A DNA stretch of 64,000 nucleotides from Antedon mediterranea. Taxonomy: Eukaryota; Animalia; Echinodermata. A program made the translations under genes and the position numbers. This document shows, piece by piece, positions 1-64,000 of the stretch. The DNA is taken from positions 12,755,432 through 12,819,431 of the forward strand of contig NC_092679.1 of assembly GCF_964355755.1 (NCBI RefSeq), given 5' to 3'. The notes beneath the pieces are model-generated. The model searched no databases. It was given only the letters and a program-made list of their open reading frames with translations, and was not told the origin of the DNA. Positions within the stretch are counted from its first letter, which is position 1. Each line of letters opens with the position of its first letter.

Positions 1-500
1 AAAATGCAAAAAATCAATTTCCATGCGTTTCATGTCATTTTAAGAATGTATAAATTCCCATGTGCGTACAAATGTTTACGCGCGTGGTGTGCATAGTGTT
101 ATAAAAATAATTGTTTGCATGAATTACATTTTTCCAGTACATTTAAAAGTAACACATAATAATGCCAACTTTAAGTCAATGGCTACCAGATGTCTCTGTG
201 AGACGGTTATTTGAACCAGTACCAGTACCAGTGTTTCTAGTAATTTTACCAAATTTGAAACCATTTTGACTTAAAATCATGTCAAACGAACATGTCAAAT
301 TAGACAATTTGTGCGCGTTTTTAATGAAAGAGTTAAACAATTTGTCAAAATTATTTTTTTTTTAACAGTCATACTTCCTAAAATAAACGCTGAAATTAAT
401 TTTTATTATATATTCTGGAAGGTGATGAGTTATAGATATCGGATCATGCATTAATATGGCTAACTGAACATTGTGATATCATCATATGACGTAATTACTT
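1..500 (+). mobile_element. Degraded internal fragment of the Helentron-type (HINE-like) family, in the last intron of FReD copy A
   Basis: Matches the array unit body (aatcaatttc..tgcgtttcatgtcatttt; ttctggaaggtgatgagttatagatatcggatcatgcattaatatggctaac). No termini are visible. Confidence 0.8.
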
Positions 501-629
501 TTCACATTCGCTTATAAAGATTTCATTAGTATTCAATCCAATGATATTAAAACATTTTGCCTTATGGAAAATTGATATAATAGATTGCATTGATTGCGTG
601 ATATTCAAATATTATTATTTTTATTTTAG

Positions 630-895
630 GTGATTCATTGACACTTCAAAACAATCACCAGTTTTCGACGTTCGACCAAGATCATGACACGTCTGGCTCA
701 TCCTGTTGTGTGTTATACAAGGGAGCCTGGTGGTATGAACATTGTCATGATTCAAATCTGAATGGATTGTACTTGGGTGGTACAACTGATCAGTATGCAA
801 AAGGTGTGGTGTGGAAAGATTGGAAAGATTACTACTATTCCTTGAAAACGACTGAGATGAAAATACGTGGAATTATTACAACAGTAAAAGGTTAA
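630..895 (+). CDS. Terminal exon (P-domain) of fibrinogen-related-domain gene copy A; upstream exons lie outside the window
   Basis: Acceptor ttattttag at 629, phase 1. Encodes [51 protein letters not shown], the fibrinogen C-terminal motifs. Confidence 0.9.
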
Positions 896-2559
896 TGGTA
901 GCATGATATAGTGAAGTTGATAACTTTCGCTATCTTTTGCTTTGTGAGTTAAACTCAGTGTATAATAGTTAATTTGAAAACCAATAAAATTCAAAGACAC
1001 TTTCCCTACGTTTTTCCATGTAATATAATTGATTGATTGATTTACTTTAGTAACCAGAGTCACACAGATACATACAATATAAACATATAAAACAATTATA
1101 AAATCAGTACAACAGTAAGACTCGATCAAGTTAAAAGGATAACCCAAAAAAGTAAAATACTTAATTCTATTTGAACACGGAAAAACAAATTGCACAGATT
1201 CCATACACAAATTATAAAGGAAGAAATTAAAAAGAAAAATCCAAGACGTAAAAAAAAAACTATGATTTAAAATGGTTAAAATTTGTATAGAATGGTTTAA
1301 AAAAAAATGGAAATTTATGTAAATACTATATTGGCCTATTGAAATATATGTTTTCATCTTTAAACGGTTACAAAAATGTGAAAAATAAGTCGTTTCTAAT
1401 AATTTAAGCAGCCCGCTATAAATACTAGCATCCATCGTGTACAGATTGATATTTCTGTTGATTTGAAACATCAAGAATTGCAGGGAAAGTGTCTTCACTA
1501 TGAACACATTTTATTTTTTAATTTGTTACAGAACCCATAATTAATAGATGACACAAAACAGCAAACGCAGAATAAAATGGAAAATAAGTGTGGAAATTTA
1601 ATACTGCAAAAAACAAAATAAATAAAGTTTAATGTGCTAGTTGTTTCCTATGTTTGTTTGTATTTTCTATTTAATATAGTTTGAGATTTGTGGTGGGTGT
1701 GGGTGTGGTGGGCGACAAACAGCATTGGTGTTAATATTTTGATATACGTTTGATATTAAATATTATTAAAAAGGTAGTCAATGGGTGTGGGAGGGGGGTT
1801 GTGGTGTATACTCTAGGGTAATCCTCATAATTACCCTGTTTTATAATAAATTTTTGAACTATAAACCAGTTGGTTGTTCTCTTGTAATATTAATAAATCA
1901 TGTGTTCGAATCTAGAGTTTTTCCATATTCTGTATTCAAAAAGTTAAAAGCCACCTATCTTAGCGAGCTCATTTGCATTTGTATAGCCAGATGGCATTAT
2001 TTTTAATTATTTTCTATTATAAAGAATTTCAAGATAGCTGATCTATCGTGATATTAGGTCTTAGGGGGTCTTAGCTTTCGTGATCTAAGGTTTTGTGACA
2101 TCCGCCTACTTAGCCTAGCTAGACCTAGGCTGAAAGACAGCAATACGAAACAGGCAACCGGAACTCATCTAGGCTAAATTATGTGTTTTCCAACGATTCC
2201 ACGTCTTGTAGAGATGTTTCCATTAATCGATCAAAATCCTAAAAATGATCTAAAGTTACTTTAAATGCCTTTTTGATCTAAATTAGTACATAAACCCTTT
2301 CCAAAAATGTACTTCCATCACCATGTCATAATAACATTTGCAACGAAAGTACAAAATAGGTGGCGCTGTTATATTTCAAAAGCAATAGTATAACAAAAAT
2401 ATTTCCAAAAGCGAACAGATTTTTTTGTTCATACACAAAAAAAAACTACTATTAAACGATCATTTAATAGTTTGTACTATTGCACTATTATAATATTGCC
2501 ATGTGACCCACAATCATCCAATCAAATGACAGGAATTTCTTTAGGTGTTATATAATATG

Positions 2560-3190
2560 ATCTAACAATCTTTGAGTTAAAAATATGTGTGGCATTTGGT
2601 ACAAATGACAGTCAGTTTCCTGACGTATTAGCTCTAGGAGCCTGTAGCCGGACTAACTTGTTCTTATAAAATCTTGTATGTAATGGATGTTTCTTATCTT
2701 CTAAAATTTTAATTAATTTACTTAAGACCTGTTTTTCATAAAGATATCTTAAATCATTAACACAACCAATTATATTTGATGCTATCTTAGTAATTTTAAT
2801 GAGACCTAAATTTCTTGTGTGTTTCATTTAAATTACCCAACCAGACAATGAAAGAGATAACTACTATTTGAATAACTGTTTCATAGAATAATTTCAAAGT
2901 ACAATTCAGCTAAAATTAAATTTATTTAGCTTTCTGAGGAAATATAACCTTTAGTGACATTTTTTAATTATCTTGGCCATATTTTTTTCAAAGTTGAATT
3001 GATCATCAATATGTGTACCAAGATATTTGGTTTCATATGAACACGTTCTGATTGTCTGATCATTAACTATCAGATAAATTTTTTCATTTTTCTTTTTCTT
3101 TAAATCCCATATAATTTCTTTAGTTTTTCTAAAATTTATCTTGTCACTGCACCATGACATTAATTTATTTCGTTTGAAACGGAAGTGTCA
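2560..3190 (-). mobile_element. Degenerate LINE ORF2 3' fragment (Rex1/Babar-like)
   Basis: Broken frames read WC..INFRKTKEIIWDL..KYLGTHIDDQFNF..LYFLRKL..KILEDKKHPLH, typical of the post-RT region of this clade. Confidence 0.7.
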
Positions 3191-4082
3191 CCGGTTTGGG
3201 CAAACATCTAATAATAATAATAATAATATTTATTCGGCAAAAGTTCATAAAGTACAATTCATCTTGCCAGGAGCAAGTAATAGGCATGAGCCCAAACAGA
3301 AAACTGCTCTTACTCCATCATTACTTATAAAATACAAAAATAACAAAACTAAGTAGCACAAATTAAGTCAAAATAAAACAAAACAAAACAAAGTTATAAT
3401 GAGATACACCAATTAAAAATAAGCTGCATTGAATAAACAATATAAACAATTACAACTTAATATTTTGAGATCAAATGTTTGGTGAGTTGGGATTTAAGGT
3501 CTGAAATTGTAGCACATTGTTTAATTTCATTGGGAAGTTGCTCCCATAATCTAGGGAAAATAACAAACGATGAATTTAAAAATGTATTGGTCTTTGCCTT
3601 CCAATGTATTAACCGCCCTTCACACCTCTCACTTGATCTCACAAACTCATTAAAGGATGAGGGACAGAGGCCATGCATTATTTTAAAACCTAATGTGAGT
3701 CTATACACTTTAAATATATCTTCAATACTTAAAATATTTAGGGTCTTTAACCTATATAAATATGAAGTGTCCCAATTTCCTTCTTTTCTGTACATAATTA
3801 TTCTAGTGGCCTTTCTCTGAACTCTTTCAAGTCTATACATATGAGATATTTCAGTGCCCACATACAACAACAGTAAATCACAACAGGTAGTATTAGTGCT
3901 TTGTAAAGATTTAGCATTGCCATCCAAGACATTGCTTTACTACATCTTGAAACAAAACCAAGAAGTTTGCTTGCCTTACTACAAACATAATCTACATGAG
4001 AGTGGCATGTTAATTTACTGTTGATATATACACCAAGTAGTTTAAATTCATGGACTCTTTCCGTTGAATCGGAATTGATATC

Positions 4083-6374
4083 TTAAGCAAATATGATGGG
4101 ATCTTTACACCTGGATAAACTCATTGCTGCCCATTTTGATGCATTTAATGGTAGTTTATTTAAAACTGACCATTCATAAATCTTATTTAAATCACTCTGT
4201 AACTTTATACAGTCTTCTAATTCATGAATAGGTCTTGAAATGGTATTGTCATCTGCAAATTGAAAAATTGAAGATTCTATACCATATTCCAGATCACTCA
4301 CATACAATAGAAACAAAAGAGGGCCAAGAACCGACCCCTGGGGTACCCCTGATATTACATTCTTCCAATGCGATATTTCACCTCTATAGATAACTCTTTG
4401 TTTTCTATTTAAAAGAAAATCCTGAATCCATTTATTTAAACCTTTGTTTAAGCCAATATTGTTAAGTTTCTTAATCAGACGCTTATGGGGTACTTTATCA
4501 AAAGCAGATAAAAAATCTAAGAAAATTACATCCACTTGCTTACAATTTTTTGCATCTAAACTTTGAGCCCATGAATGAAACGCCTTAGTGAGTAACAATT
4601 CAGTACTATAAGCATGTCTAAAACCAAACTGATTATCTGATAATATACTATTAGCCTCTAAGAAATTATTGATTCGGGTACACACAAGTTTCTCCATAAT
4701 TTTACAAACAATTGGTGTTAAAGACACAGGTCTGTAACTCTTAAAATCACCTTTAGGTTTTCCATGCTTTTTGAAAACAGGTACAACATTAGCAGTTTTC
4801 CACTGTTTTGGTAAAATGCCTTTTTCTAAAGATAAATTAAAAAAGTCGCACAACAATCGTGCTAGTTCTGCCCTACAAACCTTTAGAAATATGGGAAGTA
4901 AATTATCAGGTCCTGGAGATTTTGAAACAATTAAATAGTTTAATGCCTGATAAACCTCCATCACATTAAATTTCTCAAGTTCCATATAATGCTGAGGGAT
5001 AATATCAGAGTTGCAGAGCAAGTCATCATCATCATTATTACTGAAATTACTAGAAAATTGATAATTGAACAAATTTGCTATCTCTCTAGCATCTGTTACT
5101 ATAGCATCATTAATCTTAAAACTTATAACTTGTGAATCTTGTCTAATTGCCCTAATATATGCCCAAAATTGCTTTATATTTGAAGTAGCCTTATTTGAGA
5201 TGTCTAGAACATAATTTCTGTGACTACAATATATGGCTTTTTTCAGTTCCTTACTACAACACTTAAATCTATCTGTAGCTTCATTTGTTTTTAAAATCTT
5301 AGCCTTCCTATATAATTTTCTTTTCTTTGTACAAAGTTTCTTAATTTCTGTAGTAATCCATGGAAATGATTTAGTCTTATTTCTTTTCTTAATAAGCACA
5401 GATTTAGAAATAGCCTTGTTTATATTGTTCATTATACTATCCCAAATATTATTAATATTTTCAAACATAAAACAATTTTCCCAATTAAAATTAATTAATA
5501 TGCTTTTCATCTTTTCAAAATCTGCATTTTTTAGTGCATATACAGTTTTTGTTATAACTTTGTCACGTTGTTTTGATATCATTAAACATATCTCAATTGC
5601 CTCATGATCACATGAGTCAAAATTGTTAATAATTTGACATTTATCAATTAAAAGTAGATTACTAACAAAAGCCAAGTCCAAAAAGTGCCCATCCCCATTC
5701 CGTGTTACATAAGAAGGCTGATCTATTATTTGCACTAGTCCAGTTGCCATTGTTCCTTCTACCAAGCTTCCTGCTTGGGCAGATAAACCATTGTTCACAT
5801 TCAAACAATTCCAATCAACATGAATATTAAAGTCGCCTATGAGTAATACCTGTTTGTAATCAACAACTTTTGCTTGAACTTTATCTAGATTATCAATAAA
5901 GGAATTTAAATATTGAACATTTGAAGAAGGCGGCCTATAAAATACTCCTAATAAAATTTTACCTATATTACTATGACATTCTATCCAAATCAGTTCAAGT
6001 GTATCAACATTGAGATCTGTGCATAAAGATGGATTTAAACATGTTTTACAAGCAATTAAACCCCCCCCCCCCCCACCATGAGAATTTCTATCCTTTCTAA
6101 AAATGGTATAATCATTGTTTAAAAGCTGACTATCATATACTGTGCTATCGAGCCATGTCTCTGATATAGCAATGACGTCATGAGACGAAGAAGAAAATCT
6201 AGCATTGAAATCTAATAATTTGTTTTTCACACTTCTTATATTACAATAGAATAAACTTAACATTTTACTTGATTTTGTGTTACCTGAATTTACTATATTA
6301 CTGCTATCATTACTAGAATCATTGTTTATATTAATTTCATTTAATGTTATGTCATTATCATCAGCACTCTTCAT
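4083..6374 (-). CDS. LINE ORF2: AP endonuclease + reverse transcriptase, ends early; a broken C-terminus continues to 3457
   Basis: Motifs NIRS, ISETWL, GVFYRPP, GDFN, LDL, DH (APE); KSPGPD, YRPVSL, QFGFR, DFLSAFDKV, GVPQGSVLGPLLF, FADD (RT). LERVQRKATR appears in the downstream frame 3457-3927. Confidence 0.92.
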   Translation of the reverse strand: MKSADDNDITLNEININNDSSNDSSNIVNSGNTKSSKMLSLFYCNIRSVKNKLLDFNARFSSSSHDVIAISETWLDSTVYDSQLLNNDYTIFRKDRNSHGGGGGGLIACKTCLNPSLCTDLNVDTLELIWIECHSNIGKILLGVFYRPPSSNVQYLNSFIDNLDKVQAKVVDYKQVLLIGDFNIHVDWNCLNVNNGLSAQAGSLVEGTMATGLVQIIDQPSYVTRNGDGHFLDLAFVSNLLLIDKCQIINNFDSCDHEAIEICLMISKQRDKVITKTVYALKNADFEKMKSILINFNWENCFMFENINNIWDSIMNNINKAISKSVLIKKRNKTKSFPWITTEIKKLCTKKRKLYRKAKILKTNEATDRFKCCSKELKKAIYCSHRNYVLDISNKATSNIKQFWAYIRAIRQDSQVISFKINDAIVTDAREIANLFNYQFSSNFSNNDDDDLLCNSDIIPQHYMELEKFNVMEVYQALNYLIVSKSPGPDNLLPIFLKVCRAELARLLCDFFNLSLEKGILPKQWKTANVVPVFKKHGKPKGDFKSYRPVSLTPIVCKIMEKLVCTRINNFLEANSILSDNQFGFRHAYSTELLLTKAFHSWAQSLDAKNCKQVDVIFLDFLSAFDKVPHKRLIKKLNNIGLNKGLNKWIQDFLLNRKQRVIYRGEISHWKNVISGVPQGSVLGPLLFLLYVSDLEYGIESSIFQFADDNTISRPIHELEDCIKLQSDLNKIYEWSVLNKLPLNASKWAAMSLSRCKDPIIFA

Positions 6375-6416
6375 CTTAGCTACATTTATTACGGCTTCAT
6401 CTACTTTGCCATTTTT

Positions 6417-7391
6417 TCAGTGTTCAACTTGGCAAAATTTCGCTTTATGTCCTACTTGTTTACAAACCCAACACACAACTGCTTTTCCATGTCTGCAAAC
6501 TCGTCGTACATGTCCACTCTCGCCACAGAAATGACAATTTGCTACAGGCATGCTTTGATGATCTCTAGTGTGCGTGTTTCCAGTTCTTCTATTTTTCTTT
6601 GGTGATATTATTAACAGTACATTATTAATACTCTTAACCAAGGCTGATGTACCCCTCAAGTTAAGATGTAAACCATGACTTGTAAACTTTGATGAATCCA
6701 CTCCATATCGCGTAGTGAAAGCTCGGCTGTGATCAATAACAATGTTACCGAAAGAATACTTGAGCATTTCATTTACGTCAAATACGCGTCTGTTTAATGA
6801 AAGATCATCAAGTCTCGGGCAAATCGCTGAGATGAAAACCTCGCCTGTTATCCTCGTTTTAAGCCTTGATATCATATCGGTGTAGTCGTTCTTTAGTCTA
6901 TCTAAGTCAAAGTTGATATCGCAACAGTCATTTGTTCCAGCATGAATGACAACATTTTCTACATTGGTCAGATCGATCTCACATAATGTATAGTTAACTT
7001 GTTCCACAGTTGCTCCCCTTAATGTTCTGACAGATGTTTCACATAGGCCATTTGTCTTAATATGCTTCAGCATAGAGTCACCTATTATTAAATTTCTTTG
7101 TTGTTTAGCTGGAATTTGTTTAGCTGGAATTTGTTTAGCTGGAATCTGTTTAGCTGGATCCGGAATTTGTTTAGCTGGAATATGTTTAGCTGGAATTAGT
7201 TTAGCTGGAAATTGTTTAGCTGGAATTTGTTCGGCTTTCTTTGTAGGCTTTGGTGATCCATTATTGTAAGTAATGTTTTGCAAATTTTCTTCACAGACTT
7301 TGCCTTCTTCCCTAGTGATACTGAGGCAAGGGTTATTCAAATTAATAGATGTTTGAGTATTTGATTTTACAACTGATCTCTTTGCTAACAT
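6417..7391 (-). CDS. LINE ORF1 (SGNH esterase-like domain + two CCHC zinc knuckles); frameshifted coiled-coil N-terminus lies upstream (~7390-7700)
   Basis: IIGDSM, RGAT, HAGTND, GLHLN are the SGNH blocks. CHFCGESGHVRRVC and CWVCKQVGHKAKFC fit CX2CX4HX4C. Confidence 0.85.
   Translation of the reverse strand: MLAKRSVVKSNTQTSINLNNPCLSITREEGKVCEENLQNITYNNGSPKPTKKAEQIPAKQFPAKLIPAKHIPAKQIPDPAKQIPAKQIPAKQIPAKQQRNLIIGDSMLKHIKTNGLCETSVRTLRGATVEQVNYTLCEIDLTNVENVVIHAGTNDCCDINFDLDRLKNDYTDMISRLKTRITGEVFISAICPRLDDLSLNRRVFDVNEMLKYSFGNIVIDHSRAFTTRYGVDSSKFTSHGLHLNLRGTSALVKSINNVLLIISPKKNRRTGNTHTRDHQSMPVANCHFCGESGHVRRVCRHGKAVVCWVCKQVGHKAKFCQVEH
7098..7230 (-). repeat. 15-bp in-frame tandem repeat encoding (PAKQI)n in ORF1
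   Basis: About 8 copies of ttgtttagctggaat. Confidence 0.9.
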
Positions 7392-8375
7392 CTTGGTTGT
7401 TTGAAATCCTGTTCACTTACTAGTACCTGTAACGTCTTGACTTGTTCCTCTAATACAGCATTCCTATCAATAATTTCCTTATACGAGGATGAGAGATGTG
7501 CAAAATTTGCACGAACATCACGATATTCACTTAGTTGTTTCTTTAGATCTGCAATTTTATCCTCACAGCTCCTTAACTTTCTGCTTAGAGTAGAAGACTG
7601 TTCCCATGTTTCACCAGTCTGCGTTACAGCATCAGCAACAGATTCAACAGTTTGACATGAAATAGAATCTGTTTTTGTTGTTGTCAGTCTTGATTTTTAA
7701 CCACATCCAACAGTAATAGGAGTAGAGCAAACAGTTGGTACCACTAGAGAAACTTCACTATCAGATTTTAGATATTTATCTAGAAAACTATAACAGTACG
7801 CAGGAAAAAATTTGATTGGTTATAGGTCAAAATTTTGAATGCATGACTTTCATATCTTATTAAGCGTTGTTCACTAATCTTGAACCTTGAATTGTCGTAA
7901 CGAACGAAAGATAATTGTCATAAGTAATCTTTTCCTGGTTCAGACCTATGTACGCCGTGCCACGTACACTACAAAAGCATAACTCTGTAGGTCTGAACAG
8001 GCCCTTAGATGCTCACATAACTGAGAACACCTGTGAGTTATGTACTATTGAGTTACGGTCGAATAAATGGAATGCAGTTATGTGTGTTTTGTTATTGTAT
8101 TGGTGTATTGGTAGCTTTTAGGTTTCATGAATCAGTTTCCTAAACGCCCCGCAAAAAAAATCTTATCAATATTGATTGATAGATAGATAGTTTGGTTTTA
8201 GTACGTTTACTTAGCATATAGATAACCATCATAAGTTTGTCTATTACATACATGTTGAAATAACTATGTATGTATGATAATTAAAATGGCTTCATATTTT
8301 AATTTGTTGTTTAAAATTTAATTTAAAATAAAAAAAAAAACAGTACAGTCATTCTTTATTAAAATTATACACATA

Positions 8376-8608
8376 CTGTATATTCCATTAAATGTTATTT
8401 GTTTAATCTAATAATGATTTCCATGTTTTATGGATTGTATTATTTGTATAATAGATTTGTATTACACAAAGTGCTTACAAATGCTAATTTAGAATCAACC
8501 ATTTATGTAGCCCACTTGACTGCTAGGAAACTCCCAGCTGAAAATGATACATAAATAGAGCTGACTGGGGCTACCTTCCAAAAATTGATCACGGCTTTCT
8601 GATACTAA
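8376..8608 (+). promoter_or_regulatory. Distal half of the FReD copy B promoter, with a kappaB-like site at 8526-8535
   Basis: Colinear with 55696-55925 upstream of copy E exon 1. ggaaactccc is the reverse complement of GGGAGTTTCC. Confidence 0.65.
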
Positions 8609-8913
8609 AGCCTGGTTTCCTGTCGACGTAAGATTTGGAAATGCTAACGTTTGTTACGATTGTTGCGTTTGTTACGTCTCTTCCGTTAAGTTGAACAAAA
8701 GTGAACGTCGTTTTGATCGTTCTGAACCGCAGGCTCACGAGCCGATAACGACCCTTACGTAAAGTTGACTTTTTTAACTTCAAGCGCTTACGGTCGTCTT
8801 ATGATCGTTACGTAAAGTTGAAATTTTTTCTTACGCTTCTGTGTTTGCTCGATCGATGGTTGCCCATGTCAGGCAATTGTTTTTCAGGTAGGCAGCCTAG
8901 GCTTAGAAAGGCA

Positions 8914-9418
8914 CGCCCACATCTCGAATTTTGTGTTCAAGTATGGAATCCGTATCTTCAAAAGGACATAAATGTAATTGAAAGAGTACAACGTCGTGCG
9001 ACTAAATTAGTTCCATGTATCCGTTCATATTCATATGAAGATCGTTTAAAGTTTCTTGGCCTAACAACCTTGTATGACAGAAGAATTCGAGGTGACCTGA
9101 TTGAAGCATATAAAATTGTTAAAGATTTTGAGGGTGTAGCCAAGGATGACTTTTTCCAAATGAGAAGTAACATTAGCAGAATTACTCGAGGGCATCACCT
9201 GAGATTTTTCAAGCCTACTTTCCAGAAAGGATTGAACTGTAGAAGACATACCTTCTCGCAACGAGTAATAAACCATTGGAACAGTTTACCAGCCGACGTT
9301 GTCAATTCTGAGACCGCTAATACCTTCAAGAATCGCATCGACACAATGTAGTTGATATGGGGTTTAAAAAGGCACATCGCCTAAACTTTCCCATTATAAC
9401 TAAACTAAACTAAACTAA
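8914..9418 (+). mobile_element. 5'-truncated CR1-type LINE nested in the Harbinger element
   Basis: RPHLEFCVQVWNPY..IERVQRRATKLVP..RGDLIE..TRGH..FSQRVINHWNSLP..FKNRID, followed by an (AAACT)n tail. Confidence 0.9.
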
Positions 9419-9444
9419 GCATACATGCTGTGTGGCATATACTG

Positions 9445-9800
9445 TACATAGGCCTAGCTACATAAAACGGAAAATGCCTAGCTAGGCCCAGGCCCAGTCC
9501 TACATCATAACCACTACTATTTTACTGTAATATAGGCAAGAGGCCTGTACTAAAAATGTCCTAGACCGTAGCCTTCTTGTAGGCCTAGCCTAGGCGTACT
9601 TAGTAATACTAGGCCTAGCCTAGGCTAGCCTACTACTAAAAGCCTTTTTTAGGCCTACCTACTAGGCCTATATAGCCTAGGCCCCTAGTACTTAGTACTA
9701 GTAGGCCTCCTATACTAGCCTACTAGGCTAGGCCCGACAAACAAGTACTAGGCCTATCCCAATTAAGTGGACCACCATCTGTAGGCCTAGGCTAGCTTTG
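9445..9800. repeat. TAGGCCTA/CTAG/AGTACT-rich low-complexity tract
   Basis: Dense, irregular aggcct, cctagg and agtact palindromic words. Confidence 0.75.
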
Positions 9801-10444
9801 GAATTAGGCATAAATTCTCTTTTTTTTAGTGTGACTTTATTTTATATGATAGGCCAAATTAAAAAAAAAAACATTTTAACATTTTAATGTATTGGATCTA
9901 CACAATAATTCCAACTTCTAAACTGCAACAAAAATGATCTACAGTGAAACTCTTCTTTTACATGCCCTTTGGTTGGAATGTGTTTAAAAACTAAATGTTT
10001 GTAACTAAAAATGTTATCATACTGTACACATAATTATAACTAATAACAGTAGTTCAGCTGCTTAACAGGAAAATGCTATAAATTAAAATTTGTAGTCATT
10101 AACTTAAGAAAAACCAGTGAAAAACACTTTAAATATGTTTAATTATTTTTCTTTGATTTAAAATAATTATTGAAAAGCTTCAACACACTAGTTTTAAAAT
10201 GTTAAATATTTTTACAGAGCAAATTTTAAACACAAAATGAGGCCTATAATGATTCCAAAGTAAATACTGCCCAGTACATAGGAAATATCACACTTATTTA
10301 TTATTAACATTTTTACATGTGAACAGAAAGTCTGTTTCTAGTACCACTGAAAATTAAACAAAACATTGATATTGACATTGATAATGTATCAACATTGAAA
10401 GTGTATGTGTTGCATTTACAAATTGTTTTGCTTTATTAAATAGA

Positions 10445-10549
10445 TATACAAGAATGACACCAGAAAGATTGAATCAACTTGTGTCCTTAATTCAGCCCCA
10501 TCTGAAAGAGAGAAATTACAGTACAGTGTACCACAGTTTCAGAGTTTAA
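10445..10549 (+). pseudogene. Possible Harbinger transposase exon remnant
   Basis: YTRMTPERLNQLVSLIQPHLKE follows an AG acceptor and resembles the RM(S/T)PE.F..L..L..P helix of HARBI1-like transposases. It is short and recognised by eye only. Confidence 0.5.
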
Positions 10550-11689
10550 AAATATGTTTATAGTTTTATAGTACTCAACTTTTTAGATTTATTTAAAGGT
10601 TTAATTTCCTGTATCATATATATTGTGTGACACAGTGTATGCAAAGAAAGTTACTGTATATCACTTAAGGTAATCAGTAAACGTGTTTGTGTTTGCTTTT
10701 TAAAAATGTATTTAGTTAATAAGTAAGTAATTATAGTATTTAGTTAGGTTTGATTGTCGGTATTATATATTCTGTATGCCATGGTGTATGCATCTATTGT
10801 TTTTGAGAATTTATATAAATGGCCTAATCCATAAAATAGTATTGTGCAGAATGTATTTGTAAATAAATTTATTTAACAAGTATATTTACTGTATGCTTCT
10901 TATTATTAAGTGTGGAGGGATATTGAATGGCAATATTATTTAATAACTATATTATTATTACTATTATTATCATTATTATTAATTGTTATTAAATATCTTA
11001 CCTTCTGTATTTAATATTACATCTACTGCATCAGAGTCTAATAGCATGCTTCTTATAACAAAAACATTGATTAGAAAAACTCAGATGGAGCAAATAGTGC
11101 CGGTTTAAATTGTTTAAAAACATCGAATCATTTCTCCTAATAAAAGAATAGTTAATGAACTTAATTACCGGAAGGAGAATATGTCAATAAAATAAAGAAA
11201 AGTGTGAATAGAAAGAACTTGAATAATTGTACGTTTTTAATATAGGGCTAATTTTTATCCTTTTTTGGTAAAGAGGTGTTGTAAAAAAGCTGCTTTATGG
11301 CAAGCCAAGTCCGCCAAAAGTCCTCAATCCATACCATTCAACAACAATACATTCATGTAAACAATCAACGTGAACCTACATCATTCACCGTCCAGCCACA
11401 CCATTTGTTATCATTTCATTCAATTCATTGTCAAGTAAAACCATTCATTGTCAAGCCATGCATTGTCATGTGAAATCATTCATTGTCAAACCAACCCATT
11501 CATCGTGAAGTCACATCGGTCGCCGTCAAGTCAAACGATTCATCAAAAAATCATTCATCGTGAAGTCAGATCGTTCATCGTGAAACCAAACCCTTCACCA
11601 TGAAGTCAAATTGTTCATCGCCAGACCAATCACCTTGAAGCCAAACCAATCATCATGAATCTATTTGTTTCATGACCAAGCCAAACCGT

Positions 11690-12490
11690 TCGTCTTCAAG
11701 TCATTCATCGTTACGTCATTCATCATTAAGTCGTTCGTCCACGAGTCATTCGTCTCAAAGTCGTTCGCCTTCAAGTCGTTCGTCCTAAAGTCATTCGTCT
11801 TCAAGTCGTTCGTCCTTAAGTTGTTCATCTTCAAGTCGTTCGTCCTCAAGTCATTCATCATTAAGTCAGTCATCAGTAAGTCAGTCATCATTAAGTCATT
11901 CATCATTAAGTCGTTCGTCCTCAAGTCAGTCATCATTAAGTCATTCATCCTCAAGTCGTTCATTCTCAAGTCGTTCGTCCTAAAGTCATTCATCATTAAG
12001 TCATTCATCATTAAATCATTCGTCATTAAGTCGTTCGTCCTCAAGTTGTTCGTCCTCAAGTCATTCATCATTAAGTCGTTCATCATTAAGTCATTCATCA
12101 TTAAGTCGTTCGTCCTCAAGTCGTTCGTCCTCAAGTCATTCATTATTAAGTCATTCATCATTAAGTCGTTCGTCCTCAAGTCGTTCGTTCTCAAGTCGTT
12201 CATCATTAAGTCGTTCATCATTAAGTCATTCATAATTAAGTCGTTCGTCCTAAAGTTGTTCATCATCAAGTCGTTGGTCTTCAAGTTGTTCATCATAAAG
12301 TAGTTTGTCCTCAAGTTGTTCATCATCAAGTCGTTCGTCTTTAAGTCATTCGTCTTCAAGTCGTTCGGCCTAAAGTTGTTCATCATCAAGTCGTTCGTCT
12401 TCAAGTCGTCCGCCCTCAAGTCATTCATCATAAAGTCGTTTGTCCTCAAGTTGTTCATCATAAAGTCGTTTGTCCCCAAGTCGTTCATCG
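11690..12490 (+). repeat. 15-bp minisatellite in the left arm
   Basis: aagtcgttcgtcctc / aagtcattcatcatt variants. Confidence 0.95.
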
Positions 12491-13946
12491 TCATGCACCA
12501 ATGATTGCACTACCGATTTGAAGATTTGGACGATTCCATTATTGATAAGGTAGCGAAAATAATCGTACTGCATTTATTTTTATGTAACTCATTGATGTAT
12601 GTAGCTCTTCACAAAATAATAACAATAATAACTTAAAGCCAGGATCTCAATTTAAGCTACAAAATCGATGAAACACAGAATTTCAATACAAAATGCTTGT
12701 ATTATAGCACAATTGCTTACTTTTAAAACTCAATACTGTACTAACTCCACGTCAGATCTGACTCATCTATCCAATTTTACAGTATTCCTAGATAACACAG
12801 GCTATAAAACTTTCTTATTCCCCACCACAAAACCCACAAAATGGACCATTTGTTATGGAAATCTAGATAAAGGAGGTACAGTCTTAATTAATTAAGATAT
12901 TAATTAATCAACATTGCGCCTATGTGCAATTTTTTTTCGCGACCCAAACAATGTATTATTGATAAAAAGTTTCACCATCGAAGAAGATTTTACGACCCAT
13001 CAATTTTTTGTTGACCCAAACAATGGGTCGCGACCCATAGGTTGCGGAACGGCGCCATAGACCACCACTGTGGATTTCATTTTCATTATATATAGAGACT
13101 CTTCACTCTCAGCGTAGGAGAAAAGAAAAATATCTCCCCTAATAATATTCCATAGAGATAAATGCAACTTTATATCAAAAGACATGGACTTTAAATTTAT
13201 ACAATAAAGGTTTTGTGATAGTCAAGATGTACCTGCATAAATCCTTATTGTGCGTTTTTGCAAATAAATATTACTAATTTGTGTTACAGTACAGCTAATA
13301 ATTACTGCTTCGTTCCCACGCGTAACCTTTCGTAGCCCATGCGTGGGGCATTGTTGAACCTACGATGTATTGTCTTGTCTTCAGGACTTTTCTAGGGAAT
13401 ATGTTAGTTGTATGTTAAAGTGTTATAATGATGGTAAAATATGTTGAGAAAGATAAATACTTTAATTTACTCATACAACAACATAGAAACAATATTAGAA
13501 ATGCTATTCGTTGAGGCTGTCGACATAAGATAATTTAATACTAAAGAAATTTAGTTTTATTTTTACATGTTTAATTAAATTCTTATCAATTTTAATTGTT
13601 AGGGATTTATAAAGTATATTGTTTTAAAATGACAATTAACTTGAACCATGTCGTGTACATATTATTTTCCAATTCATTATTGATAATTTTTGTTGTTATT
13701 TTTTGTATTTGAAACAAAAGGAGAAATTGAGATCATTATTAATAAAAGCATTTTGTATTGGAATTCTGTGTTTCATCGATTTTGTAGTTAAAACTGAAAA
13801 CCTGGGCTTAAGTTATTATTATTTTTTTAAGAGCTACATGCATCAATGAGTTACATAAAAATAAATGCAGTACGATTATTTTCGCTACCCTATCAATAAT
13901 GGAATCTTCAATCGGTAAACAAAGTCGGTAGTGCAATCATTGGTGC

Positions 13947-14790
13947 ATGACGATGAACGACTTGGGGACAAACGACTTGGGGGCAACCGACTTGATGATG
14001 AACAACTTTAGGACGAATGACTTAATGATAAACGACCTTATGATGAATGACTTGAGGGCGATCGACTTGAAGGCGATCGACTTGAGGGTGAACGACTTGA
14101 TGATGAACGACTTGGAGATAAACAACTTCAAGACGAACGAATTAAGTCTGTATTGCAATCATTATGACGATGAACGACTTGGGGACAAACGACTTGACAA
14201 TGAACAACTTTAGGACAAATGACTTGAGGACAAACGACCTTGATAAATGACTTGAGGGCGAACGACTTGAAGACGAACGACTTGATGATGAACAACTTGA
14301 GGACAAATGACTTGACGATGAACAACTTTAGGACGAACGACTTGGGGACGAACGACTTGATGGTGAACAACTTGAAGACAAACGACTTTATGATGAACAA
14401 CTTGACGACCAACGACTTGATGATGAACAACTTTAGGACGAACGACTTAATGATGAATGACTTGAGGACGAACGACTTCATGATGAATGATTTAATGATG
14501 AACGACTTAATGATGAATGACTTTAGGACGAACGACTTAATGATGAATGACGTAACGATAAATGACTTGAGTACGAACGACTTAATGATGAATGACTTAA
14601 TGATGACTGACTTAATGATGAACGACTTGAGGACGAACGACTTGAAGACGAACGACTTAAGGACGAACGACTTGAAGACGAATGACTTGAGGACGAACGA
14701 CTAGAAGTCGAACGACTTTGAGACGAACGACTCGAGGACAAACGACTTAATGATGAATGACGTAACGACGAATGACTTGAAGACGAACGA
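13947..14790 (-). repeat. 15-bp minisatellite in the right arm (reverse complement)
   Basis: gaggacgaacgactt / aatgatgaatgactt variants. Confidence 0.95.
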
Positions 14791-15584
14791 GTTGGCTTGG
14801 TCATGAAACAAATAGATTCATGATGATTGGTTTGGCTTCACGGTGATTGGTCTGGCGATGAACAATTTGACTTCGTGGTGAAGGGTTTGGTTTCGCGATG
14901 AACGATCTGGCTTCACGATGAATGATTTTTCGATGAATCGTTTGACTTGACGGTGACCGATGTGACTTCACGATGAATGGGTTGGTTTGACGATGAATGA
15001 TTTCACATGACTATGCATGGCTTGACAATGACTGGTTTTACTTGACAATGAATTGAATGAAATGATAACAAATGGTGTGGCTGGACGGTGAATGATGTAG
15101 ATTCACGTTGATTGTTTACATGAATGTATTGTTGTTGAATGGTATGGATTGAGGAGTTTTGGCGGATTTGGCTTGCCATACTGCTTTTATTAATGAAATT
15201 CGTATTTTCGTATCTATTAAAAATAGGCCTATCCTTTTCCATTGTATATCTTGCGCTTACGACTCTTACGCTTACGTAAAGTTGACTCCAAGTCAACTTT
15301 ACGTAAGAATCGTTAATAACGCAACGCAAGTGATCACAAGCAATAAAATCCCGGTTTCCTGTAAATTCGCGATAAATCGACGTATCAGACGGAGATTCGA
15401 TACCACCAAAATATTGTCGTAAGCGGTTTCCTGTCAAATGTTGGTTTCTTACGTAAAATCGACGTAACAATCGTAACTGACGTTAGAAAAACTGACTCTT
15501 ACGTCGACAGCAAACCAGCCTTAAGACACAACTCCCGGCTTATATATCAGACAGGTAGTTTGGTGACTGTGAAGGTAGAAAAGA

Positions 15585-15682
15585 ATGCTAGGAAGAAGTT
15601 TCCAACTGTCTCTGCTGGTGACTCTGGCACTCAGCTATGCTGAAGAACAGGATGCCCGGTGTTGGTGAGACAAAAGGAACGG
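15585..15682 (+). pseudogene. FReD copy B: orphan signal-peptide exon 1 with internal deletion and stop
   Basis: MLGRSFQLSLLVTLALSYAEEQDARCW*. Homologous to 55985-56120, TATATA at 15541, gtatgg donor retained. Confidence 0.8.
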
Positions 15683-16974
15683 GTATGGCATTCTTATGGC
15701 ATATTTATACATATATCCTATTGAGTTGTTAAGGGATAAGACTTAAAGTTACTTAGTTCATATTTGTGTCAATATAAGATCATCTCTTATTGTTTGTAAA
15801 ATTTACATGTTCCACAATAGTTTTCATCCTGAAAGATGTGACCTTATTACCTCCACCAAGGAGGTTAGTCGATCGTGTTTGTCTGTTTTTTTTACTAAAA
15901 AGTTATTGCCAGATCTTTACCAAATTGAAAACACAGATAGATATGTGGTCAAGGACCACTCCATTAAATTGTTGAGGCAATCTGGACCAGGATCCCAATT
16001 CTGGACCACTTTTTAGTATTATTTTCAGACCTGCTAATGTTAAAAGATACTAGTGGAACAATTTTAAAAATCTAGCTATAGGTAATGATTTTAGTGCAAG
16101 AAGTAAACTGAAATTGCATTTTCTCAAGAATTACTTCATTTTTGTACAACAGGCAAGATCGAGTTATAATTTGTGATTTGTAATTTTTAAACATAATTTG
16201 ATTTAACTAGAGGGTGAGCTAGCTCCCCCTCTAGGAAGTGTAGACGATGGTTCTCGGAATGATAATGACTCGGGTAAAAAGTTTTAGAAGGAAATTCTGA
16301 CCTGGACGTTTTCGGTCGGTTACCATTATTGAAATGCTTTTTTTGATATTTGTTAAACTAAACCTACTCACTAACCTGTTTCACAGTGTCTTAGATGATA
16401 AATAGCGTTTTACGTATAGTGTTTATTGTAGATATGAAAAGTGGTAAAAAAGAATAACAAATGCTTGATAAATTGTAGATAACAGTCCGATGAAATCTAC
16501 TAAAAATAGTATAATTGTGTTATAAATATAATACAATTACAATATTGTGGTGTTCCAGGCGTTTATTCAAATAAATACCATCCTAATTGGTATAATTAAT
16601 ACATTATTCCACGACACAGTGAGCCGTTTTGGCCTAAGAAGGAAGACGTTTTAGACGGCTTGCAACATGGGCAGAAGTATCCCAGGGTCCTAACGGGACA
16701 CAGATAGCGCACAGTATACATAAAGTCCTGGCAGCTTACTCAACAACTCGGCTATCAGGCTTTCATTCGATTTCAAACAAAAGCTCTTATCATCAGTTCT
16801 CTCGATGTAATTTTATATACTTATTTCCCACAATATACTCCTATGTTTTATGAATATATTGAATTTGATCTTTATGTACTACTATACCTTCACAGGCGCG
16901 GTCCGAAAATAAACAAAAAACCAAAATTGCTATCGCCACCAAGCACCAATGGCCAACTTAGTTGAAACCAACCA

Positions 16975-17260
16975 TGCAGGGAAGTTGCAAGGTGATTGAC
17001 ACACCTTACCGTGAACCCGGAAATTATTTCTACCGCGCATAGAGTTAAAATTTACCGATTGAAATCACAAATTTTATTATAAAACCCTTTATAATATCTT
17101 CCTAAGATAGAAATATGGAACAATATCGTAATAGTGAAAACTACTGTTATCAAATTTACATTTCACGGTACATCTGAGATAGATCAGGTAGGTATCCAAG
17201 GCAGAGATTTGTACCGAAGTTTTTCCATTGTGCTCGCCTATGTCAGAATTAACCATAATT
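16975..17260 (+). repeat. Dispersed repeat; inverted copy at ~53400-53645
   Basis: aatatcgtaatagtgaa..gtacatctgagataga..tttttccattgtgctcgccta is found reverse-complemented at 53422-53575. Confidence 0.75.
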
Positions 17261-17948
17261 TATAAATAGATGTACAGGATTTTTGATACAAGTAGTTTTT
17301 AAAAACCAATTTCTTAAAACTTGCTTGTTTCTGGCATTTTGTTTAATATTAAAAGAGACAACCAAAGACTGGCACTAGAACAGTCCTAAAGGGTATTTTC
17401 AGACTCAACAGAAATGACAGTTTACATCGTAAAGTTGTTTTTTGTTATTTTTATTTATATAATCTTACCTTCAAATATACTGATTTGTGTTTTTACTACT
17501 TTAAAATAATTTCAAACATAATTATTACACAGACAATTCTCTGATTAATTTATGAAAATATTGGCAACACCAAGTGTACTTTTCTTTAAAATTGAAAAAA
17601 TGAAAATATGTATTTAACGTTTAGCTATTTTGCTGTCATAATTAACCTAGGTATAATTTTGGCCTGCCCGCTAATCATAGCCTTTTCATTGGTTACGGCT
17701 AAAATCACTGAGAAATCACTGGATTAGCATTAATAAATCTACCCCCACCCCCTTGCTAGGTTTAGTGATGATCGGCGAGATCAGCCACCTAGCGCTAATC
17801 CGCGGTTCAGACACAAACATATGTATGCCACTTACATAACGCTACCTTAACGTTGCGAGTCTCAATAATTAACTAAAGGTCAATTGAATAACTGGTTATT
17901 GATGTCCAACAGCCAGGTGGGTGATTTCCTTATTTTAAGAATGTCTTT

Positions 17949-18789
17949 GGGCCTGTTTCTGCTGCAACTGCTCAAAATACGGTATAAAACGTGGTATAAA
18001 ACACAGTATTTTTTATACCGTATTTTTTAGTACCCAGTTTCTGCTAACAATACTTCTTGGGTGGTCGTGTTAAATTTCATCCTTTTTACCCACATTGCCA
18101 TTCATTTATTAAATCGATAATTAAAAGTCGCAATAAAGGTTTTAAAGTTTTACGCCACACTTTAACAGCCTAGCCCTATTAGTGATAGAGATGTTGTGAG
18201 AGCACAGAAAACATCGTAATGAAGACAAGTAATTCGTTCTCTCCCCGAGTTATTGTCTTTTGCAATGTTGTACTGCTTTCGCAGGCTCTTCAGCTTTGAG
18301 TTTATACTTGCTCGTACTCCTGCTTTATTTTTTTAGAAATGTCTTTATAAATGTGGTTGCCGCTTTTATTATCTTTTAGTTGGCCGGACATTTTAGCTTC
18401 CCCTCCCCCTTCCTCCCCTCCCCCACACAGATTTATATAGTAAATACTGTGACGTCTTCGCTCCACATTTTCGCCGAATATAGGCTATCTATACACGTGT
18501 GTAAAACAGCTGACAGCGACAGAAAATAAAAACACGATGTTGACCTCATGTCCCAGGTAAAACAAAATAAGGAATTTTTTATTGGCAGCAGAAAAGGGTA
18601 AAAAAAATACGGTATAAATTTGTAAATACCGTATTTTATCCACAAATTTTGTGGGGAAAATACGGTATACAAAATACGGTATTTTTTTTATGAGCACAGT
18701 TTCTGCTGCCAAAAAAAATATGGTATAAATACGGTATTCAAAAAATACTGTATAAAATACGGTATTTTCTTGGCAGCAGAAACAGGGCC
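17949..18789. mobile_element. MITE, Harbinger-like, with AATACGGTA subterminal repeats
   Basis: TIR gggcctgtttctgctgc / gcagcagaaacagggcc with 3-bp TTT on both flanks. Confidence 0.75.
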
Positions 18790-19359
18790 TTTCTGTTGCC
18801 AAGAAATTTTTGGTATTCCCACAAAATATTAAACAGTGTAAATAACTAGATTCCAGTTACTTATTGCCTCCCCTCTTCCATTGTGTACATTTATTTGTTT
18901 CCTGTATAAACCTCCAAATTTGAAATTCTAAGAAAGAGTAACAATAATTATCATCTGTCAATCATGGAAATTTATATGTTGCTTTATGGCCACCAAATAT
19001 GGTCACATGGACATGGGTTGATTGGAATATTCGATTCAATATATATAAGGTATTTTTTATATTTTAATAAAGAAAAATGTTATCAAAAAAATATTTAAAA
19101 AACTAATGGAACAAATGAAAATGTATTTAAAATTCATTTTAAGTATTAATATTTAGAAATTATTATTATGATGAAAAAGAAACAGTAAAATGCTAAAATG
19201 AGAATTTTGAGATACTCTAAACTGCAATCGCCCATTCCAAAATGATTATATACATACACATGACTTTGGAGCTACAATTCATAATTTTGTTAGTGTTCTG
19301 ATGAGACACAACTACTAGCTTAACTATATCAACCTGACATAGTTTGTAAAGGCAGAAAG

Positions 19360-19525
19360 ATGCTGGCAAGATGGTTCTTTGTGTCACTGATGGTGGCTTT
19401 AACCCTCTCAGACAGCTGTGTTGTAGAAACTGAAGAACAGGATGGTGTTTCTAACATACTTGTTGTTATTAAAAAAGAATGTGGTGATGAAGGAAGTGAT
19501 TTTCAAGACACTCAAGTATTAAAAG
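19360..19525 (+). CDS. FReD copy C exon 1 (signal peptide + short Cys-containing linker)
   Basis: MLARWFFVSLMVALTLSDSC..KKECGDE. Phase-1 donor aaag|gtagt. Similar to copy E exon 1. Confidence 0.8.
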
Positions 19526-20013
19526 GTAGTTATTTTAATTGTTGTGATGTTATGTGAACAAAATGCTTTGTATTTATGATGGCATTTTAGATTGCCATAA
19601 TTGCATGCATATTGAATTGTAGGCAAGGTAGAAGAGTGAATTAAGCATCATACACTATGCCTATTTTTGCAACGTCTGAGTACATGATGTAGCTTACTTT
19701 TTTAAAAGCTTTGCCACATTAGAATGGGCAATGGGGGTATCATTCTTGCAAATAGGCTTATAGGCCATTTCACAGAGCTGTTCACATCTGGCAATCATTT
19801 TTTGAAAGTGCATGATTAAACTAATTGATTAATATATTTATGATTGTCAAATGTTATGTTTTTTTTACGACCTGTACTCCTATTGTAGTCTCACACGTTA
19901 GGAATTAGTTTTGGGAACAAGTTGACATGGGAGCAAGTGGAAATGAGACTTTGGATTGAGTTTACTGTAAATTTTTAATTACAATTTATTTACTTATGTA
20001 CATCTCTTTTAAG

Positions 20014-20139
20014 ATTATCCACGAGATTGCACTGACTTACTTGAACGCAACAGTGAAGCAACAAGTGGTGCTTACATGATCAATATTCGTGATGGAGGTA
20101 AACCATTCAGAGTTTACTGCGATATGGACACTGATGGAA
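20014..20139 (+). CDS. FReD copy C exon 2, lacking terminal GGWT and the normal splice donor
   Basis: DYPRDCTD..SGAYMI..PFRVYCDMDTDG, then unrelated sequence (agtattaaaacc). Confidence 0.8.
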
Positions 20140-20614
20140 GTATTAAAACCAAAATATTATAATACCCGTAATATTTTTCCATAATTATATGAGCATTAAA
20201 ACACAGTGCCTTTAATTTTCAAAATTCACTAAGAAACTAGAGAAAATCATTGTGCACATGCGCATGTTTCTTTGCATGTGCAGATTGATTTTCTGTAGTT
20301 TACAGATTAATTCGTTATTTACTATATGAACATATGAACACATAACTAGACTATGAAATTTAGGAAGTTAAAAACTCCGCTGGACTGGAGGAACTGAACA
20401 ATGATATAAGAAAGTCTAGTTTGAACAGAAGAAACAATTTAGCAACACATTTCTTTTACCTGTAGTAATAGTAAATGTATATCTTGATCTTCCAAAATTC
20501 TTACAAAACGTCAACTTGTAGGTATACTCTACAAATTTACTCGACGAAATTCAACCATTATGAATATGACTTTGTCACAGATCTAAAACTCACTAATTAA
20601 TTATATTTGTAAAG

Positions 20615-20876
20615 GTTTTTCAAAGACGAGAAGATGGATCCATGAATTTCTATAGAAATTGGCCAACATACAAGGCAGGATTTGGGAATGTTAATAGTGA
20701 GCATTGGCTTGGTAATGATAACATTCATCGCCTTACATCTGATGGTCAGTTTGAATTAAGAGTGGACATGTCCACTTTTGAAGGAGAATCTGCCTATGCT
20801 AACTATGGCAACTTTCGAATAGGTGATGAGGAAAGCAACTACAAACTGATATGTGGTAACTACAGTGGTAATGCAG
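20615..20876 (+). CDS. FReD copy C exon 3
   Basis: aag|[48 protein letters not shown]|gtaag; 262 nt. Confidence 0.9.
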
Positions 20877-21049
20877 GTAAGGACTTGTTTTCACACCGTT
20901 TGGCTCATCTACAATACATTACTATAACAAATTAAATATTGTAATGTCAGTATTATGTCTGTCTGGTAATAGTGTTTCTCTGATACTTCTAAATAATAAT
21001 ATAGCACGACCTACGTTGAAATAAAACTGTCTCACAAAGTCACGTTTCA

Positions 21050-21450
21050 TTTGAGATGACGTCATCATGTTAAAAGTTATTTCACCTATGCTACACTGTA
21101 TGTACAGTAGTATGTATACAGTATATAGTGTATACCTGTATAGATACTTTAGACACAAAATAGAGAGCACACCAACAAAAAGTATAATTTATATCATGCA
21201 CTAACTTTCTGTTGAAAAAATGGCATGTTCCACAGAATGTTAAAAATTAAAAATGCAAAAAAATCAATTTCTATGCGTTTCATATCATTTTAAGCATGTA
21301 TAAATTCGCACGTGCGTACAAATGTTTACGCGCGTGGTGTGCAGTGTTATAAAAATCATTTTTTTGCATGAATAACATTTTTCCAGTGTTTCTAGTAATT
21401 TTACTAAATTTGAAACCATATTGACTTAAAATCATAAGCATGTCAAATTA
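21050..21450 (+). mobile_element. Degraded HINE-family fragments in copy C intron 3
   Basis: tcacctatgctacactgtatg; atcatgcactaactttctgttgaaaaaa. 21250-21450 closely matches 1-300. Confidence 0.8.
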
Positions 21451-21577
21451 AAGCAGGATTTAATGTAGTAAATTAGGAAGTACTATATACCAAAGTGCAC
21501 ATTATGTCCAATTTACTGAAATTGGCTAGATTGTACTCAAATGATATTCAAATATTATATTATTATCTTTATTTTAG

Positions 21578-21831
21578 GTGATTCACTGTCATATCATAAC
21601 AATCACCGGTTTTCAACCTTTGACCAAGATCATGATACAGCAGCCTCATCATGTTCTGTGTCATACAAGGGAGCTTGGTGGTACAGGTATGTTGGATGTC
21701 ATGTATCAAATCTGAATGGATTGTACCTGGGTGGTACAACTGATCAGTTTGCCACAGGTGTGGTGTGGAAAAATTGGAAAGATTACTACTATTCCTTGAA
21801 AACAAGCGAGATGAAAATACGTAGAATTTAA
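21578..21831 (+). CDS. FReD copy C exon 4 (P-domain)
   Basis: [53 protein letters not shown]. Confidence 0.9.
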
Positions 21832-22009
21832 TGGTAGCATGATATAGTGAAGTTGATAACTTGAGTTAAACTCAGAGTATAATAATTAATTTGAAAATTA
21901 ATAAAATTCAAAGACACCTAAGCTTTTAAAAATTTATGTAAAATTAAATACACTTAATGTGAAAAATAAGTTGATTCTAATAATTCAAGTAGGACGATAC
22001 AAATACTAG

Positions 22010-22440
22010 CATTCATTCAAGGTTTTTATTCAATAAAACGAAAATTTACAGTGTAGCCAAAGGCTAAATTGTGTACAATTTTACAAAATATTGCACATAT
22101 AAAAAAGTTAAAAAAGTTATCACATAAAAAGAACATCTTATATTGAAATGAATTAGATAAAGTACATAATATGAAAATGAAAAAAACATTGAAAAATCAA
22201 AGAAATTGTTACAAATCATGGCCTAATAAAATATCTGTATTAAAACTTATGTATTATGTATTTCACATTGGTTGATGACGGCAACGTTGGCTAAATGTAA
22301 TTATTCTTTATTATTCAGGTTAATTAGGTATGGCAAAGGGCTATTTTTATATCGTTTAGTTTTACATTTTATTTGTTGATATGGGTTGGTCTTTCTTAAG
22401 TTGTACGGTTTATTTCTAGCCATGATTGAAAATATGCTGA
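22010..22440 (-). mobile_element. 3' end of an L2/CR1-group LINE (also at ~59708-60145)
   Basis: YNLRK..CKTKRYKNSPLPYLINL, a typical ORF2 C-terminus; 3' UTR ends AATAAA..tgaatgaat. Confidence 0.7.
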
Positions 22441-23299
22441 CTTTATGCACAGATTGATATTTTCGTTTTTTTCTGTGATGCAATATATCGTGAAGGGAAA
22501 ATATAGAAGGACAGTATTTCCCCGATTTTTAACAGATCCTGTAAAAAAAAGCACAATTCAGGTACAAGAAAACGACACGCTAGGTCTACAGCTAGCATAC
22601 AATGTTCATACGTTACAGCTTGACATAAGCCCCGTCTATTGTCATTCAACACAAGCTATTAGGTAATACTAGCAGGAACCTGTGCTCCGCACGGTCTTTA
22701 TCTGCCTTACTATGTGGTTATAAACTTCACATGGGAGGAGTAAGTATAATAAATAATAATATATGATAAAAGTACTCTGACAATTTGTTAAAATAAAAAA
22801 AAATTGTATCAAGAATAAAATTTGCAAACATTGATTTTTTTTTTACACTATTCCTTGACTTTGAAATATCTGTAAGCTAAAAATTGAAAGCAATACTGGA
22901 TATGGAACTTTAGACTTTACTTTGACTGTTCAGACTTTACAAAAATAGAAGACGCTAAAGAAATATTGTGCTGTGTGAATATTATACTATGGTGCGCATC
23001 AGAAATTGACAATGTGCATGTACATAAGAGGGACATGCAGTTTAAAATATTTCAATGATAAAATTAAAAAAAAATGGTAATTTATAGTGAGATGTATTAA
23101 ATGATACAGCTGCTTACGGACTTAAAATAAACACAAAAAATAACAATATGCTTTATTTAAACGCGAAAACTTGGCTCAACTAGCAGTTGTTTTTCTGCAA
23201 GGCCGCGTATAAAAACAAAAAGTTCATCAGATAAACATTGATAGGTGCTTGTGAAAAAATTACACCTTCATTCTGTGACGCTTCTCTTCAGGCATATGG

Positions 23300-23930
23300 T
23301 ATTTAGACGGCGATAATAAAATCGTTGGGTTTGTAGCCTCAAAGACTAAATTCTAGTGCAATATTTGGACTTAGGTTAGCGAAAGCTGTGGCAATGGATA
23401 TCAAATGTTCACCAGACTGTGATCAGACTGAACGATACTTTAATGTCCATTCACTTGTTTAACTACACGTGCCGCACATTTGGATATTTCTCAAGTTTTA
23501 TAGATTTTGTAGTAGAAGGGTTGTAGTAGAAGGGGTCAGCCAAAACTTGTACTGTCAGACAATGGTACAAATTTTGTTGGGGGTAAAAGGGAATTAAGTA
23601 AAGTAATGGAAATGTTGGATTTTAGGAAAATTAAAAACTATATGACTCATGAAGGAATTGGACGGAGTTTTAATCCACCTTTAAATCCACATTGCACATG
23701 TCTAAAGAAAGTCTAATTAAATCATCCAAAAAAATCAATGATTGCAATATTAGGCAAGGATAATAGCAAAATTAACCTTAGAAAGAACTTACGAAACATT
23801 TTTGGAATAGATGGGTTAAAGAATGGCTACCTACAATGAATAAAAAAAAATGGAAAGATCACACTCATGACTTTAAAGTTAATGATATTGTTATTGTAAA
23901 AGATAGATTTAATGTGAGAGGACAATTTCC
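23300..23930 (+). mobile_element. Degenerate BEL/Pao integrase remnant
   Basis: Broken frames read SDNGTNFVG, FNPP, FWNRW..EWLP, FKVNDIVIVKD..RGQ. Confidence 0.7.
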
Positions 23931-24169
23931 CAGCGGTGGGAGGCTGCAGGGGCTCTAGCCCCCTCGTTGGAGAGCCAAAGGCAAAAAGAGCCACTAGCTA
24001 GTTTTCTAAATTGTCTTAGCTCAGCCCCACTTTCGAGCTGGTCATAGATACTGTACTTACCGGTATACATTTCGTTTCATATTTCGAAGTATAATACAGT
24101 CAGTGCATTGTATGGGGACCTATAAGCTCTATTTAGGTGATCATTTAGAATAAAATGATCACATTCTTA

Positions 24170-25773
24170 TTAGTTATCCGCATTGAGCGGATAACTCCTT
24201 GTAACTGTCCTGTTTCATCATCTTTTTTTTTTTTTTTTTTCCCTGTATTCTTCTTTCTTTCTGTCATTTTTGTGTCTCGCGTAACTCAAAAACGTGTAAA
24301 CATAACATTTCATAACTTTGTCAACATGTGGGCATTTACGTGAAATTGTGCACCTCCTATTTTTGAATGACGTCAGAGTTGCGCAACATGACTTACGCGC
24401 GTTTTTCCGAATTTCGCGTATTTAACATAGATCGAAAACCATATAACTATTTAAATTGAAACTGAAAAAAAGTTTAAGTTATATCTTGCGCTAACTGACT
24501 ATGGGGAAAAAATGGCATGTTTCACACGAAGTTACGCGCGCACGCGCGTTTAAAATTTCAAATTGCGAAAAATCAATTTCTAATCATCTTTCTACGCGTT
24601 TCATGTCATTTTAAGCATGTAAAAAATTCCCACGCGCGCGCTTTTTTTTACGTGCGCGGTGCGAACGTAGCTTTGAAAACAATTTTTCTCCCGTGATTTA
24701 TATTTTCAAGCCTTTTATAGTAATTTTACCAACTTTGAAACAATTTCGACTTCAAATTACGTCATACGGGCACGTCGAATTGGATAATTTATGTGCGTTT
24801 TTGAGGAAAAAGTTCAAAAATTTGTCAAAATTATACCTTTTTTAAACAATCATAGATTCTAAACTACGAGGTGAACTTTGTTTAAATTACATATCCAGGA
24901 AGATGATAAGTTGTAGATAAGGAATCATGCATTGATATGGCAAACCGGACATTGTGACGTCATCGTATGGCCACGCGAATATAAAATATAGGATTTTTGT
25001 ATCTTTCGTCATAGCGCATCTCATTTAATAGAGTGCCTCTCCACTTATCCGTATTCCATTTTAACCCAGATTTTGAAATTTTCTAGGTCAATCAACTATC
25101 TTACGCAAGAGTAAATTTTTTTTAAATTTCTATGACATCATCATGTCTAAAAATGTAAATAACGTGGGTCACTTATATTTATCTTTACAGTAAATTTTAA
25201 TCTGTTATAGCTCATCAGAATAAAATGTGATAATCACGATTAAAACGTTTTCTGGAAGCTATTGGATTGTAGATACGAATTCATGTAAACATTTTGCCAA
25301 TCGGATGTTGTGACGTCATCATATGGCCAGTTGAATAAATAAAGACGTATTTTCATATTTTGCGTAATAGTTCATCACATTTAAAAGGGTGCGCATCTAT
25401 ATTTTACGTATTCAAATTTCTTCTACACGTTAATATGTTGTTCCTGAGATTATTTCCTTCTGAAATTGTTATCTAAGTGTTTCATTTTGATACCGTCGCC
25501 ATGTTAAAAATTGGAATAAATGGCGGGTCCCGTAATTTCACCTATTCTACACTGTATGTAATATGTATACAGATTATACTGTTTGCATGTACCGTATATA
25601 CTATATGACACAAAATTGACAGAATTCAGCACTAACAGCATATCATATTCTTCAGTTCTTGTCATAATTCCATAATCTTTATCTGTGTGCAATATTCCAA
25701 CTTATGACGTGCACGTGGCGTTTTGTCGTGGTGCGGATAACTAACTCGTCAATGTGACGAGTTTCATGTCTAG
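24170..25773 (+). mobile_element. HINE-type element H1 (A-type), uninterrupted
   Basis: Head AGTTATCCGC-attga-GCGGATAACT; tail GCGGATAACT, actcgtca-atg-tgacgagt, CTAG. Confidence 0.9.
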
Positions 25774-25844
25774 TTGGTTATCCGCAACGAAGTTGCAGGA
25801 TAACCTCTTGTGATTGTACGAAATCATCATCATCAACATCTTTT

Positions 25845-27432
25845 TTAGTTATCCGCACTCAGCGGATAACTCCTTGTAACTGTCCTGTTTCATCATCTTT
25901 TTTTTTTTTCTGTATTATTCTTTCTTTCTGTCATTTTTGTGCAGAGCATATCTCAAAAACGTGTAAAGTTAACATTTCATAACTTTGTCAACATATGGGT
26001 ATTCACCTGAAGTTGTGCTTTTCTATTTCTGAATGACGTCAGAATTGCACAACATGACTTACGCGCGTTTTAACGAATTTCGCGTATTTAACATACATCG
26101 AAAACCATATAACAATTTAAATTGAAACTTAACAAAAGTTTTAGTTATATCTTGCGCTAACTGACTTTGTAAAAAAAATGGCATGTTTTACACGAAGTTA
26201 CGCGCGCACGCGCGTTTAAAATTTCAAAACGCGAAAAATCAATTTCTAATCCACTTTCTACGCGTTTCATGTCATTTTGAGCAGGTAAAAAATTCCCACG
26301 CGTGCGCATTTTTTTACGCGCGCCGTGCGCACGTAGCGTTGAAAACAATTTTTTTCACGTGATTTATGTTTTTCCAGCCTTTTGTAGTAATTTTACCAAC
26401 TTTAAAAACGATTTAGACTTAAAATTACGTCATACGTGCACGTCGAATTGGATAATTTACGTGGGTTTTTGATGAAAAAGGTAAAAAATTCGTTAAAATT
26501 TGTCAAAATTATGCCTTTTTTTAAATAGTCGTAATTTCTAAACTGGACGGTCAACTTTTTGTGGATGACATATTCTTGAAGTTGATGAGGTGTAGATATC
26601 GGATCATGTAATAATATGGCTAACCGGACATTGTGACGTCATCGTATGGCCACGCGAATATAAAATATAGGATTTTTGTATCTTTCATCATAGCGCATGA
26701 CATTTAATAGAGCGCATCTCCAATTATCTGTTTTCCATTTTTACCCCGATTTTTATATTATCTAGGTCAATCAACTATCTTTCGTATGAGTTAAAAATAT
26801 TTTAATTTTTATGACGTCATCATGTCTAAAAATGTAAATAACGTGGGTCACTTATTTTCGTCTTTACAGTAAATTTCAATCTGTTATAGCTCGTCAGAAT
26901 AAAACGTGATAATCATGATTAAAACGTTTTCTGGAAGCTATTGGATTGTAGATACGAATTTATGTAAACATTTTGCCAATCGGATGTTGTGACGTCATCA
27001 TATGACCAGTTAAATAAAAAAAGTCGTATTTTCATCTTTTGCGTCATAATTCATCACATTTAAAAGAGCGCGCATCAATATTTTACGTATTTAAATTTCT
27101 TCTACACATTAATATGTTGTTGCCGAGATAATTTCCTTCCGAAATTGCTATCTTAGTATTTCATTTTGATACCGTCGCTATGTTAAAAATTGGAATAAAT
27201 GGCGGGTCCAGTCATTTCACCTATTCTACACAGTATGTAATATGTATACAGATTATATTGTATATAATACGACACAAAATAACAGAATTCAGCAATAACA
27301 ACATATCATATTCTTCAGTTCAGGTCATATTGCCACAATCTTTTTCTGTGTGCAATATTCTAACGTATGACGTCTACGTGGCCTTTGTCGTGCGGATAAC
27401 TAACTCGTCAAAGTGACGAGTTACATGTCTAG
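25845..27432 (+). mobile_element. HINE-type element H3 (A-type), uninterrupted
   Basis: A-type head and tail; near-identical to 35437-37024. Confidence 0.9.
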
Positions 27433-27572
27433 TTGGTTATCCGCAACGAAGTTGCAGGATAACCTCTTGTGATTGTACGAAATCATCATCTTTTTATTTT
27501 TGGTTATCCGCAACGAAGTTGCAGGATAACCTCTTGTGATTGTACGAAATCATCATCATCATCAACTTTTTA

Positions 27573-30500
27573 TTGGTTATCCGCAACGAAGTTGCAGGAT
27601 AACCTCTTGTGATTGTACGAAATCATCAACATCAACTTTTTATTGGTTATCCGCAACGAAGTTGCAGGATAACCTCTTGTGATTGTACGAAATCATCATC
27701 ATCATCATCATCATCAACTTTTTATTCTTCTTCTTTCTTTCTGTATGATTTTTGTGTAACGCTTTTCTCTAAAACTCGCAAACATAACATTTCGGTAACT
27801 ATGTTAACATTTTGACATTTATGTAACGTCGTCAAGCGAAGCTTTTCATGATGTTTACAATTGCGCAACGTGACGTACGCGCGATTTAACGATTTTCTCG
27901 TATCTAACATATGTCGAAAACCAAATAACATTTTAAAGTGAAACTTTGCAAAAGTTTAATTTATATCATGCGCTAACTTTCTGTTGAAAAAAAATTGCGT
28001 GTTTTACACAAAGTTACGCGCGCACGCGTATTTAAAATTTCAAAATGCGCAAATTTAATTTATAATCAACTTTCTACGCGTTTTATGTCGTTTTAAGCAT
28101 GTCAAAAATTCCCACGCGTGCGCACATTTTTACGTGTGCGGTGCGCACGTAGCATTGAAAACGTATTTTTTTCGCGTGATTTATGTTTTTCCAGCCTTTT
28201 CTAGCAATTTTACCAAATTTTAAACAATTTCGACTTAAAGATACGTCATACGAGCACGTCGAATTGGACAATTTGCGCGCGTTTTTTATGAAAAGGTTAA
28301 AAAATTCGTTTAAAATATGCCTTTTTTTAAACAGTCGTAATTTCTAAACTAGACGGTCAACTTTTTGTGGATGACATATTCTGGAAGTAGATGAGTTGTA
28401 GATATCGGATCAGGTATTAATATGGCTAACCGGACATTGTGACGTCATCGTATGGCCACGCGAATATAAAATTTAGGATTTTTGTATCTTTCGTCATAAC
28501 TCATCACATTGAATAGAGCGCATCTCCACCTATTCGTTTTCCATTTTCACCCTGATTTTGATATTGTCTAGGTCAATCAACTATCTTTCGCATGAGTTAA
28601 AAATATTTTAATTTTTTTGACGTCATCATGCCTAAAAATTTAAATCACGTGTGGCATCAATTTCATCTTTACAGTAAATTTTAATCTGTTATAGCTCGTA
28701 AGAATAAAATGTGATAATCACGATTAAAACTTTTTCTGGAAGCTATTGGACTGTAGATACGAAATTATGTAAAAATGTTGCCAATCGGATGTTGTGACGT
28801 CATCATATGGCCAGTTAAATAAAAAAGGTCGTATTTTCATCTTTTGCGTCATAATTCATTACATTTAAAAGAGCGCGCATCAATATTTCACGTATTCAAA
28901 TTTCTTCTACACGCTAATACGTTGTTGCTGAGATAATTTCCTTTCGGAATTGCTACCTTCGCGTTTTATTTTAAAACCGTCAACATGTTAAAAATTGCAA
29001 TAAATAGCAGGTCCCGTAATTTCACCTATTCTACACTGTATGTCACTGTATGTGATATGGATACAGAATATACTGTGTATACTATATATGAATTTAAATA
29101 ATAAAATTCAGCAATAACAACATATCATATTCTTCAGTTCAGATCATAATGCCAACGTGAACACTTCCTTTTGTCCTCAACCTATCCCCTTAATGTTAAT
29201 GTTGCACCACTTGCGCGGCGGATAACCAAACTCGTCAAAGTGACGAGTTACATGTCTAGTTTGTCTTCTTTCTTTCTGTATGATTTTTGTGGATCGCTTT
29301 TCTCTAAAACTTGCAAACATAACATTTTGTAACTTTCTCAACATATCGTCATGCACATGAAGATGTGCAGCGAAGCTTTTCATGATGTTTACAATTGCGC
29401 AACGTGACTTACGTGCGATTTAACGATTTTGTCGTATTTAACATAGCTTGACAACCAAATAACATTTCAACTTGAAACTTTGCAAAAGTTTAATTTATAT
29501 CATGCGCTAACTTTCTGTTGAAAAAAAATTGCGAGTTTTACACAAAGTTACGCGCGCACGCGCATTTAAAATTTCAAAATGCGCAAAATTAATTTATAAT
29601 CAACTTTCTACGCGTTTCATGTCGTTTTAAGCATGTCAAAAATTCCCACGCGTGCGCACATTTTTACGTGTGCGGTGCGCACGTAGCATTGAAAACGTAT
29701 TTTTTTCGCGTGATTTATGTTTTTCCAGCCTTTTCTAGTAATTTTACCAAATTTTAAACAATTTCGACTTAAAGATACGTCATACGAGCACGTCGAATTG
29801 GACAATTTGCGCGCGTTTTTTATGAAAAGGTTAAAAAATTCGTTTAAAATATGCCTTTTTTTAAACAGTCGTAATTTCTAAACTAGACGGTCAACTTTTT
29901 GTGGATGACATATTCTGGAATTAGATGAGTTTTAGATATCGGATCAGGTTTTAATATGGCTAACCGGACATTGTGACGTCATCGTCTGGCCACGCGAATA
30001 TAAAATTTAGGATTTTTTTATCTTTTGTCATAGCTCATCACATTGAATAGAGCGCATCTCCACTTCTCCGTTTTCCATTTTCACCCCGATTTTGATATTG
30101 TCTAGGTCAATCAACTATCTTTCGCATGAGTTAAAATTATTTTAATTTTTTTGACGTCATCATGCCTAAAAATTTAAATCACGTGTGGCATCAATTTCAT
30201 CTTTACAGTAAATTTTAATCTGTTATAGCTCGTAAGAATAAAATGTGATAATCACGATTAAAACTTTTTCTGGAAGCTATTGGATTGTAGATACGAAATT
30301 ATGTAAAAATGTTGCCCATTGGATGTTGTGACGTCATCATATGGCCAGTTAAATAAAAAAGGTCGTATTTTCATCTTTTGCGTCATAATTCATTACATGT
30401 AAAAGAGCGCGCATCAATATTTCACGTATTCAAATTTCTTCTACATGCTAATACGTTGTTGCTGAGATAATTTCCTTTCGGAAATGCTACCTTTGCGTTT

Positions 30501-30782
30501 CATTTTAAAACCGTCAACATGTTAAAAATTGCAATAAATAGCGGGTCCGTAATTTCACCTATTCTACACTGTATGTGATATGGATACAGATTATACTGTG
30601 TATACTATATATGAATTTAAATAATAAAATTCAGCAATAACAACATATCATATTCTTCAGTTCAGGTCATAATGCCAACGTGAACACTTCCTTTTGTCCT
30701 CAACCTATCCCCTTAATGTTAATGTTGCACCACTTGCGCGGCGGATAACCAAACTCGTCAAAGTGACGAGTTACATGTCTAG
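27573..30782 (+). mobile_element. HINE-type element H6 (G-type); body 29260-30782; hosts H7
   Basis: G-type head and headless G-type body. Confidence 0.8.
27643..29259 (+). mobile_element. HINE-type element H7 (G-type), uninterrupted, innermost
   Basis: Head GGTTATCCGCAAC-GAA-GTTGCAGGATAACC, (CAT)n; tail GCGGATAACC, hairpin, CTAG. Confidence 0.9.
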
Positions 30783-32307
30783 TTCTTCTTCTTTCTTTCT
30801 GTATGATTTTTGTGTAACGCTTTTCTCTGAAACTTGCAAACATAACATTTTGTTAACTATGTTAACATTTTGACATTTATGTAACGTCGTCAAGCGAAGC
30901 TTTTCATGATGTTTACAATTGCGCAAAGTGACGTACGCGCGATTTAACGATTTTCTCGTATTGAACATATGTCGAAAACCAAATAACATTTCAACTTGAA
31001 ACTTTGCAAAAGTTTAATTTATATCATGCGCTAACTTTCTGTTGAAAAAAAATTGCGTGTTTTACACAAAGTTACGCGCGCACGCGCATTTAAAATTTCA
31101 AAATGCGCGAAACTAATTTATAATCAACTTTCTACGCGTTTCATGTCGTTTTAAGCATGTAAAAAATTCCCACGCGTGCGCACATTTTTACGTGTGCGGT
31201 GCGCACGTAGCATTGAAAACGTATTTTTTTCGCGTGATTTATGTTTTTCCAGCCTTTTCATGTAATTTTACCAAATTTTTAACAATTTCGACTTAAAGAT
31301 ACGTCATACGAGCACGTCGAATTGGACAATTTGCGCGCGTTTTTTATGAAAAGGTTAAAAAATTCGTTTAAAATATGCCTTTTTTTAAACAGTCGTAATT
31401 TCTAAACTAAACGGTCAACTTTTTGTGGATGGCATATTCTGGAAGTAGATGAGTTGTAGATATCGGATCAGGTATTAATATGGCTAACCGGACATTGTGA
31501 CGTCATCGTATGGCCACGCGAATATAAAATTTAGGATTTTTGTATCTTTCGTCATAGCTCATCACATTGAATAGAGCGCATCTCCACTTATCCGTTTTCC
31601 ATTTTCACCCCGATTTTGATATTGTCTAGGTCAATCAACTATCTTTCGCATGAGTGAAAAATATTTTAATTTTTATGACGTCATCATGCCTAAAAATTGA
31701 AATCACGTGTGGCATCAATTTCATCTTTACAGTAAATTTTAATCTGTTATAGCTCGTAAGAATAAAATGTGATAATCACGATTAAAACTTTTTCTGGAAG
31801 CTATTGGATTGTAGATACGAAATTATGTTAAAATGTTGCCAATCGGATGTTGTGACGTCATCATATGGCCAGTTAAATAAAAAAGGTCGTATTTTCATCT
31901 TTTGCGTCATAATTCATTACATTTAAAAGAGCGCGCATCAATATTTCACGTATTCAAATTTCTTCTACACGCTAATACGTTGTTGCTGAGATAATTTACT
32001 TTCGGAATTGCTACCTTCGCGTTTCATTTTAAAACCGTCAACATGTTAAAAATTGCAATAAATAGCGGGTCCCGTAATTTCACCTATTCTACACTGTATG
32101 TGATATGGATACAGATTAGACTGTGTATACTATATATGAATTTAAATAATAAAATTCAGCAATAACAACATATCATATTCTTCAGTTCAGGTCATAATGC
32201 CAACGTGAACACTTCCTTTTGTCCTCAACCTATCCCCTTAATGTTAATGTTGCACCACTTGCGCGGCGGATAACCAAACTCGTCAAAGTGACGAGTTACA
32301 TGTCTAG

Positions 32308-33914
32308 TTGGTTATCCGCAACGAAGTTGCAGGATAACCTCTTGTGATTGTACGAAATCATCATCAACATCTTTTTCTTAATCTTCTTTCTTTCTGTATG
32401 ATTTTTGTGTAACGCTTTTCTCTAAAACTTGCAAACATAACATTTTGTTAACTATGTTAACATTTTGATATTTATGTAACGTCGTCAAGCGAAGCTTTTC
32501 ATGATGTTTACAATTGCGCAACGTGACGTACGCGCGATTTAACGATTTTCTCGTATTTAACATATGTCGAAAACCAAATAACATTTTAAAGTGAATTACT
32601 TTGCAAAAGTTTAATTTATATCATGCGCTAACTTTCTGTTGAAAAAAAATTGCGTGTTTTACACAAAGTTACGCGCGCACGCGCATTTAAAATTTCAAAA
32701 TGCGCAAAATTAATTTATAATCAACTTTCTACGCGTTTCATGTCGTTTTAAGCATGTCAAAAATTCCCACGAGTGCGCACATTTTTACGTGTGCGGTGCG
32801 CACGTAGCATTGAAAACGTATTTTTTTTGCGTGATTTATGTTTTTCCAGCCTTTTCTAGTAATTTTACCAAATTTTAAACAATTTCGACTTAAAGATACG
32901 TCATACGAGCACGTCGAATTGGACAATTTGCGCGCGTTTTTTATGAAAAGGTTAAAAAATTCGTTTAAAATATGCCTTTTTTTAAACAGTCGTAATTTCT
33001 AAACTAGACGGTCAACTTTTTGTGGATGACATATTCTGGAAGTAGATGAGTTGTAGGTATCGGATCAGGTATTAATATGGTTAACCGGACATTGTGACGT
33101 CATCGTATGGCCACGCGAATACAAAATTTAGGATTTTTGTATCTTTCGTCATAGCTCATCACATTGAATAGAGCGCATCTCCACTTATTCGTTTTCCATT
33201 TTCACCCCGATTTTGATATTGTCTAGGTCAATCAACTATCTTTCGCATGAGTTAAAAATATTTTAATTTTTTTGACGTCATCATGCCTAAAAATTTAAAT
33301 CACGTGTGGCATCAATTTCATCTTTACAGTAAATTTTAATCTGTTATAGCTCGTAAGAATAAAATGTGATAATCACGATTAAAACTTTTTCTGGAAGCTA
33401 TTGGATTGTAGATACGAAATTATGTAAAAATGTTGCCCATCGGATGTTGTGACGTCATCATATGGCCAGTTAAATAAAAAAGGTCGTATTTTCATCTTTT
33501 GCGTCATAATTCATTACATTTAAAAGAGCGCGCATCAATATTTCACGTATTCAAATTTCTTCTACACGCTAATACGTTGTTGCTGAGATAATTTCCTTTC
33601 GGAATTGCTACCTTCGCGTTTCATTTTTAAACCGTCAACATGTTAAAAATTGCAATAAATAGCGGGTCCCGTAATTTCACCTATTCTACACTGTATGTCA
33701 CTGTATGTGATATGGATACAGATTATACTGTGTATACTATATATGAATTTAAATAATAAAATTCAGCAATAACAACATATCATATTGTTCAGTTCAGGTC
33801 ATAATGCCAACGTGAACACTTCCTTTTGTCCTCAACCTATCTCCTTAATGTTAATGTTGCACCACTTGCGCGGCGGATAACCAAACTCGTCAAAGTGACG
33901 AGTTACATGTCTAG
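32308..33914 (+). mobile_element. HINE-type element H8 (G-type), uninterrupted
   Basis: G-type head and tail. Confidence 0.9.
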
Positions 33915-35436
33915 TTCTTCTTTCTTTCTGTATGATTTTTGTGTAACGCTTTTCTCTAAAACTCGCAAACATAACATTTCGGTAACTATCTTAACATATT
34001 GACATTTACGTAACGTCGTCAAGCGAAGCTTTTCATGATGTTTGCAATTGCGCAACGTGACGTACGCGCGATTTAACGATTTTCTCGTATTTAACATATG
34101 TTGAAAACCAAATAACATTTCAACTTGAAACTTCGCAAAAGTTTAATTTATATCATGCGCTAACTTTATGTTGAAAAAAAATTGCGTGTTTTACACAAAG
34201 TTACGCTCGCACGCGCATTTAAAATTTCAAAATGCGCAAAATTAATTTCTAATCAACTTTCTACGCGTTTCATGTCGTGTTAAGCATGTCAAAAATTCCC
34301 ACGCGTGCGCACATTTTTACGTGTGCGGTGCGCACGTAGCATTGAAAACGTATTTTTTTCGCGTGATTTATGTTTTTCCAGCCTTTTCTAGTAATTTTAA
34401 CCAATTTTAAACAATTTCGACTTAAAGATACGTCATACGAGCACGTCGAATTGGACAATTTGCGCGCGTTTTTTATGAAAAGGTTAAAAAATTCGTTTAA
34501 AATATGCCTTTTTTTAAACAGTCGTAATTTCTAAACTAGACGGTCAAATTTTTGTGGATGACATATTCTAGAAGTAGATGAGTTGTAGATATCGGATCAG
34601 GTATTAATATGGCTAACGGGACATTGTGACGTCATCGTATGGTCACGCGAATATAAAATTTAGGATTTTTGTATCTTTCGTCATAGCTCATCACATTGAA
34701 TAGAGCGCATCTCCACTTATCCGTTTTCCATTTTCACCCCGATTTTGATATTGTGTAGGTCAATCAACTATCTTTCGCATGAGTTAAAAATATTTTAATT
34801 TTTTTGACGTCATCATGCCTAAAAATTTAAATCACATGTGGCATCAATTTCATCTTTACAGTAAATTTTAATCTGTTATAGCTCGTAAGAATAAAATGTG
34901 ATAATCACGATTAAAACTTTTTCTGGAAGCTATTGGATTGTAGATACGAAATTATGTAAAAATGTTGCCAATCGGATGTTGTGACGTCATCATATGGCCA
35001 GTTAAATAAAAAAGGTCGTATTTTCATCTTTTGCGTCATAATTCATTACATTTAAACGAGCGCGCATCAATATTTCACGTATTCAAATTTCTTCTACACG
35101 CTAATACGTTGTTGCTGAGATAATTTCCTTTCGGAATTGCTACCTTCGCGTTTCATTTTAAAACCGTAAACATGTTAAAAATTGCAATAAATAGCGGGTC
35201 CCGTAATTTCACCTATTCTACACTGTATGTGATATGGATACAGATTATACTGTGTATACTATATATGAATTTAAACAATAAAATTCAGCAATAACAACAT
35301 ATCATATTCTTCAGTTCAGGTCATAATGTCAACGTGAACACTTCCTTTTGTCCTCAACCTATCCCCTTAATGTTAATGTTGCACCACTTGCGCGGCGGAT
35401 AACCAAACTCGTCAAAGTGACGAGTTACATGTCTAG

Positions 35437-37024
35437 TTAGTTATCCGCACTCAGCGGATAACTCCTTGTAACTGTCCTGTTTCATCATCTTTTTTTTTTT
35501 TCTGTATTATTCTTTCTTTCTGTCATTTTTGTGCAGAGCATATCTCAAAAACGTGTAAAGTTAACATTTCATAACTTTGTCAACATATGGGTATTCACCT
35601 GAAGTTGTGCTTTTCTATTTCTGAATGACGTCAGAATTGCACAACATGACTTACGCGCGTTTTAACGAATTTCGCGTATTTAACATACATCGAAAACCAT
35701 ATAACAATTTAAATTGAAACTTAACAAAAGTTTTAGTTATATCTTGCGCTAACTGACTTTGTAAAAAAAATGGCATGTTTTACACGAAGTTACGCGCGCA
35801 CGCGCGTTTAAAATTTCAAAACGCGAAAAATCAATTTCTAATCCACTTTCTACGCGTTTCATGTCATTTTGAGCAGGTAAAAAATTCCCACGCGTGCGCA
35901 TTTTTTTACGCGCGCCGTGCGCACGTAGCGTTGAAAACAATTTTTTTCACGTGATTTATGTTTTTCCAGCCTTTTGTAGTAATTTTACCAACTTTAAAAA
36001 CGATTTAGACTTAAAATTACGTCATACGTGCACGTCGAATTGGATAATTTACGTGGGTTTTTGATGAAAAAGGTAAAAAATTCGTTAAAATTTGTCAAAA
36101 TTATGCCTTTTTTTAAATAGTCGTAATTTCTAAACTGGACGGTCAACTTTTTGTGGATGACATATTCTTGAAGTTGATGAGGTGTAGATATCGGATCATG
36201 TAATAATATGGCTAACCGGACATTGTGACGTCATCGTATGGCCACGCGAATATAAAATATAGGATTTTTGTATCTTTCATCATAGCGCATGACATTTAAT
36301 AGAGCGCATCTCCAATTATCTGTTTTCCATTTTTACCCCGATTTTTATATTATCTAGGTCAATCAACTATCTTTCGTATGAGTTAAAAATATTTTAATTT
36401 TTATGACGTCATCATGTCTAAAAATGTAAATAACGTGGGTCACTTATTTTCGTCTTTACAGTAAATTTCAATCTGTTATAGCTCGTCAGAATAAAACGTG
36501 ATAATCATGATTAAAACGTTTTCTGGAAGCTATTGGATTGTAGATACGAATTTATGTAAACATTTTGCCAATCGGATGTTGTGACGTCATCATATGACCA
36601 GTTAAATAAAAAAAGTCGTATTTTCATCTTTTGCGTCATAATTCATCACATTTAAAAGAGCGCGCATCAATATTTTACGTATTTAAATTTCTTCTACACA
36701 TTAATATGTTGTTGCCGAGATAATTTCCTTCCGAAATTGCTATCTTAGTATTTCATTTTGATACCGTCGCTATGTTAAAAATTGGAATAAATGGCGGGTC
36801 CAGTCATTTCACCTATTCTACACAGTATGTAATATGTATACAGATTATATTGTATATAATACGACACAAAATAACAGAATTCAGCAATAACAACATATCA
36901 TATTCTTCAGTTCAGGTCATATTGCCACAATCTTTTTCTGTGTGCAATATTCTAACGTATGACGTCTACGTGGCCTTTGTCGTGCGGATAACTAACTCGT
37001 CAAAGTGACGAGTTACATGTCTAG
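35437..37024 (+). mobile_element. HINE-type element H9 (A-type), uninterrupted
   Basis: A-type head and tail; its incidental ORFs are identical to those of H3. Confidence 0.9.
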
Positions 37025-38710
37025 TCTTAATCTTCTTTCTTTCTGTATGATTTTTGTGTAACGCTTTTCTCTAAAACTTGCAAACATAACATTTTGTTAA
37101 CTATGTTAACATTTTGACATTTATGTAACGTCGTCAAGCGAAGCTTTTCATGATGTTTACAATTGCGCAACGTGACGTACGCGCGATTTAACGATTTTCT
37201 TGTATTTAACATATGTCGAAAACCAAATAACATTTTAAAGTGAAACTTTGCAAAAGTTTAATTTATATCATGCGCTAACTTTCTGTTGAAAAAAAATTGC
37301 GTGTTTTACACAAAGTTACGCGCGCACGCGCATTTAAAATTTCAAAATGTGCAAAATTAATTTATAATCAACTTTCTTCGCGTTTCAAGTCGTGTTAAGC
37401 ATGTCAAAAATTCCCACGCGTGCGCAAATTTTTACGTGTGCGGTGCGCACGTAGCATTGAAACGTATTTTTTTCGCGTGATTTATGTTTTTCCAGCCTTT
37501 TCTAGTAATTTTACCAAATTTTAAACAATTTCGACTTAAAGATACGTCATACGAGCACGTCGAATTGGACAATTTGCGCGCGTTTTTTATGAAAAGGTTA
37601 AAAAATTCGTTTAAAATATGCCTTTTTTTAAACAGTCGTAATTTCTAAACTAGACGGTCAAATTTTTGTGGATGACATATTCTAGAAGTAGATGAGTTGT
37701 AGAGATCGGATCAGGTATTAATATGGCTAACCGGACATTGTGACGTCATCGTATGGTCACGCGAATATAAAATTTAGGATTTTTGTATCTTTCGTCATAG
37801 CTCATCACATTGAATAGAGCGCATCTCCATTTATCCGTTTTCCATTTTCACCCCGATTTTGATATTGTGTAGGTCAATCAACTATCTTTCGCATGAGTTA
37901 AAAATATTTTAATTTTTTTGACGTCATCATGCCTAAAAATTTAAATCACGTATGGCATCAATTTCCTCTTTACCGTAAATTTTATTCTGTTATAGCTCGT
38001 AAGAATAAAATGTGATAATCACGATTAAAACTTTTTCTGGAAGCTATTGGATTGTAGATACGAAATTATGTAAAAATGTTGCCCATCGGATGTTGTGACG
38101 TCATCATATGGCCAGTTAAATAAAAAAGGTCGTATTTTCATCTTTTGCGTCATAATTCATTACATTTAAAAGAGCGCGCATCAATATTTCACGTATTCAA
38201 ATTTCTTCTAAACGCTAATACGTTGTTGCTGAGATAATTTCCTTTCGGAATTGCTACCTTCGCGTTTCATTTTAAAACCGTCAACATGTTAAAAATTGCA
38301 ATAAATAGCGGGTCCCGTAATTTCACCTATTCTACACTGTATGTGATATGGATACCGATTATACTGTGTATACTATATATGAATTTAAATAATAAAATTC
38401 AGCAATAACAACATATCATATTCTTCAGTTCAGGTCATAATGCCAACGTGAACACTTCCTTTTGTCCTCAACCTATCCCCTTAATGTTAATGTTGCACCA
38501 CTTGCGCGGCGGATAACCAAACTCGTCAAAGTGACGAGTTACATGTCTAGTTAGTTATCCGCACTATGGCGGATAACTCCTTGTAACTGTCCTGTTTCAT
38601 CATCTTTTTTTTTTTTTTTTTCTGTATTATTAGTTATCCGCTTAGTAGCGGATAACTCCTTGTAATCGTCCTGTTTCATCATATTTTTTTTTTTTTCTGT
38701 ATTATACTTA

Positions 38711-41700
38711 TTAGTTATCCGCTTAGTAGCGGATAACTCCTTGTAATCGTCCTGTTTCATCAAATTTTTTTTTTCTGTATTATTAGTTATCCGCTTAGTA
38801 GCGGATAACTCCTTGTAACTGTATGAAATCATCTTTTTTTTCTGTATTATTCTTTCTTTCTGTCAATTTTGTGTCTCGCGTATCTCAAAAACTTGTAAAC
38901 AAAACATTTTATAACTTTGTCAACATGTGGGCATTCACGTGAAATTGTGCACCTCCTATTGTGAATGACGTCAGAATTGCGCAACGTGATTTACGCGCGT
39001 TTTAACGAATTTCGCGTATTTAACATAGATCGAAAACCATATAGTAATTTAAATTGAAACTTAACAAAAGTTTAATTTATATCTTGCGCTAATTGACTGT
39101 GGGAAAAAAATGGCATGTTTCACACGAAGTTACGCGCGCAAGGGCGTTTAAAATTTCAAAATGCGAAAAATCAATTTCTAATCAACTTTCTACGCGTTTC
39201 ATGTCATTTTGAGCATGTCAAAAATTCCCACGCGCGCGCATATTTTTACTCGCACGGTGCGCACGTAGCGTTGAAAATAAATTTTTTTCACCTGATTCAT
39301 GTTTTTCCAGCCTTTTCTAGTAATTTTACCAACTTTTGAACAATTTTGACCTAAAACTACGTCATACGGGCACATCCAATTGGATAATTTACGTGCGTTT
39401 TTGATGAAAAAGTTCAAAAATTTGTCAAAATTCGTCAAAATTATGCCTTTTTTTAAACATTCATAGATTCTAAACTACGAGGTGAACTTTTTTTAAATTA
39501 TATATTCTCGAAGTTGATGAGTTGTAGATATGGAATAATGCATTAATATGGCTAATGGGACATTATAACGTCATCGTATGGCCACGCGAATATAAAATAT
39601 AGGATTTTTATATCTTTCGTCATAGCGCAACACATTTAATAGAGCGCATCTCCACTTATCCATTTTTTATTTTCAACCTGATTTTGATATTGTCTTGGTG
39701 AATGAACTATCTTTCGCATGAGTTAAAAATATTTTAATTTTTATGACGTCATCATGTCTAAAAATGTAAATAACGTGGGTCAACTATTTTCATCTTTACA
39801 GTAACTTTCAATCTGTTATAGCTCGTCAGAATAAAACGTGATAATCATGATTAAAACGTTTTCTGGAAGCTATTGAATTGTAGATACGAATTCATGTAAA
39901 CATTTTGCCAATCGGATGTTGTGACGTCATCATATGGCCAGTTGAATAAAAAAAGGCGTATTTTCATATTTTGCGTAATAGTTCATCACATTTAAAAGGG
40001 CGCGCATCTATATTTTACGTATTCAAATTTCTTCTACACGTTAATATGTGGTTGCTGAGATAATGTCCTTCCGAAATTGCTAACTTAGTGTTTCATTTTG
40101 ATACCGTCGCCATGTTAAAAATAAGAATAAATGGGGGGTCTCGTAATTTCACCTATTCTACACTGTATGCAACATGTATACAGAGTATACCGTTTGCACT
40201 GTATACTATACGACACAAAATAGACTGAATTCAGCACTAACAACGTATGATATTCTTCAGTTCAGGTCATAATGCCATAATCTTTATCTGTGTGCAATAT
40301 TCCAACGTATGACGTGCACGTGGCGTTTGTCGTGCGGATAACTAACTCGTCAAAGTGACGAGTTTCATGTCTAGTACTTCTTTCTTTCTGTCATTTTTGT
40401 GCGTCGCGTTTCTCTAAAACGTGTAAACAGAACATATCGTAACTTTGTCAACATATCGACATTTACGTGAACTTGTGCACCTCCTATTTTTGAATGACGT
40501 CAGAGTTGCGCAACGTGACTTACGTGCGATTTTATGAATTTCAATGATTGATCATAGACTAAAAACCAAACATAATTTTGTTTTGAAACTTTGTGAAAAT
40601 TTAAGTCATATCAAGCGCAAACTTTCTATGGATTAAAAATAGCATGTTTCACAAAAAGTTACGCGCGCACGCGCGTTTAAAATTTTAACGTGCGAAATAT
40701 TAACTTCTAATCAACTTTCTATGCGTTTCATGTCATTTTGAGCATGTCAAAAATTCCCACGCGCGCGAACATTTTTACGCACGCGGTGCACACGTAGCGT
40801 TAAAAACATATTTTTTTCGCGTGATTTATGTTTTTTCAGCCTTTTCTAGTAATGTTACCAAATTTTAAACAATTTCGACTTAAAATTACGTCATACGAGC
40901 ACGTCGAATTAGATAATTTGCACGCGTATTTGGTGAAAAAGTTAAAAAATTCGTCAAAATTATGCCTATTTTTAAACAGTCATAGATTCTAAACTACATG
41001 GAGAACTTTTTTTTAATTACATATTCTGGAAGTTGATGAGTTGTAGATATCGGATCATGCATTAATAAGGCTAACCGGACTTTGTGACGTCATCGTATGG
41101 CCACGCGAATATAAAATAGAGGATTTTTGTCTATTTCGTCATAGCTCATCACATTTAATAGAGCGCATCTCCACTTATTCGTTGTCCATTTTCATTCCGA
41201 TTTTAATATATTCTAGATCTATCAACAATCTTTTGCATGAATTAAAAATTTTTTAATTTTGTTAACGTCATCATGCCTAAAAATTTAAATTACGTTGGTC
41301 ATTAATTTCATCTTTACAGTAAATTTTAATCAGTTATGCCTCGTAAGAATAAAATGTGATAATCACAATTAAAACGTTTTCAGGAAGCTATTGTATTGTA
41401 GATACAAAATCATGTGTAAATTGTGCCAATCGAATGTTGTGACGTCATCATATGGCCAGTTAAATAAAAAAAGTCGTATTTTCATCTTTTGCATTATATT
41501 TCATTACATTTAAAAGAGCGCGCATCAATATTTCACGTATTCAAATTTCTTCTACACGTTAATACGTTGTTGCTGAGATAATTTCATTCAGAAATTTCTA
41601 CTTTTACATTTCATTTTGAAACCGTCAAGATGTTAAAAATTACAATAAAATACGGGTCCCGTAATTTCACCTATTTTACACTGTTTGTGATATGTATACA

Positions 41701-41881
41701 GATTGTACTGTGTATACTATATGACACAAAATAACAGAATTCAGAAATAACATATCATATTCTTCAGTTCAGGTCATAATGCCTTAATATTTTTCTGTGT
41801 GCAATATTCTAACGTATGACGTGCACGTGGCGTTTGTCGAGCGGATAACTAACTCGTCAAAGTGACGAGTTTCATGTCTAG
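38711..41881 (+). mobile_element. HINE-type element H12 (A-type); body 40375-41881; hosts H13
   Basis: Rejoined junction ctgtatta+tacttctttctttctgtc, which aligns without gaps to rejoined H11. Confidence 0.85.
38783..40374 (+). mobile_element. HINE-type element H13 (A-type), uninterrupted, innermost
   Basis: A-type head and tail. Confidence 0.9.
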
Positions 41882-44800
41882 TTTCCTTCCGTCATTTTTG
41901 TGCGTCGCGTTTCTCTAAAACGTGTAAACAGAACATATCGTAACTTTGTCAACATATCGACATTTACGTGAACTTGTGCACCTCCTATTTTTGAATGACG
42001 TCAGAGTTGCGCAACGTGACTTACGCGCGATTTTATGAATTTCAATGATTGATCATAGACTGAAAACCAAACATAATTTTGTTTTGACACTTTGTGAAAA
42101 TTTAAGTCACATCAAGCGCAAACTTTCTATGGATTAAAAATAGCATCTTTCACAAAAAGTTACGCGCGCACGCGCGTTTAAAATTTTAGAGTGCGAAAAA
42201 TCAACTTCTAATCAACTTTCTATGCGTTTCATGTCATTTTGAGCATGTCAAAAATTCCCACGCGCGCGAAACTTTTTACGCACGCGGTGCACACGTAGCG
42301 TTAAAAACATGCTTTTTTCGCGTGATTTATGTTTTTTCAGCCTTTTATAGTAATGTTACCAACTTTTAAACAATTTCGACTTAAAATTACGTCATACGAG
42401 CACGTCGAATTAAATAATTTGCACGCGTTTCTGATGAAAAAGTTTAAAAATTCGTCAAAATTATGCCTATTTTTAAACAGTCATAGATTCTAAACTACAT
42501 GGAGAACTTTTTTTTAATTACATATTCTGGAAGTTGATGAGTTGTAGATATCGAATCATGCATTAATATGGCTAACCGGACATTGTGACGTCATCGTATG
42601 GCCACGCGAATATAAAATATAGGATTTTTGTCTCTTTCGTCATAGCTCATCACATTTAATAGAGCGCATCTCCACTTATTCGTAGTCGATTTTCATCCCA
42701 ATTTTAATATATTCTAGGTCAATCAACTATCTTTTGCATGAATTAAAAAATTTTTAATTTTTTTAACGTCATCATGCCTAAAAATTTAAATTACGTTGGT
42801 CATTAATTTCATCTTTACAGTAAATTTTAATCTGTTATAGCTCGTAAGAATAAAATGTGATAATCACGATTAAAACGTTTTCAGGAAGCTATTGTATTGT
42901 AGATACAAAATCATGTGAAAATTGTGCCAATCGAATGTTGTGACGTCATCATATGGCCAGTTAAATACAAAAAGTCGTATTTTCATCTTTTGCGTTATAT
43001 TTCATTACATTTAAAAGAACGCGCATCAATATTTCACGTATTCAAATTTCTACTACACGTTAATATGTTGTTGCTGAGATAATTTCATTCTGAAATTTCT
43101 ACTTTTGCATTTCATTTTGAAACCGTCAAGATGTTAAAAATTACAATAAAATACGGGTCCCGTAATTTCACCTATTTTACACTGTTTGTGATATGTATAC
43201 AGATTGTACAGTGTATACTATGTATATGACACAAAATAACAGAATTCAGAAATAACAACATATCATATTCTTCAGTTCAGGTCATAATGCCTTAATATTT
43301 TTCTGTGTGCAATATTCTAACGTATGACGTGCACGTGGCGTTTGTCGAGCGGATAACTAACTCGTCAAAGTGACGAGTTTCATGTCTAGTTCTTCTTTCT
43401 TTCTGTCATTTTTGTGCAGAGCGTATCTCTAAAACGTGTAAAGTTAACATGTTATAACTTTGTCAACATATGGGCAATCACATGAAGTTGTGCTTTCCTA
43501 TAATTGAATGACGTCAGAGTTGCGCAACAAGACTTACGCACGTTTTTATGAATTTCGCGTATTTAACATAGATCGGAAACCATATAACAATTTAAATTGA
43601 AACTTAGCAAAAGTCTAATTTATATCGTGCGCTAACTTTTTATGCACTAAAAATGGCACGTTTTACACGAAGTTATGCGCGCACGCGCGTTTAAAATTTT
43701 ACAATGCGAAAAATCAATTTCTAATCAACTTTCTACGCGTTTCATGTCATTTTGAGCATGTCAAAAATTCCCACACGTGCGCAAATTTTTACGCGCGTGG
43801 TGCACACGTAGCTTTAAAAACGTCATTTTTTCGAGTGATTTATGTTTTTCCAGCCTTTTCTATTAATTTTACCAACTTTTAAACAATTTCGACTTCAAAT
43901 TACGTCATACGAGCACGTAGAATATGATAATTTGCGCGCTTTTTTGATGAAAAACTTCAAAAATTCGTCAAAATTAAGCCTTTTTTTAAACAATCGTAGT
44001 TTCTAAACTAAACGGTAAAAATTATTTTTATTACATATTCTGGAAGTTGATGAGTTGTAGATATCAGATCATGGATTAATATGGCTAACCGGACATTGTG
44101 ACGTCATCGTATGGCCACGCGAATATGAAATTTAGGATTTTTGTATCGTTCGTCATAACTCCTCACATTTAATAGAGCGCATCTCCACTTATCCGTTTTC
44201 CATTTTCACCCCAAATTTGATATTGTCTAGGTCAATCAACTATATTTAGCATGAGTTAAAAATATTTTAATTTTTATGACGTCATCATGCCTAAAAATTT
44301 AAATGACGTGTGGCATTAATTTCATCTTTACAGTAAATTTCAATCTGTTATAGCTCGTAAAAATAAAATGTGATAATCACGATTAAAACGTTTTCTTGAA
44401 GCTATTGGATTGTAGATACAAAATCTTGCCAATCGGATGTGGTGACGTCATCATATGGCCAGTTAAATAAAAAAAGTCGTATTTTCATATTTTGCGTCAT
44501 AGTTCATTACATTTAAAAGAGCGCGCATTAATATTTCACGTATTCAAATTTCTTCTACACGTTAATATGTTGTTGCTGAGATAATTTCCTTCCAAAATTG
44601 CTACCTTCGCGTTTCATTTTAAAACCATCAACATGTTAAAAATTGCAATAAATAGCGGGTCCCGTAATTTCCCCTATTCTACACTGTATGTGATATGTAT
44701 ACAGATTACACTGTGTATACTATATATGAATCAAAATAATAGAATTCAGCAATAACAACATATCATAGTCTTCAGTTCAGGTCATAATTCCATAATCTTT

Positions 44801-46753
44801 TTCCGTGTGCAATATTCCAACGTATGGCGTGGACGTGGCGTTTGTCGTGCGGATAACTAACTCGTCAAAGTGACGAGTTTCATGTCTAGTTATTTATTTC
44901 TCTCTGTACAGATTTTGTGTAACAAATATCTCAAAAAGTTTAATGTTAATGATTACCATAATTTCACAATGTCTTTCAAATACGTTAACTTAGTCCTAAT
45001 AAGCTTTTCAGCGTGATCACTCATCCGTGACGTCACGTATACGCCATTTTGTGAAATCACATTATCAATCATATCTCCATAATTCATTATCACATATTAA
45101 TGAAAATCACTACACGTAAACTTGAGGTCAAGATAAAAAATATTAGCAAATAAAAACTCGGGCGTTTCAAGGTCATGCGCGTGAAATCGCGCGTTGAAAT
45201 TTTAAAAAGCTCAAAATTTAGTTTTTATCAATTTAGAGCATGAAATAGGCCATTTGCGTGTTTAAAAAAATTACTGCGCAAAAACACATTTTTGCGCACG
45301 CGATTTTTAAAAAGGGTACAAAATAAAATTTGATGTATACATCATATTCTATTCACAATCCTTAGTACATTCTCCGACTTTGAGTCCATTCCGACTTAAA
45401 ATAACGCTATACGAGCACGTTAAAAATGACAAAATGCGCACATTAATTGTACAAAAGTGCTAAAAATGGTAAAAAAATAAGGCCTTTTTAAAATGAATAT
45501 AACTCTACAGAATGGCAGGTGACCCCCAATTTTTTTAACTTATTATGGAAGCCAATAAGTTGTAGATATAAATATATATACATATTAGACGTACAAAATG
45601 GTATGACGTCATCAAATGGCCACTTGAATTTAAAAATTAGTAATTATTATCTTTTTGTGTGGGTTATCACATTCAATAGAGCGCATCTCCGTTATTTGAG
45701 CCCAATTTTTGCACACATTTTAGTATGTGCTTGCTCAATTAATTATCTTTCTCATAAGTTGTCAACATTTTTATTTTGATGACGTCATCACGCGTAAAAA
45801 CTTGAATAACTTAGGTCGTGTAATTTCAGCTACACCATACATTTGAATATCTTATAGCTCCTCAGAATTAAAGGTGACCTTGAAGATTATAATTTATTAT
45901 GAAAGCTGATGAAATGTAGATATGAATTCATATAAAAATTAAGCCTATCGGATGTTGTGATGTTATCATATGGCCAGTTGAAGTTAAAAAGTAGTTTTTA
46001 AATTTCTTTAGTCGAAGTTATACAAATTTCAAAGAGCGCGCATTGCGCTTCTACGTGTCAAATTCTCTTCCAATCCTTATATTTTTTTGCTCAATTCATT
46101 ATCTTTCGAAATTGTCATCTTCGAGTTTATTTTGATAATTCCATCATACCAAAAAATTTTAACTTGATGTGTGTCCCATAATTTCACCTATGCTACACTG
46201 TATATAGATATACAGTATATACTGTACATTGTATATGGCATATAATAGGCATAACTCAGCAATATAAGCGTATAATAGGATGGCATACATCAACATTTTC
46301 CTATCGTATGTTAACGTACGTACATGTTTAAAAAAAATTAATTTCATTAAAATGATAAAAATGATCACCTATAATTCGTCAAAGTGACGAATTAAATTCT
46401 AGTTTTCAATTGTTTTTGTTTTAGCTCTATTTAACTCTATTTTTCTAAATGTTCTTAGTTCCATCCCAGCCTTGGTGGGCTGGTTCTCTGTAGACTTGTA
46501 ATTTTGTTTCTTATGTATAATTGCAATTTCCGGGGACCTAGCAGCCCATGGGTGTTAGTCTCGCGCATTTATAATTTCCATACCCCTAGGCAGCAACCAA
46601 CCTACGTCTCTTCTATTAACGATATACTATAATGGCTACCCTAAATCTGATTAAAACGGCTTCAAATTACGCTAGAACGCATAGCTTTCGGGGGCCCTTG
46701 GCGGCCCCCAGCATAGTGATGCTTGCATCACTCGCATAGCCCAACGCCCACCC

Positions 46754-46818
46754 ATCGGGGAATTTAGCCCTGCGTCGGGGAATTCAGCCCCGCGTCGGGG
46801 AATTTAGCCCCACGTCGG
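46754..46818 (+). repeat. 21-bp tandem repeat (3 copies) near a possible hAT-like end (..gccaccactg)
   Basis: cgtcggggaatt(t/c)agccc(t/c)g. Confidence 0.7.
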
Positions 46819-47754
46819 AAAGATCTTGGCGCCACCACTGCAATCGCCATGTAGAATACTTGTTATCCTGGATTAGATAACCATGTTAGAGTTGTTAAAG
46901 TGGTGAATTCTTAAGAAATATTACGAAGATTTGTCATTTAGAAATGCTGCCGAGTTAGATTAAGTTGTTTGAATTGTAGTTATATGTGTTAAATGGAAAA
47001 ATAATATATGCGATATAAAGTGAATATTAATTGAAAGAATAAAATGTTAAAATAAATAAAAGAAACAAGAATTAATTAATCAATGAATTGTACATAGATA
47101 AAATTAATTAAAAGAAACAAGAAATATTCAATGAATTGTACATACATAAAAATAAAATATAAACAAATAAAAAAAAAAATTAATTAAAAAATGAAAAATC
47201 GAAATATTTATTTAAGTTCATTAAAGAAATATATAAATGAGAAGAAATTGAAACAAAATAAACAATGTATGGTAATAGACAAGGAGGGGGACAATGTTCA
47301 GAAGAATAGTTGTATTGTAATTGTTGCATGAATTCTTTCTTAGATGGTTGAACACCTTTCTGTAAATTAGTTACGAACGTGTATGCACGGCGTAGCACGT
47401 GTTCAGTTCAGTTCTTTTTGTTGTTGCAGGCGAAAATTTATTCGATTATTGCAACAGTTTAACAAACTATTGTTCGCTCTTCAATTGTGAAGATTAAATT
47501 TCGGAGTAAACCTGTCACTATCCGACAGGGTTTACTAAATATATTGCATAAAACAAACAATAGGTGTAATTATTTAATTAATATTTTATATCTTGCCCTT
47601 TTATAATACTAAATTCACAAAAAAAAAGTTTTAATTATTTAAAGGTATGGAAGACAGTATGGTAAAAAAATTGTCTTTGAACATATTGTTCCAATTTTCC
47701 TTAGGATAACAATATTTGTAATATTTTTGTTTTGTTTATGGATTATGAAATTTT

Positions 47755-48010
47755 CAATTTATGACTTACCTTGTAATACTATGTTTGAACACGAACCTTT
47801 TATGACTTTATCTTGTAATACATTAGTACAATACCTTACACTACCTTACGTACACTACCTTTTTATGATTACTATAAGTTCAAACACGAACCTTTCATTA
47901 CTTAACTTATAAGTTCAAACACAAACATTTTCTAACTTACCATGAAATAAGTTAAAACACAAACCTTTCATAACTTAACTTATAAGTTCAAACATGAACA
48001 TTCTATAAAT
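47755..48010 (-). repeat. Degenerate ~33-bp tandem repeat; opposite-strand relative at ~56325-56605
   Basis: taagttcaaacacgaacctt / tcttgtaata here, versus gtgtttgaacttattacaaga there. Confidence 0.65.
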
Positions 48011-48646
48011 TATTTTGAAATAATTTTGCACAAAATTTATGTTTAATATTGTACTACATTGCACTATTTTAAAGCATGACCCTTTCACAAATTATCTTGC
48101 ATTACATTAACTGTTATGTAATAGGTGCTGAAAAATGACTTGAAATGTTCAAGTATGACAGGAATAATATTATTTTGTAATCTTTATGTTTGTAATAGAT
48201 AGATATGCTTGTCATTTTGTTATGCATTTAAAAAACATACTACAGATTGACAAAATCTAGAAAAACCTACTCAAATCAGATCTACAAAACATTGCACAGG
48301 TGCCCCAACAGTAAAAAATATCTATGTATTTTGTATTATTTGTATAAAAATCTGGGTCTGCTGCTCCAGACTAATAGGGTTGGGATATTTTTAAAATACT
48401 AACTAAAAATCGACACTACTCGCAAAGAGGCAGAATCGCATATATAATGCACTTTATGCACTAAATGAATTAAATTACCATGTACAAGGTGACAGTTTAT
48501 GTTATTTTGTAATATTACAATGTTTACTCACTTTTCAATTTTTTTTAAGGACTCCATAAAACAAAATTCCTACGTTGTCATTTTAAAATGCCAGAAAACA
48601 AGATTTTGCAAATAAAGCTATTTAATGCTAAAACAACTTTTTAAAG

Positions 48647-51198
48647 ATTATCCACGAGACTGCACTGACATACTTGAAAGCAACAGTGAAGCAACAAGTG
48701 GTGCTTACATGATCAATATTCATGATGGAGGTGAACCATTCAGAGTTTACTGCGATATGGACACTGATGGAGGTGGATGAACGGTAGGTTTAATCAATAA
48801 GACACATAATATTCATGGATGCATATACATAAACTGGAGCAAGTTGGGTGGTCCTGTAATTAAGAGAATCTAAGTAGATCAGAAAATGAAATAATAAGCA
48901 AAACATTTTCTTTACCTCGAAACATTGCAGTATAGGAATAGTAAATTTTCAATATTCTTGCAATAAATGTACTAAATGTTAGCTTTCTATTACAATTATT
49001 ATTATTTTATGAAGGTTTTTCAGAGACGAGAAGATGGATCTATGAATTTCTATAGAAATTGGGCAGCATACAAGGTAGGGTTTCGGAATTTTAATGGTGA
49101 GCACTGGCTTGGTAATGATAACATTTATCGTCTTAGATCTGATGGTCACTTTGAATTGAGAGTGGGCATGTCAACATTTGAAGGAGGATCAGCATACGCT
49201 CACTATGACAACTTTCGAATAGGTGATGAGAGAAGTAACTACATACTGACATTTGGCACTTACAGTGGCAATGCAGGTAGGGTTTAGCTAATTATTGTCT
49301 AATGTTAAAGATGTATTGTCCCTTTGTCAAATTCCAAAAAAAATAAAAATAAAAAGATTTCGAAAAAAAGTGGGTCATTTTGAAGTATCATAATAGTTAT
49401 TAACTTTCACCAAAAATTAGTCGAAAAAAAAATCATTTAACTGAAATACAGACGTTTTTTGGTTAAAAAAATAACTTTGACTTCCAGTCAAAGTTTTCGA
49501 TCAAAACATATCTTATAATACAATGCGCTAATTTGGCTACTCTGTATGCATAATCATAAAACTTCCTCGCGATCTGTGTGAAAACACCTTCTCAACTGTG
49601 ACGAGTTGTAAACAATCCTAATTAGCATCATGCATAATGTATACTCATGGTTTGAAATCTTTGTTTACTTTCGCTCACGACTATTTTCAGACGAAATGTA
49701 ATCAAATTAATTTAGCTGTTAATTACGTAAAATTGTTGTTTTTGGCTCGAATTTTCGACTTAAAGTGAATAACTTTAATATTACTTTGATATGGCCAATT
49801 AAAATTTTTTCATTCATTTTTTTGTGTTTCAAGGGACAATATTATTTAATGTTCCCACCTAACTCTCATACTTCTTTAATCCACACTTTTCAATTATCTG
49901 ATGATCTTTTATCCTACCGTTTCTAGTTCGTTTCATACTTTTATGTGTTTTTATTAATTTCTTGAGTGTGTAGAAAACTGTCCGTTGTTTCACTCCCGCA
50001 CTGCTTGTCAGAAATGTCTTTCATACGCAACATTTTTCTTTGGCATATAATAAAAATTCAGCGCTTCTGGTTCTTTTTCATACATGTCATCTTCTTTTGT
50101 CAATATTTCAAATAATTGCTACACACCTTCTCTTCGCTGTATGTAGTAAAATCATGGAGTACTCCATAGTAAAATAGCCCTGTCTGCTGATTATTTTCTA
50201 CATTCTACCATTATATATAACTCAAATGCCAAGAGCTTGGCTATATCTGTCATTTCGAAACTAGGGATTGAGTTTACTTAAAAAGCCACAATTTATATAT
50301 AATTTTTATATATAAAAAACCTTTTGTAAAGTAATGGTTTTTGCTTCACTTTGATATTTATTTGTTATAATTCAATGTAAACTAATATTTAATTAATTGA
50401 TATTTGTATACCCATTTGTACTGTCTTAGTAGTTAACAATTGTACTGTCAACACAGCCTTGTATAGTAACACCAAATAATAGTGAAACAAACTATTGTGT
50501 TTAAAGAAAGTTATAATAATAATAATAAAAATAAAATAATAATAATAATACCACCAACTTACTATTTATTACTATTTAACATCTATATTCAGTTTACTAA
50601 CAAATTGACTTGATTTCTTTAATATTTCATATAACGACACTTTATCTTCCACACGATTTATATACTATATATATATAACATGTTTTTATTCTTCATAAGG
50701 TAGAGTTACTTTAATTTTATTATTGAGGATATTACGTTATATGAGTGCCATGCACTCCTAAAATGCATGTTTTATGCAGGAGATCCGATCAATAGTCACC
50801 TCTCTAGCTCTAAGGATTGAAATTGCTATACTACATCATCAATAATATTCCTCATTTCAAGTATAGGGCCTATTAATAATTAATTTTCAATGATTGCATA
50901 AAAAAACAAATTTTGTATCAAGGTAATTAAAAAAAATGATTTTATTTTAGGAGACTCATTGGCGGAACATAACAATCAAAAGTTTTCAACATTCGACCAA
51001 GACAATGACTCGTCTTCACGATCATGTGCTGTGGATTTCAAAGGAGCCTGGTGGTATGGTTCCGATCATGATTCAAATCTGAATGGATTGTACTTGGGTG
51101 GTATAAATAGTCAGTCTCACCAAGGTGTGATTTGGGCACATTATAAAGGAGATTACTACTCCTTGAAAACTACTGTGATGAAGATACGTAGAGTTTAA
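48647..51198 (+). pseudogene. FReD copy D: exons 48647-48783, 49015-49276, 50951-51198; exon 1 not found
   Basis: Canonical GT/AG and phases. TGA at 48778-48780 replaces Trp of GGWT. The P-domain Cys is lost (WWYGSDH). Confidence 0.85.
49309..49845. mobile_element. Kolobok-like MITE (TTAA TSD) in copy D intron 3
   Basis: ttaa-agatgtattgtccctt ... aagggacaatattat-ttaa. Confidence 0.7.
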
Positions 51199-52526
51199 TT
51201 CTACTGTTTGAGTATTGACACATGGTATAGAATAAGGTTGAAAGGAATGATATCTCTTTTAATATTATTTTCTTTTATCTAAGTTTAATAACAAATTAGA
51301 AATTGAATATTTAATGAATATATCAATAAACCAAGAAATAAATGTATTCAGACTTGTTAAACTTGTTATAATCTATTGACCTAATTAATTACAGTACTAA
51401 ATTATAATCAAGTGTTATTCTTGGATTTCTGAAATATAAACAAAAGTGCAAAGTATGAAATGTGTTTTATTTCATGGTATGCTTATATGTTGGATGTTTT
51501 TAACAAGCCACAGTAACGAACATTGTGGACGCTACCAATATTTTTTATTCAACTTAAAATTATTCAGAAAATCATGGAGTTATCTATACAGTATTATATA
51601 ATAATAATAGTAGAGTTCAATTTAATATAGCGAAAAATGCAGGGCCTCTAAGAAAATAACAAAAGATAATGATGATAGTGAAAATTAAAAAGGTGGGATT
51701 TGAGAAGCTTTTTTTAATGTGGTGAGGGATTCAGTTTTCCATGATAAGACCCAATTTTAATCTCATGCACAAGTATATAACTTCCGTTTTATCCGAGATA
51801 ATCCTACTGTCAAACGTACAGCTGCTGCAATCCCCAGGCGCAGATTTAGGCCCCGGCCCCTCTTTGTAATATTTATATATAATACATAGCCTATGTAAAT
51901 ACGTGAACGTGATTGGATGAAACTGCATCAGATGACTACCGCTGCGAGGATCGTAAATCGTATATATACTCGAGTAGGATGATATTGACTGAGTAATTTT
52001 CACGTAATTATCGTGTCCCTGTCATTAAACATATAAAATCCAGAAAATTCTTGTGTACGATGATATTGACTGTGTAATTTTTGCATTTGCCGATAAATAA
52101 ACAAAAGTCATCTACTGGGTCTTGAACTCGCGATGACTTAACTATTTAAACTATGCATACATAGCGCCCTCATTTGTTATTAGTCCTCCCTAGATGTGAT
52201 GAAAGACCGTTTGTGATCGGTTAATACTCACAGTAGTAACCGGTACACGCGTGATTCGGCTCGAAGAAGACGAATTATAATTTATTCGGCCTACCTGATA
52301 ATATTATTATTAATAATGTAGGCTTATTGATGGAAATTCTCCTGTTATTATTTAAACGACCTAGGCTAGTGAATATTTTATTGCCAAGGAATCATTAATT
52401 AGTAATTATCTGTATATTATTCTTCGCAAGGTAAGGTGTCTAGGCAGCTTGTTTACATACAATACAAAAAGGAGGTCTAGCCTAGCTACCCGACCCAGCA
52501 GATATTCTACTTGTTGTTGGCTACGT

Positions 52527-52693
52527 AATAAAACAGATATCGCCTTTTATATTGGTACAATATAAGCTTTAACATCCCCTCGGGATGATATTATGTTCTC
52601 GGGGAATTATATATTTCTTCGAACATAATATTATTCCCTTGGGGATGTCAAATCTTATATTTCACCTCAAACAGGCAATATCTGTATAATATA
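52527..52693. mobile_element. Small palindromic MITE-like element
   Basis: acagatatcgcc..atataag..acatcccc..atattatgttc mirrored by gaacataatat..ggggatgt..cttatat..ggcaatatctgt. Confidence 0.7.
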
Positions 52694-52719
52694 TTATGCA
52701 CCCATTTACATATGATTTT

Positions 52720-53046
52720 ATCAACGATTTTACAGGAAAAGGGGGTACAAATCAACATTAAAAATCGTTAAAATCTTCAATTTTTTGTAAAAGTTGAACC
52801 GAGTTCAACTTCAATGTTACGATCGGTAAAACTGACTGACCAATCAAATAGTTCATACATTACGTCATCATAGTTTGTGGAAAAATTCACGTCCATGTGT
52901 CCCAGCAACGTCGAAAGAACCAAGAAACCATTAACGATCGCGTCAAAAATGTGTAAAAATCTGCGGTCCGACTCGATCATCGTTATCATTTGATTTGAAA
53001 ATTTAACGCAACTAGTCGTAACATTTCGTCGACGGGAAAACAGGCT
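52720..53046. mobile_element. Orphan right end of a Harbinger element related to 8609-15521
   Basis: cgtcgacgggaaaacaggct-tta is the reverse complement of taa-agcctg(t/g)tttcc(c/t)gtcgacg. Confidence 0.6.
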
Positions 53047-53709
53047 TTAGGCTGTTGCCAAAAAAGAAAACAGTTCCGTAGGCCTATATTAAATATGGTC
53101 TATAAAACCCACTATATTCAGATAATTATATGACAAGAATCGACTGGCCAAAACGCCTCAGATGGTATCTCCGTGCGTCTAGAAAAAAGGACCTCTCTAG
53201 GACACCCTTAGACGATTATTTTCCCATATCGGCCCCCTCTTTATCAAAATCCTAGATCCGCCCCTGGTCTTTAGGTAATACAAATTTCTCCATAACCAAC
53301 CCTTTTTAGCCCTGCTTAGCTTTATGACTGAACTGCCAGTGACATTCATGACCATCATTACACCGTAAATTCTGATAAAATTGTGTATCTAAATGTATAT
53401 ATAAATTTGCCTAATTTGAAATAGGCGAGCACAATGGAAAAACTGTTGAGAAGATCTCCCCGTTGGATACCTTCCTTATCTATCTCAGATGTACAACAAA
53501 ACGTAGATTTGATAACATTAGTGTTCACTATTACGATATTGTTCCGTATTTCTGTCTTAGGAAGATATAAAGGGTTTTAAAAGATTTTCAACCGTCCGCG
53601 GTAAGTGATTTCTGGGTTGATGTAATCACTTTGCGACTTCCGGGTTTTTTGCTTCCGACCAATTTGACATTGACGGCGACATACACACTTTGCTTTTTCA
53701 TGGGCCACA

Positions 53710-54556
53710 TATGGAACGCCGTTTACGCAACATTTCGATGATATGAATTTTATGACGCGATATGTGAATGAAATGCATCGATATGAATTGAATGGCGTGA
53801 TATATGAATGAAATGTTTTGAATTGAATGCTTTGAATTGAATGTTTTGAATGAAATGTTTTGAATTGAATGTTTTGAATAAAATGTTTTGAATGAAATGT
53901 TTTGAACTGAATGTTTTGAATAAAATGTTTTGAATGAAATGTTTTGAATGAAATTTTTTGAATTAAATGTTTTGAATGAAATGTTTGAATTGAATTGAAA
54001 AGTCAAACTATTGGCGGCGTATGTCATTCCCGCTCGCGATTTTTTTTCAACCTCTTAATAGGCCTAAGCATGGGTACCCTCATCTCCTTTCAACGCTGTC
54101 ATCAATATGAATCCTTTACAGAGACTCCCTAACAGACCTGAAACATTGGAATACATATTTCCGAACCCAGGTCTGTTAGGATTCTCTGTAAAGGCAGCGT
54201 GGAAGAAAGGAGATGAGGGTACCCAGGCTTAGGTCTAAGAGGTTGAGAAAATAATCGCGAGCGATTATGACATAAGCCACCAATAGTTTGACTTTTCAAT
54301 TCAATTCAAACATTTCATTCAAAACATTTCATTCAAAACATTTCATTTAAAACATTTCATTCAAAACATTTCATTCAAAACATTTCATTCAAAACATTTC
54401 ATTCAAAACATTTCATTCAAAATATTCAATTCAAAGCATTCAATTCAAAACATTTCATTCATATATCGCACCATTTAATTCATATCGATGCATTTCATTC
54501 ACATATCGCGTCATAAAATTCATATCATCGAAATGTTGCGTAAACGGCGTTCCATA
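53710..54556. mobile_element. Non-autonomous foldback element, IS3EU-like, almost entirely palindromic
   Basis: TATGG...CCATA termini; 6-bp TSD GCCACA (53704-53709, 54557-54562); 14-bp aaaacatttcattc minisatellite in both arms; short central loop at ~54141-54166. Confidence 0.88.
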
Positions 54557-54584
54557 GCCACACGTGAAGTTTTTAGAATCAGAC

Positions 54585-54880
54585 CACCATGGTTGGGACG
54601 AAGCTAAGACAATTAAAAAAAATAGAGTTGCATATAGGTCTCCGGAAATTGGATTATACTTTGATATATATGAAACGAAATTTTATGTCTACACCATGAT
54701 TGGGGCGGAGCTAAGAAAATGTTGAAAAATAGAGCTGTTAATAGGTCCCCGGAAAATGCACTTATTGTACTTCAAAATATAAAACGAAATTTAAAAGTAT
54801 CCAGGACCAGCTCTCTGGTTAGGGCTGAGCTAAGAACATTTTAAAAACTAGAGCAGGTCTTCATAAATTGCACTTACAGT
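54585..54880 (+). repeat. Degenerate ~115-bp tandem repeat, about 2.5-3 copies
   Basis: accatg(g/a)ttggg.cg.agctaaga..aaaaatagag..taggtc.ccggaaa.tg recurs. Confidence 0.65.
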
Positions 54881-55695
54881 ATACTTAATAACTGGGGCTA
54901 CCTTAATAAATGTCAGGCTCATGATCAACCATTTGCCTTTTTGGGCCCCCAAGCTGAGACACTTTATCTACCCTCTATAGCTTGTAGGTCGGCAAAAAAT
55001 GCTGGTAAGTGGTACACATGGCATACATCCTCATACCAAGGCTAATCTTTAGATCGAAATTCATGTACCTTTATTTAAGCTTTATGAAACCTTAAGAAAA
55101 TTACAAAAAAAGGACCCCATAGCCTATTGATTCCGTCGTCAAACAAACAATTTTTTGGCCGTTTTACATAATAATATTAATAATGATCATCAGCTAGACA
55201 CCTCCCAGATGATGCTCATGATTCATGTTTGGCTTGTTGTGCCAAATATTTTTGTTTAAATTTTCTCTCACCTCTTCCTACGAGGCATGTTGAGAAGCAA
55301 TGTCGAAAATAGCGCACAAAAAGCTTAAAATGTGCCCTCTGTAGTATCTGAAATGAACTCGATCCTTTACTAGGCCTACCCCTCATGCTGCTACTGAACG
55401 GCCAGCAGATATTTCTATTTATATCCGAAAGGACCACCCAGGATTGACGCGGACAATTGCGGCTTCTGTTGTTTTACATATCGTACACGCGTTTAAAACA
55501 ATATAGTGGTCTTTCGTTATTATGATGCACCAACATCAACTACAATACACTGTTTAAGCAGGGAAGAGTTAACTCTTCCCTGGTTTAAGTATGAAATTCA
55601 TTCTGCACATGCTCAGAAACATGTATACAATACTGACATTTTGTATATATCAACTTGAGACTTGGGATAGGCATACATACTGATATACTGAATGA

Positions 55696-55984
55696 TATAT
55701 TCCATTAGATATTATTTGTTTTAATTATTAGTTATTTCCATGTTTTACGGATTGTATTGTTTGTATAATAGATTTGTATTACACAAAGTGCTTACAAATT
55801 CTAATTTGGAATCAACCATCTATGTAGCCCACTTGACTGCTAGGAAACTCCCAGCTGAAAATGATACATGAATAGAGCTGACTGGGGCTACCTTCCATAA
55901 ATTGATTACGGCTTTCTGATATTAAGACAGGACTCCCGGCTTATATATCAGACAGGTAGTTTGGTGACTGTGAAGGTGGAAAAG
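55696..55984 (+). promoter_or_regulatory. Uninterrupted FReD copy E promoter/5' UTR: kappaB-like site 55843-55852, TATATA 55942-55947
   Basis: Motif matches, position ahead of the signal-peptide ATG, and conservation with the split copy B promoter. Confidence 0.6.
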
Positions 55985-58900
55985 ATGCTAGGAAGATGTT
56001 TCCTACTGTCACTGTTGGTGACTCTGGCACTCAGCTATGTTGTAGAGAATGAAGAACTGGATGGTGTTTCTCAATTAATTGTTATAAAACATGGATGTGG
56101 CGATGAGACAAAAGGAAAGTGTATGGCATTCTTTATAATATATATGTATATCCTAGAGTTGTTGAGGGATATAGATTTATAGTTATATTTAGTTCATATT
56201 TGTGTCATCATCTCATTTTGTATTTAATTTACATGTTCCACAATAGTTTTTATTCAACACTATTTCAAAGAGAAAAATATTAAAGTCATATACTGTAAAG
56301 AAAGTAATAAATGTTAATGTTAAGTCCGTGTTTGAACTTATTACAAGTTCAGTCCTAAATGGTAAATTCTAACTTATTACAAGATAAGGCCGACATAAAA
56401 GTTTTGTGTTCAAACTTATTACAAGATAATTCATAAAATGTTTGTGTTCCAACTTATACAAGATAGTCATAGGTCTGTTCAAATGCATTACAAGATAGTC
56501 ATAAGGTTAGTGTTTGAACTTAATATTACAAATTAAGTGTCCAAATATACAAATACATTAGCAAATAAAAAGATTACATAATATTGTCGAACACGAACTT
56601 TTATGTTTTTGTATGTGCTAATCCAAATATCAAGTTGATCTGTGTGTTTAAAATATAACAATAGAGAGGTTTCGCAACCTTACGAATACGATAACGAAAA
56701 CGGATACGTCACGAACACGTATTCGTTTTCGTAAGCCATAAAAAAATCTGTTTCGCATGGCAACGAAATATTGAGGCGCGTCCAAAATATGACTGCGGTA
56801 AATTTGAGCGAAGCGCAGGTACGTGTTGCTTGGTGCTTGGCTGCCTATGCCTAGCGTAACATCAAAGCGAGTGAGGACTTTAAAAACTGCTATTTATCAA
56901 AATTGACTTGGCATTTTAGTAAATTACTTTAGTAAATTACTTTCAATAAATCTATAATTATATTATAATCATGAATCATTCCTCATTCAAATGCAAAATG
57001 TGCAAAATAGATCAAAAACTATACTCGTTTTGTAGTTACGAATATGACTGGTGATATTTGTCAACACGAATACGCTTTACGAATGTGAAATGGGGATCAG
57101 CTCAAAAGTTTCACAAATGTATGACGTATCCGTTTTCGTTATCGTATTCGTAAGGTTGCGAAACCTCCCTATTAACAATATAATCACTGATCTGTATCTT
57201 TAACCAGGTGGTAGTTTATGCAAATTAGAACCTACTATGATGTATGCTTGTGGAGTGATTAGTTCACTTGTGATATGTAGCTTGTTGGGTAAAACACAAG
57301 CACAACTTAGCCTGAAGTTAGACTGAGATTTACAAAGTTAGAGTGAGACCTAGTTTAAGGCTTACTTTAGAAGCTTAAAGTTAGACTGAAATAGTGAAAT
57401 ATCTCTATGGACTAAATTATATAGTTTTAGAGGCTTCACTTAGCAGCCTAAAGTTTTTAGCGAGGTCTGGAGTTTTAGTTTAGTCGTAGGCCTAAACTAG
57501 TGAGACACTGGCATATTTATTTATTTTATTTATTTATTAAAGATCCAACAATATCTATTATGTAGACTATTATTTTTTTGTAAATCTTTTCAAAGGTTAT
57601 GCATAAGCCAAAAGTGGTGCTTACATGATCAATATTCATGATGGAGGTGAACCATTCCGTGTTTACTGCGATATTGACACTGATGGAGGTGGATGGACAG
57701 TAAGGCTAAACCGGTATAATACATTAATAAACTGGGGCTATTTAGGGTTAATTTATGAGTATCAAGTAGATTAAAATAAACATTTCATTGACACCTAGGC
57801 CTACAGTGCAATTGATACGAATACTATTAAACATAATTTCAGTCTTCCAAAATCCTGCCATTAACATGTCAGCATTTTATTACATTACAGTTTCTTTTGT
57901 TTTAATCTTGATTATGTTTGCAAAGGTCTTTCAAAGACGAGAAGATGGATCCATGAATTTCTATAGAAATTGGGCAACATACAAGGCAGGGTTTGGGAAT
58001 GTTAATAGTGAGCATTGGCTTGGTAATGATAATATTCATCGCCTTACATCTGATGGTCACTTTGAAATGAGGGTGGACATGTCCACCTTTGAGGGTTAAT
58101 CGGCCTACGCTCACTACGGCAACTTCCGAATAGGTGATGAGGGAAGTAACTACAAACTGATATGTGGTGGCTATAGTGGTAATGCAGGTAAGGACTTGTT
58201 TACACACCTTTGGCTCATACAGTATTTTTGGTTCAATACTTTAAATACTGTATGTACAGTGGAATATAGTAATAATAATCAAACCTATATAGCACCAATT
58301 TCAAAACGATGATCAAAGACGCACATTCTGAAATTGTCTAAATAAATGAGTTTTTAAATTAATTTTAAATGAGTCAAAAGTGGGTGAAAGTTTAAATGTA
58401 TAGAGTAAAAAAAATTAGTAAAATAATGAAAATTATAAGAGTTTGGTTAAAGAAAGCAGAACTAATTACTCTAGAGTGAAATATACAATTTACTATGAAA
58501 TAAAGAATTAAAGAATAAATGTGGGACACACCCACTGAAAAAAAAGACATAATAACAATTATTTAAATTTTTCTTTATTTCATAAAAACAGTTGCGTGTC
58601 ACAAATATGATATGCCAAATTGTGCATGAAAAAGTGATAATAAACATCAAAAACACAGAGAAAAAAAACACTCAGGAGAGGGAAACACTGAGAAAAAAAG
58701 GAAATTAAGAATTACGGAGCTCAATATAAAAATCATTGGACTACAAGCAACAAATCTAAAATTGTTAACATGGGAAAAATTTCAGACATCGATTTTAGGG
58801 GGACTAATAAAGGGATTTGCAAAATTCAATATTTATATGCATATTAAGTCACAGAAACAAATGGGACAAAAAAACAATTCTGCATAATATTAATCACTTC

Positions 58901-59541
58901 ACAATCACAAAACTGGAAGATATATTGGAATATTCCTTTATCAATCAATACATTTGAATAAACATTTTACAACTTTTGTTTATTGGTCAACATTACAGGT
59001 TGTAGTCAATTTGTGTACCGAATTTCAGCAATTAAAAACGTATAAATGAATAATTTATAAATAAATAATTATTATATATTGAGATTACTTGGGGCAACTG
59101 TTTAACATAAATTTGTAATTGTTAATAACTAATACTGTATCTATAACTCAACTTAACTATTAATAAGCAGGATTTCATTAGGTAGTAAATTAGGACGTAC
59201 TATATACCAAAGTGCACATTATGTCCAATTTACTGAAATTAGGCTAGATTGTACTCAAGTGATATTTAAATATAATTATTATCTTTATTTTAGGTGATTC
59301 ACTGACAGCACATAACAATCTCCAGTTTTCGACGTTTGACCAAGATCATGACACATCAGCCTCATCATGTTCTGTGTCATTAAAAGCAGCTTGGTGGTAT
59401 GGTGGCTGTCATAGTTCAAATCTGAATGGATTGTACCTGGGTGGTACAACTGATCAGAATGCAAAAGGTGTGGTGTAGGGAAATTGGAAAGGGCACTACT
59501 ATTCCTTGAAAACGACTGAGATGAAAATACGTAGAATATAA
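55985..59541 (+). pseudogene. FReD copy E: exons 55985-56120, 57596-57699, 57926-58187, 59294-59541
   Basis: All four exons are present. Stops: TAA 57604-57606 (with loss of the PRDC segment), TAA 58097-58099, TAG 59476-59478. Confidence 0.9.
56663..57170. mobile_element. MITE with ~48-bp TIRs, AT flanks (ISL2EU/Harbinger-like)
   Basis: ag(a/g)gaggtttcgcaaccttacgaatacgataacgaaaacggatacgtca at both ends, inverted. Confidence 0.85.
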
Positions 59542-61142
59542 TGGTAGCATGATATAGTGAAGTTAAACTCAGAGTATAATAATTAATTTGAAAATTAATC
59601 AAATTCAAAGACACCAAGCTTTTAAAAATGTATGTAAAATTAAATACACTTAATGTGAAAAATAAGTTGATTCTAATAATTCAAGCAGGACGCTATAAAT
59701 ACTAGCATTTATTCAAGGTTTTTATTCAATAAAACGAAAATTTACATTCTAGCCAAAGGCTAAATTTTGTACAATTTTACAAAATATTGCACATATAAAA
59801 AAGTTATCACATAAAAAGAACATATTATATTAAAATGAATTAGATAAAGTACATAATATGAAAATGAAAAAAACATTGAAAAATCAAAGAAATTGTTACG
59901 AATCACGGTCTAATAAAATATCTATATTAAAACTTATGTATTATTTGTTTATTATTTCACATTGGTTGATGACGGCAACGTTTGCTAAATGTAATTATTC
60001 TTTATTATTCAACAGGTTAATTAGGTATGGCAAAGGGCTATTTTTATATCATTTAGTTTTACATTTTATTTGTTGATATGGGTTGGTCTTTCTTAAGTTG
60101 TACGGTTTATTTCTAGGCTGTAGCCATGATTGAAAATATGCTGATTTATTATCCACAGATTGATATTTTCATTTTTTTCTGTGATGCAATATATCGTGAA
60201 GGGAAAATATAAAAGAACAGTATTTCCCCGATTTTTAACAGATCCTGTAAAAAAAAGCACAATTCAGGTACAAGAAAACGCCACGCTAGGTCTACAGCTA
60301 GCATACAATGTTCATACGTTACAGCTTGACATAAGCCCTGTCTACTAGGTCATTCAACACAAGCTATTAGGTAATACTAGCAGGGAACCTGTGTCTTTAT
60401 CTGCCTTACTATGTGGTTCCAAACTTCACATTGGAGGAATAAGTATAATAATAGTGAACACTGATAAAAGTACTCTGACAATTTGTCGATATAAAAAAAA
60501 TTGTATCAAGAATCAAATTTGGAACTGTTTACGGACATTGATTTTTTTTTTACACTATTCCTTAACGTTGAAATATCTGTAAGCTAAAAAATAAAAGCAA
60601 TACTGGATATGGAACTTTAAACTTTACTTTGACTGTTCGGACTGTACAAAAATAGAAGACGCTGAAGAAATATTGTGTTGTGTGAATTATTCTATGGTGC
60701 GCATCAGAAAGTGACAACGTGCATGTTCATAATAGAGACATGTTGAACTCTGCAAATCAGTCAGCAGTTAAAAAATTTCAATGATAAAATTTAAAAAAAA
60801 TGGTAATTTATAGTGAGATGTATTGAATGGATACTGCTGCTTTGGACTTAAAATCAACACAAAAAAATGCACATGGTGGTAGTAGTTGACATTAGATACG
60901 CGCAGCAGCAGACATTAACGAAAGTAAAATACCAAGCTTATTTTGGGTGTTTTTCGTTTATTGTGTATTATTAGATAGCTATAGATAAAATAAAAAAGTG
61001 GACATAAATCGAATCAGAATACTAATACTTATCATTTACACATTTTGCAGATTCAAACTTGAACTTACTAAGCATTACTATCAATGGCCCCAGTGTTTTA
61101 CTCACTGAGCTAGCCATGATTTACAAAATTCATTCTGTTTAA

Positions 61143-61400
61143 AGTTGTATTGTCCCCCAAAACATGAAAAATAAAGATGAAAAAAATCAAATTTTGAATA
61201 GACCATTTTGTAGTTATAATAAAGTTATTCACTTTCGCCGAAAAAAATATTGATTTCGCTTATAAAAAATCAAAATAAGTTTACCATTTTTTCGAACTCA
61301 TAAGCTCAGAAATTCCTAAATAACGATGGTTAGCTAACAGCTCATAAATATGCATGATATGTTAATGAGTATCCAAACAGGGGAGATCCGATCGGTTCAC
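61143..61400. mobile_element. Left part of a second Kolobok-like MITE; right boundary uncertain
   Basis: ttaa-agttgtattgtcccc, plus similarity to 49309-49430 (cattttg.agt..aa.agttatt.actttc.cc). Confidence 0.55.
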
Positions 61401-61832
61401 CACGTAAACAAACATGTGCAAAAAACAGAAGAAAGTGCTGGGGTTTCCCTGATCGTATGATGTAAAAAGCTGCCGTTAATTTGCTGGTAAGTAGAATTCT
61501 ATTTTAGATGAATGACACATCCTCCTATAATAGTTTTTGGCGTATAGTTATAGGGTTTGTAGAAAGCGACGACCTCGAATTGGACGTCCCCAACGACCCG
61601 AGCGACCTCGCATTGGACGACCTAGAATTGGACGACCCATAACACGAAACCGACGACCCCTAATTATTAGGGGTAATAGCCTAGGCCTAAGCGTGGTATA
61701 ACATCCCGAAGCCGAACATAGCCAAACATCTTTAAACCATACCTTAATACTCGCAAGCAAGCAATTGATTGAAAAAATACAGAACTATCGCCTTTTGATA
61801 CTGAATGTGTCGACACGAACAAACGAACAGAT

Positions 61833-62534
61833 ATGGAATGCCAAGAGTGCATCATTAAAACTGCAGTACGAATTTGCTTAGACCCTCGCGAACTAAATAA
61901 GGCTATACGCCGTCAGCACTACCCAATGAATACGCTAGAATCGGTAATCGCAAAAATGCCAAATGCTAAAGTTTTTTCGAAATTTGACGCGACATCTGGC
62001 TACTGGCAGTTAATGCTAAGTGAGAAAAGCTCTAAGCTAACCACATTTAACACCCCTTGGGGTAGATATAGATTTAAACGCATGCCCTTTGGTATAAACT
62101 CCGCAGGTGAAATTTGGCAACGTGCAATGGAAGAGGAGTTTGATAATATACCAGGCATTGGCATAATAGTTGACGACATGCTAATAGTCGGAGATAACGA
62201 TGCGCAACACGATGAAAGGTTGCAAATATTTTTTGACAAAGTTCGTGCATCTGGTCTGAAACTAAATCGCCCTAAATCTGAAGTAACTGTAGATCACGTT
62301 GAATATTCAGGACATCTACTTACAGCCCAAGGCCTAAAACCGAGCCCTAACAGGATTAGAGCCCTAACAGAAATGCCCAGACCCAAAACAAAAAACGAAT
62401 TGGAAACCTTTTTGGGAATTATGGTATATCTTGCCAAGTTCGTCCCTAATTTATCCAACGTGACAGCCCCACTCCGTGCACTTCTTGCAAAAGGAGTTGA
62501 TTGGTCATGGGAATCCCAACATGAGGAAACATAG
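61833..62534 (+). CDS. Gypsy (Mag/K02A2.6-like) pol fragment: reverse transcriptase, ends at an in-frame TAG
   Basis: VRICLDPRELNKAI, FDATSGYWQ, GRYRFKRMPFG, IVDDMLI, FLG..YL.KF.PN. Confidence 0.92.
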   Translation: MECQECIIKTAVRICLDPRELNKAIRRQHYPMNTLESVIAKMPNAKVFSKFDATSGYWQLMLSEKSSKLTTFNTPWGRYRFKRMPFGINSAGEIWQRAMEEEFDNIPGIGIIVDDMLIVGDNDAQHDERLQIFFDKVRASGLKLNRPKSEVTVDHVEYSGHLLTAQGLKPSPNRIRALTEMPRPKTKNELETFLGIMVYLAKFVPNLSNVTAPLRALLAKGVDWSWESQHEET

Positions 62535-62600
62535 AAACTCATAGATATCTCCACAACAGCGCCGACATTAAAATACTATGATGCTAGCCAGCCAGTAAGA

Positions 62601-63932
62601 GTGGCAACAGACGCAAGCAACCAAGGTTTTGGTTCTATGATTAGTCAAGTAGGGCAACCGGTAGCCTATGCATCCCGTAGATTAAACCAGGCTGAAACTA
62701 ATTACGCGCCTATCGAGAAAAAAATGGCCGCCATCCAGTTTGGATGTGCACGATTTCATGATTATATTTATGGAGCAAAAACAATCATGGAAACCGACCA
62801 CAAGCCCCTAGTGGGAATATTTCAAAAACCACTCCATAAATTAAGCCCCAGGCTACAGAGAATGCGATTAGCACTGCTTAGATATGACCTTGAAGTTGTG
62901 TGGGTACCTGGTAAGGAAAACCTTATCCCAGACACGCTAAGCCGTGCTACCCTTAGGGATGACCCCCCACAAATTGAGAACGATGAATACATAGTATCAA
63001 GTATTATAAACCAACTACCAATAACGGACGAAAAATTGGTAGAATTACGCAGAGCATCCAAAAGAGACCCGACACTCACATTAGTACGTCAATTCGCAGA
63101 GTCCAAATGGCCAGAAAAAACAGCAATTCCATTAGAAGCTAGGCCATACTTTAATTTGAAAGACGAAATTGTGTCGTGTAATAACTTATTGTTTCGTGGA
63201 AACCAAATCTTAATTCCTAAAGTTATGCAACCAGAAATGTTAAAAAAGTTGCATGAGAGCCACCAAGGCATAGTAAAATCGAAACAACGAGCGAAAACAA
63301 TTATGTTCTGGCCCGGCATGAATGCTCAAATAGTGGACATAATCTCAAAATGTTCAACTTGCATGGAATTTCGCTGTAAACGCGCAGCAGAACCGATGCA
63401 ACCACACGAAATACCAGACCGCCCCTGGGCAAAAGTCGGTACAGATTTATTCGAAATCGGACCGAAAGATTATATTATTATAACAGATTATTACTCAAAG
63501 TTTCCAGAAGTAATAGAGATCACAGATAAAACCGCACAAACAGTAGTAGACGCTACCAAATCCGTATTTAGTAGATCAGGAACCCCACTAATAGTCATCA
63601 GCGATAACGGTCCTTGCTATGACAGCGATGTATATCACAAATTCGCAACCGACTGGAGATTCCAACACATAACAACAAGTCCAGGATTTCCCCAATCTAA
63701 TGGACAAGTAGAAAATTCAGTCAAATCTGTTAAAAAGCTCTTAAAGAAAGCGATAAAGACGGGTAATGACCCATACAATTCACTCCTAGAATTTAGAAAC
63801 ACCCCCATTGATGGTACAGATGGATATTCACCGAGTGAATTACTAAACAGTAGACTCTTAAGATCCAAATTGCCAACAACAGAGGCACTTTTAAAACCAC
63901 ACATTGCACCCCCTATGAAAAATAAACTATAA
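62601..63932 (+). CDS. Gypsy pol fragment: RNase H + integrase; the element runs off the window
   Basis: TDAS..G.G, PVAYASR, ETDHKPL, PDTLSR; HESHQG..C..C; GTDLF, ISDNGP, QSNGQVE. Same frame as the RT fragment. RT-RH-INT order. Confidence 0.92.
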   Translation: MATDASNQGFGSMISQVGQPVAYASRRLNQAETNYAPIEKKMAAIQFGCARFHDYIYGAKTIMETDHKPLVGIFQKPLHKLSPRLQRMRLALLRYDLEVVWVPGKENLIPDTLSRATLRDDPPQIENDEYIVSSIINQLPITDEKLVELRRASKRDPTLTLVRQFAESKWPEKTAIPLEARPYFNLKDEIVSCNNLLFRGNQILIPKVMQPEMLKKLHESHQGIVKSKQRAKTIMFWPGMNAQIVDIISKCSTCMEFRCKRAAEPMQPHEIPDRPWAKVGTDLFEIGPKDYIIITDYYSKFPEVIEITDKTAQTVVDATKSVFSRSGTPLIVISDNGPCYDSDVYHKFATDWRFQHITTSPGFPQSNGQVENSVKSVKKLLKKAIKTGNDPYNSLLEFRNTPIDGTDGYSPSELLNSRLLRSKLPTTEALLKPHIAPPMKNKL

Positions 63933-64000
63933 GACAGACAACAAAAACAAAAATCATATTATGACCAAAAGGCAAGAAGTTTAATCAAACAGCCAACCAT

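Follow-up and report, generated by a model that had tools for sequence, protein, structure and literature searches.

Between positions 24132 and 46402 of the window, the whole 64,000-nucleotide stretch of Antedon mediterranea DNA analysed here, 14 transposable elements form a balanced nest, one inside another to a depth of six, and are best read as non-autonomous Helentron/HLE2-like (HINE-like) elements. The array probably grew as new copies inserted, time after time and by a rolling-circle mechanism, into a pyrimidine-rich tract 37–81 bp inside the 5' ends of their relatives.

Architecture of the nest

Motif scans of the window, with 3 mismatches tolerated in the hairpin scan, located 14 heads (13 with A/B cores and one divergent) and 14 tail hairpins, each with CTAG, all on the + strand; in the ~41.7 kb of the window outside the array, the scans found neither head cores nor tail hairpins. 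These are the positions listed in a first-pass annotation of the sequence, with the outer head possibly starting one base later (24133, not 24132) if a paralogous empty site is used as guide. Read as a stack, heads and tails gave the parse H0[H1,H2[H3,H4[H5[H6[H7]],H8],H9],H10[H11[H12[H13]]]], with a depth of six and nothing left unpaired, identical to the bracket nest that the annotation had proposed. Six elements (E1, E3, E7, E8, E9, and E13) are intact and eight are split into a head of 37–81 bp and a body of ~1.5 kb. All 13 inner copies have the same orientation, which is that of the host. Heads crowd the left side of the array and headless bodies the right, giving it a satellite-like appearance.

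The outermost element, E0, has a head (24133..24169) with a type C sub-terminal inverted repeat (subTIR), a 5' hairpin, and a T-rich tract, and hosts E1, E2, and E10; its body and tail (44890..46402), with ~60% identity to A/B bodies, carry the 3' subTIR, hairpin, and CTAG. At depth 2, E1 (24170..25773) is an intact type A copy, and the type B element E2 (head 25774..25844, body and tail 37025..38550) hosts E3, E4, and E9. The intact type A copies E3 (25845..27432) and E9 (35437..37024), both at depth 3, flank the type B element E4 (head 27433..27499, body and tail 33915..35436), also at depth 3, which hosts E5 and E8. E5 (head 27500..27572, body and tail 30783..32307; type B, depth 4) hosts E6 (head 27573..27642, body and tail 29260..30782; type B, depth 5), which hosts the innermost copy, E7 (27643..29259), intact, of type B and at depth 6. 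E8 (32308..33914) is an intact type B copy at depth 4. The third occupant of E0, E10 (head 38551..38629, body and tail 43390..44889), is a type A element at depth 2 and hosts E11 (head 38630..38710, body and tail 41882..43389; type A, depth 3). E11 in turn hosts E12 (head 38711..38782, body and tail 40375..41881; type A, depth 4; 96.8% identical to E11), and E12 hosts the intact type A copy E13 (38783..40374) at depth 5.

E0 interrupts a ~120-bp host repeat, of which the left half (23998..24132, + strand) is 72% identical to a paralogous array at 54575–54853 (− strand) and the right half (46403..46540, + strand) carries on the sequence of the paralogue. The paralogue runs uninterrupted across the rebuilt site, with no target duplication.

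Identity and anatomy of the elements

The elements are 1.55–1.62 kb long and consist of a 5' TT, a subTIR folded into a 5' hairpin, a microsatellite tract, a body, a 3' subTIR, a hairpin, and CTAG. A 5' hairpin overlapping the subTIR was found in all seven elements folded, the microsatellites behind it are CAT, T-run, and CTTT tracts, and the 3' stem-loop lies downstream of the 3' subTIR. The Helentron/DINE-1/HINE layout of subTIRs, 5' inverted repeat, microsatellite, and 3' stem-loop, which the annotation had recognized, is thus present in the elements folded or scanned. Coding capacity is absent, with the longest stop-free frame of the 14 rebuilt elements spanning 66–95 amino acids, and an Rfam search of the elements gave no hit. 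No RepHel was seen among the long ORFs scanned, nine of the window's 27 ORFs. Rolling-circle mobility of the elements is predicted from their structure. The 3' hairpin and CTAG end of all 14 tails agree with the 3' hairpin plus CTRR of canonical Helitrons (HLE1). Assignment to HLE1 was rejected on the 5' end, which starts TT[AG]G with subTIRs present, where canonical Helitrons start with TC and have no terminal inverted repeats. Decayed related pieces lie at 1–488 and 21076–21452 of the window.

A T follows all 14 tails, and the ends can be placed in two registers, as TT...CTAG inserted into A^T or as T...CTAGT inserted into T^T. In the first register the eight target sites comprise six A^T and two T^T dinucleotides; shifted by one base, they become six T^T, one T^C, and one T^A. 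Because the shifted register fits equally well, the insertion order of siblings cannot be fixed, and an earlier reading with an A^T target and siblings arriving from right to left was withdrawn.

Pairing of heads with tails and excision of inner copies

The subTIRs fall into seven of type A (TTAGTT), six of type B (TTGGTT), and one of type C, with equal numbers of heads and tails in each type (7/7, 6/6, and 1/1). They are perfect over 12–14 bp in all 14 bracket pairs, with the 3' copy ending 29–31 bp from the 3' end, and every head has a tail of its own subTIR type, as the annotation had stated. The agreement extends to finer variants, a 14-bp form shared by the head and tail of E10 and a 13-bp form in E11 and E12. 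Balance is expected in 1 of 15 random orders of 14 heads and 14 tails and a match of all types in 1 of 24,024 arrangements (1 of 280 for the eight interrupted hosts), values that overstate the case because the types cluster along the array. Type matches number 12/14 when each tail is given to the closest head upstream of it and 10/14 under first-in-first-out pairing; the two tails that discriminate between the parses, the B tail (38550) and the C tail (46402), are accounted for by nesting alone.

Excision of the inner copies yields eight hosts of 1551–1598 bp, compared with 1588–1617 bp for the six intact copies, and the rebuilt hosts have no target duplication. When the head of E2 is joined to its body 11 kb away, the rebuilt junction is identical letter for letter to intact E8 (score 0), and the rebuilt junction of E5 is likewise identical to intact E7. 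The expectation that innermost-first excision would restore elements resembling solo copies was borne out to this extent, in lengths and in the E2 and E5 junctions, with copies in the window as the reference. Among the 24 possible B pairings the nested one ranks joint first, tied with a swap of H5 and H6 because these two heads end identically; among the six A pairings it is also joint first, and here the 13th subTIR base breaks the tie.

Distances between heads agree with those between bodies for the seven interrupted A/B hosts (Mantel r = 0.96, 48/5040 permutations), the head trees resting on ~110 columns with poor resolution within type B. The congruence of head and body trees anticipated in the annotation therefore holds over the split A/B hosts and is weak within type A (r = 0.38, 46/720; six sequences, E9 being omitted as a duplicate). 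The intact E13 has a hairpin like those of E11/E12 and a body like that of E1, and looks chimeric in sequence.

Related copies in public sequencing runs

Part of the outer body with the right flank is contained in nine public runs. With intact E8 as bait, four runs yielded matching contigs, 19,307 in X6 and 330, 89, and 41 in the other runs, X4, X1, and X2; the family is dispersed and high-copy. The joints listed for X6, possibly the window's own source, include the joint between the E7 tail and the E6 body. Also among them are a head-to-head joint and a joint of tail, 9 bp, and head, both absent from the window, which we infer to come from a single further nest, where two insertions lie 9 bp from each other within the same head. 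In X1, from another study, a C-type tail lies flush with an A-type head, a joint that is again absent from the window. With three head/tail junctions foreign to the window, self-insertion recurs elsewhere. The E7-tail/E6-body joint has ~4–7 times the depth of the rare joints in X6, where depth does not equal copy number, and given this depth composites may be copied as units. The head-to-head and tail–9 bp–head joints of X6 are similar in depth. A further X6 joint of tail, three letters, and body was dropped as a new junction, since it lies about one base from the E6-tail/E5-body junction and is inexact in the window. A scan of metagenome contigs for the combined subTIR and hairpin pattern gave no matches; 52 metagenome matches to an 18-base hairpin pattern were attributed to chance, with no BLAST match of at least 30 bp to any rebuilt element.

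Proposed origin and independence of the insertions

In the proposed mechanism, a RepHel transposase encoded elsewhere would make single-stranded circles of the elements, and these would be joined into a nick on the T-rich strand. The nick would fall behind a resident head because the tract there exceeds every other stretch of the element in pyrimidine content and lies beside the hairpin and subTIR that the transposase would bind. Every insertion would supply a new head and hence a new landing tract, and the junction would remain usable afterward, giving rise to both nesting and flush siblings. For the canonical Helitron Helraiser, passages of PMC4778049 describe nicking of one strand, circles joined precisely head to tail, insertion into AT-rich targets, and bypass of the 3' end, and report no local hopping.

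The sequences of neighboring copies bear on whether each insertion was independent. At the five flush tail-head junctions the partners are 80.4, 83.6, 83.6, 83.8, and 97.8% alike, child and host are 59–97.5% identical, and no child equals its host. The B copies are not local duplicates, because they differ at 28–71 columns and share no identical run longer than 225 bp; their bodies share variants in a mosaic pattern, so the family has recombined. Rolling-circle concatemers are marked by identical or near-identical neighbors and, usually, unbalanced ends; here neighbors are 80–98% alike and the ends are balanced, with only E3/E9 fitting the concatemer pattern. From these comparisons, neither concatemers nor local duplication account for the array, with the exception of E3/E9. 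These two copies, which directly flank the E4 block, are identical over 1588 bp and could represent a dimer that E4 later split, a pair of sister insertions of very recent date, or the product of conversion. Local hopping as their source finds no backing in Helraiser, for which the passages of PMC4778049 report none. Unless E3 and E9 both postdate E4, the five B copies E4–E8 would have arrived within less than ~0.2% divergence; with donors differing by 2–4%, such an arrival would amount to a fast burst. The annotation's proposal of growth by repeated, independent insertion therefore stands for nesting as the main process, as supported by the dissimilar neighbors and rebuilt junctions, and falls short for the independence of all 14 copies, given the identity of E3 and E9.

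A mixed origin deserves serious consideration, although we would put it at somewhat below an even chance. Most of the array would still be due to self-targeted insertion, with E3–E9 arising as one rolling-circle dimer (or by copying or conversion), E4 inserting later at the junction, and some composite sub-nests moving as units that bypass inner terminators; such an origin modifies the preferred explanation and does not replace it. The identity and placement of E3 and E9 point in this direction, and their dimer junction would be a T^T target in the shifted register. The precise head-to-tail circles and 3' end bypass described for Helraiser (PMC4778049) would provide for both dimers and composites, and the deep E7-tail/E6-body joint in X6 fits the movement of composites. 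Against this, all other neighbors differ by 2–20% or more, and a composite running from H4 to its own tail must pass four near-identical terminators. Multi-head chimeras of the kind in Fig. 7 of PMC5148889 furthermore predict more heads than tails, whereas the counts here are equal.

Insertion zone and proposed targeting

Self-targeted insertion is supported by where the inner copies landed. In all eight hosts the landing offset is 37–81 bp from the 5' end, a single ~45-bp zone, with 106–134 potential TT[AT]T sites per host over the two strands (log10 P about −10.8 for 8/8 offsets, the interval having been chosen after the fact). The flanks of the array hold 2,439 TT[AT]T sites and zero intact copies. 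In all five distinct intact sequences the landing tract outranks every other 40-mer in pyrimidine content; in type A its pyrimidine share is 0.82–0.95, compared with 0.72–0.78 elsewhere in the element, and in type B the margin is thin (0.80–0.82 compared with 0.78). Where the host is of type A or B, 8 of the 10 insertions placed like in like, a pattern that may reflect type preference or simply bursts of activity.

It is unlikely that the nest formed with no active targeting, by insertion at any T-rich site followed by survival of harmless insertions in older repeats. HINEs do favor T-rich targets, and unrelated Helitrons directly adjoining each other are reported (passages of PMC4067079); the landing tract, moreover, exceeds the rest of the element in pyrimidine content. 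Selection, however, would be blind to orientation and to an offset of 70 compared with 700 in a non-coding element, and the insertions struck one ~45-bp zone in 8/8 hosts with 13/13 copies in the same direction. A strong plain sequence preference for the tract would look the same here as hairpin-guided targeting. In our view, the tract and the adjacent hairpin/subTIR probably share in drawing insertions. More tentatively, and with rather less than even confidence, the 5' end may be viewed as a landing pad, a strategy in which transposase at the resident 5' subTIR/hairpin would steer integration into the tract and favor its own subTIR type. If so, many new copies would land harmlessly in old ones, and the process would be self-feeding, producing satellite-like arrays without concatemers and with an insertion order readable from the brackets.

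A satellite origin would have rolling-circle concatemers or unequal exchange duplicate the heads (as a 70-bp unit) and the bodies (as a 1.5-kb unit) separately, with the balance being coincidental. The stacked heads do resemble short tandem repeats, adjacent B bodies are 96–98% alike, nearest-head pairing already gives the 12/14 type matches noted above, and plant arrays in which the two ends differ in number are reported (Xiong et al. 2016, as cited in passages of the review PMC12628747). What such duplication leaves unexplained is the agreement in haplotype between the E2 head and its body 11 kb away, the match of the C head and C tail across 21 kb, and the subTIR sub-variants and equal counts within types. 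In addition, bodies that adjoin each other show no greater similarity than bodies farther apart and lack a long identical tract. The type pairing, junction, and neighbor-identity comparisons largely refute this origin, and we consider it very improbable. An assembly artifact that stitched dispersed copies together, which the high copy number of the family and the one identical pair (E3/E9) might suggest, is the least credible account and can scarcely be entertained, as mis-joins do not yield 13 distinct sequences with balanced types, junctions precise to the base, and a clean empty site, and the E7-tail/E6-body junction recurs in independently assembled contigs.

Comparison with known elements and significance

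The elements agree with HINE/DINE-1 families, as described in passages of PMC4067079 (Thomas et al. 2014), PMC7492417 (oyster Cg_HINE), and PMC11417382 (HLE2), in being non-coding, in having subTIRs and a 5' inverted repeat overlapping the subTIR, in the short variable microsatellite behind the 5' repeat, and in the 3' stem-loop after the 3' subTIR. Absence of target duplication, T-rich targets, and families defined by subTIRs are likewise shared. The subTIRs of 12–14 bp compare with a HINE criterion of about 11–17 bp; they lie 0–2 and 29–31 bp from the ends, compared with 2–4 and 38–60 bp in mite HINEs. In contrast to HINEs, the end here is a fixed CTAG(T), with an A^T or T^T target depending on register; the central tandem array of HINE/DINE-1 elements is also absent, and the microsatellite itself is the landing site. 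The same passages describe no such nests. The proto-Helentron of Phytophthora (passages of PMC4067079 and PMC11417382) shares the 5' TT, the 3' CTAG, insertion into A^T (one of the two registers here), and the lack of target duplication. It is a 14-kb coding element with inverted repeats and stem-loop arranged otherwise, whereas the present elements are 1.6-kb non-coding ones with the standard HINE layout.

Self-insertion at the 5' end is already known from the non-canonical FoHeli Helitrons of Fusarium and Metarhizium (Chellapan et al. 2016; passages of PMC5148889), in which repeated 5' ends of less than 200 bp (with cases of 31–85 nt) were ascribed to it. A three-copy case in M. acridum was attributed either to a 5' end that was inserted into twice or to rolling-circle replication, and one insertion lay 2 bp from another copy. 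As portrayed there, these are mostly multi-head, single-tail chimeras of at most three copies, whereas here 14 copies of three subTIR families are nested six levels deep, every head retains its own tail, and the whole nest is preserved. To the extent covered by those passages, the array is an unusually complete and deep example of HINE-like self-targeting. The HELIANO study noted that one HLE2 from a frog has two left ends, arranged as direct repeats (passages of PMC11417382). Tandem Helitron arrays (Xiong et al. 2016) are also satellite-like arrays of transposon copies and differ in having unequal ends and one donor, and dimers formed by double insertion (McGurk and Barbash 2018) likewise yield tandem copies through an insertion-site preference; those double insertions occupy adjacent positions at a site of the host, whereas here each element brings the site with it, which makes the process self-feeding and allows nesting (both as summarized in passages of PMC12628747). 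The full-text literature searched, most subscription papers lying outside it, yielded no description of a HINE nest both deep and balanced, and the passages of PMC11934779, PMC12001565, and PMC13286980 held nothing relevant to nesting.

The 13 insertions in one ~45-bp zone and one orientation provide a sharp, testable hypothesis that sets the tract against the hairpin. To our knowledge, the biochemistry of how Helentron/HLE2 elements choose their targets has yet to be worked out. Nesting of this kind offers a way for transposons to become satellites that does not pass through concatemers, and it could readily give rise to the multi-headed elements described from fungi and frogs. The brackets of the nest can be used to order the activity of the subfamilies without a molecular clock. 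Repeat annotators will label such arrays as satellites or truncated fragments and miscount the copies. No effect of the array on a host gene is evident. The window also contains fibrinogen-domain exons, a LINE, and LTR-type pol sequence.

Composition and surroundings of the nested array

The outermost element of the nest, E0, has as its target one copy of a degenerate tandem repeat with a unit of ~100–120 bp, the halves of which lie at 23998–24132 and 46403–46540; the repeat is found in two places in the window, the other being 54575–54853 on the minus strand. In the intact element E13, the 5' hairpin within 38783–38840 resembles that of the split hosts E11 and E12 and is followed by a B-like stretch, and the body is similar to that of the intact type A element E1. 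From this arrangement of sequence, E13 is likely to represent a chimeric subfamily.

The nest is flanked on both sides by genes of a tandem cluster encoding the fibrinogen C-terminal domain (PF00147; 20597–21831, 48976–49287, and 57770–58240), and related DNA is present near 600–1435, 50913–51199, and 59165–60866. Decayed fragments of the nest family that lack ends are located at 1–488 and 21076–21452 (68–82% compared with the nest bodies). The latter sits between two fibrinogen-domain exons and appears to have been copied along with the gene.

A long inverted repeat (arms 11296–12704 and 13740–15180, 85% over ~1.45 kb) resembles a foldback transposon. Its arms contain 15-bp tandem arrays with 20- and 35-bp repeats on either side. 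A second foldback-like inverted arrangement, with 14-bp and 40-bp tandem repeats, occupies 53740–54530. The window also contains a LINE on the minus strand (4083–7412) with an ORF for endonuclease and RT and, upstream of it, an ORF that carries a zinc knuckle and a weak GDSL-esterase-like domain, and a plus-strand LTR-retrotransposon pol (61773–63932; RT, RNase H, and integrase) interrupted by a stop.

Follow-up and report, generated by a model that had tools for sequence, protein, structure and literature searches.

The window (the whole stretch analysed, 64,000 nt) contains a 22-kb array at 24132-46402 that is a balanced nest of 14 heads (H) and 14 tails (T) of one element family. Read as a stack, the array closes with zero leftover ends in the order H0(H1 T1, H2(H3 T2, H4(H5(H6(H7 T3)T4)T5, H8 T6)T7, H9 T8)T9, H10(H11(H12(H13 T10)T11)T12)T13)T14. 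Head and tail belong to the same subtype in 14/14 pairs, seven being of type A, six of type B and one of type C. The copies, with example features, are as follows.

24132-46402, +, whole nest, equal to the outer element H0, type C, about 60% identical to A and B; start at 24132 or 24133
24132-24169 and 44890-46402, +, head of H0, and its body and tail
24137-24162, +, 5' hairpin of H0 with the C-type inverted repeat, z -4.45; host cut 7 nt behind the hairpin
24170-25773, +, H1, type A, unsplit, inside H0
25774-38550, +, H2, type B, inside H0; head 25774-25844, body 37025-38550
25845-27432, +, H3, type A, unsplit, inside H2, identical to H9
27433-35436, +, H4, type B, inside H2; head 27433-27499, body 33915-35436
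27500-32307, +, H5, type B, inside H4; head 27500-27572, body 30783-32307
27573-30782, +, H6, type B, inside H5; head 27573-27642, body 29260-30782
27643-29259, +, H7, type B, unsplit, inside H6, the deepest level
32308-33914, +, H8, type B, unsplit, inside H4, flush behind H5
35437-37024, +, H9, type A, unsplit, inside H2, flush behind H4, identical to H3
38551-44889, +, H10, type A, inside H0, flush behind H2; head 38551-38629, body 43390-44889
38630-43389, +, H11, type A, inside H10; head 38630-38710, body 41882-43389
38711-41881, +, H12, type A, inside H11; head 38711-38782, body 40375-41881
38783-40374, +, H13, type A, unsplit, inside H12; reference copy for the comparison with public contigs
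38553-38578, +, example 5' hairpin (H10), in which the 5' inverted repeat pairs with sequence just downstream, z -6.68
38579-38629, +, example landing tract (H10), pyrimidine-rich, predicted to be unpaired on the plus strand and running up to the cut
40334-40374, +, example 3' end (T10), with 3' inverted repeat, hairpin with a 9-bp stem, and CTAG

The start at 24133 is suggested by a paralogous repeat unit.

Element structure and relationship to Helitron2

The element is 1.6 kb long and non-coding, and consists of a 5' TT, a 5' hairpin, asymmetric inverted repeats, a 3' hairpin and a terminal CTAG. Its inverted repeats measure 12-13 nt and are complementary within each of the three subtypes. 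Several features fit Helitron2/HLE2: the 5' hairpin includes the 5' repeat (z -4.45, -6.68 and -5.49 in C, A and B heads), the 3' repeat ends about 29 nt before the element end (0-2 bp at the 5' side and about 20-30 bp at the 3' side being the range for that class), a 3' hairpin lies downstream of the 3' repeat in 14/14 tails (folding z -2.44 and -6.34 in the two tails folded), and target site duplications are absent at 9/9 readable sites. Non-autonomous Helitron2/HLE2 elements, in the excerpts of PMC3627910 and PMC11417382 used here, likewise have 8-15 bp asymmetric inverted repeats that covary between subfamilies, a 5' hairpin with the 5' repeat, a 3' repeat just upstream of the 3' hairpin, a 5' T and no target site duplication. 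This family differs in ending with CTAG and in its mostly A|T rather than T|T targets; T|T was found at 2 or 3 of 9 sites, the remainder being A|T, and the T|T target is in the same excerpts a tendency with listed exceptions.

Other classes match in part. The tracts behind the 5' repeat, (CAT)n, poly-T and (TTC)/(TTTC), and the central degenerate repeats with 178/356-bp internal periodicity are HINE/Helentron-like. Excerpts of PMC4067079 and PMC7492417 describe in HINE/DINE-1 elements a 5' subTIR and inverted repeat with a microsatellite-like tract behind, central degenerate repeats, a 3' subTIR and palindrome, and, with oyster Cg_HINE included, T-rich targets without target site duplication; HINEs, however, have TT as their target and runs of T at their ends, unlike the CTAG found here in 14/14 tails. 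Proto-Helentron of Phytophthora shares the 5' TT, 3' CTAG, A-T insertion and lack of target site duplication (PMC4067079, PMC11417382, in excerpt), and was compared by ends and target alone, being a 14-kb coding element with another arrangement of stem-loop and repeats. The 5' TC and absence of inverted repeats that characterize Helitron1/HLE1 contrast with a 5' TT and inverted repeats in 14/14 copies. The CTAG end and A|T target are common to this family and Helitron1/HLE1. Judged by their sequence, the nest members are elements with Helitron2-type ends. A Pfam scan of 72 of 104 frames gave no RepHel gene; one sub-cutoff match, in a low-complexity frame over the heads, was dismissed.

Evidence for nested insertion

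Agreement of head and tail subtype in 14/14 pairs has p=4e-5 by label shuffling, and p=0.0036 when restricted to the 8 truly separated pairs. Distances between heads correlate with distances between bodies (rho 0.86), a value reached in 8 of the 40,320 ways of reassigning the 8 split bodies; within subtypes head distance is no significant predictor of body distance (41 of 144 permutations equally good). When the head of H2 is rejoined to its body 11 kb away, the junction matches an unsplit copy at 40/40 nt, as does that of H5. Scored against unsplit copies, rejoined junctions were uniquely best in 3/8 cases, tied in 2/8 and not best in 3/8, the test being uninformative for H0 and H11, which are without an unsplit copy of their own subtype. 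The first-pass annotation had noted that rejoined H11 and H12 align without gaps, and they do so with 3 mismatches in 26; with their bodies swapped, one would carry a duplication and the other would lack 6 nt.

Host and guest share 59-97.5% identity. No guest is identical to its host, and an origin by donors copying themselves into their own heads was rejected on that ground. Private substitutions, counted as a means of dating, have no depth gradient in the B copies (13, 13, 17, 36, 13 and 9), and H5 and H8 do not differ significantly in them (p=0.17). H3 and H9 show no difference over 1588 bp and may therefore represent one event, not two.

Public contigs were compared with one full copy (H13), a comparison in which internal variants dominate. 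Among the 12 of 140 variants listed, all from short contigs with none seen spanning the array, are the rejoined empty sites of H12 and H10, as TAC and TTC insertions at 38849; the empty site of H12 reads as a single T after A, and its filled junction is present as well. Among the 15 of 189 joints listed, 5/5 of those beginning at the terminal CTAG lead into the head tract, and these include two forms absent from the window, found at multi-copy depth in the contigs of two organisms. A tail 30-mer had 0 matches in metagenomes; a tail 15-mer matched 119 loci, none with a blastn match to the elements, and these are therefore attributed to chance. The tail gave 0 matches in prokaryote genomes and 0 in viral contigs.

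These results bear on whether the array arose by insertion at all. Heads could have been duplicated by slippage, and bodies without heads multiplied through rolling-circle or unequal exchange, and tandem truncated Helitron arrays with duplicated 5' ends have been published (PMC5148889, in excerpt). The non-significant correlation within types, the 3/8 uniquely best junctions and the multi-copy tail-to-body joints in public contigs, some of which could derive from headless arrays, are all consistent with such a history. Yet the balance of heads and tails per type (7/7, 6/6, 1/1), the last-in-first-out order, the rejoining of H2 and the complementary H11 and H12 argue against it, and neighbouring A copies are not duplicates, being 85-97% identical; we regard this history as very improbable and largely refuted. 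Misassembly of a repeat-rich region is the least credible reading of all. The exact identity of H3 and H9 and the short public contigs might be taken to favour it, but 13/14 copies are distinct sequences, a misassembly would not yield a balanced, type-concordant nest, and the filled H12 junction is present in public contigs. True nested insertion, in trans, is supported at this array, all observations of the nest being from one locus.

Insertion sites and the head tract

All 13 inner copies lie within 38-81 nt of the 5' end of a host, but they use 8 host sites, at offsets of 38, 71, 67, 73, 70, 79, 81 and 72 nt from the host 5' end; the other 5 sit flush against a sibling (CTAG|TT). The first-pass annotation had placed all 13 insertions about 38 or 67-81 nt from the host 5' end, and its offsets stand, with the number of host sites corrected from 13 to 8. 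Its claim that insertions avoid the AT-rich body held, with zero inner copies in bodies (0/8 host sites), as did its proposal that each arrival supplies a new target, 8/14 heads having received an insertion. In the 6 elements for which sites were counted, only 4.4-7.0% of W|T sites on the plus strand, and no more than 11.8% of TW|T sites, fall within element positions 30-90. Finding 8/8 host sites in that region has a p value of 1e-13 to 4e-8 under the different null models. All 13/13 inner copies share one orientation, and no minus-strand family match longer than 60 nt was found.

Absence of target site duplication, also noted earlier, is borne out by a longest flanking direct repeat of 0-3 nt at 9/9 readable sites. 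Of those nine, seven read A|T and two T|T (six and three with an H0 start at 24133), so the earlier description of targets as A|T or T|T applies there; at the 5 flush junctions the dinucleotide is not independently readable, being A|T or T|T if the 5' side was used and G|T if the 3' side was. Three A/B copies lie inside the C head, whose inverted repeat differs in sequence. The cut lies 7-53 nt from the hairpin and 7-18 nt from a downstream conserved block, and its position tracks local motif better than hairpin: one motif is cut in both H10 (offset 79) and H12 (offset 72), and H5 (73) and H6 (70) likewise share theirs. A fixed-distance ruler from the hairpin was rejected on that 7-53 nt spacing, and an 18-bp inverted repeat beside the tract was dropped as a guide because it is good in only 2/7 copies checked. 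The outermost copy landed in an unrelated repeat, where the upstream hairpin is non-significant (z -1.6).

The strong bias to the head tract claimed at first pass was upheld against matched T/pyrimidine tracts: 0/23 in bodies were used (p=8e-5), and none of 53 in the 41.7 kb flank holds an intact copy (p=3e-6). Of the tracts followed by 12 or more T within 20 nt, 101 in bodies and 261 in the flank are unused. No intact family copy lies in the 41.7 kb flank, where matches are decayed fragments without ends. Since the matched tracts are unused, some property of the head probably matters for capture, and moderate T-richness does not account for the bias. Under the strictest composition match the head advantage is non-significant (p=0.58, with 3 comparable flank tracts), and under the strict filter it is gone against bodies as well (p=0.47), these filters being set from the used sites themselves; a steep sequence preference could thus suffice. 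When the single strand is folded, the used sites rank with the most open (0-5 of 257-293 others are equally unpaired), unpairedness and pyrimidine content being confounded. They are not weak duplex sites, 22-100 other sites being weaker, and simple duplex melting was rejected as a cause on that ground.

Two further alternatives accept insertion and explain its position differently. In one, W|T in long unpairable pyrimidine tracts is preferred for sequence or structure alone, the head carries the best tract, and the site is regenerated with each insertion. Such a preference requires neither a resident-bound enzyme nor a hairpin. It agrees with the 12 or more T that follow within 20 nt at 9/9 readable sites, the outer one in an unrelated repeat included, with the cut following local motifs, and with the scarcity of flank tracts reaching 18 T and 25 pyrimidines in 30 (only 3). 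A preference for T-rich sites has been published for both HINEs (PMC4067079, PMC7492417) and Helitron2 (PMC3627910), and site preference is a proposed cause of transposable element dimers (PMC5932611), each in the excerpts cited. Against it, 4/8 used sites have only 16-17 T in 30, a grade at which 23 body and 53 flank tracts are unused, only 3/8 pass the strict pyrimidine filter, and 5 copies are exactly flush with a sibling. We consider it a possible but rather doubtful explanation. The other would have chromatin, replication or local copying attract the family to a hot spot where ordinary T preference picks the base, as 13 copies at one locus, the identity of H3 and H9, and the insertion of maize Helitrons near other Helitrons (cited in excerpts of PMC12477314 and PMC3288121) might suggest. 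This is improbable given zero intact copies in the flank and zero in bodies, and given that tail-to-head-tract joints from outside the window reach multi-copy depth in two organisms.

Proposed opening of the resident 5' end and its significance

The reading we prefer, at a probability of about one half, is that RepHel opens the 5' end of a resident copy and inserts the incoming copy into the exposed strand. In Helraiser, according to excerpts of PMC4778049, HUH nucleases cut single-stranded DNA only, and transposition begins with a nick at the 5' end, after which one strand is peeled off. By analogy with Helraiser, RepHel transposase supplied in trans would open the resident 5' end; the plus strand of the engaged resident would fold its 5' hairpin, leaving the pyrimidine tract behind it unpaired; and the incoming copy would be joined at A|T or T|T in the tract (8 sites), with local sequence fine-tuning the position. 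The resident's own 5' nick would offer an alternative joining point and is a likely source of the 5 flush junctions. Each arrival would bring a new head, and the nest would therefore deepen. Hairpin-tethering, as first proposed with RepHel bound at the hairpin or subTIR, is one version of this 5'-end-opening model, and the data do not point to the hairpin in particular as the recognised feature; the accompanying 'safe-harbour strategy' is an evolutionary inference. Counting against the model, 701 new Helraiser insertions did not cluster near donor sites (PMC4778049, in excerpt). H3 and H9, which are identical, bracket the more diverged H4 nest, an arrangement unexplained by re-use of the 5' nick alone.

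Stacked 5' ends attributed to self-insertion are already published for Fusarium Helitrons (PMC5148889): in excerpts of that paper and PMC13342296, FoHeli of Fusarium oxysporum carries as many as five stacked 5' ends per copy, each of 31-85 nt, with a target of TNAT then T/A, and one Metarhizium case is read as 5'-end insertion or rolling circle. The extra FoHeli heads are mostly without bodies and self-insertion is only proposed, whereas here each head keeps its body, so that nesting, order and the 0-of-8 body rate are directly readable across three subfamilies. Xenopus HelenXT233 has two different left ends in direct repeat, and the excerpts of PMC3627910 and PMC11417382 describe no own-head preference in Helitron2/HLE2; those of PMC4067079 and PMC7492417 describe no nesting of HINEs into the microsatellite tract. 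Double insertion (PMC5932611) and nested maize Helitrons (PMC3288121) resemble this case, again in excerpt, in that re-use of one site gives tandem or multi-ended elements, but they involve host sites preserved by target site duplications or unspecific nesting, while here the element itself carries the target.

How Helitron-type transposases choose and open targets is poorly known beyond the dinucleotide and AT-richness, as excerpted from PMC4778049, and a nest whose heads have all kept their bodies is a direct record of target choice. It defines a 60-nt candidate target comprising 5' end, hairpin and tract. The nest also shows that insertion by itself is enough to produce a satellite-like 1.5-kb array, and that such loci are misannotated when heads or tails are counted apart from each other. 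More tentatively, and at somewhat less than even odds, HLE2-type RepHel may target resident copies at a 5' end that has been activated, recognising that end by its shape in subfamilies only about 60% alike. If so, the origin of rolling-circle transposition would double as a landing pad, and one rule would cover balanced nests, flush head-to-tail dimers, the multiple 5' termini in Fusarium and the double left end of Xenopus HelenXT233. The landing pad would also be portable and would renew itself, which would suit it to ordered DNA insertion in eukaryotes.

Bracket structure and setting of the nest

Motif scans located 13 heads (5' ends) of inverted-repeat subtypes A and B, 14 tails (3' ends, each a hairpin with CTAG) and, just upstream, a divergent head of subtype C whose inverted repeat pairs with the last tail. 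Taken as opening and closing brackets, the 14 heads match the 14 tails exactly, H0(H1, H2(H3, H4(H5(H6(H7)), H8), H9), H10(H11(H12(H13)))), and the rebuilt copies are 1551-1617 bp long. In 14 of 14 copies (7 A, 6 B, 1 C) the head's 5' repeat and its partner tail's 3' repeat are complementary, and head and tail types agree by label shuffling (p=4e-5 for all pairs, p=0.0036 for the 8 separated pairs). Head distance follows body distance (rho 0.86; 8 of 40,320 reassignments equally good), a correlation that is mostly a type signal, with 41 of 144 reassignments equally good within types. When the eight hosts (copies split by an inner copy) were rejoined and compared with unsplit copies, three junctions were uniquely best (H2 and H5 at 40/40 nt, and H4), two were tied and three were not best; their summed score was matched by 116 of 40,320 reassignments. 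Rejoined H11 and H12 had been described as aligning without gaps, which holds over 26 nt with 3 mismatches, and exchanging their bodies breaks both. The nest itself is very probably real.

Inner copies begin 38, 71, 67, 73, 70, 79, 81 and 72 nt from the 5' ends of the eight hosts, and the remaining five directly abut a sibling (gap 0). The first-pass annotation counted 13 insertions near host 5' ends; its observation is confirmed as to offset (38-81 nt) and corrected as to number, since the five flush copies leave 8 host sites. All eight fall at positions 30-90 (p from 1e-13 to 4e-8, uniform null over sites cut between W and T or between TW and T). Every inner copy lies on the same strand as its hosts, and any flanking direct repeat is 0-3 nt only, in agreement with the earlier report that target-site duplications are absent. 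The copies are nested in trans, with biases of site and strand and with no target-site duplication.

A TGACGTCA motif recurs in the bodies (e.g. 39505-40003), which have a degenerate 178/356-bp periodicity. Similarity between A and B bodies is ~80-95% in the central part and 65-72% at either end, a pattern suggestive of module exchange. In H6, private substitutions cluster around the start of the body (29260-29500 region), the majority within the first 300 alignment columns, and probably mark a mosaic with another subfamily.

G+C content in the window is 32-35%, and 24.1-46.4 kb is an array with 1.5-kb periodicity. Base composition, fibrinogen-C exons and LINE-type and Gypsy-type retrotransposons make an invertebrate animal the most likely source. 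A tandem gene cluster surrounds the nest, with repeated plus-strand fibrinogen-C domain exons at 602-892, 20597-21828, 48976-51195 and 57770-59475. Two degraded internal pieces of a relative of the nested family (12-488 and 21076-21432; ~68-80% identity, no ends seen) each lie just upstream of paralogous fibrinogen-C exons. Two foldback-like elements (11400-15050 and 53740-54530) have arms made of inverted arrays of 15-bp and 14-bp units. The frame scan gave two further features:

4086-7412, minus strand, LINE-type endonuclease/reverse-transcriptase frames
61773-63929, plus strand, Gypsy-type RT, RNase H and integrase frames

H0, the outermost copy, sits in an unrelated repeat of ~117-bp units (23998-24131 and 46403-46545), whose paralogues on the opposite strand (54575-54853) supply a near-empty site and suggest an H0 start at 24133. 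The 100 nt upstream of H0 are predicted to form no more stable a fold than shuffled sequence (z -1.6).

Properties of the landing tract

The earlier interpretation is partly supported: trans nesting and site bias stand. The pad is defined neither by a fixed distance from the hairpin nor by the sequence of the subTIR (the inverted repeat at the element end). Cuts lie 7-53 nt from the 5' hairpin (SD 14.2; 6.8 without H0) rather than at a fixed distance, as against 7-18 nt (SD 3.3) from a CTGT block conserved across all three subtypes, and hosts differing in repeat-tract length are cut, pairwise, at the identical motif. This spread, with motif-matched cuts despite unequal tract lengths, rules out the hairpin as a ruler. 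The C head was entered by both A and B copies, so the pad is not set by subTIR sequence.

Weak duplex was rejected as the determinant, as 22-100 of the 257-293 other sites have a less stable duplex than the used ones. Only 0-5 of the 257-293 are as unpaired as the used sites, and whole-element folds of four hosts place the cut within an extended unpaired segment downstream of the 5' hairpin; predicted single-strand openness fits as the pad property. An 18-bp inverted repeat (24259-24276 and 25607-25624) joins the block immediately downstream of the landing tract to a site ~165 nt short of the 3' end, matching at 17/18 in H1, 16/18 in H13 and weakly in 5 other copies.

Proposed opening of resident 5' ends and rival explanations

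In the available text of PMC4778049, HUH nucleases cleave single-stranded DNA, and the Helraiser model begins with a 5' nick followed by strand displacement; Helraiser prefers AT with an AT-rich 3' flank forms head-to-tail circles and shows no local hopping. We give a probability of about one half to a resident 5' end opened by RepHel, the Helitron-type transposase, being the integration target. The enzyme would engage the 5' end of the resident copy and expose its plus strand, which would leave both the unpaired tract and the nick as targets.

A pure sequence preference, acting without a resident-bound enzyme, appears rather unlikely. At a threshold of 16 T and 22 pyrimidines per 30 nt, the bodies contain 23 tracts (p=8e-5) and the flanks 53 (p=3e-6), none of them used, and adding unpairedness to this filter leaves 18 unused flank tracts (p=0.0015); moderate composition is insufficient to explain the bias. 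A strict filter (18 T and 25 pyrimidines) retains 3 flank tracts (p=0.58), and 45 pyrimidines in 60 retains 1 body and 12 flank tracts, a threshold reached by only 3 of the 8 used sites. A preference for extreme pyrimidine composition could therefore suffice. These p values are guides, because thresholds were set from used sites, the events belong to one locus and the flanks include exons.

Contigs of 4 of 14 public runs (X10, X11, X12 and X2; X10 and X12 are the same sample) were aligned to H13, an unsplit copy; either organism may be the source of the window. TAC and TTC insertions behind 38849 are the exact rejoined junctions of H12 and H10, respectively. The TAC form has a depth of 12,500 in X10 and 3,259 in X12 and is absent from X11 and X2; the TTC form has depths of 12,093 (X10), 50,748 (X11), 737 (X12) and 37 (X2). 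At the filled junction of H12, where CTAG is followed by TAC and body, depth is 3,847 in X10 and 565 in X12, and filled forms make up 24% and 15% of the combined filled and empty depth.

That this locus is merely a hot spot is improbable. CTAG-to-head-T-run joints of forms not in the window have depths of 1,130 in X10 and of 4,675 and 1,267 in X11, which would amount to roughly 20-40 copies if the depth of the longest pieces listed (mostly 15-31 in X12, 105-254 in X11) is single-copy depth. Among the joints listed (12 of 140, and 15 of 189 in the main joint table), 5 of 5 joints starting at the terminal CTAG land in the head tract. Such copies may stem from a single amplified event or from arrays lacking heads, and contigs crossing element ends (329, 221, 107 and 12 in the four runs) mean that many other flanks exist. 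Duplication without insertion is less probable still, and an assembly artefact is the least probable of all. H3 (25845-27432) and H9 (35437-37024) are identical across 1588 bp around B copies that each carry 9-36 private substitutions, and this requires use of a site cut between G and T, local copying or conversion, a pre-built composite, or assembly duplication.

Family assignment and precedents

By their ends, the nested copies would be assigned to Helitron2, whose structural definition in the accessible part of PMC3627910 they satisfy. The CTAG end and the target cut between A and T are reminiscent of proto-Helentron (PMC4067079), and the microsatellite and central repeats of HINEs (PMC4067079, PMC7492417), as excerpted. 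No RepHel was found in 72 of the 104 frames of at least 70 aa, the other 32 lying in simple-repeat arrays or within elements.

Precedents, as given in excerpts of the cited papers, include stacked 5' ends ascribed to self-insertion in Fusarium (PMC5148889, PMC13342296), a double left end in Xenopus (PMC11417382), nested Helitrons in maize (PMC3288121), insertion near other Helitrons (PMC12477314) and double insertion (PMC5932611); PMC13286980 adds only an AT preference. Our literature search returned neither a preference for an element's own head tract nor a balanced nest; most subscription papers lay outside it, as did supplements (e.g. Fusarium Table S6), which may show such loci. That a resident 5' end, once engaged, serves as a landing pad is only tentatively proposed as a general rule.
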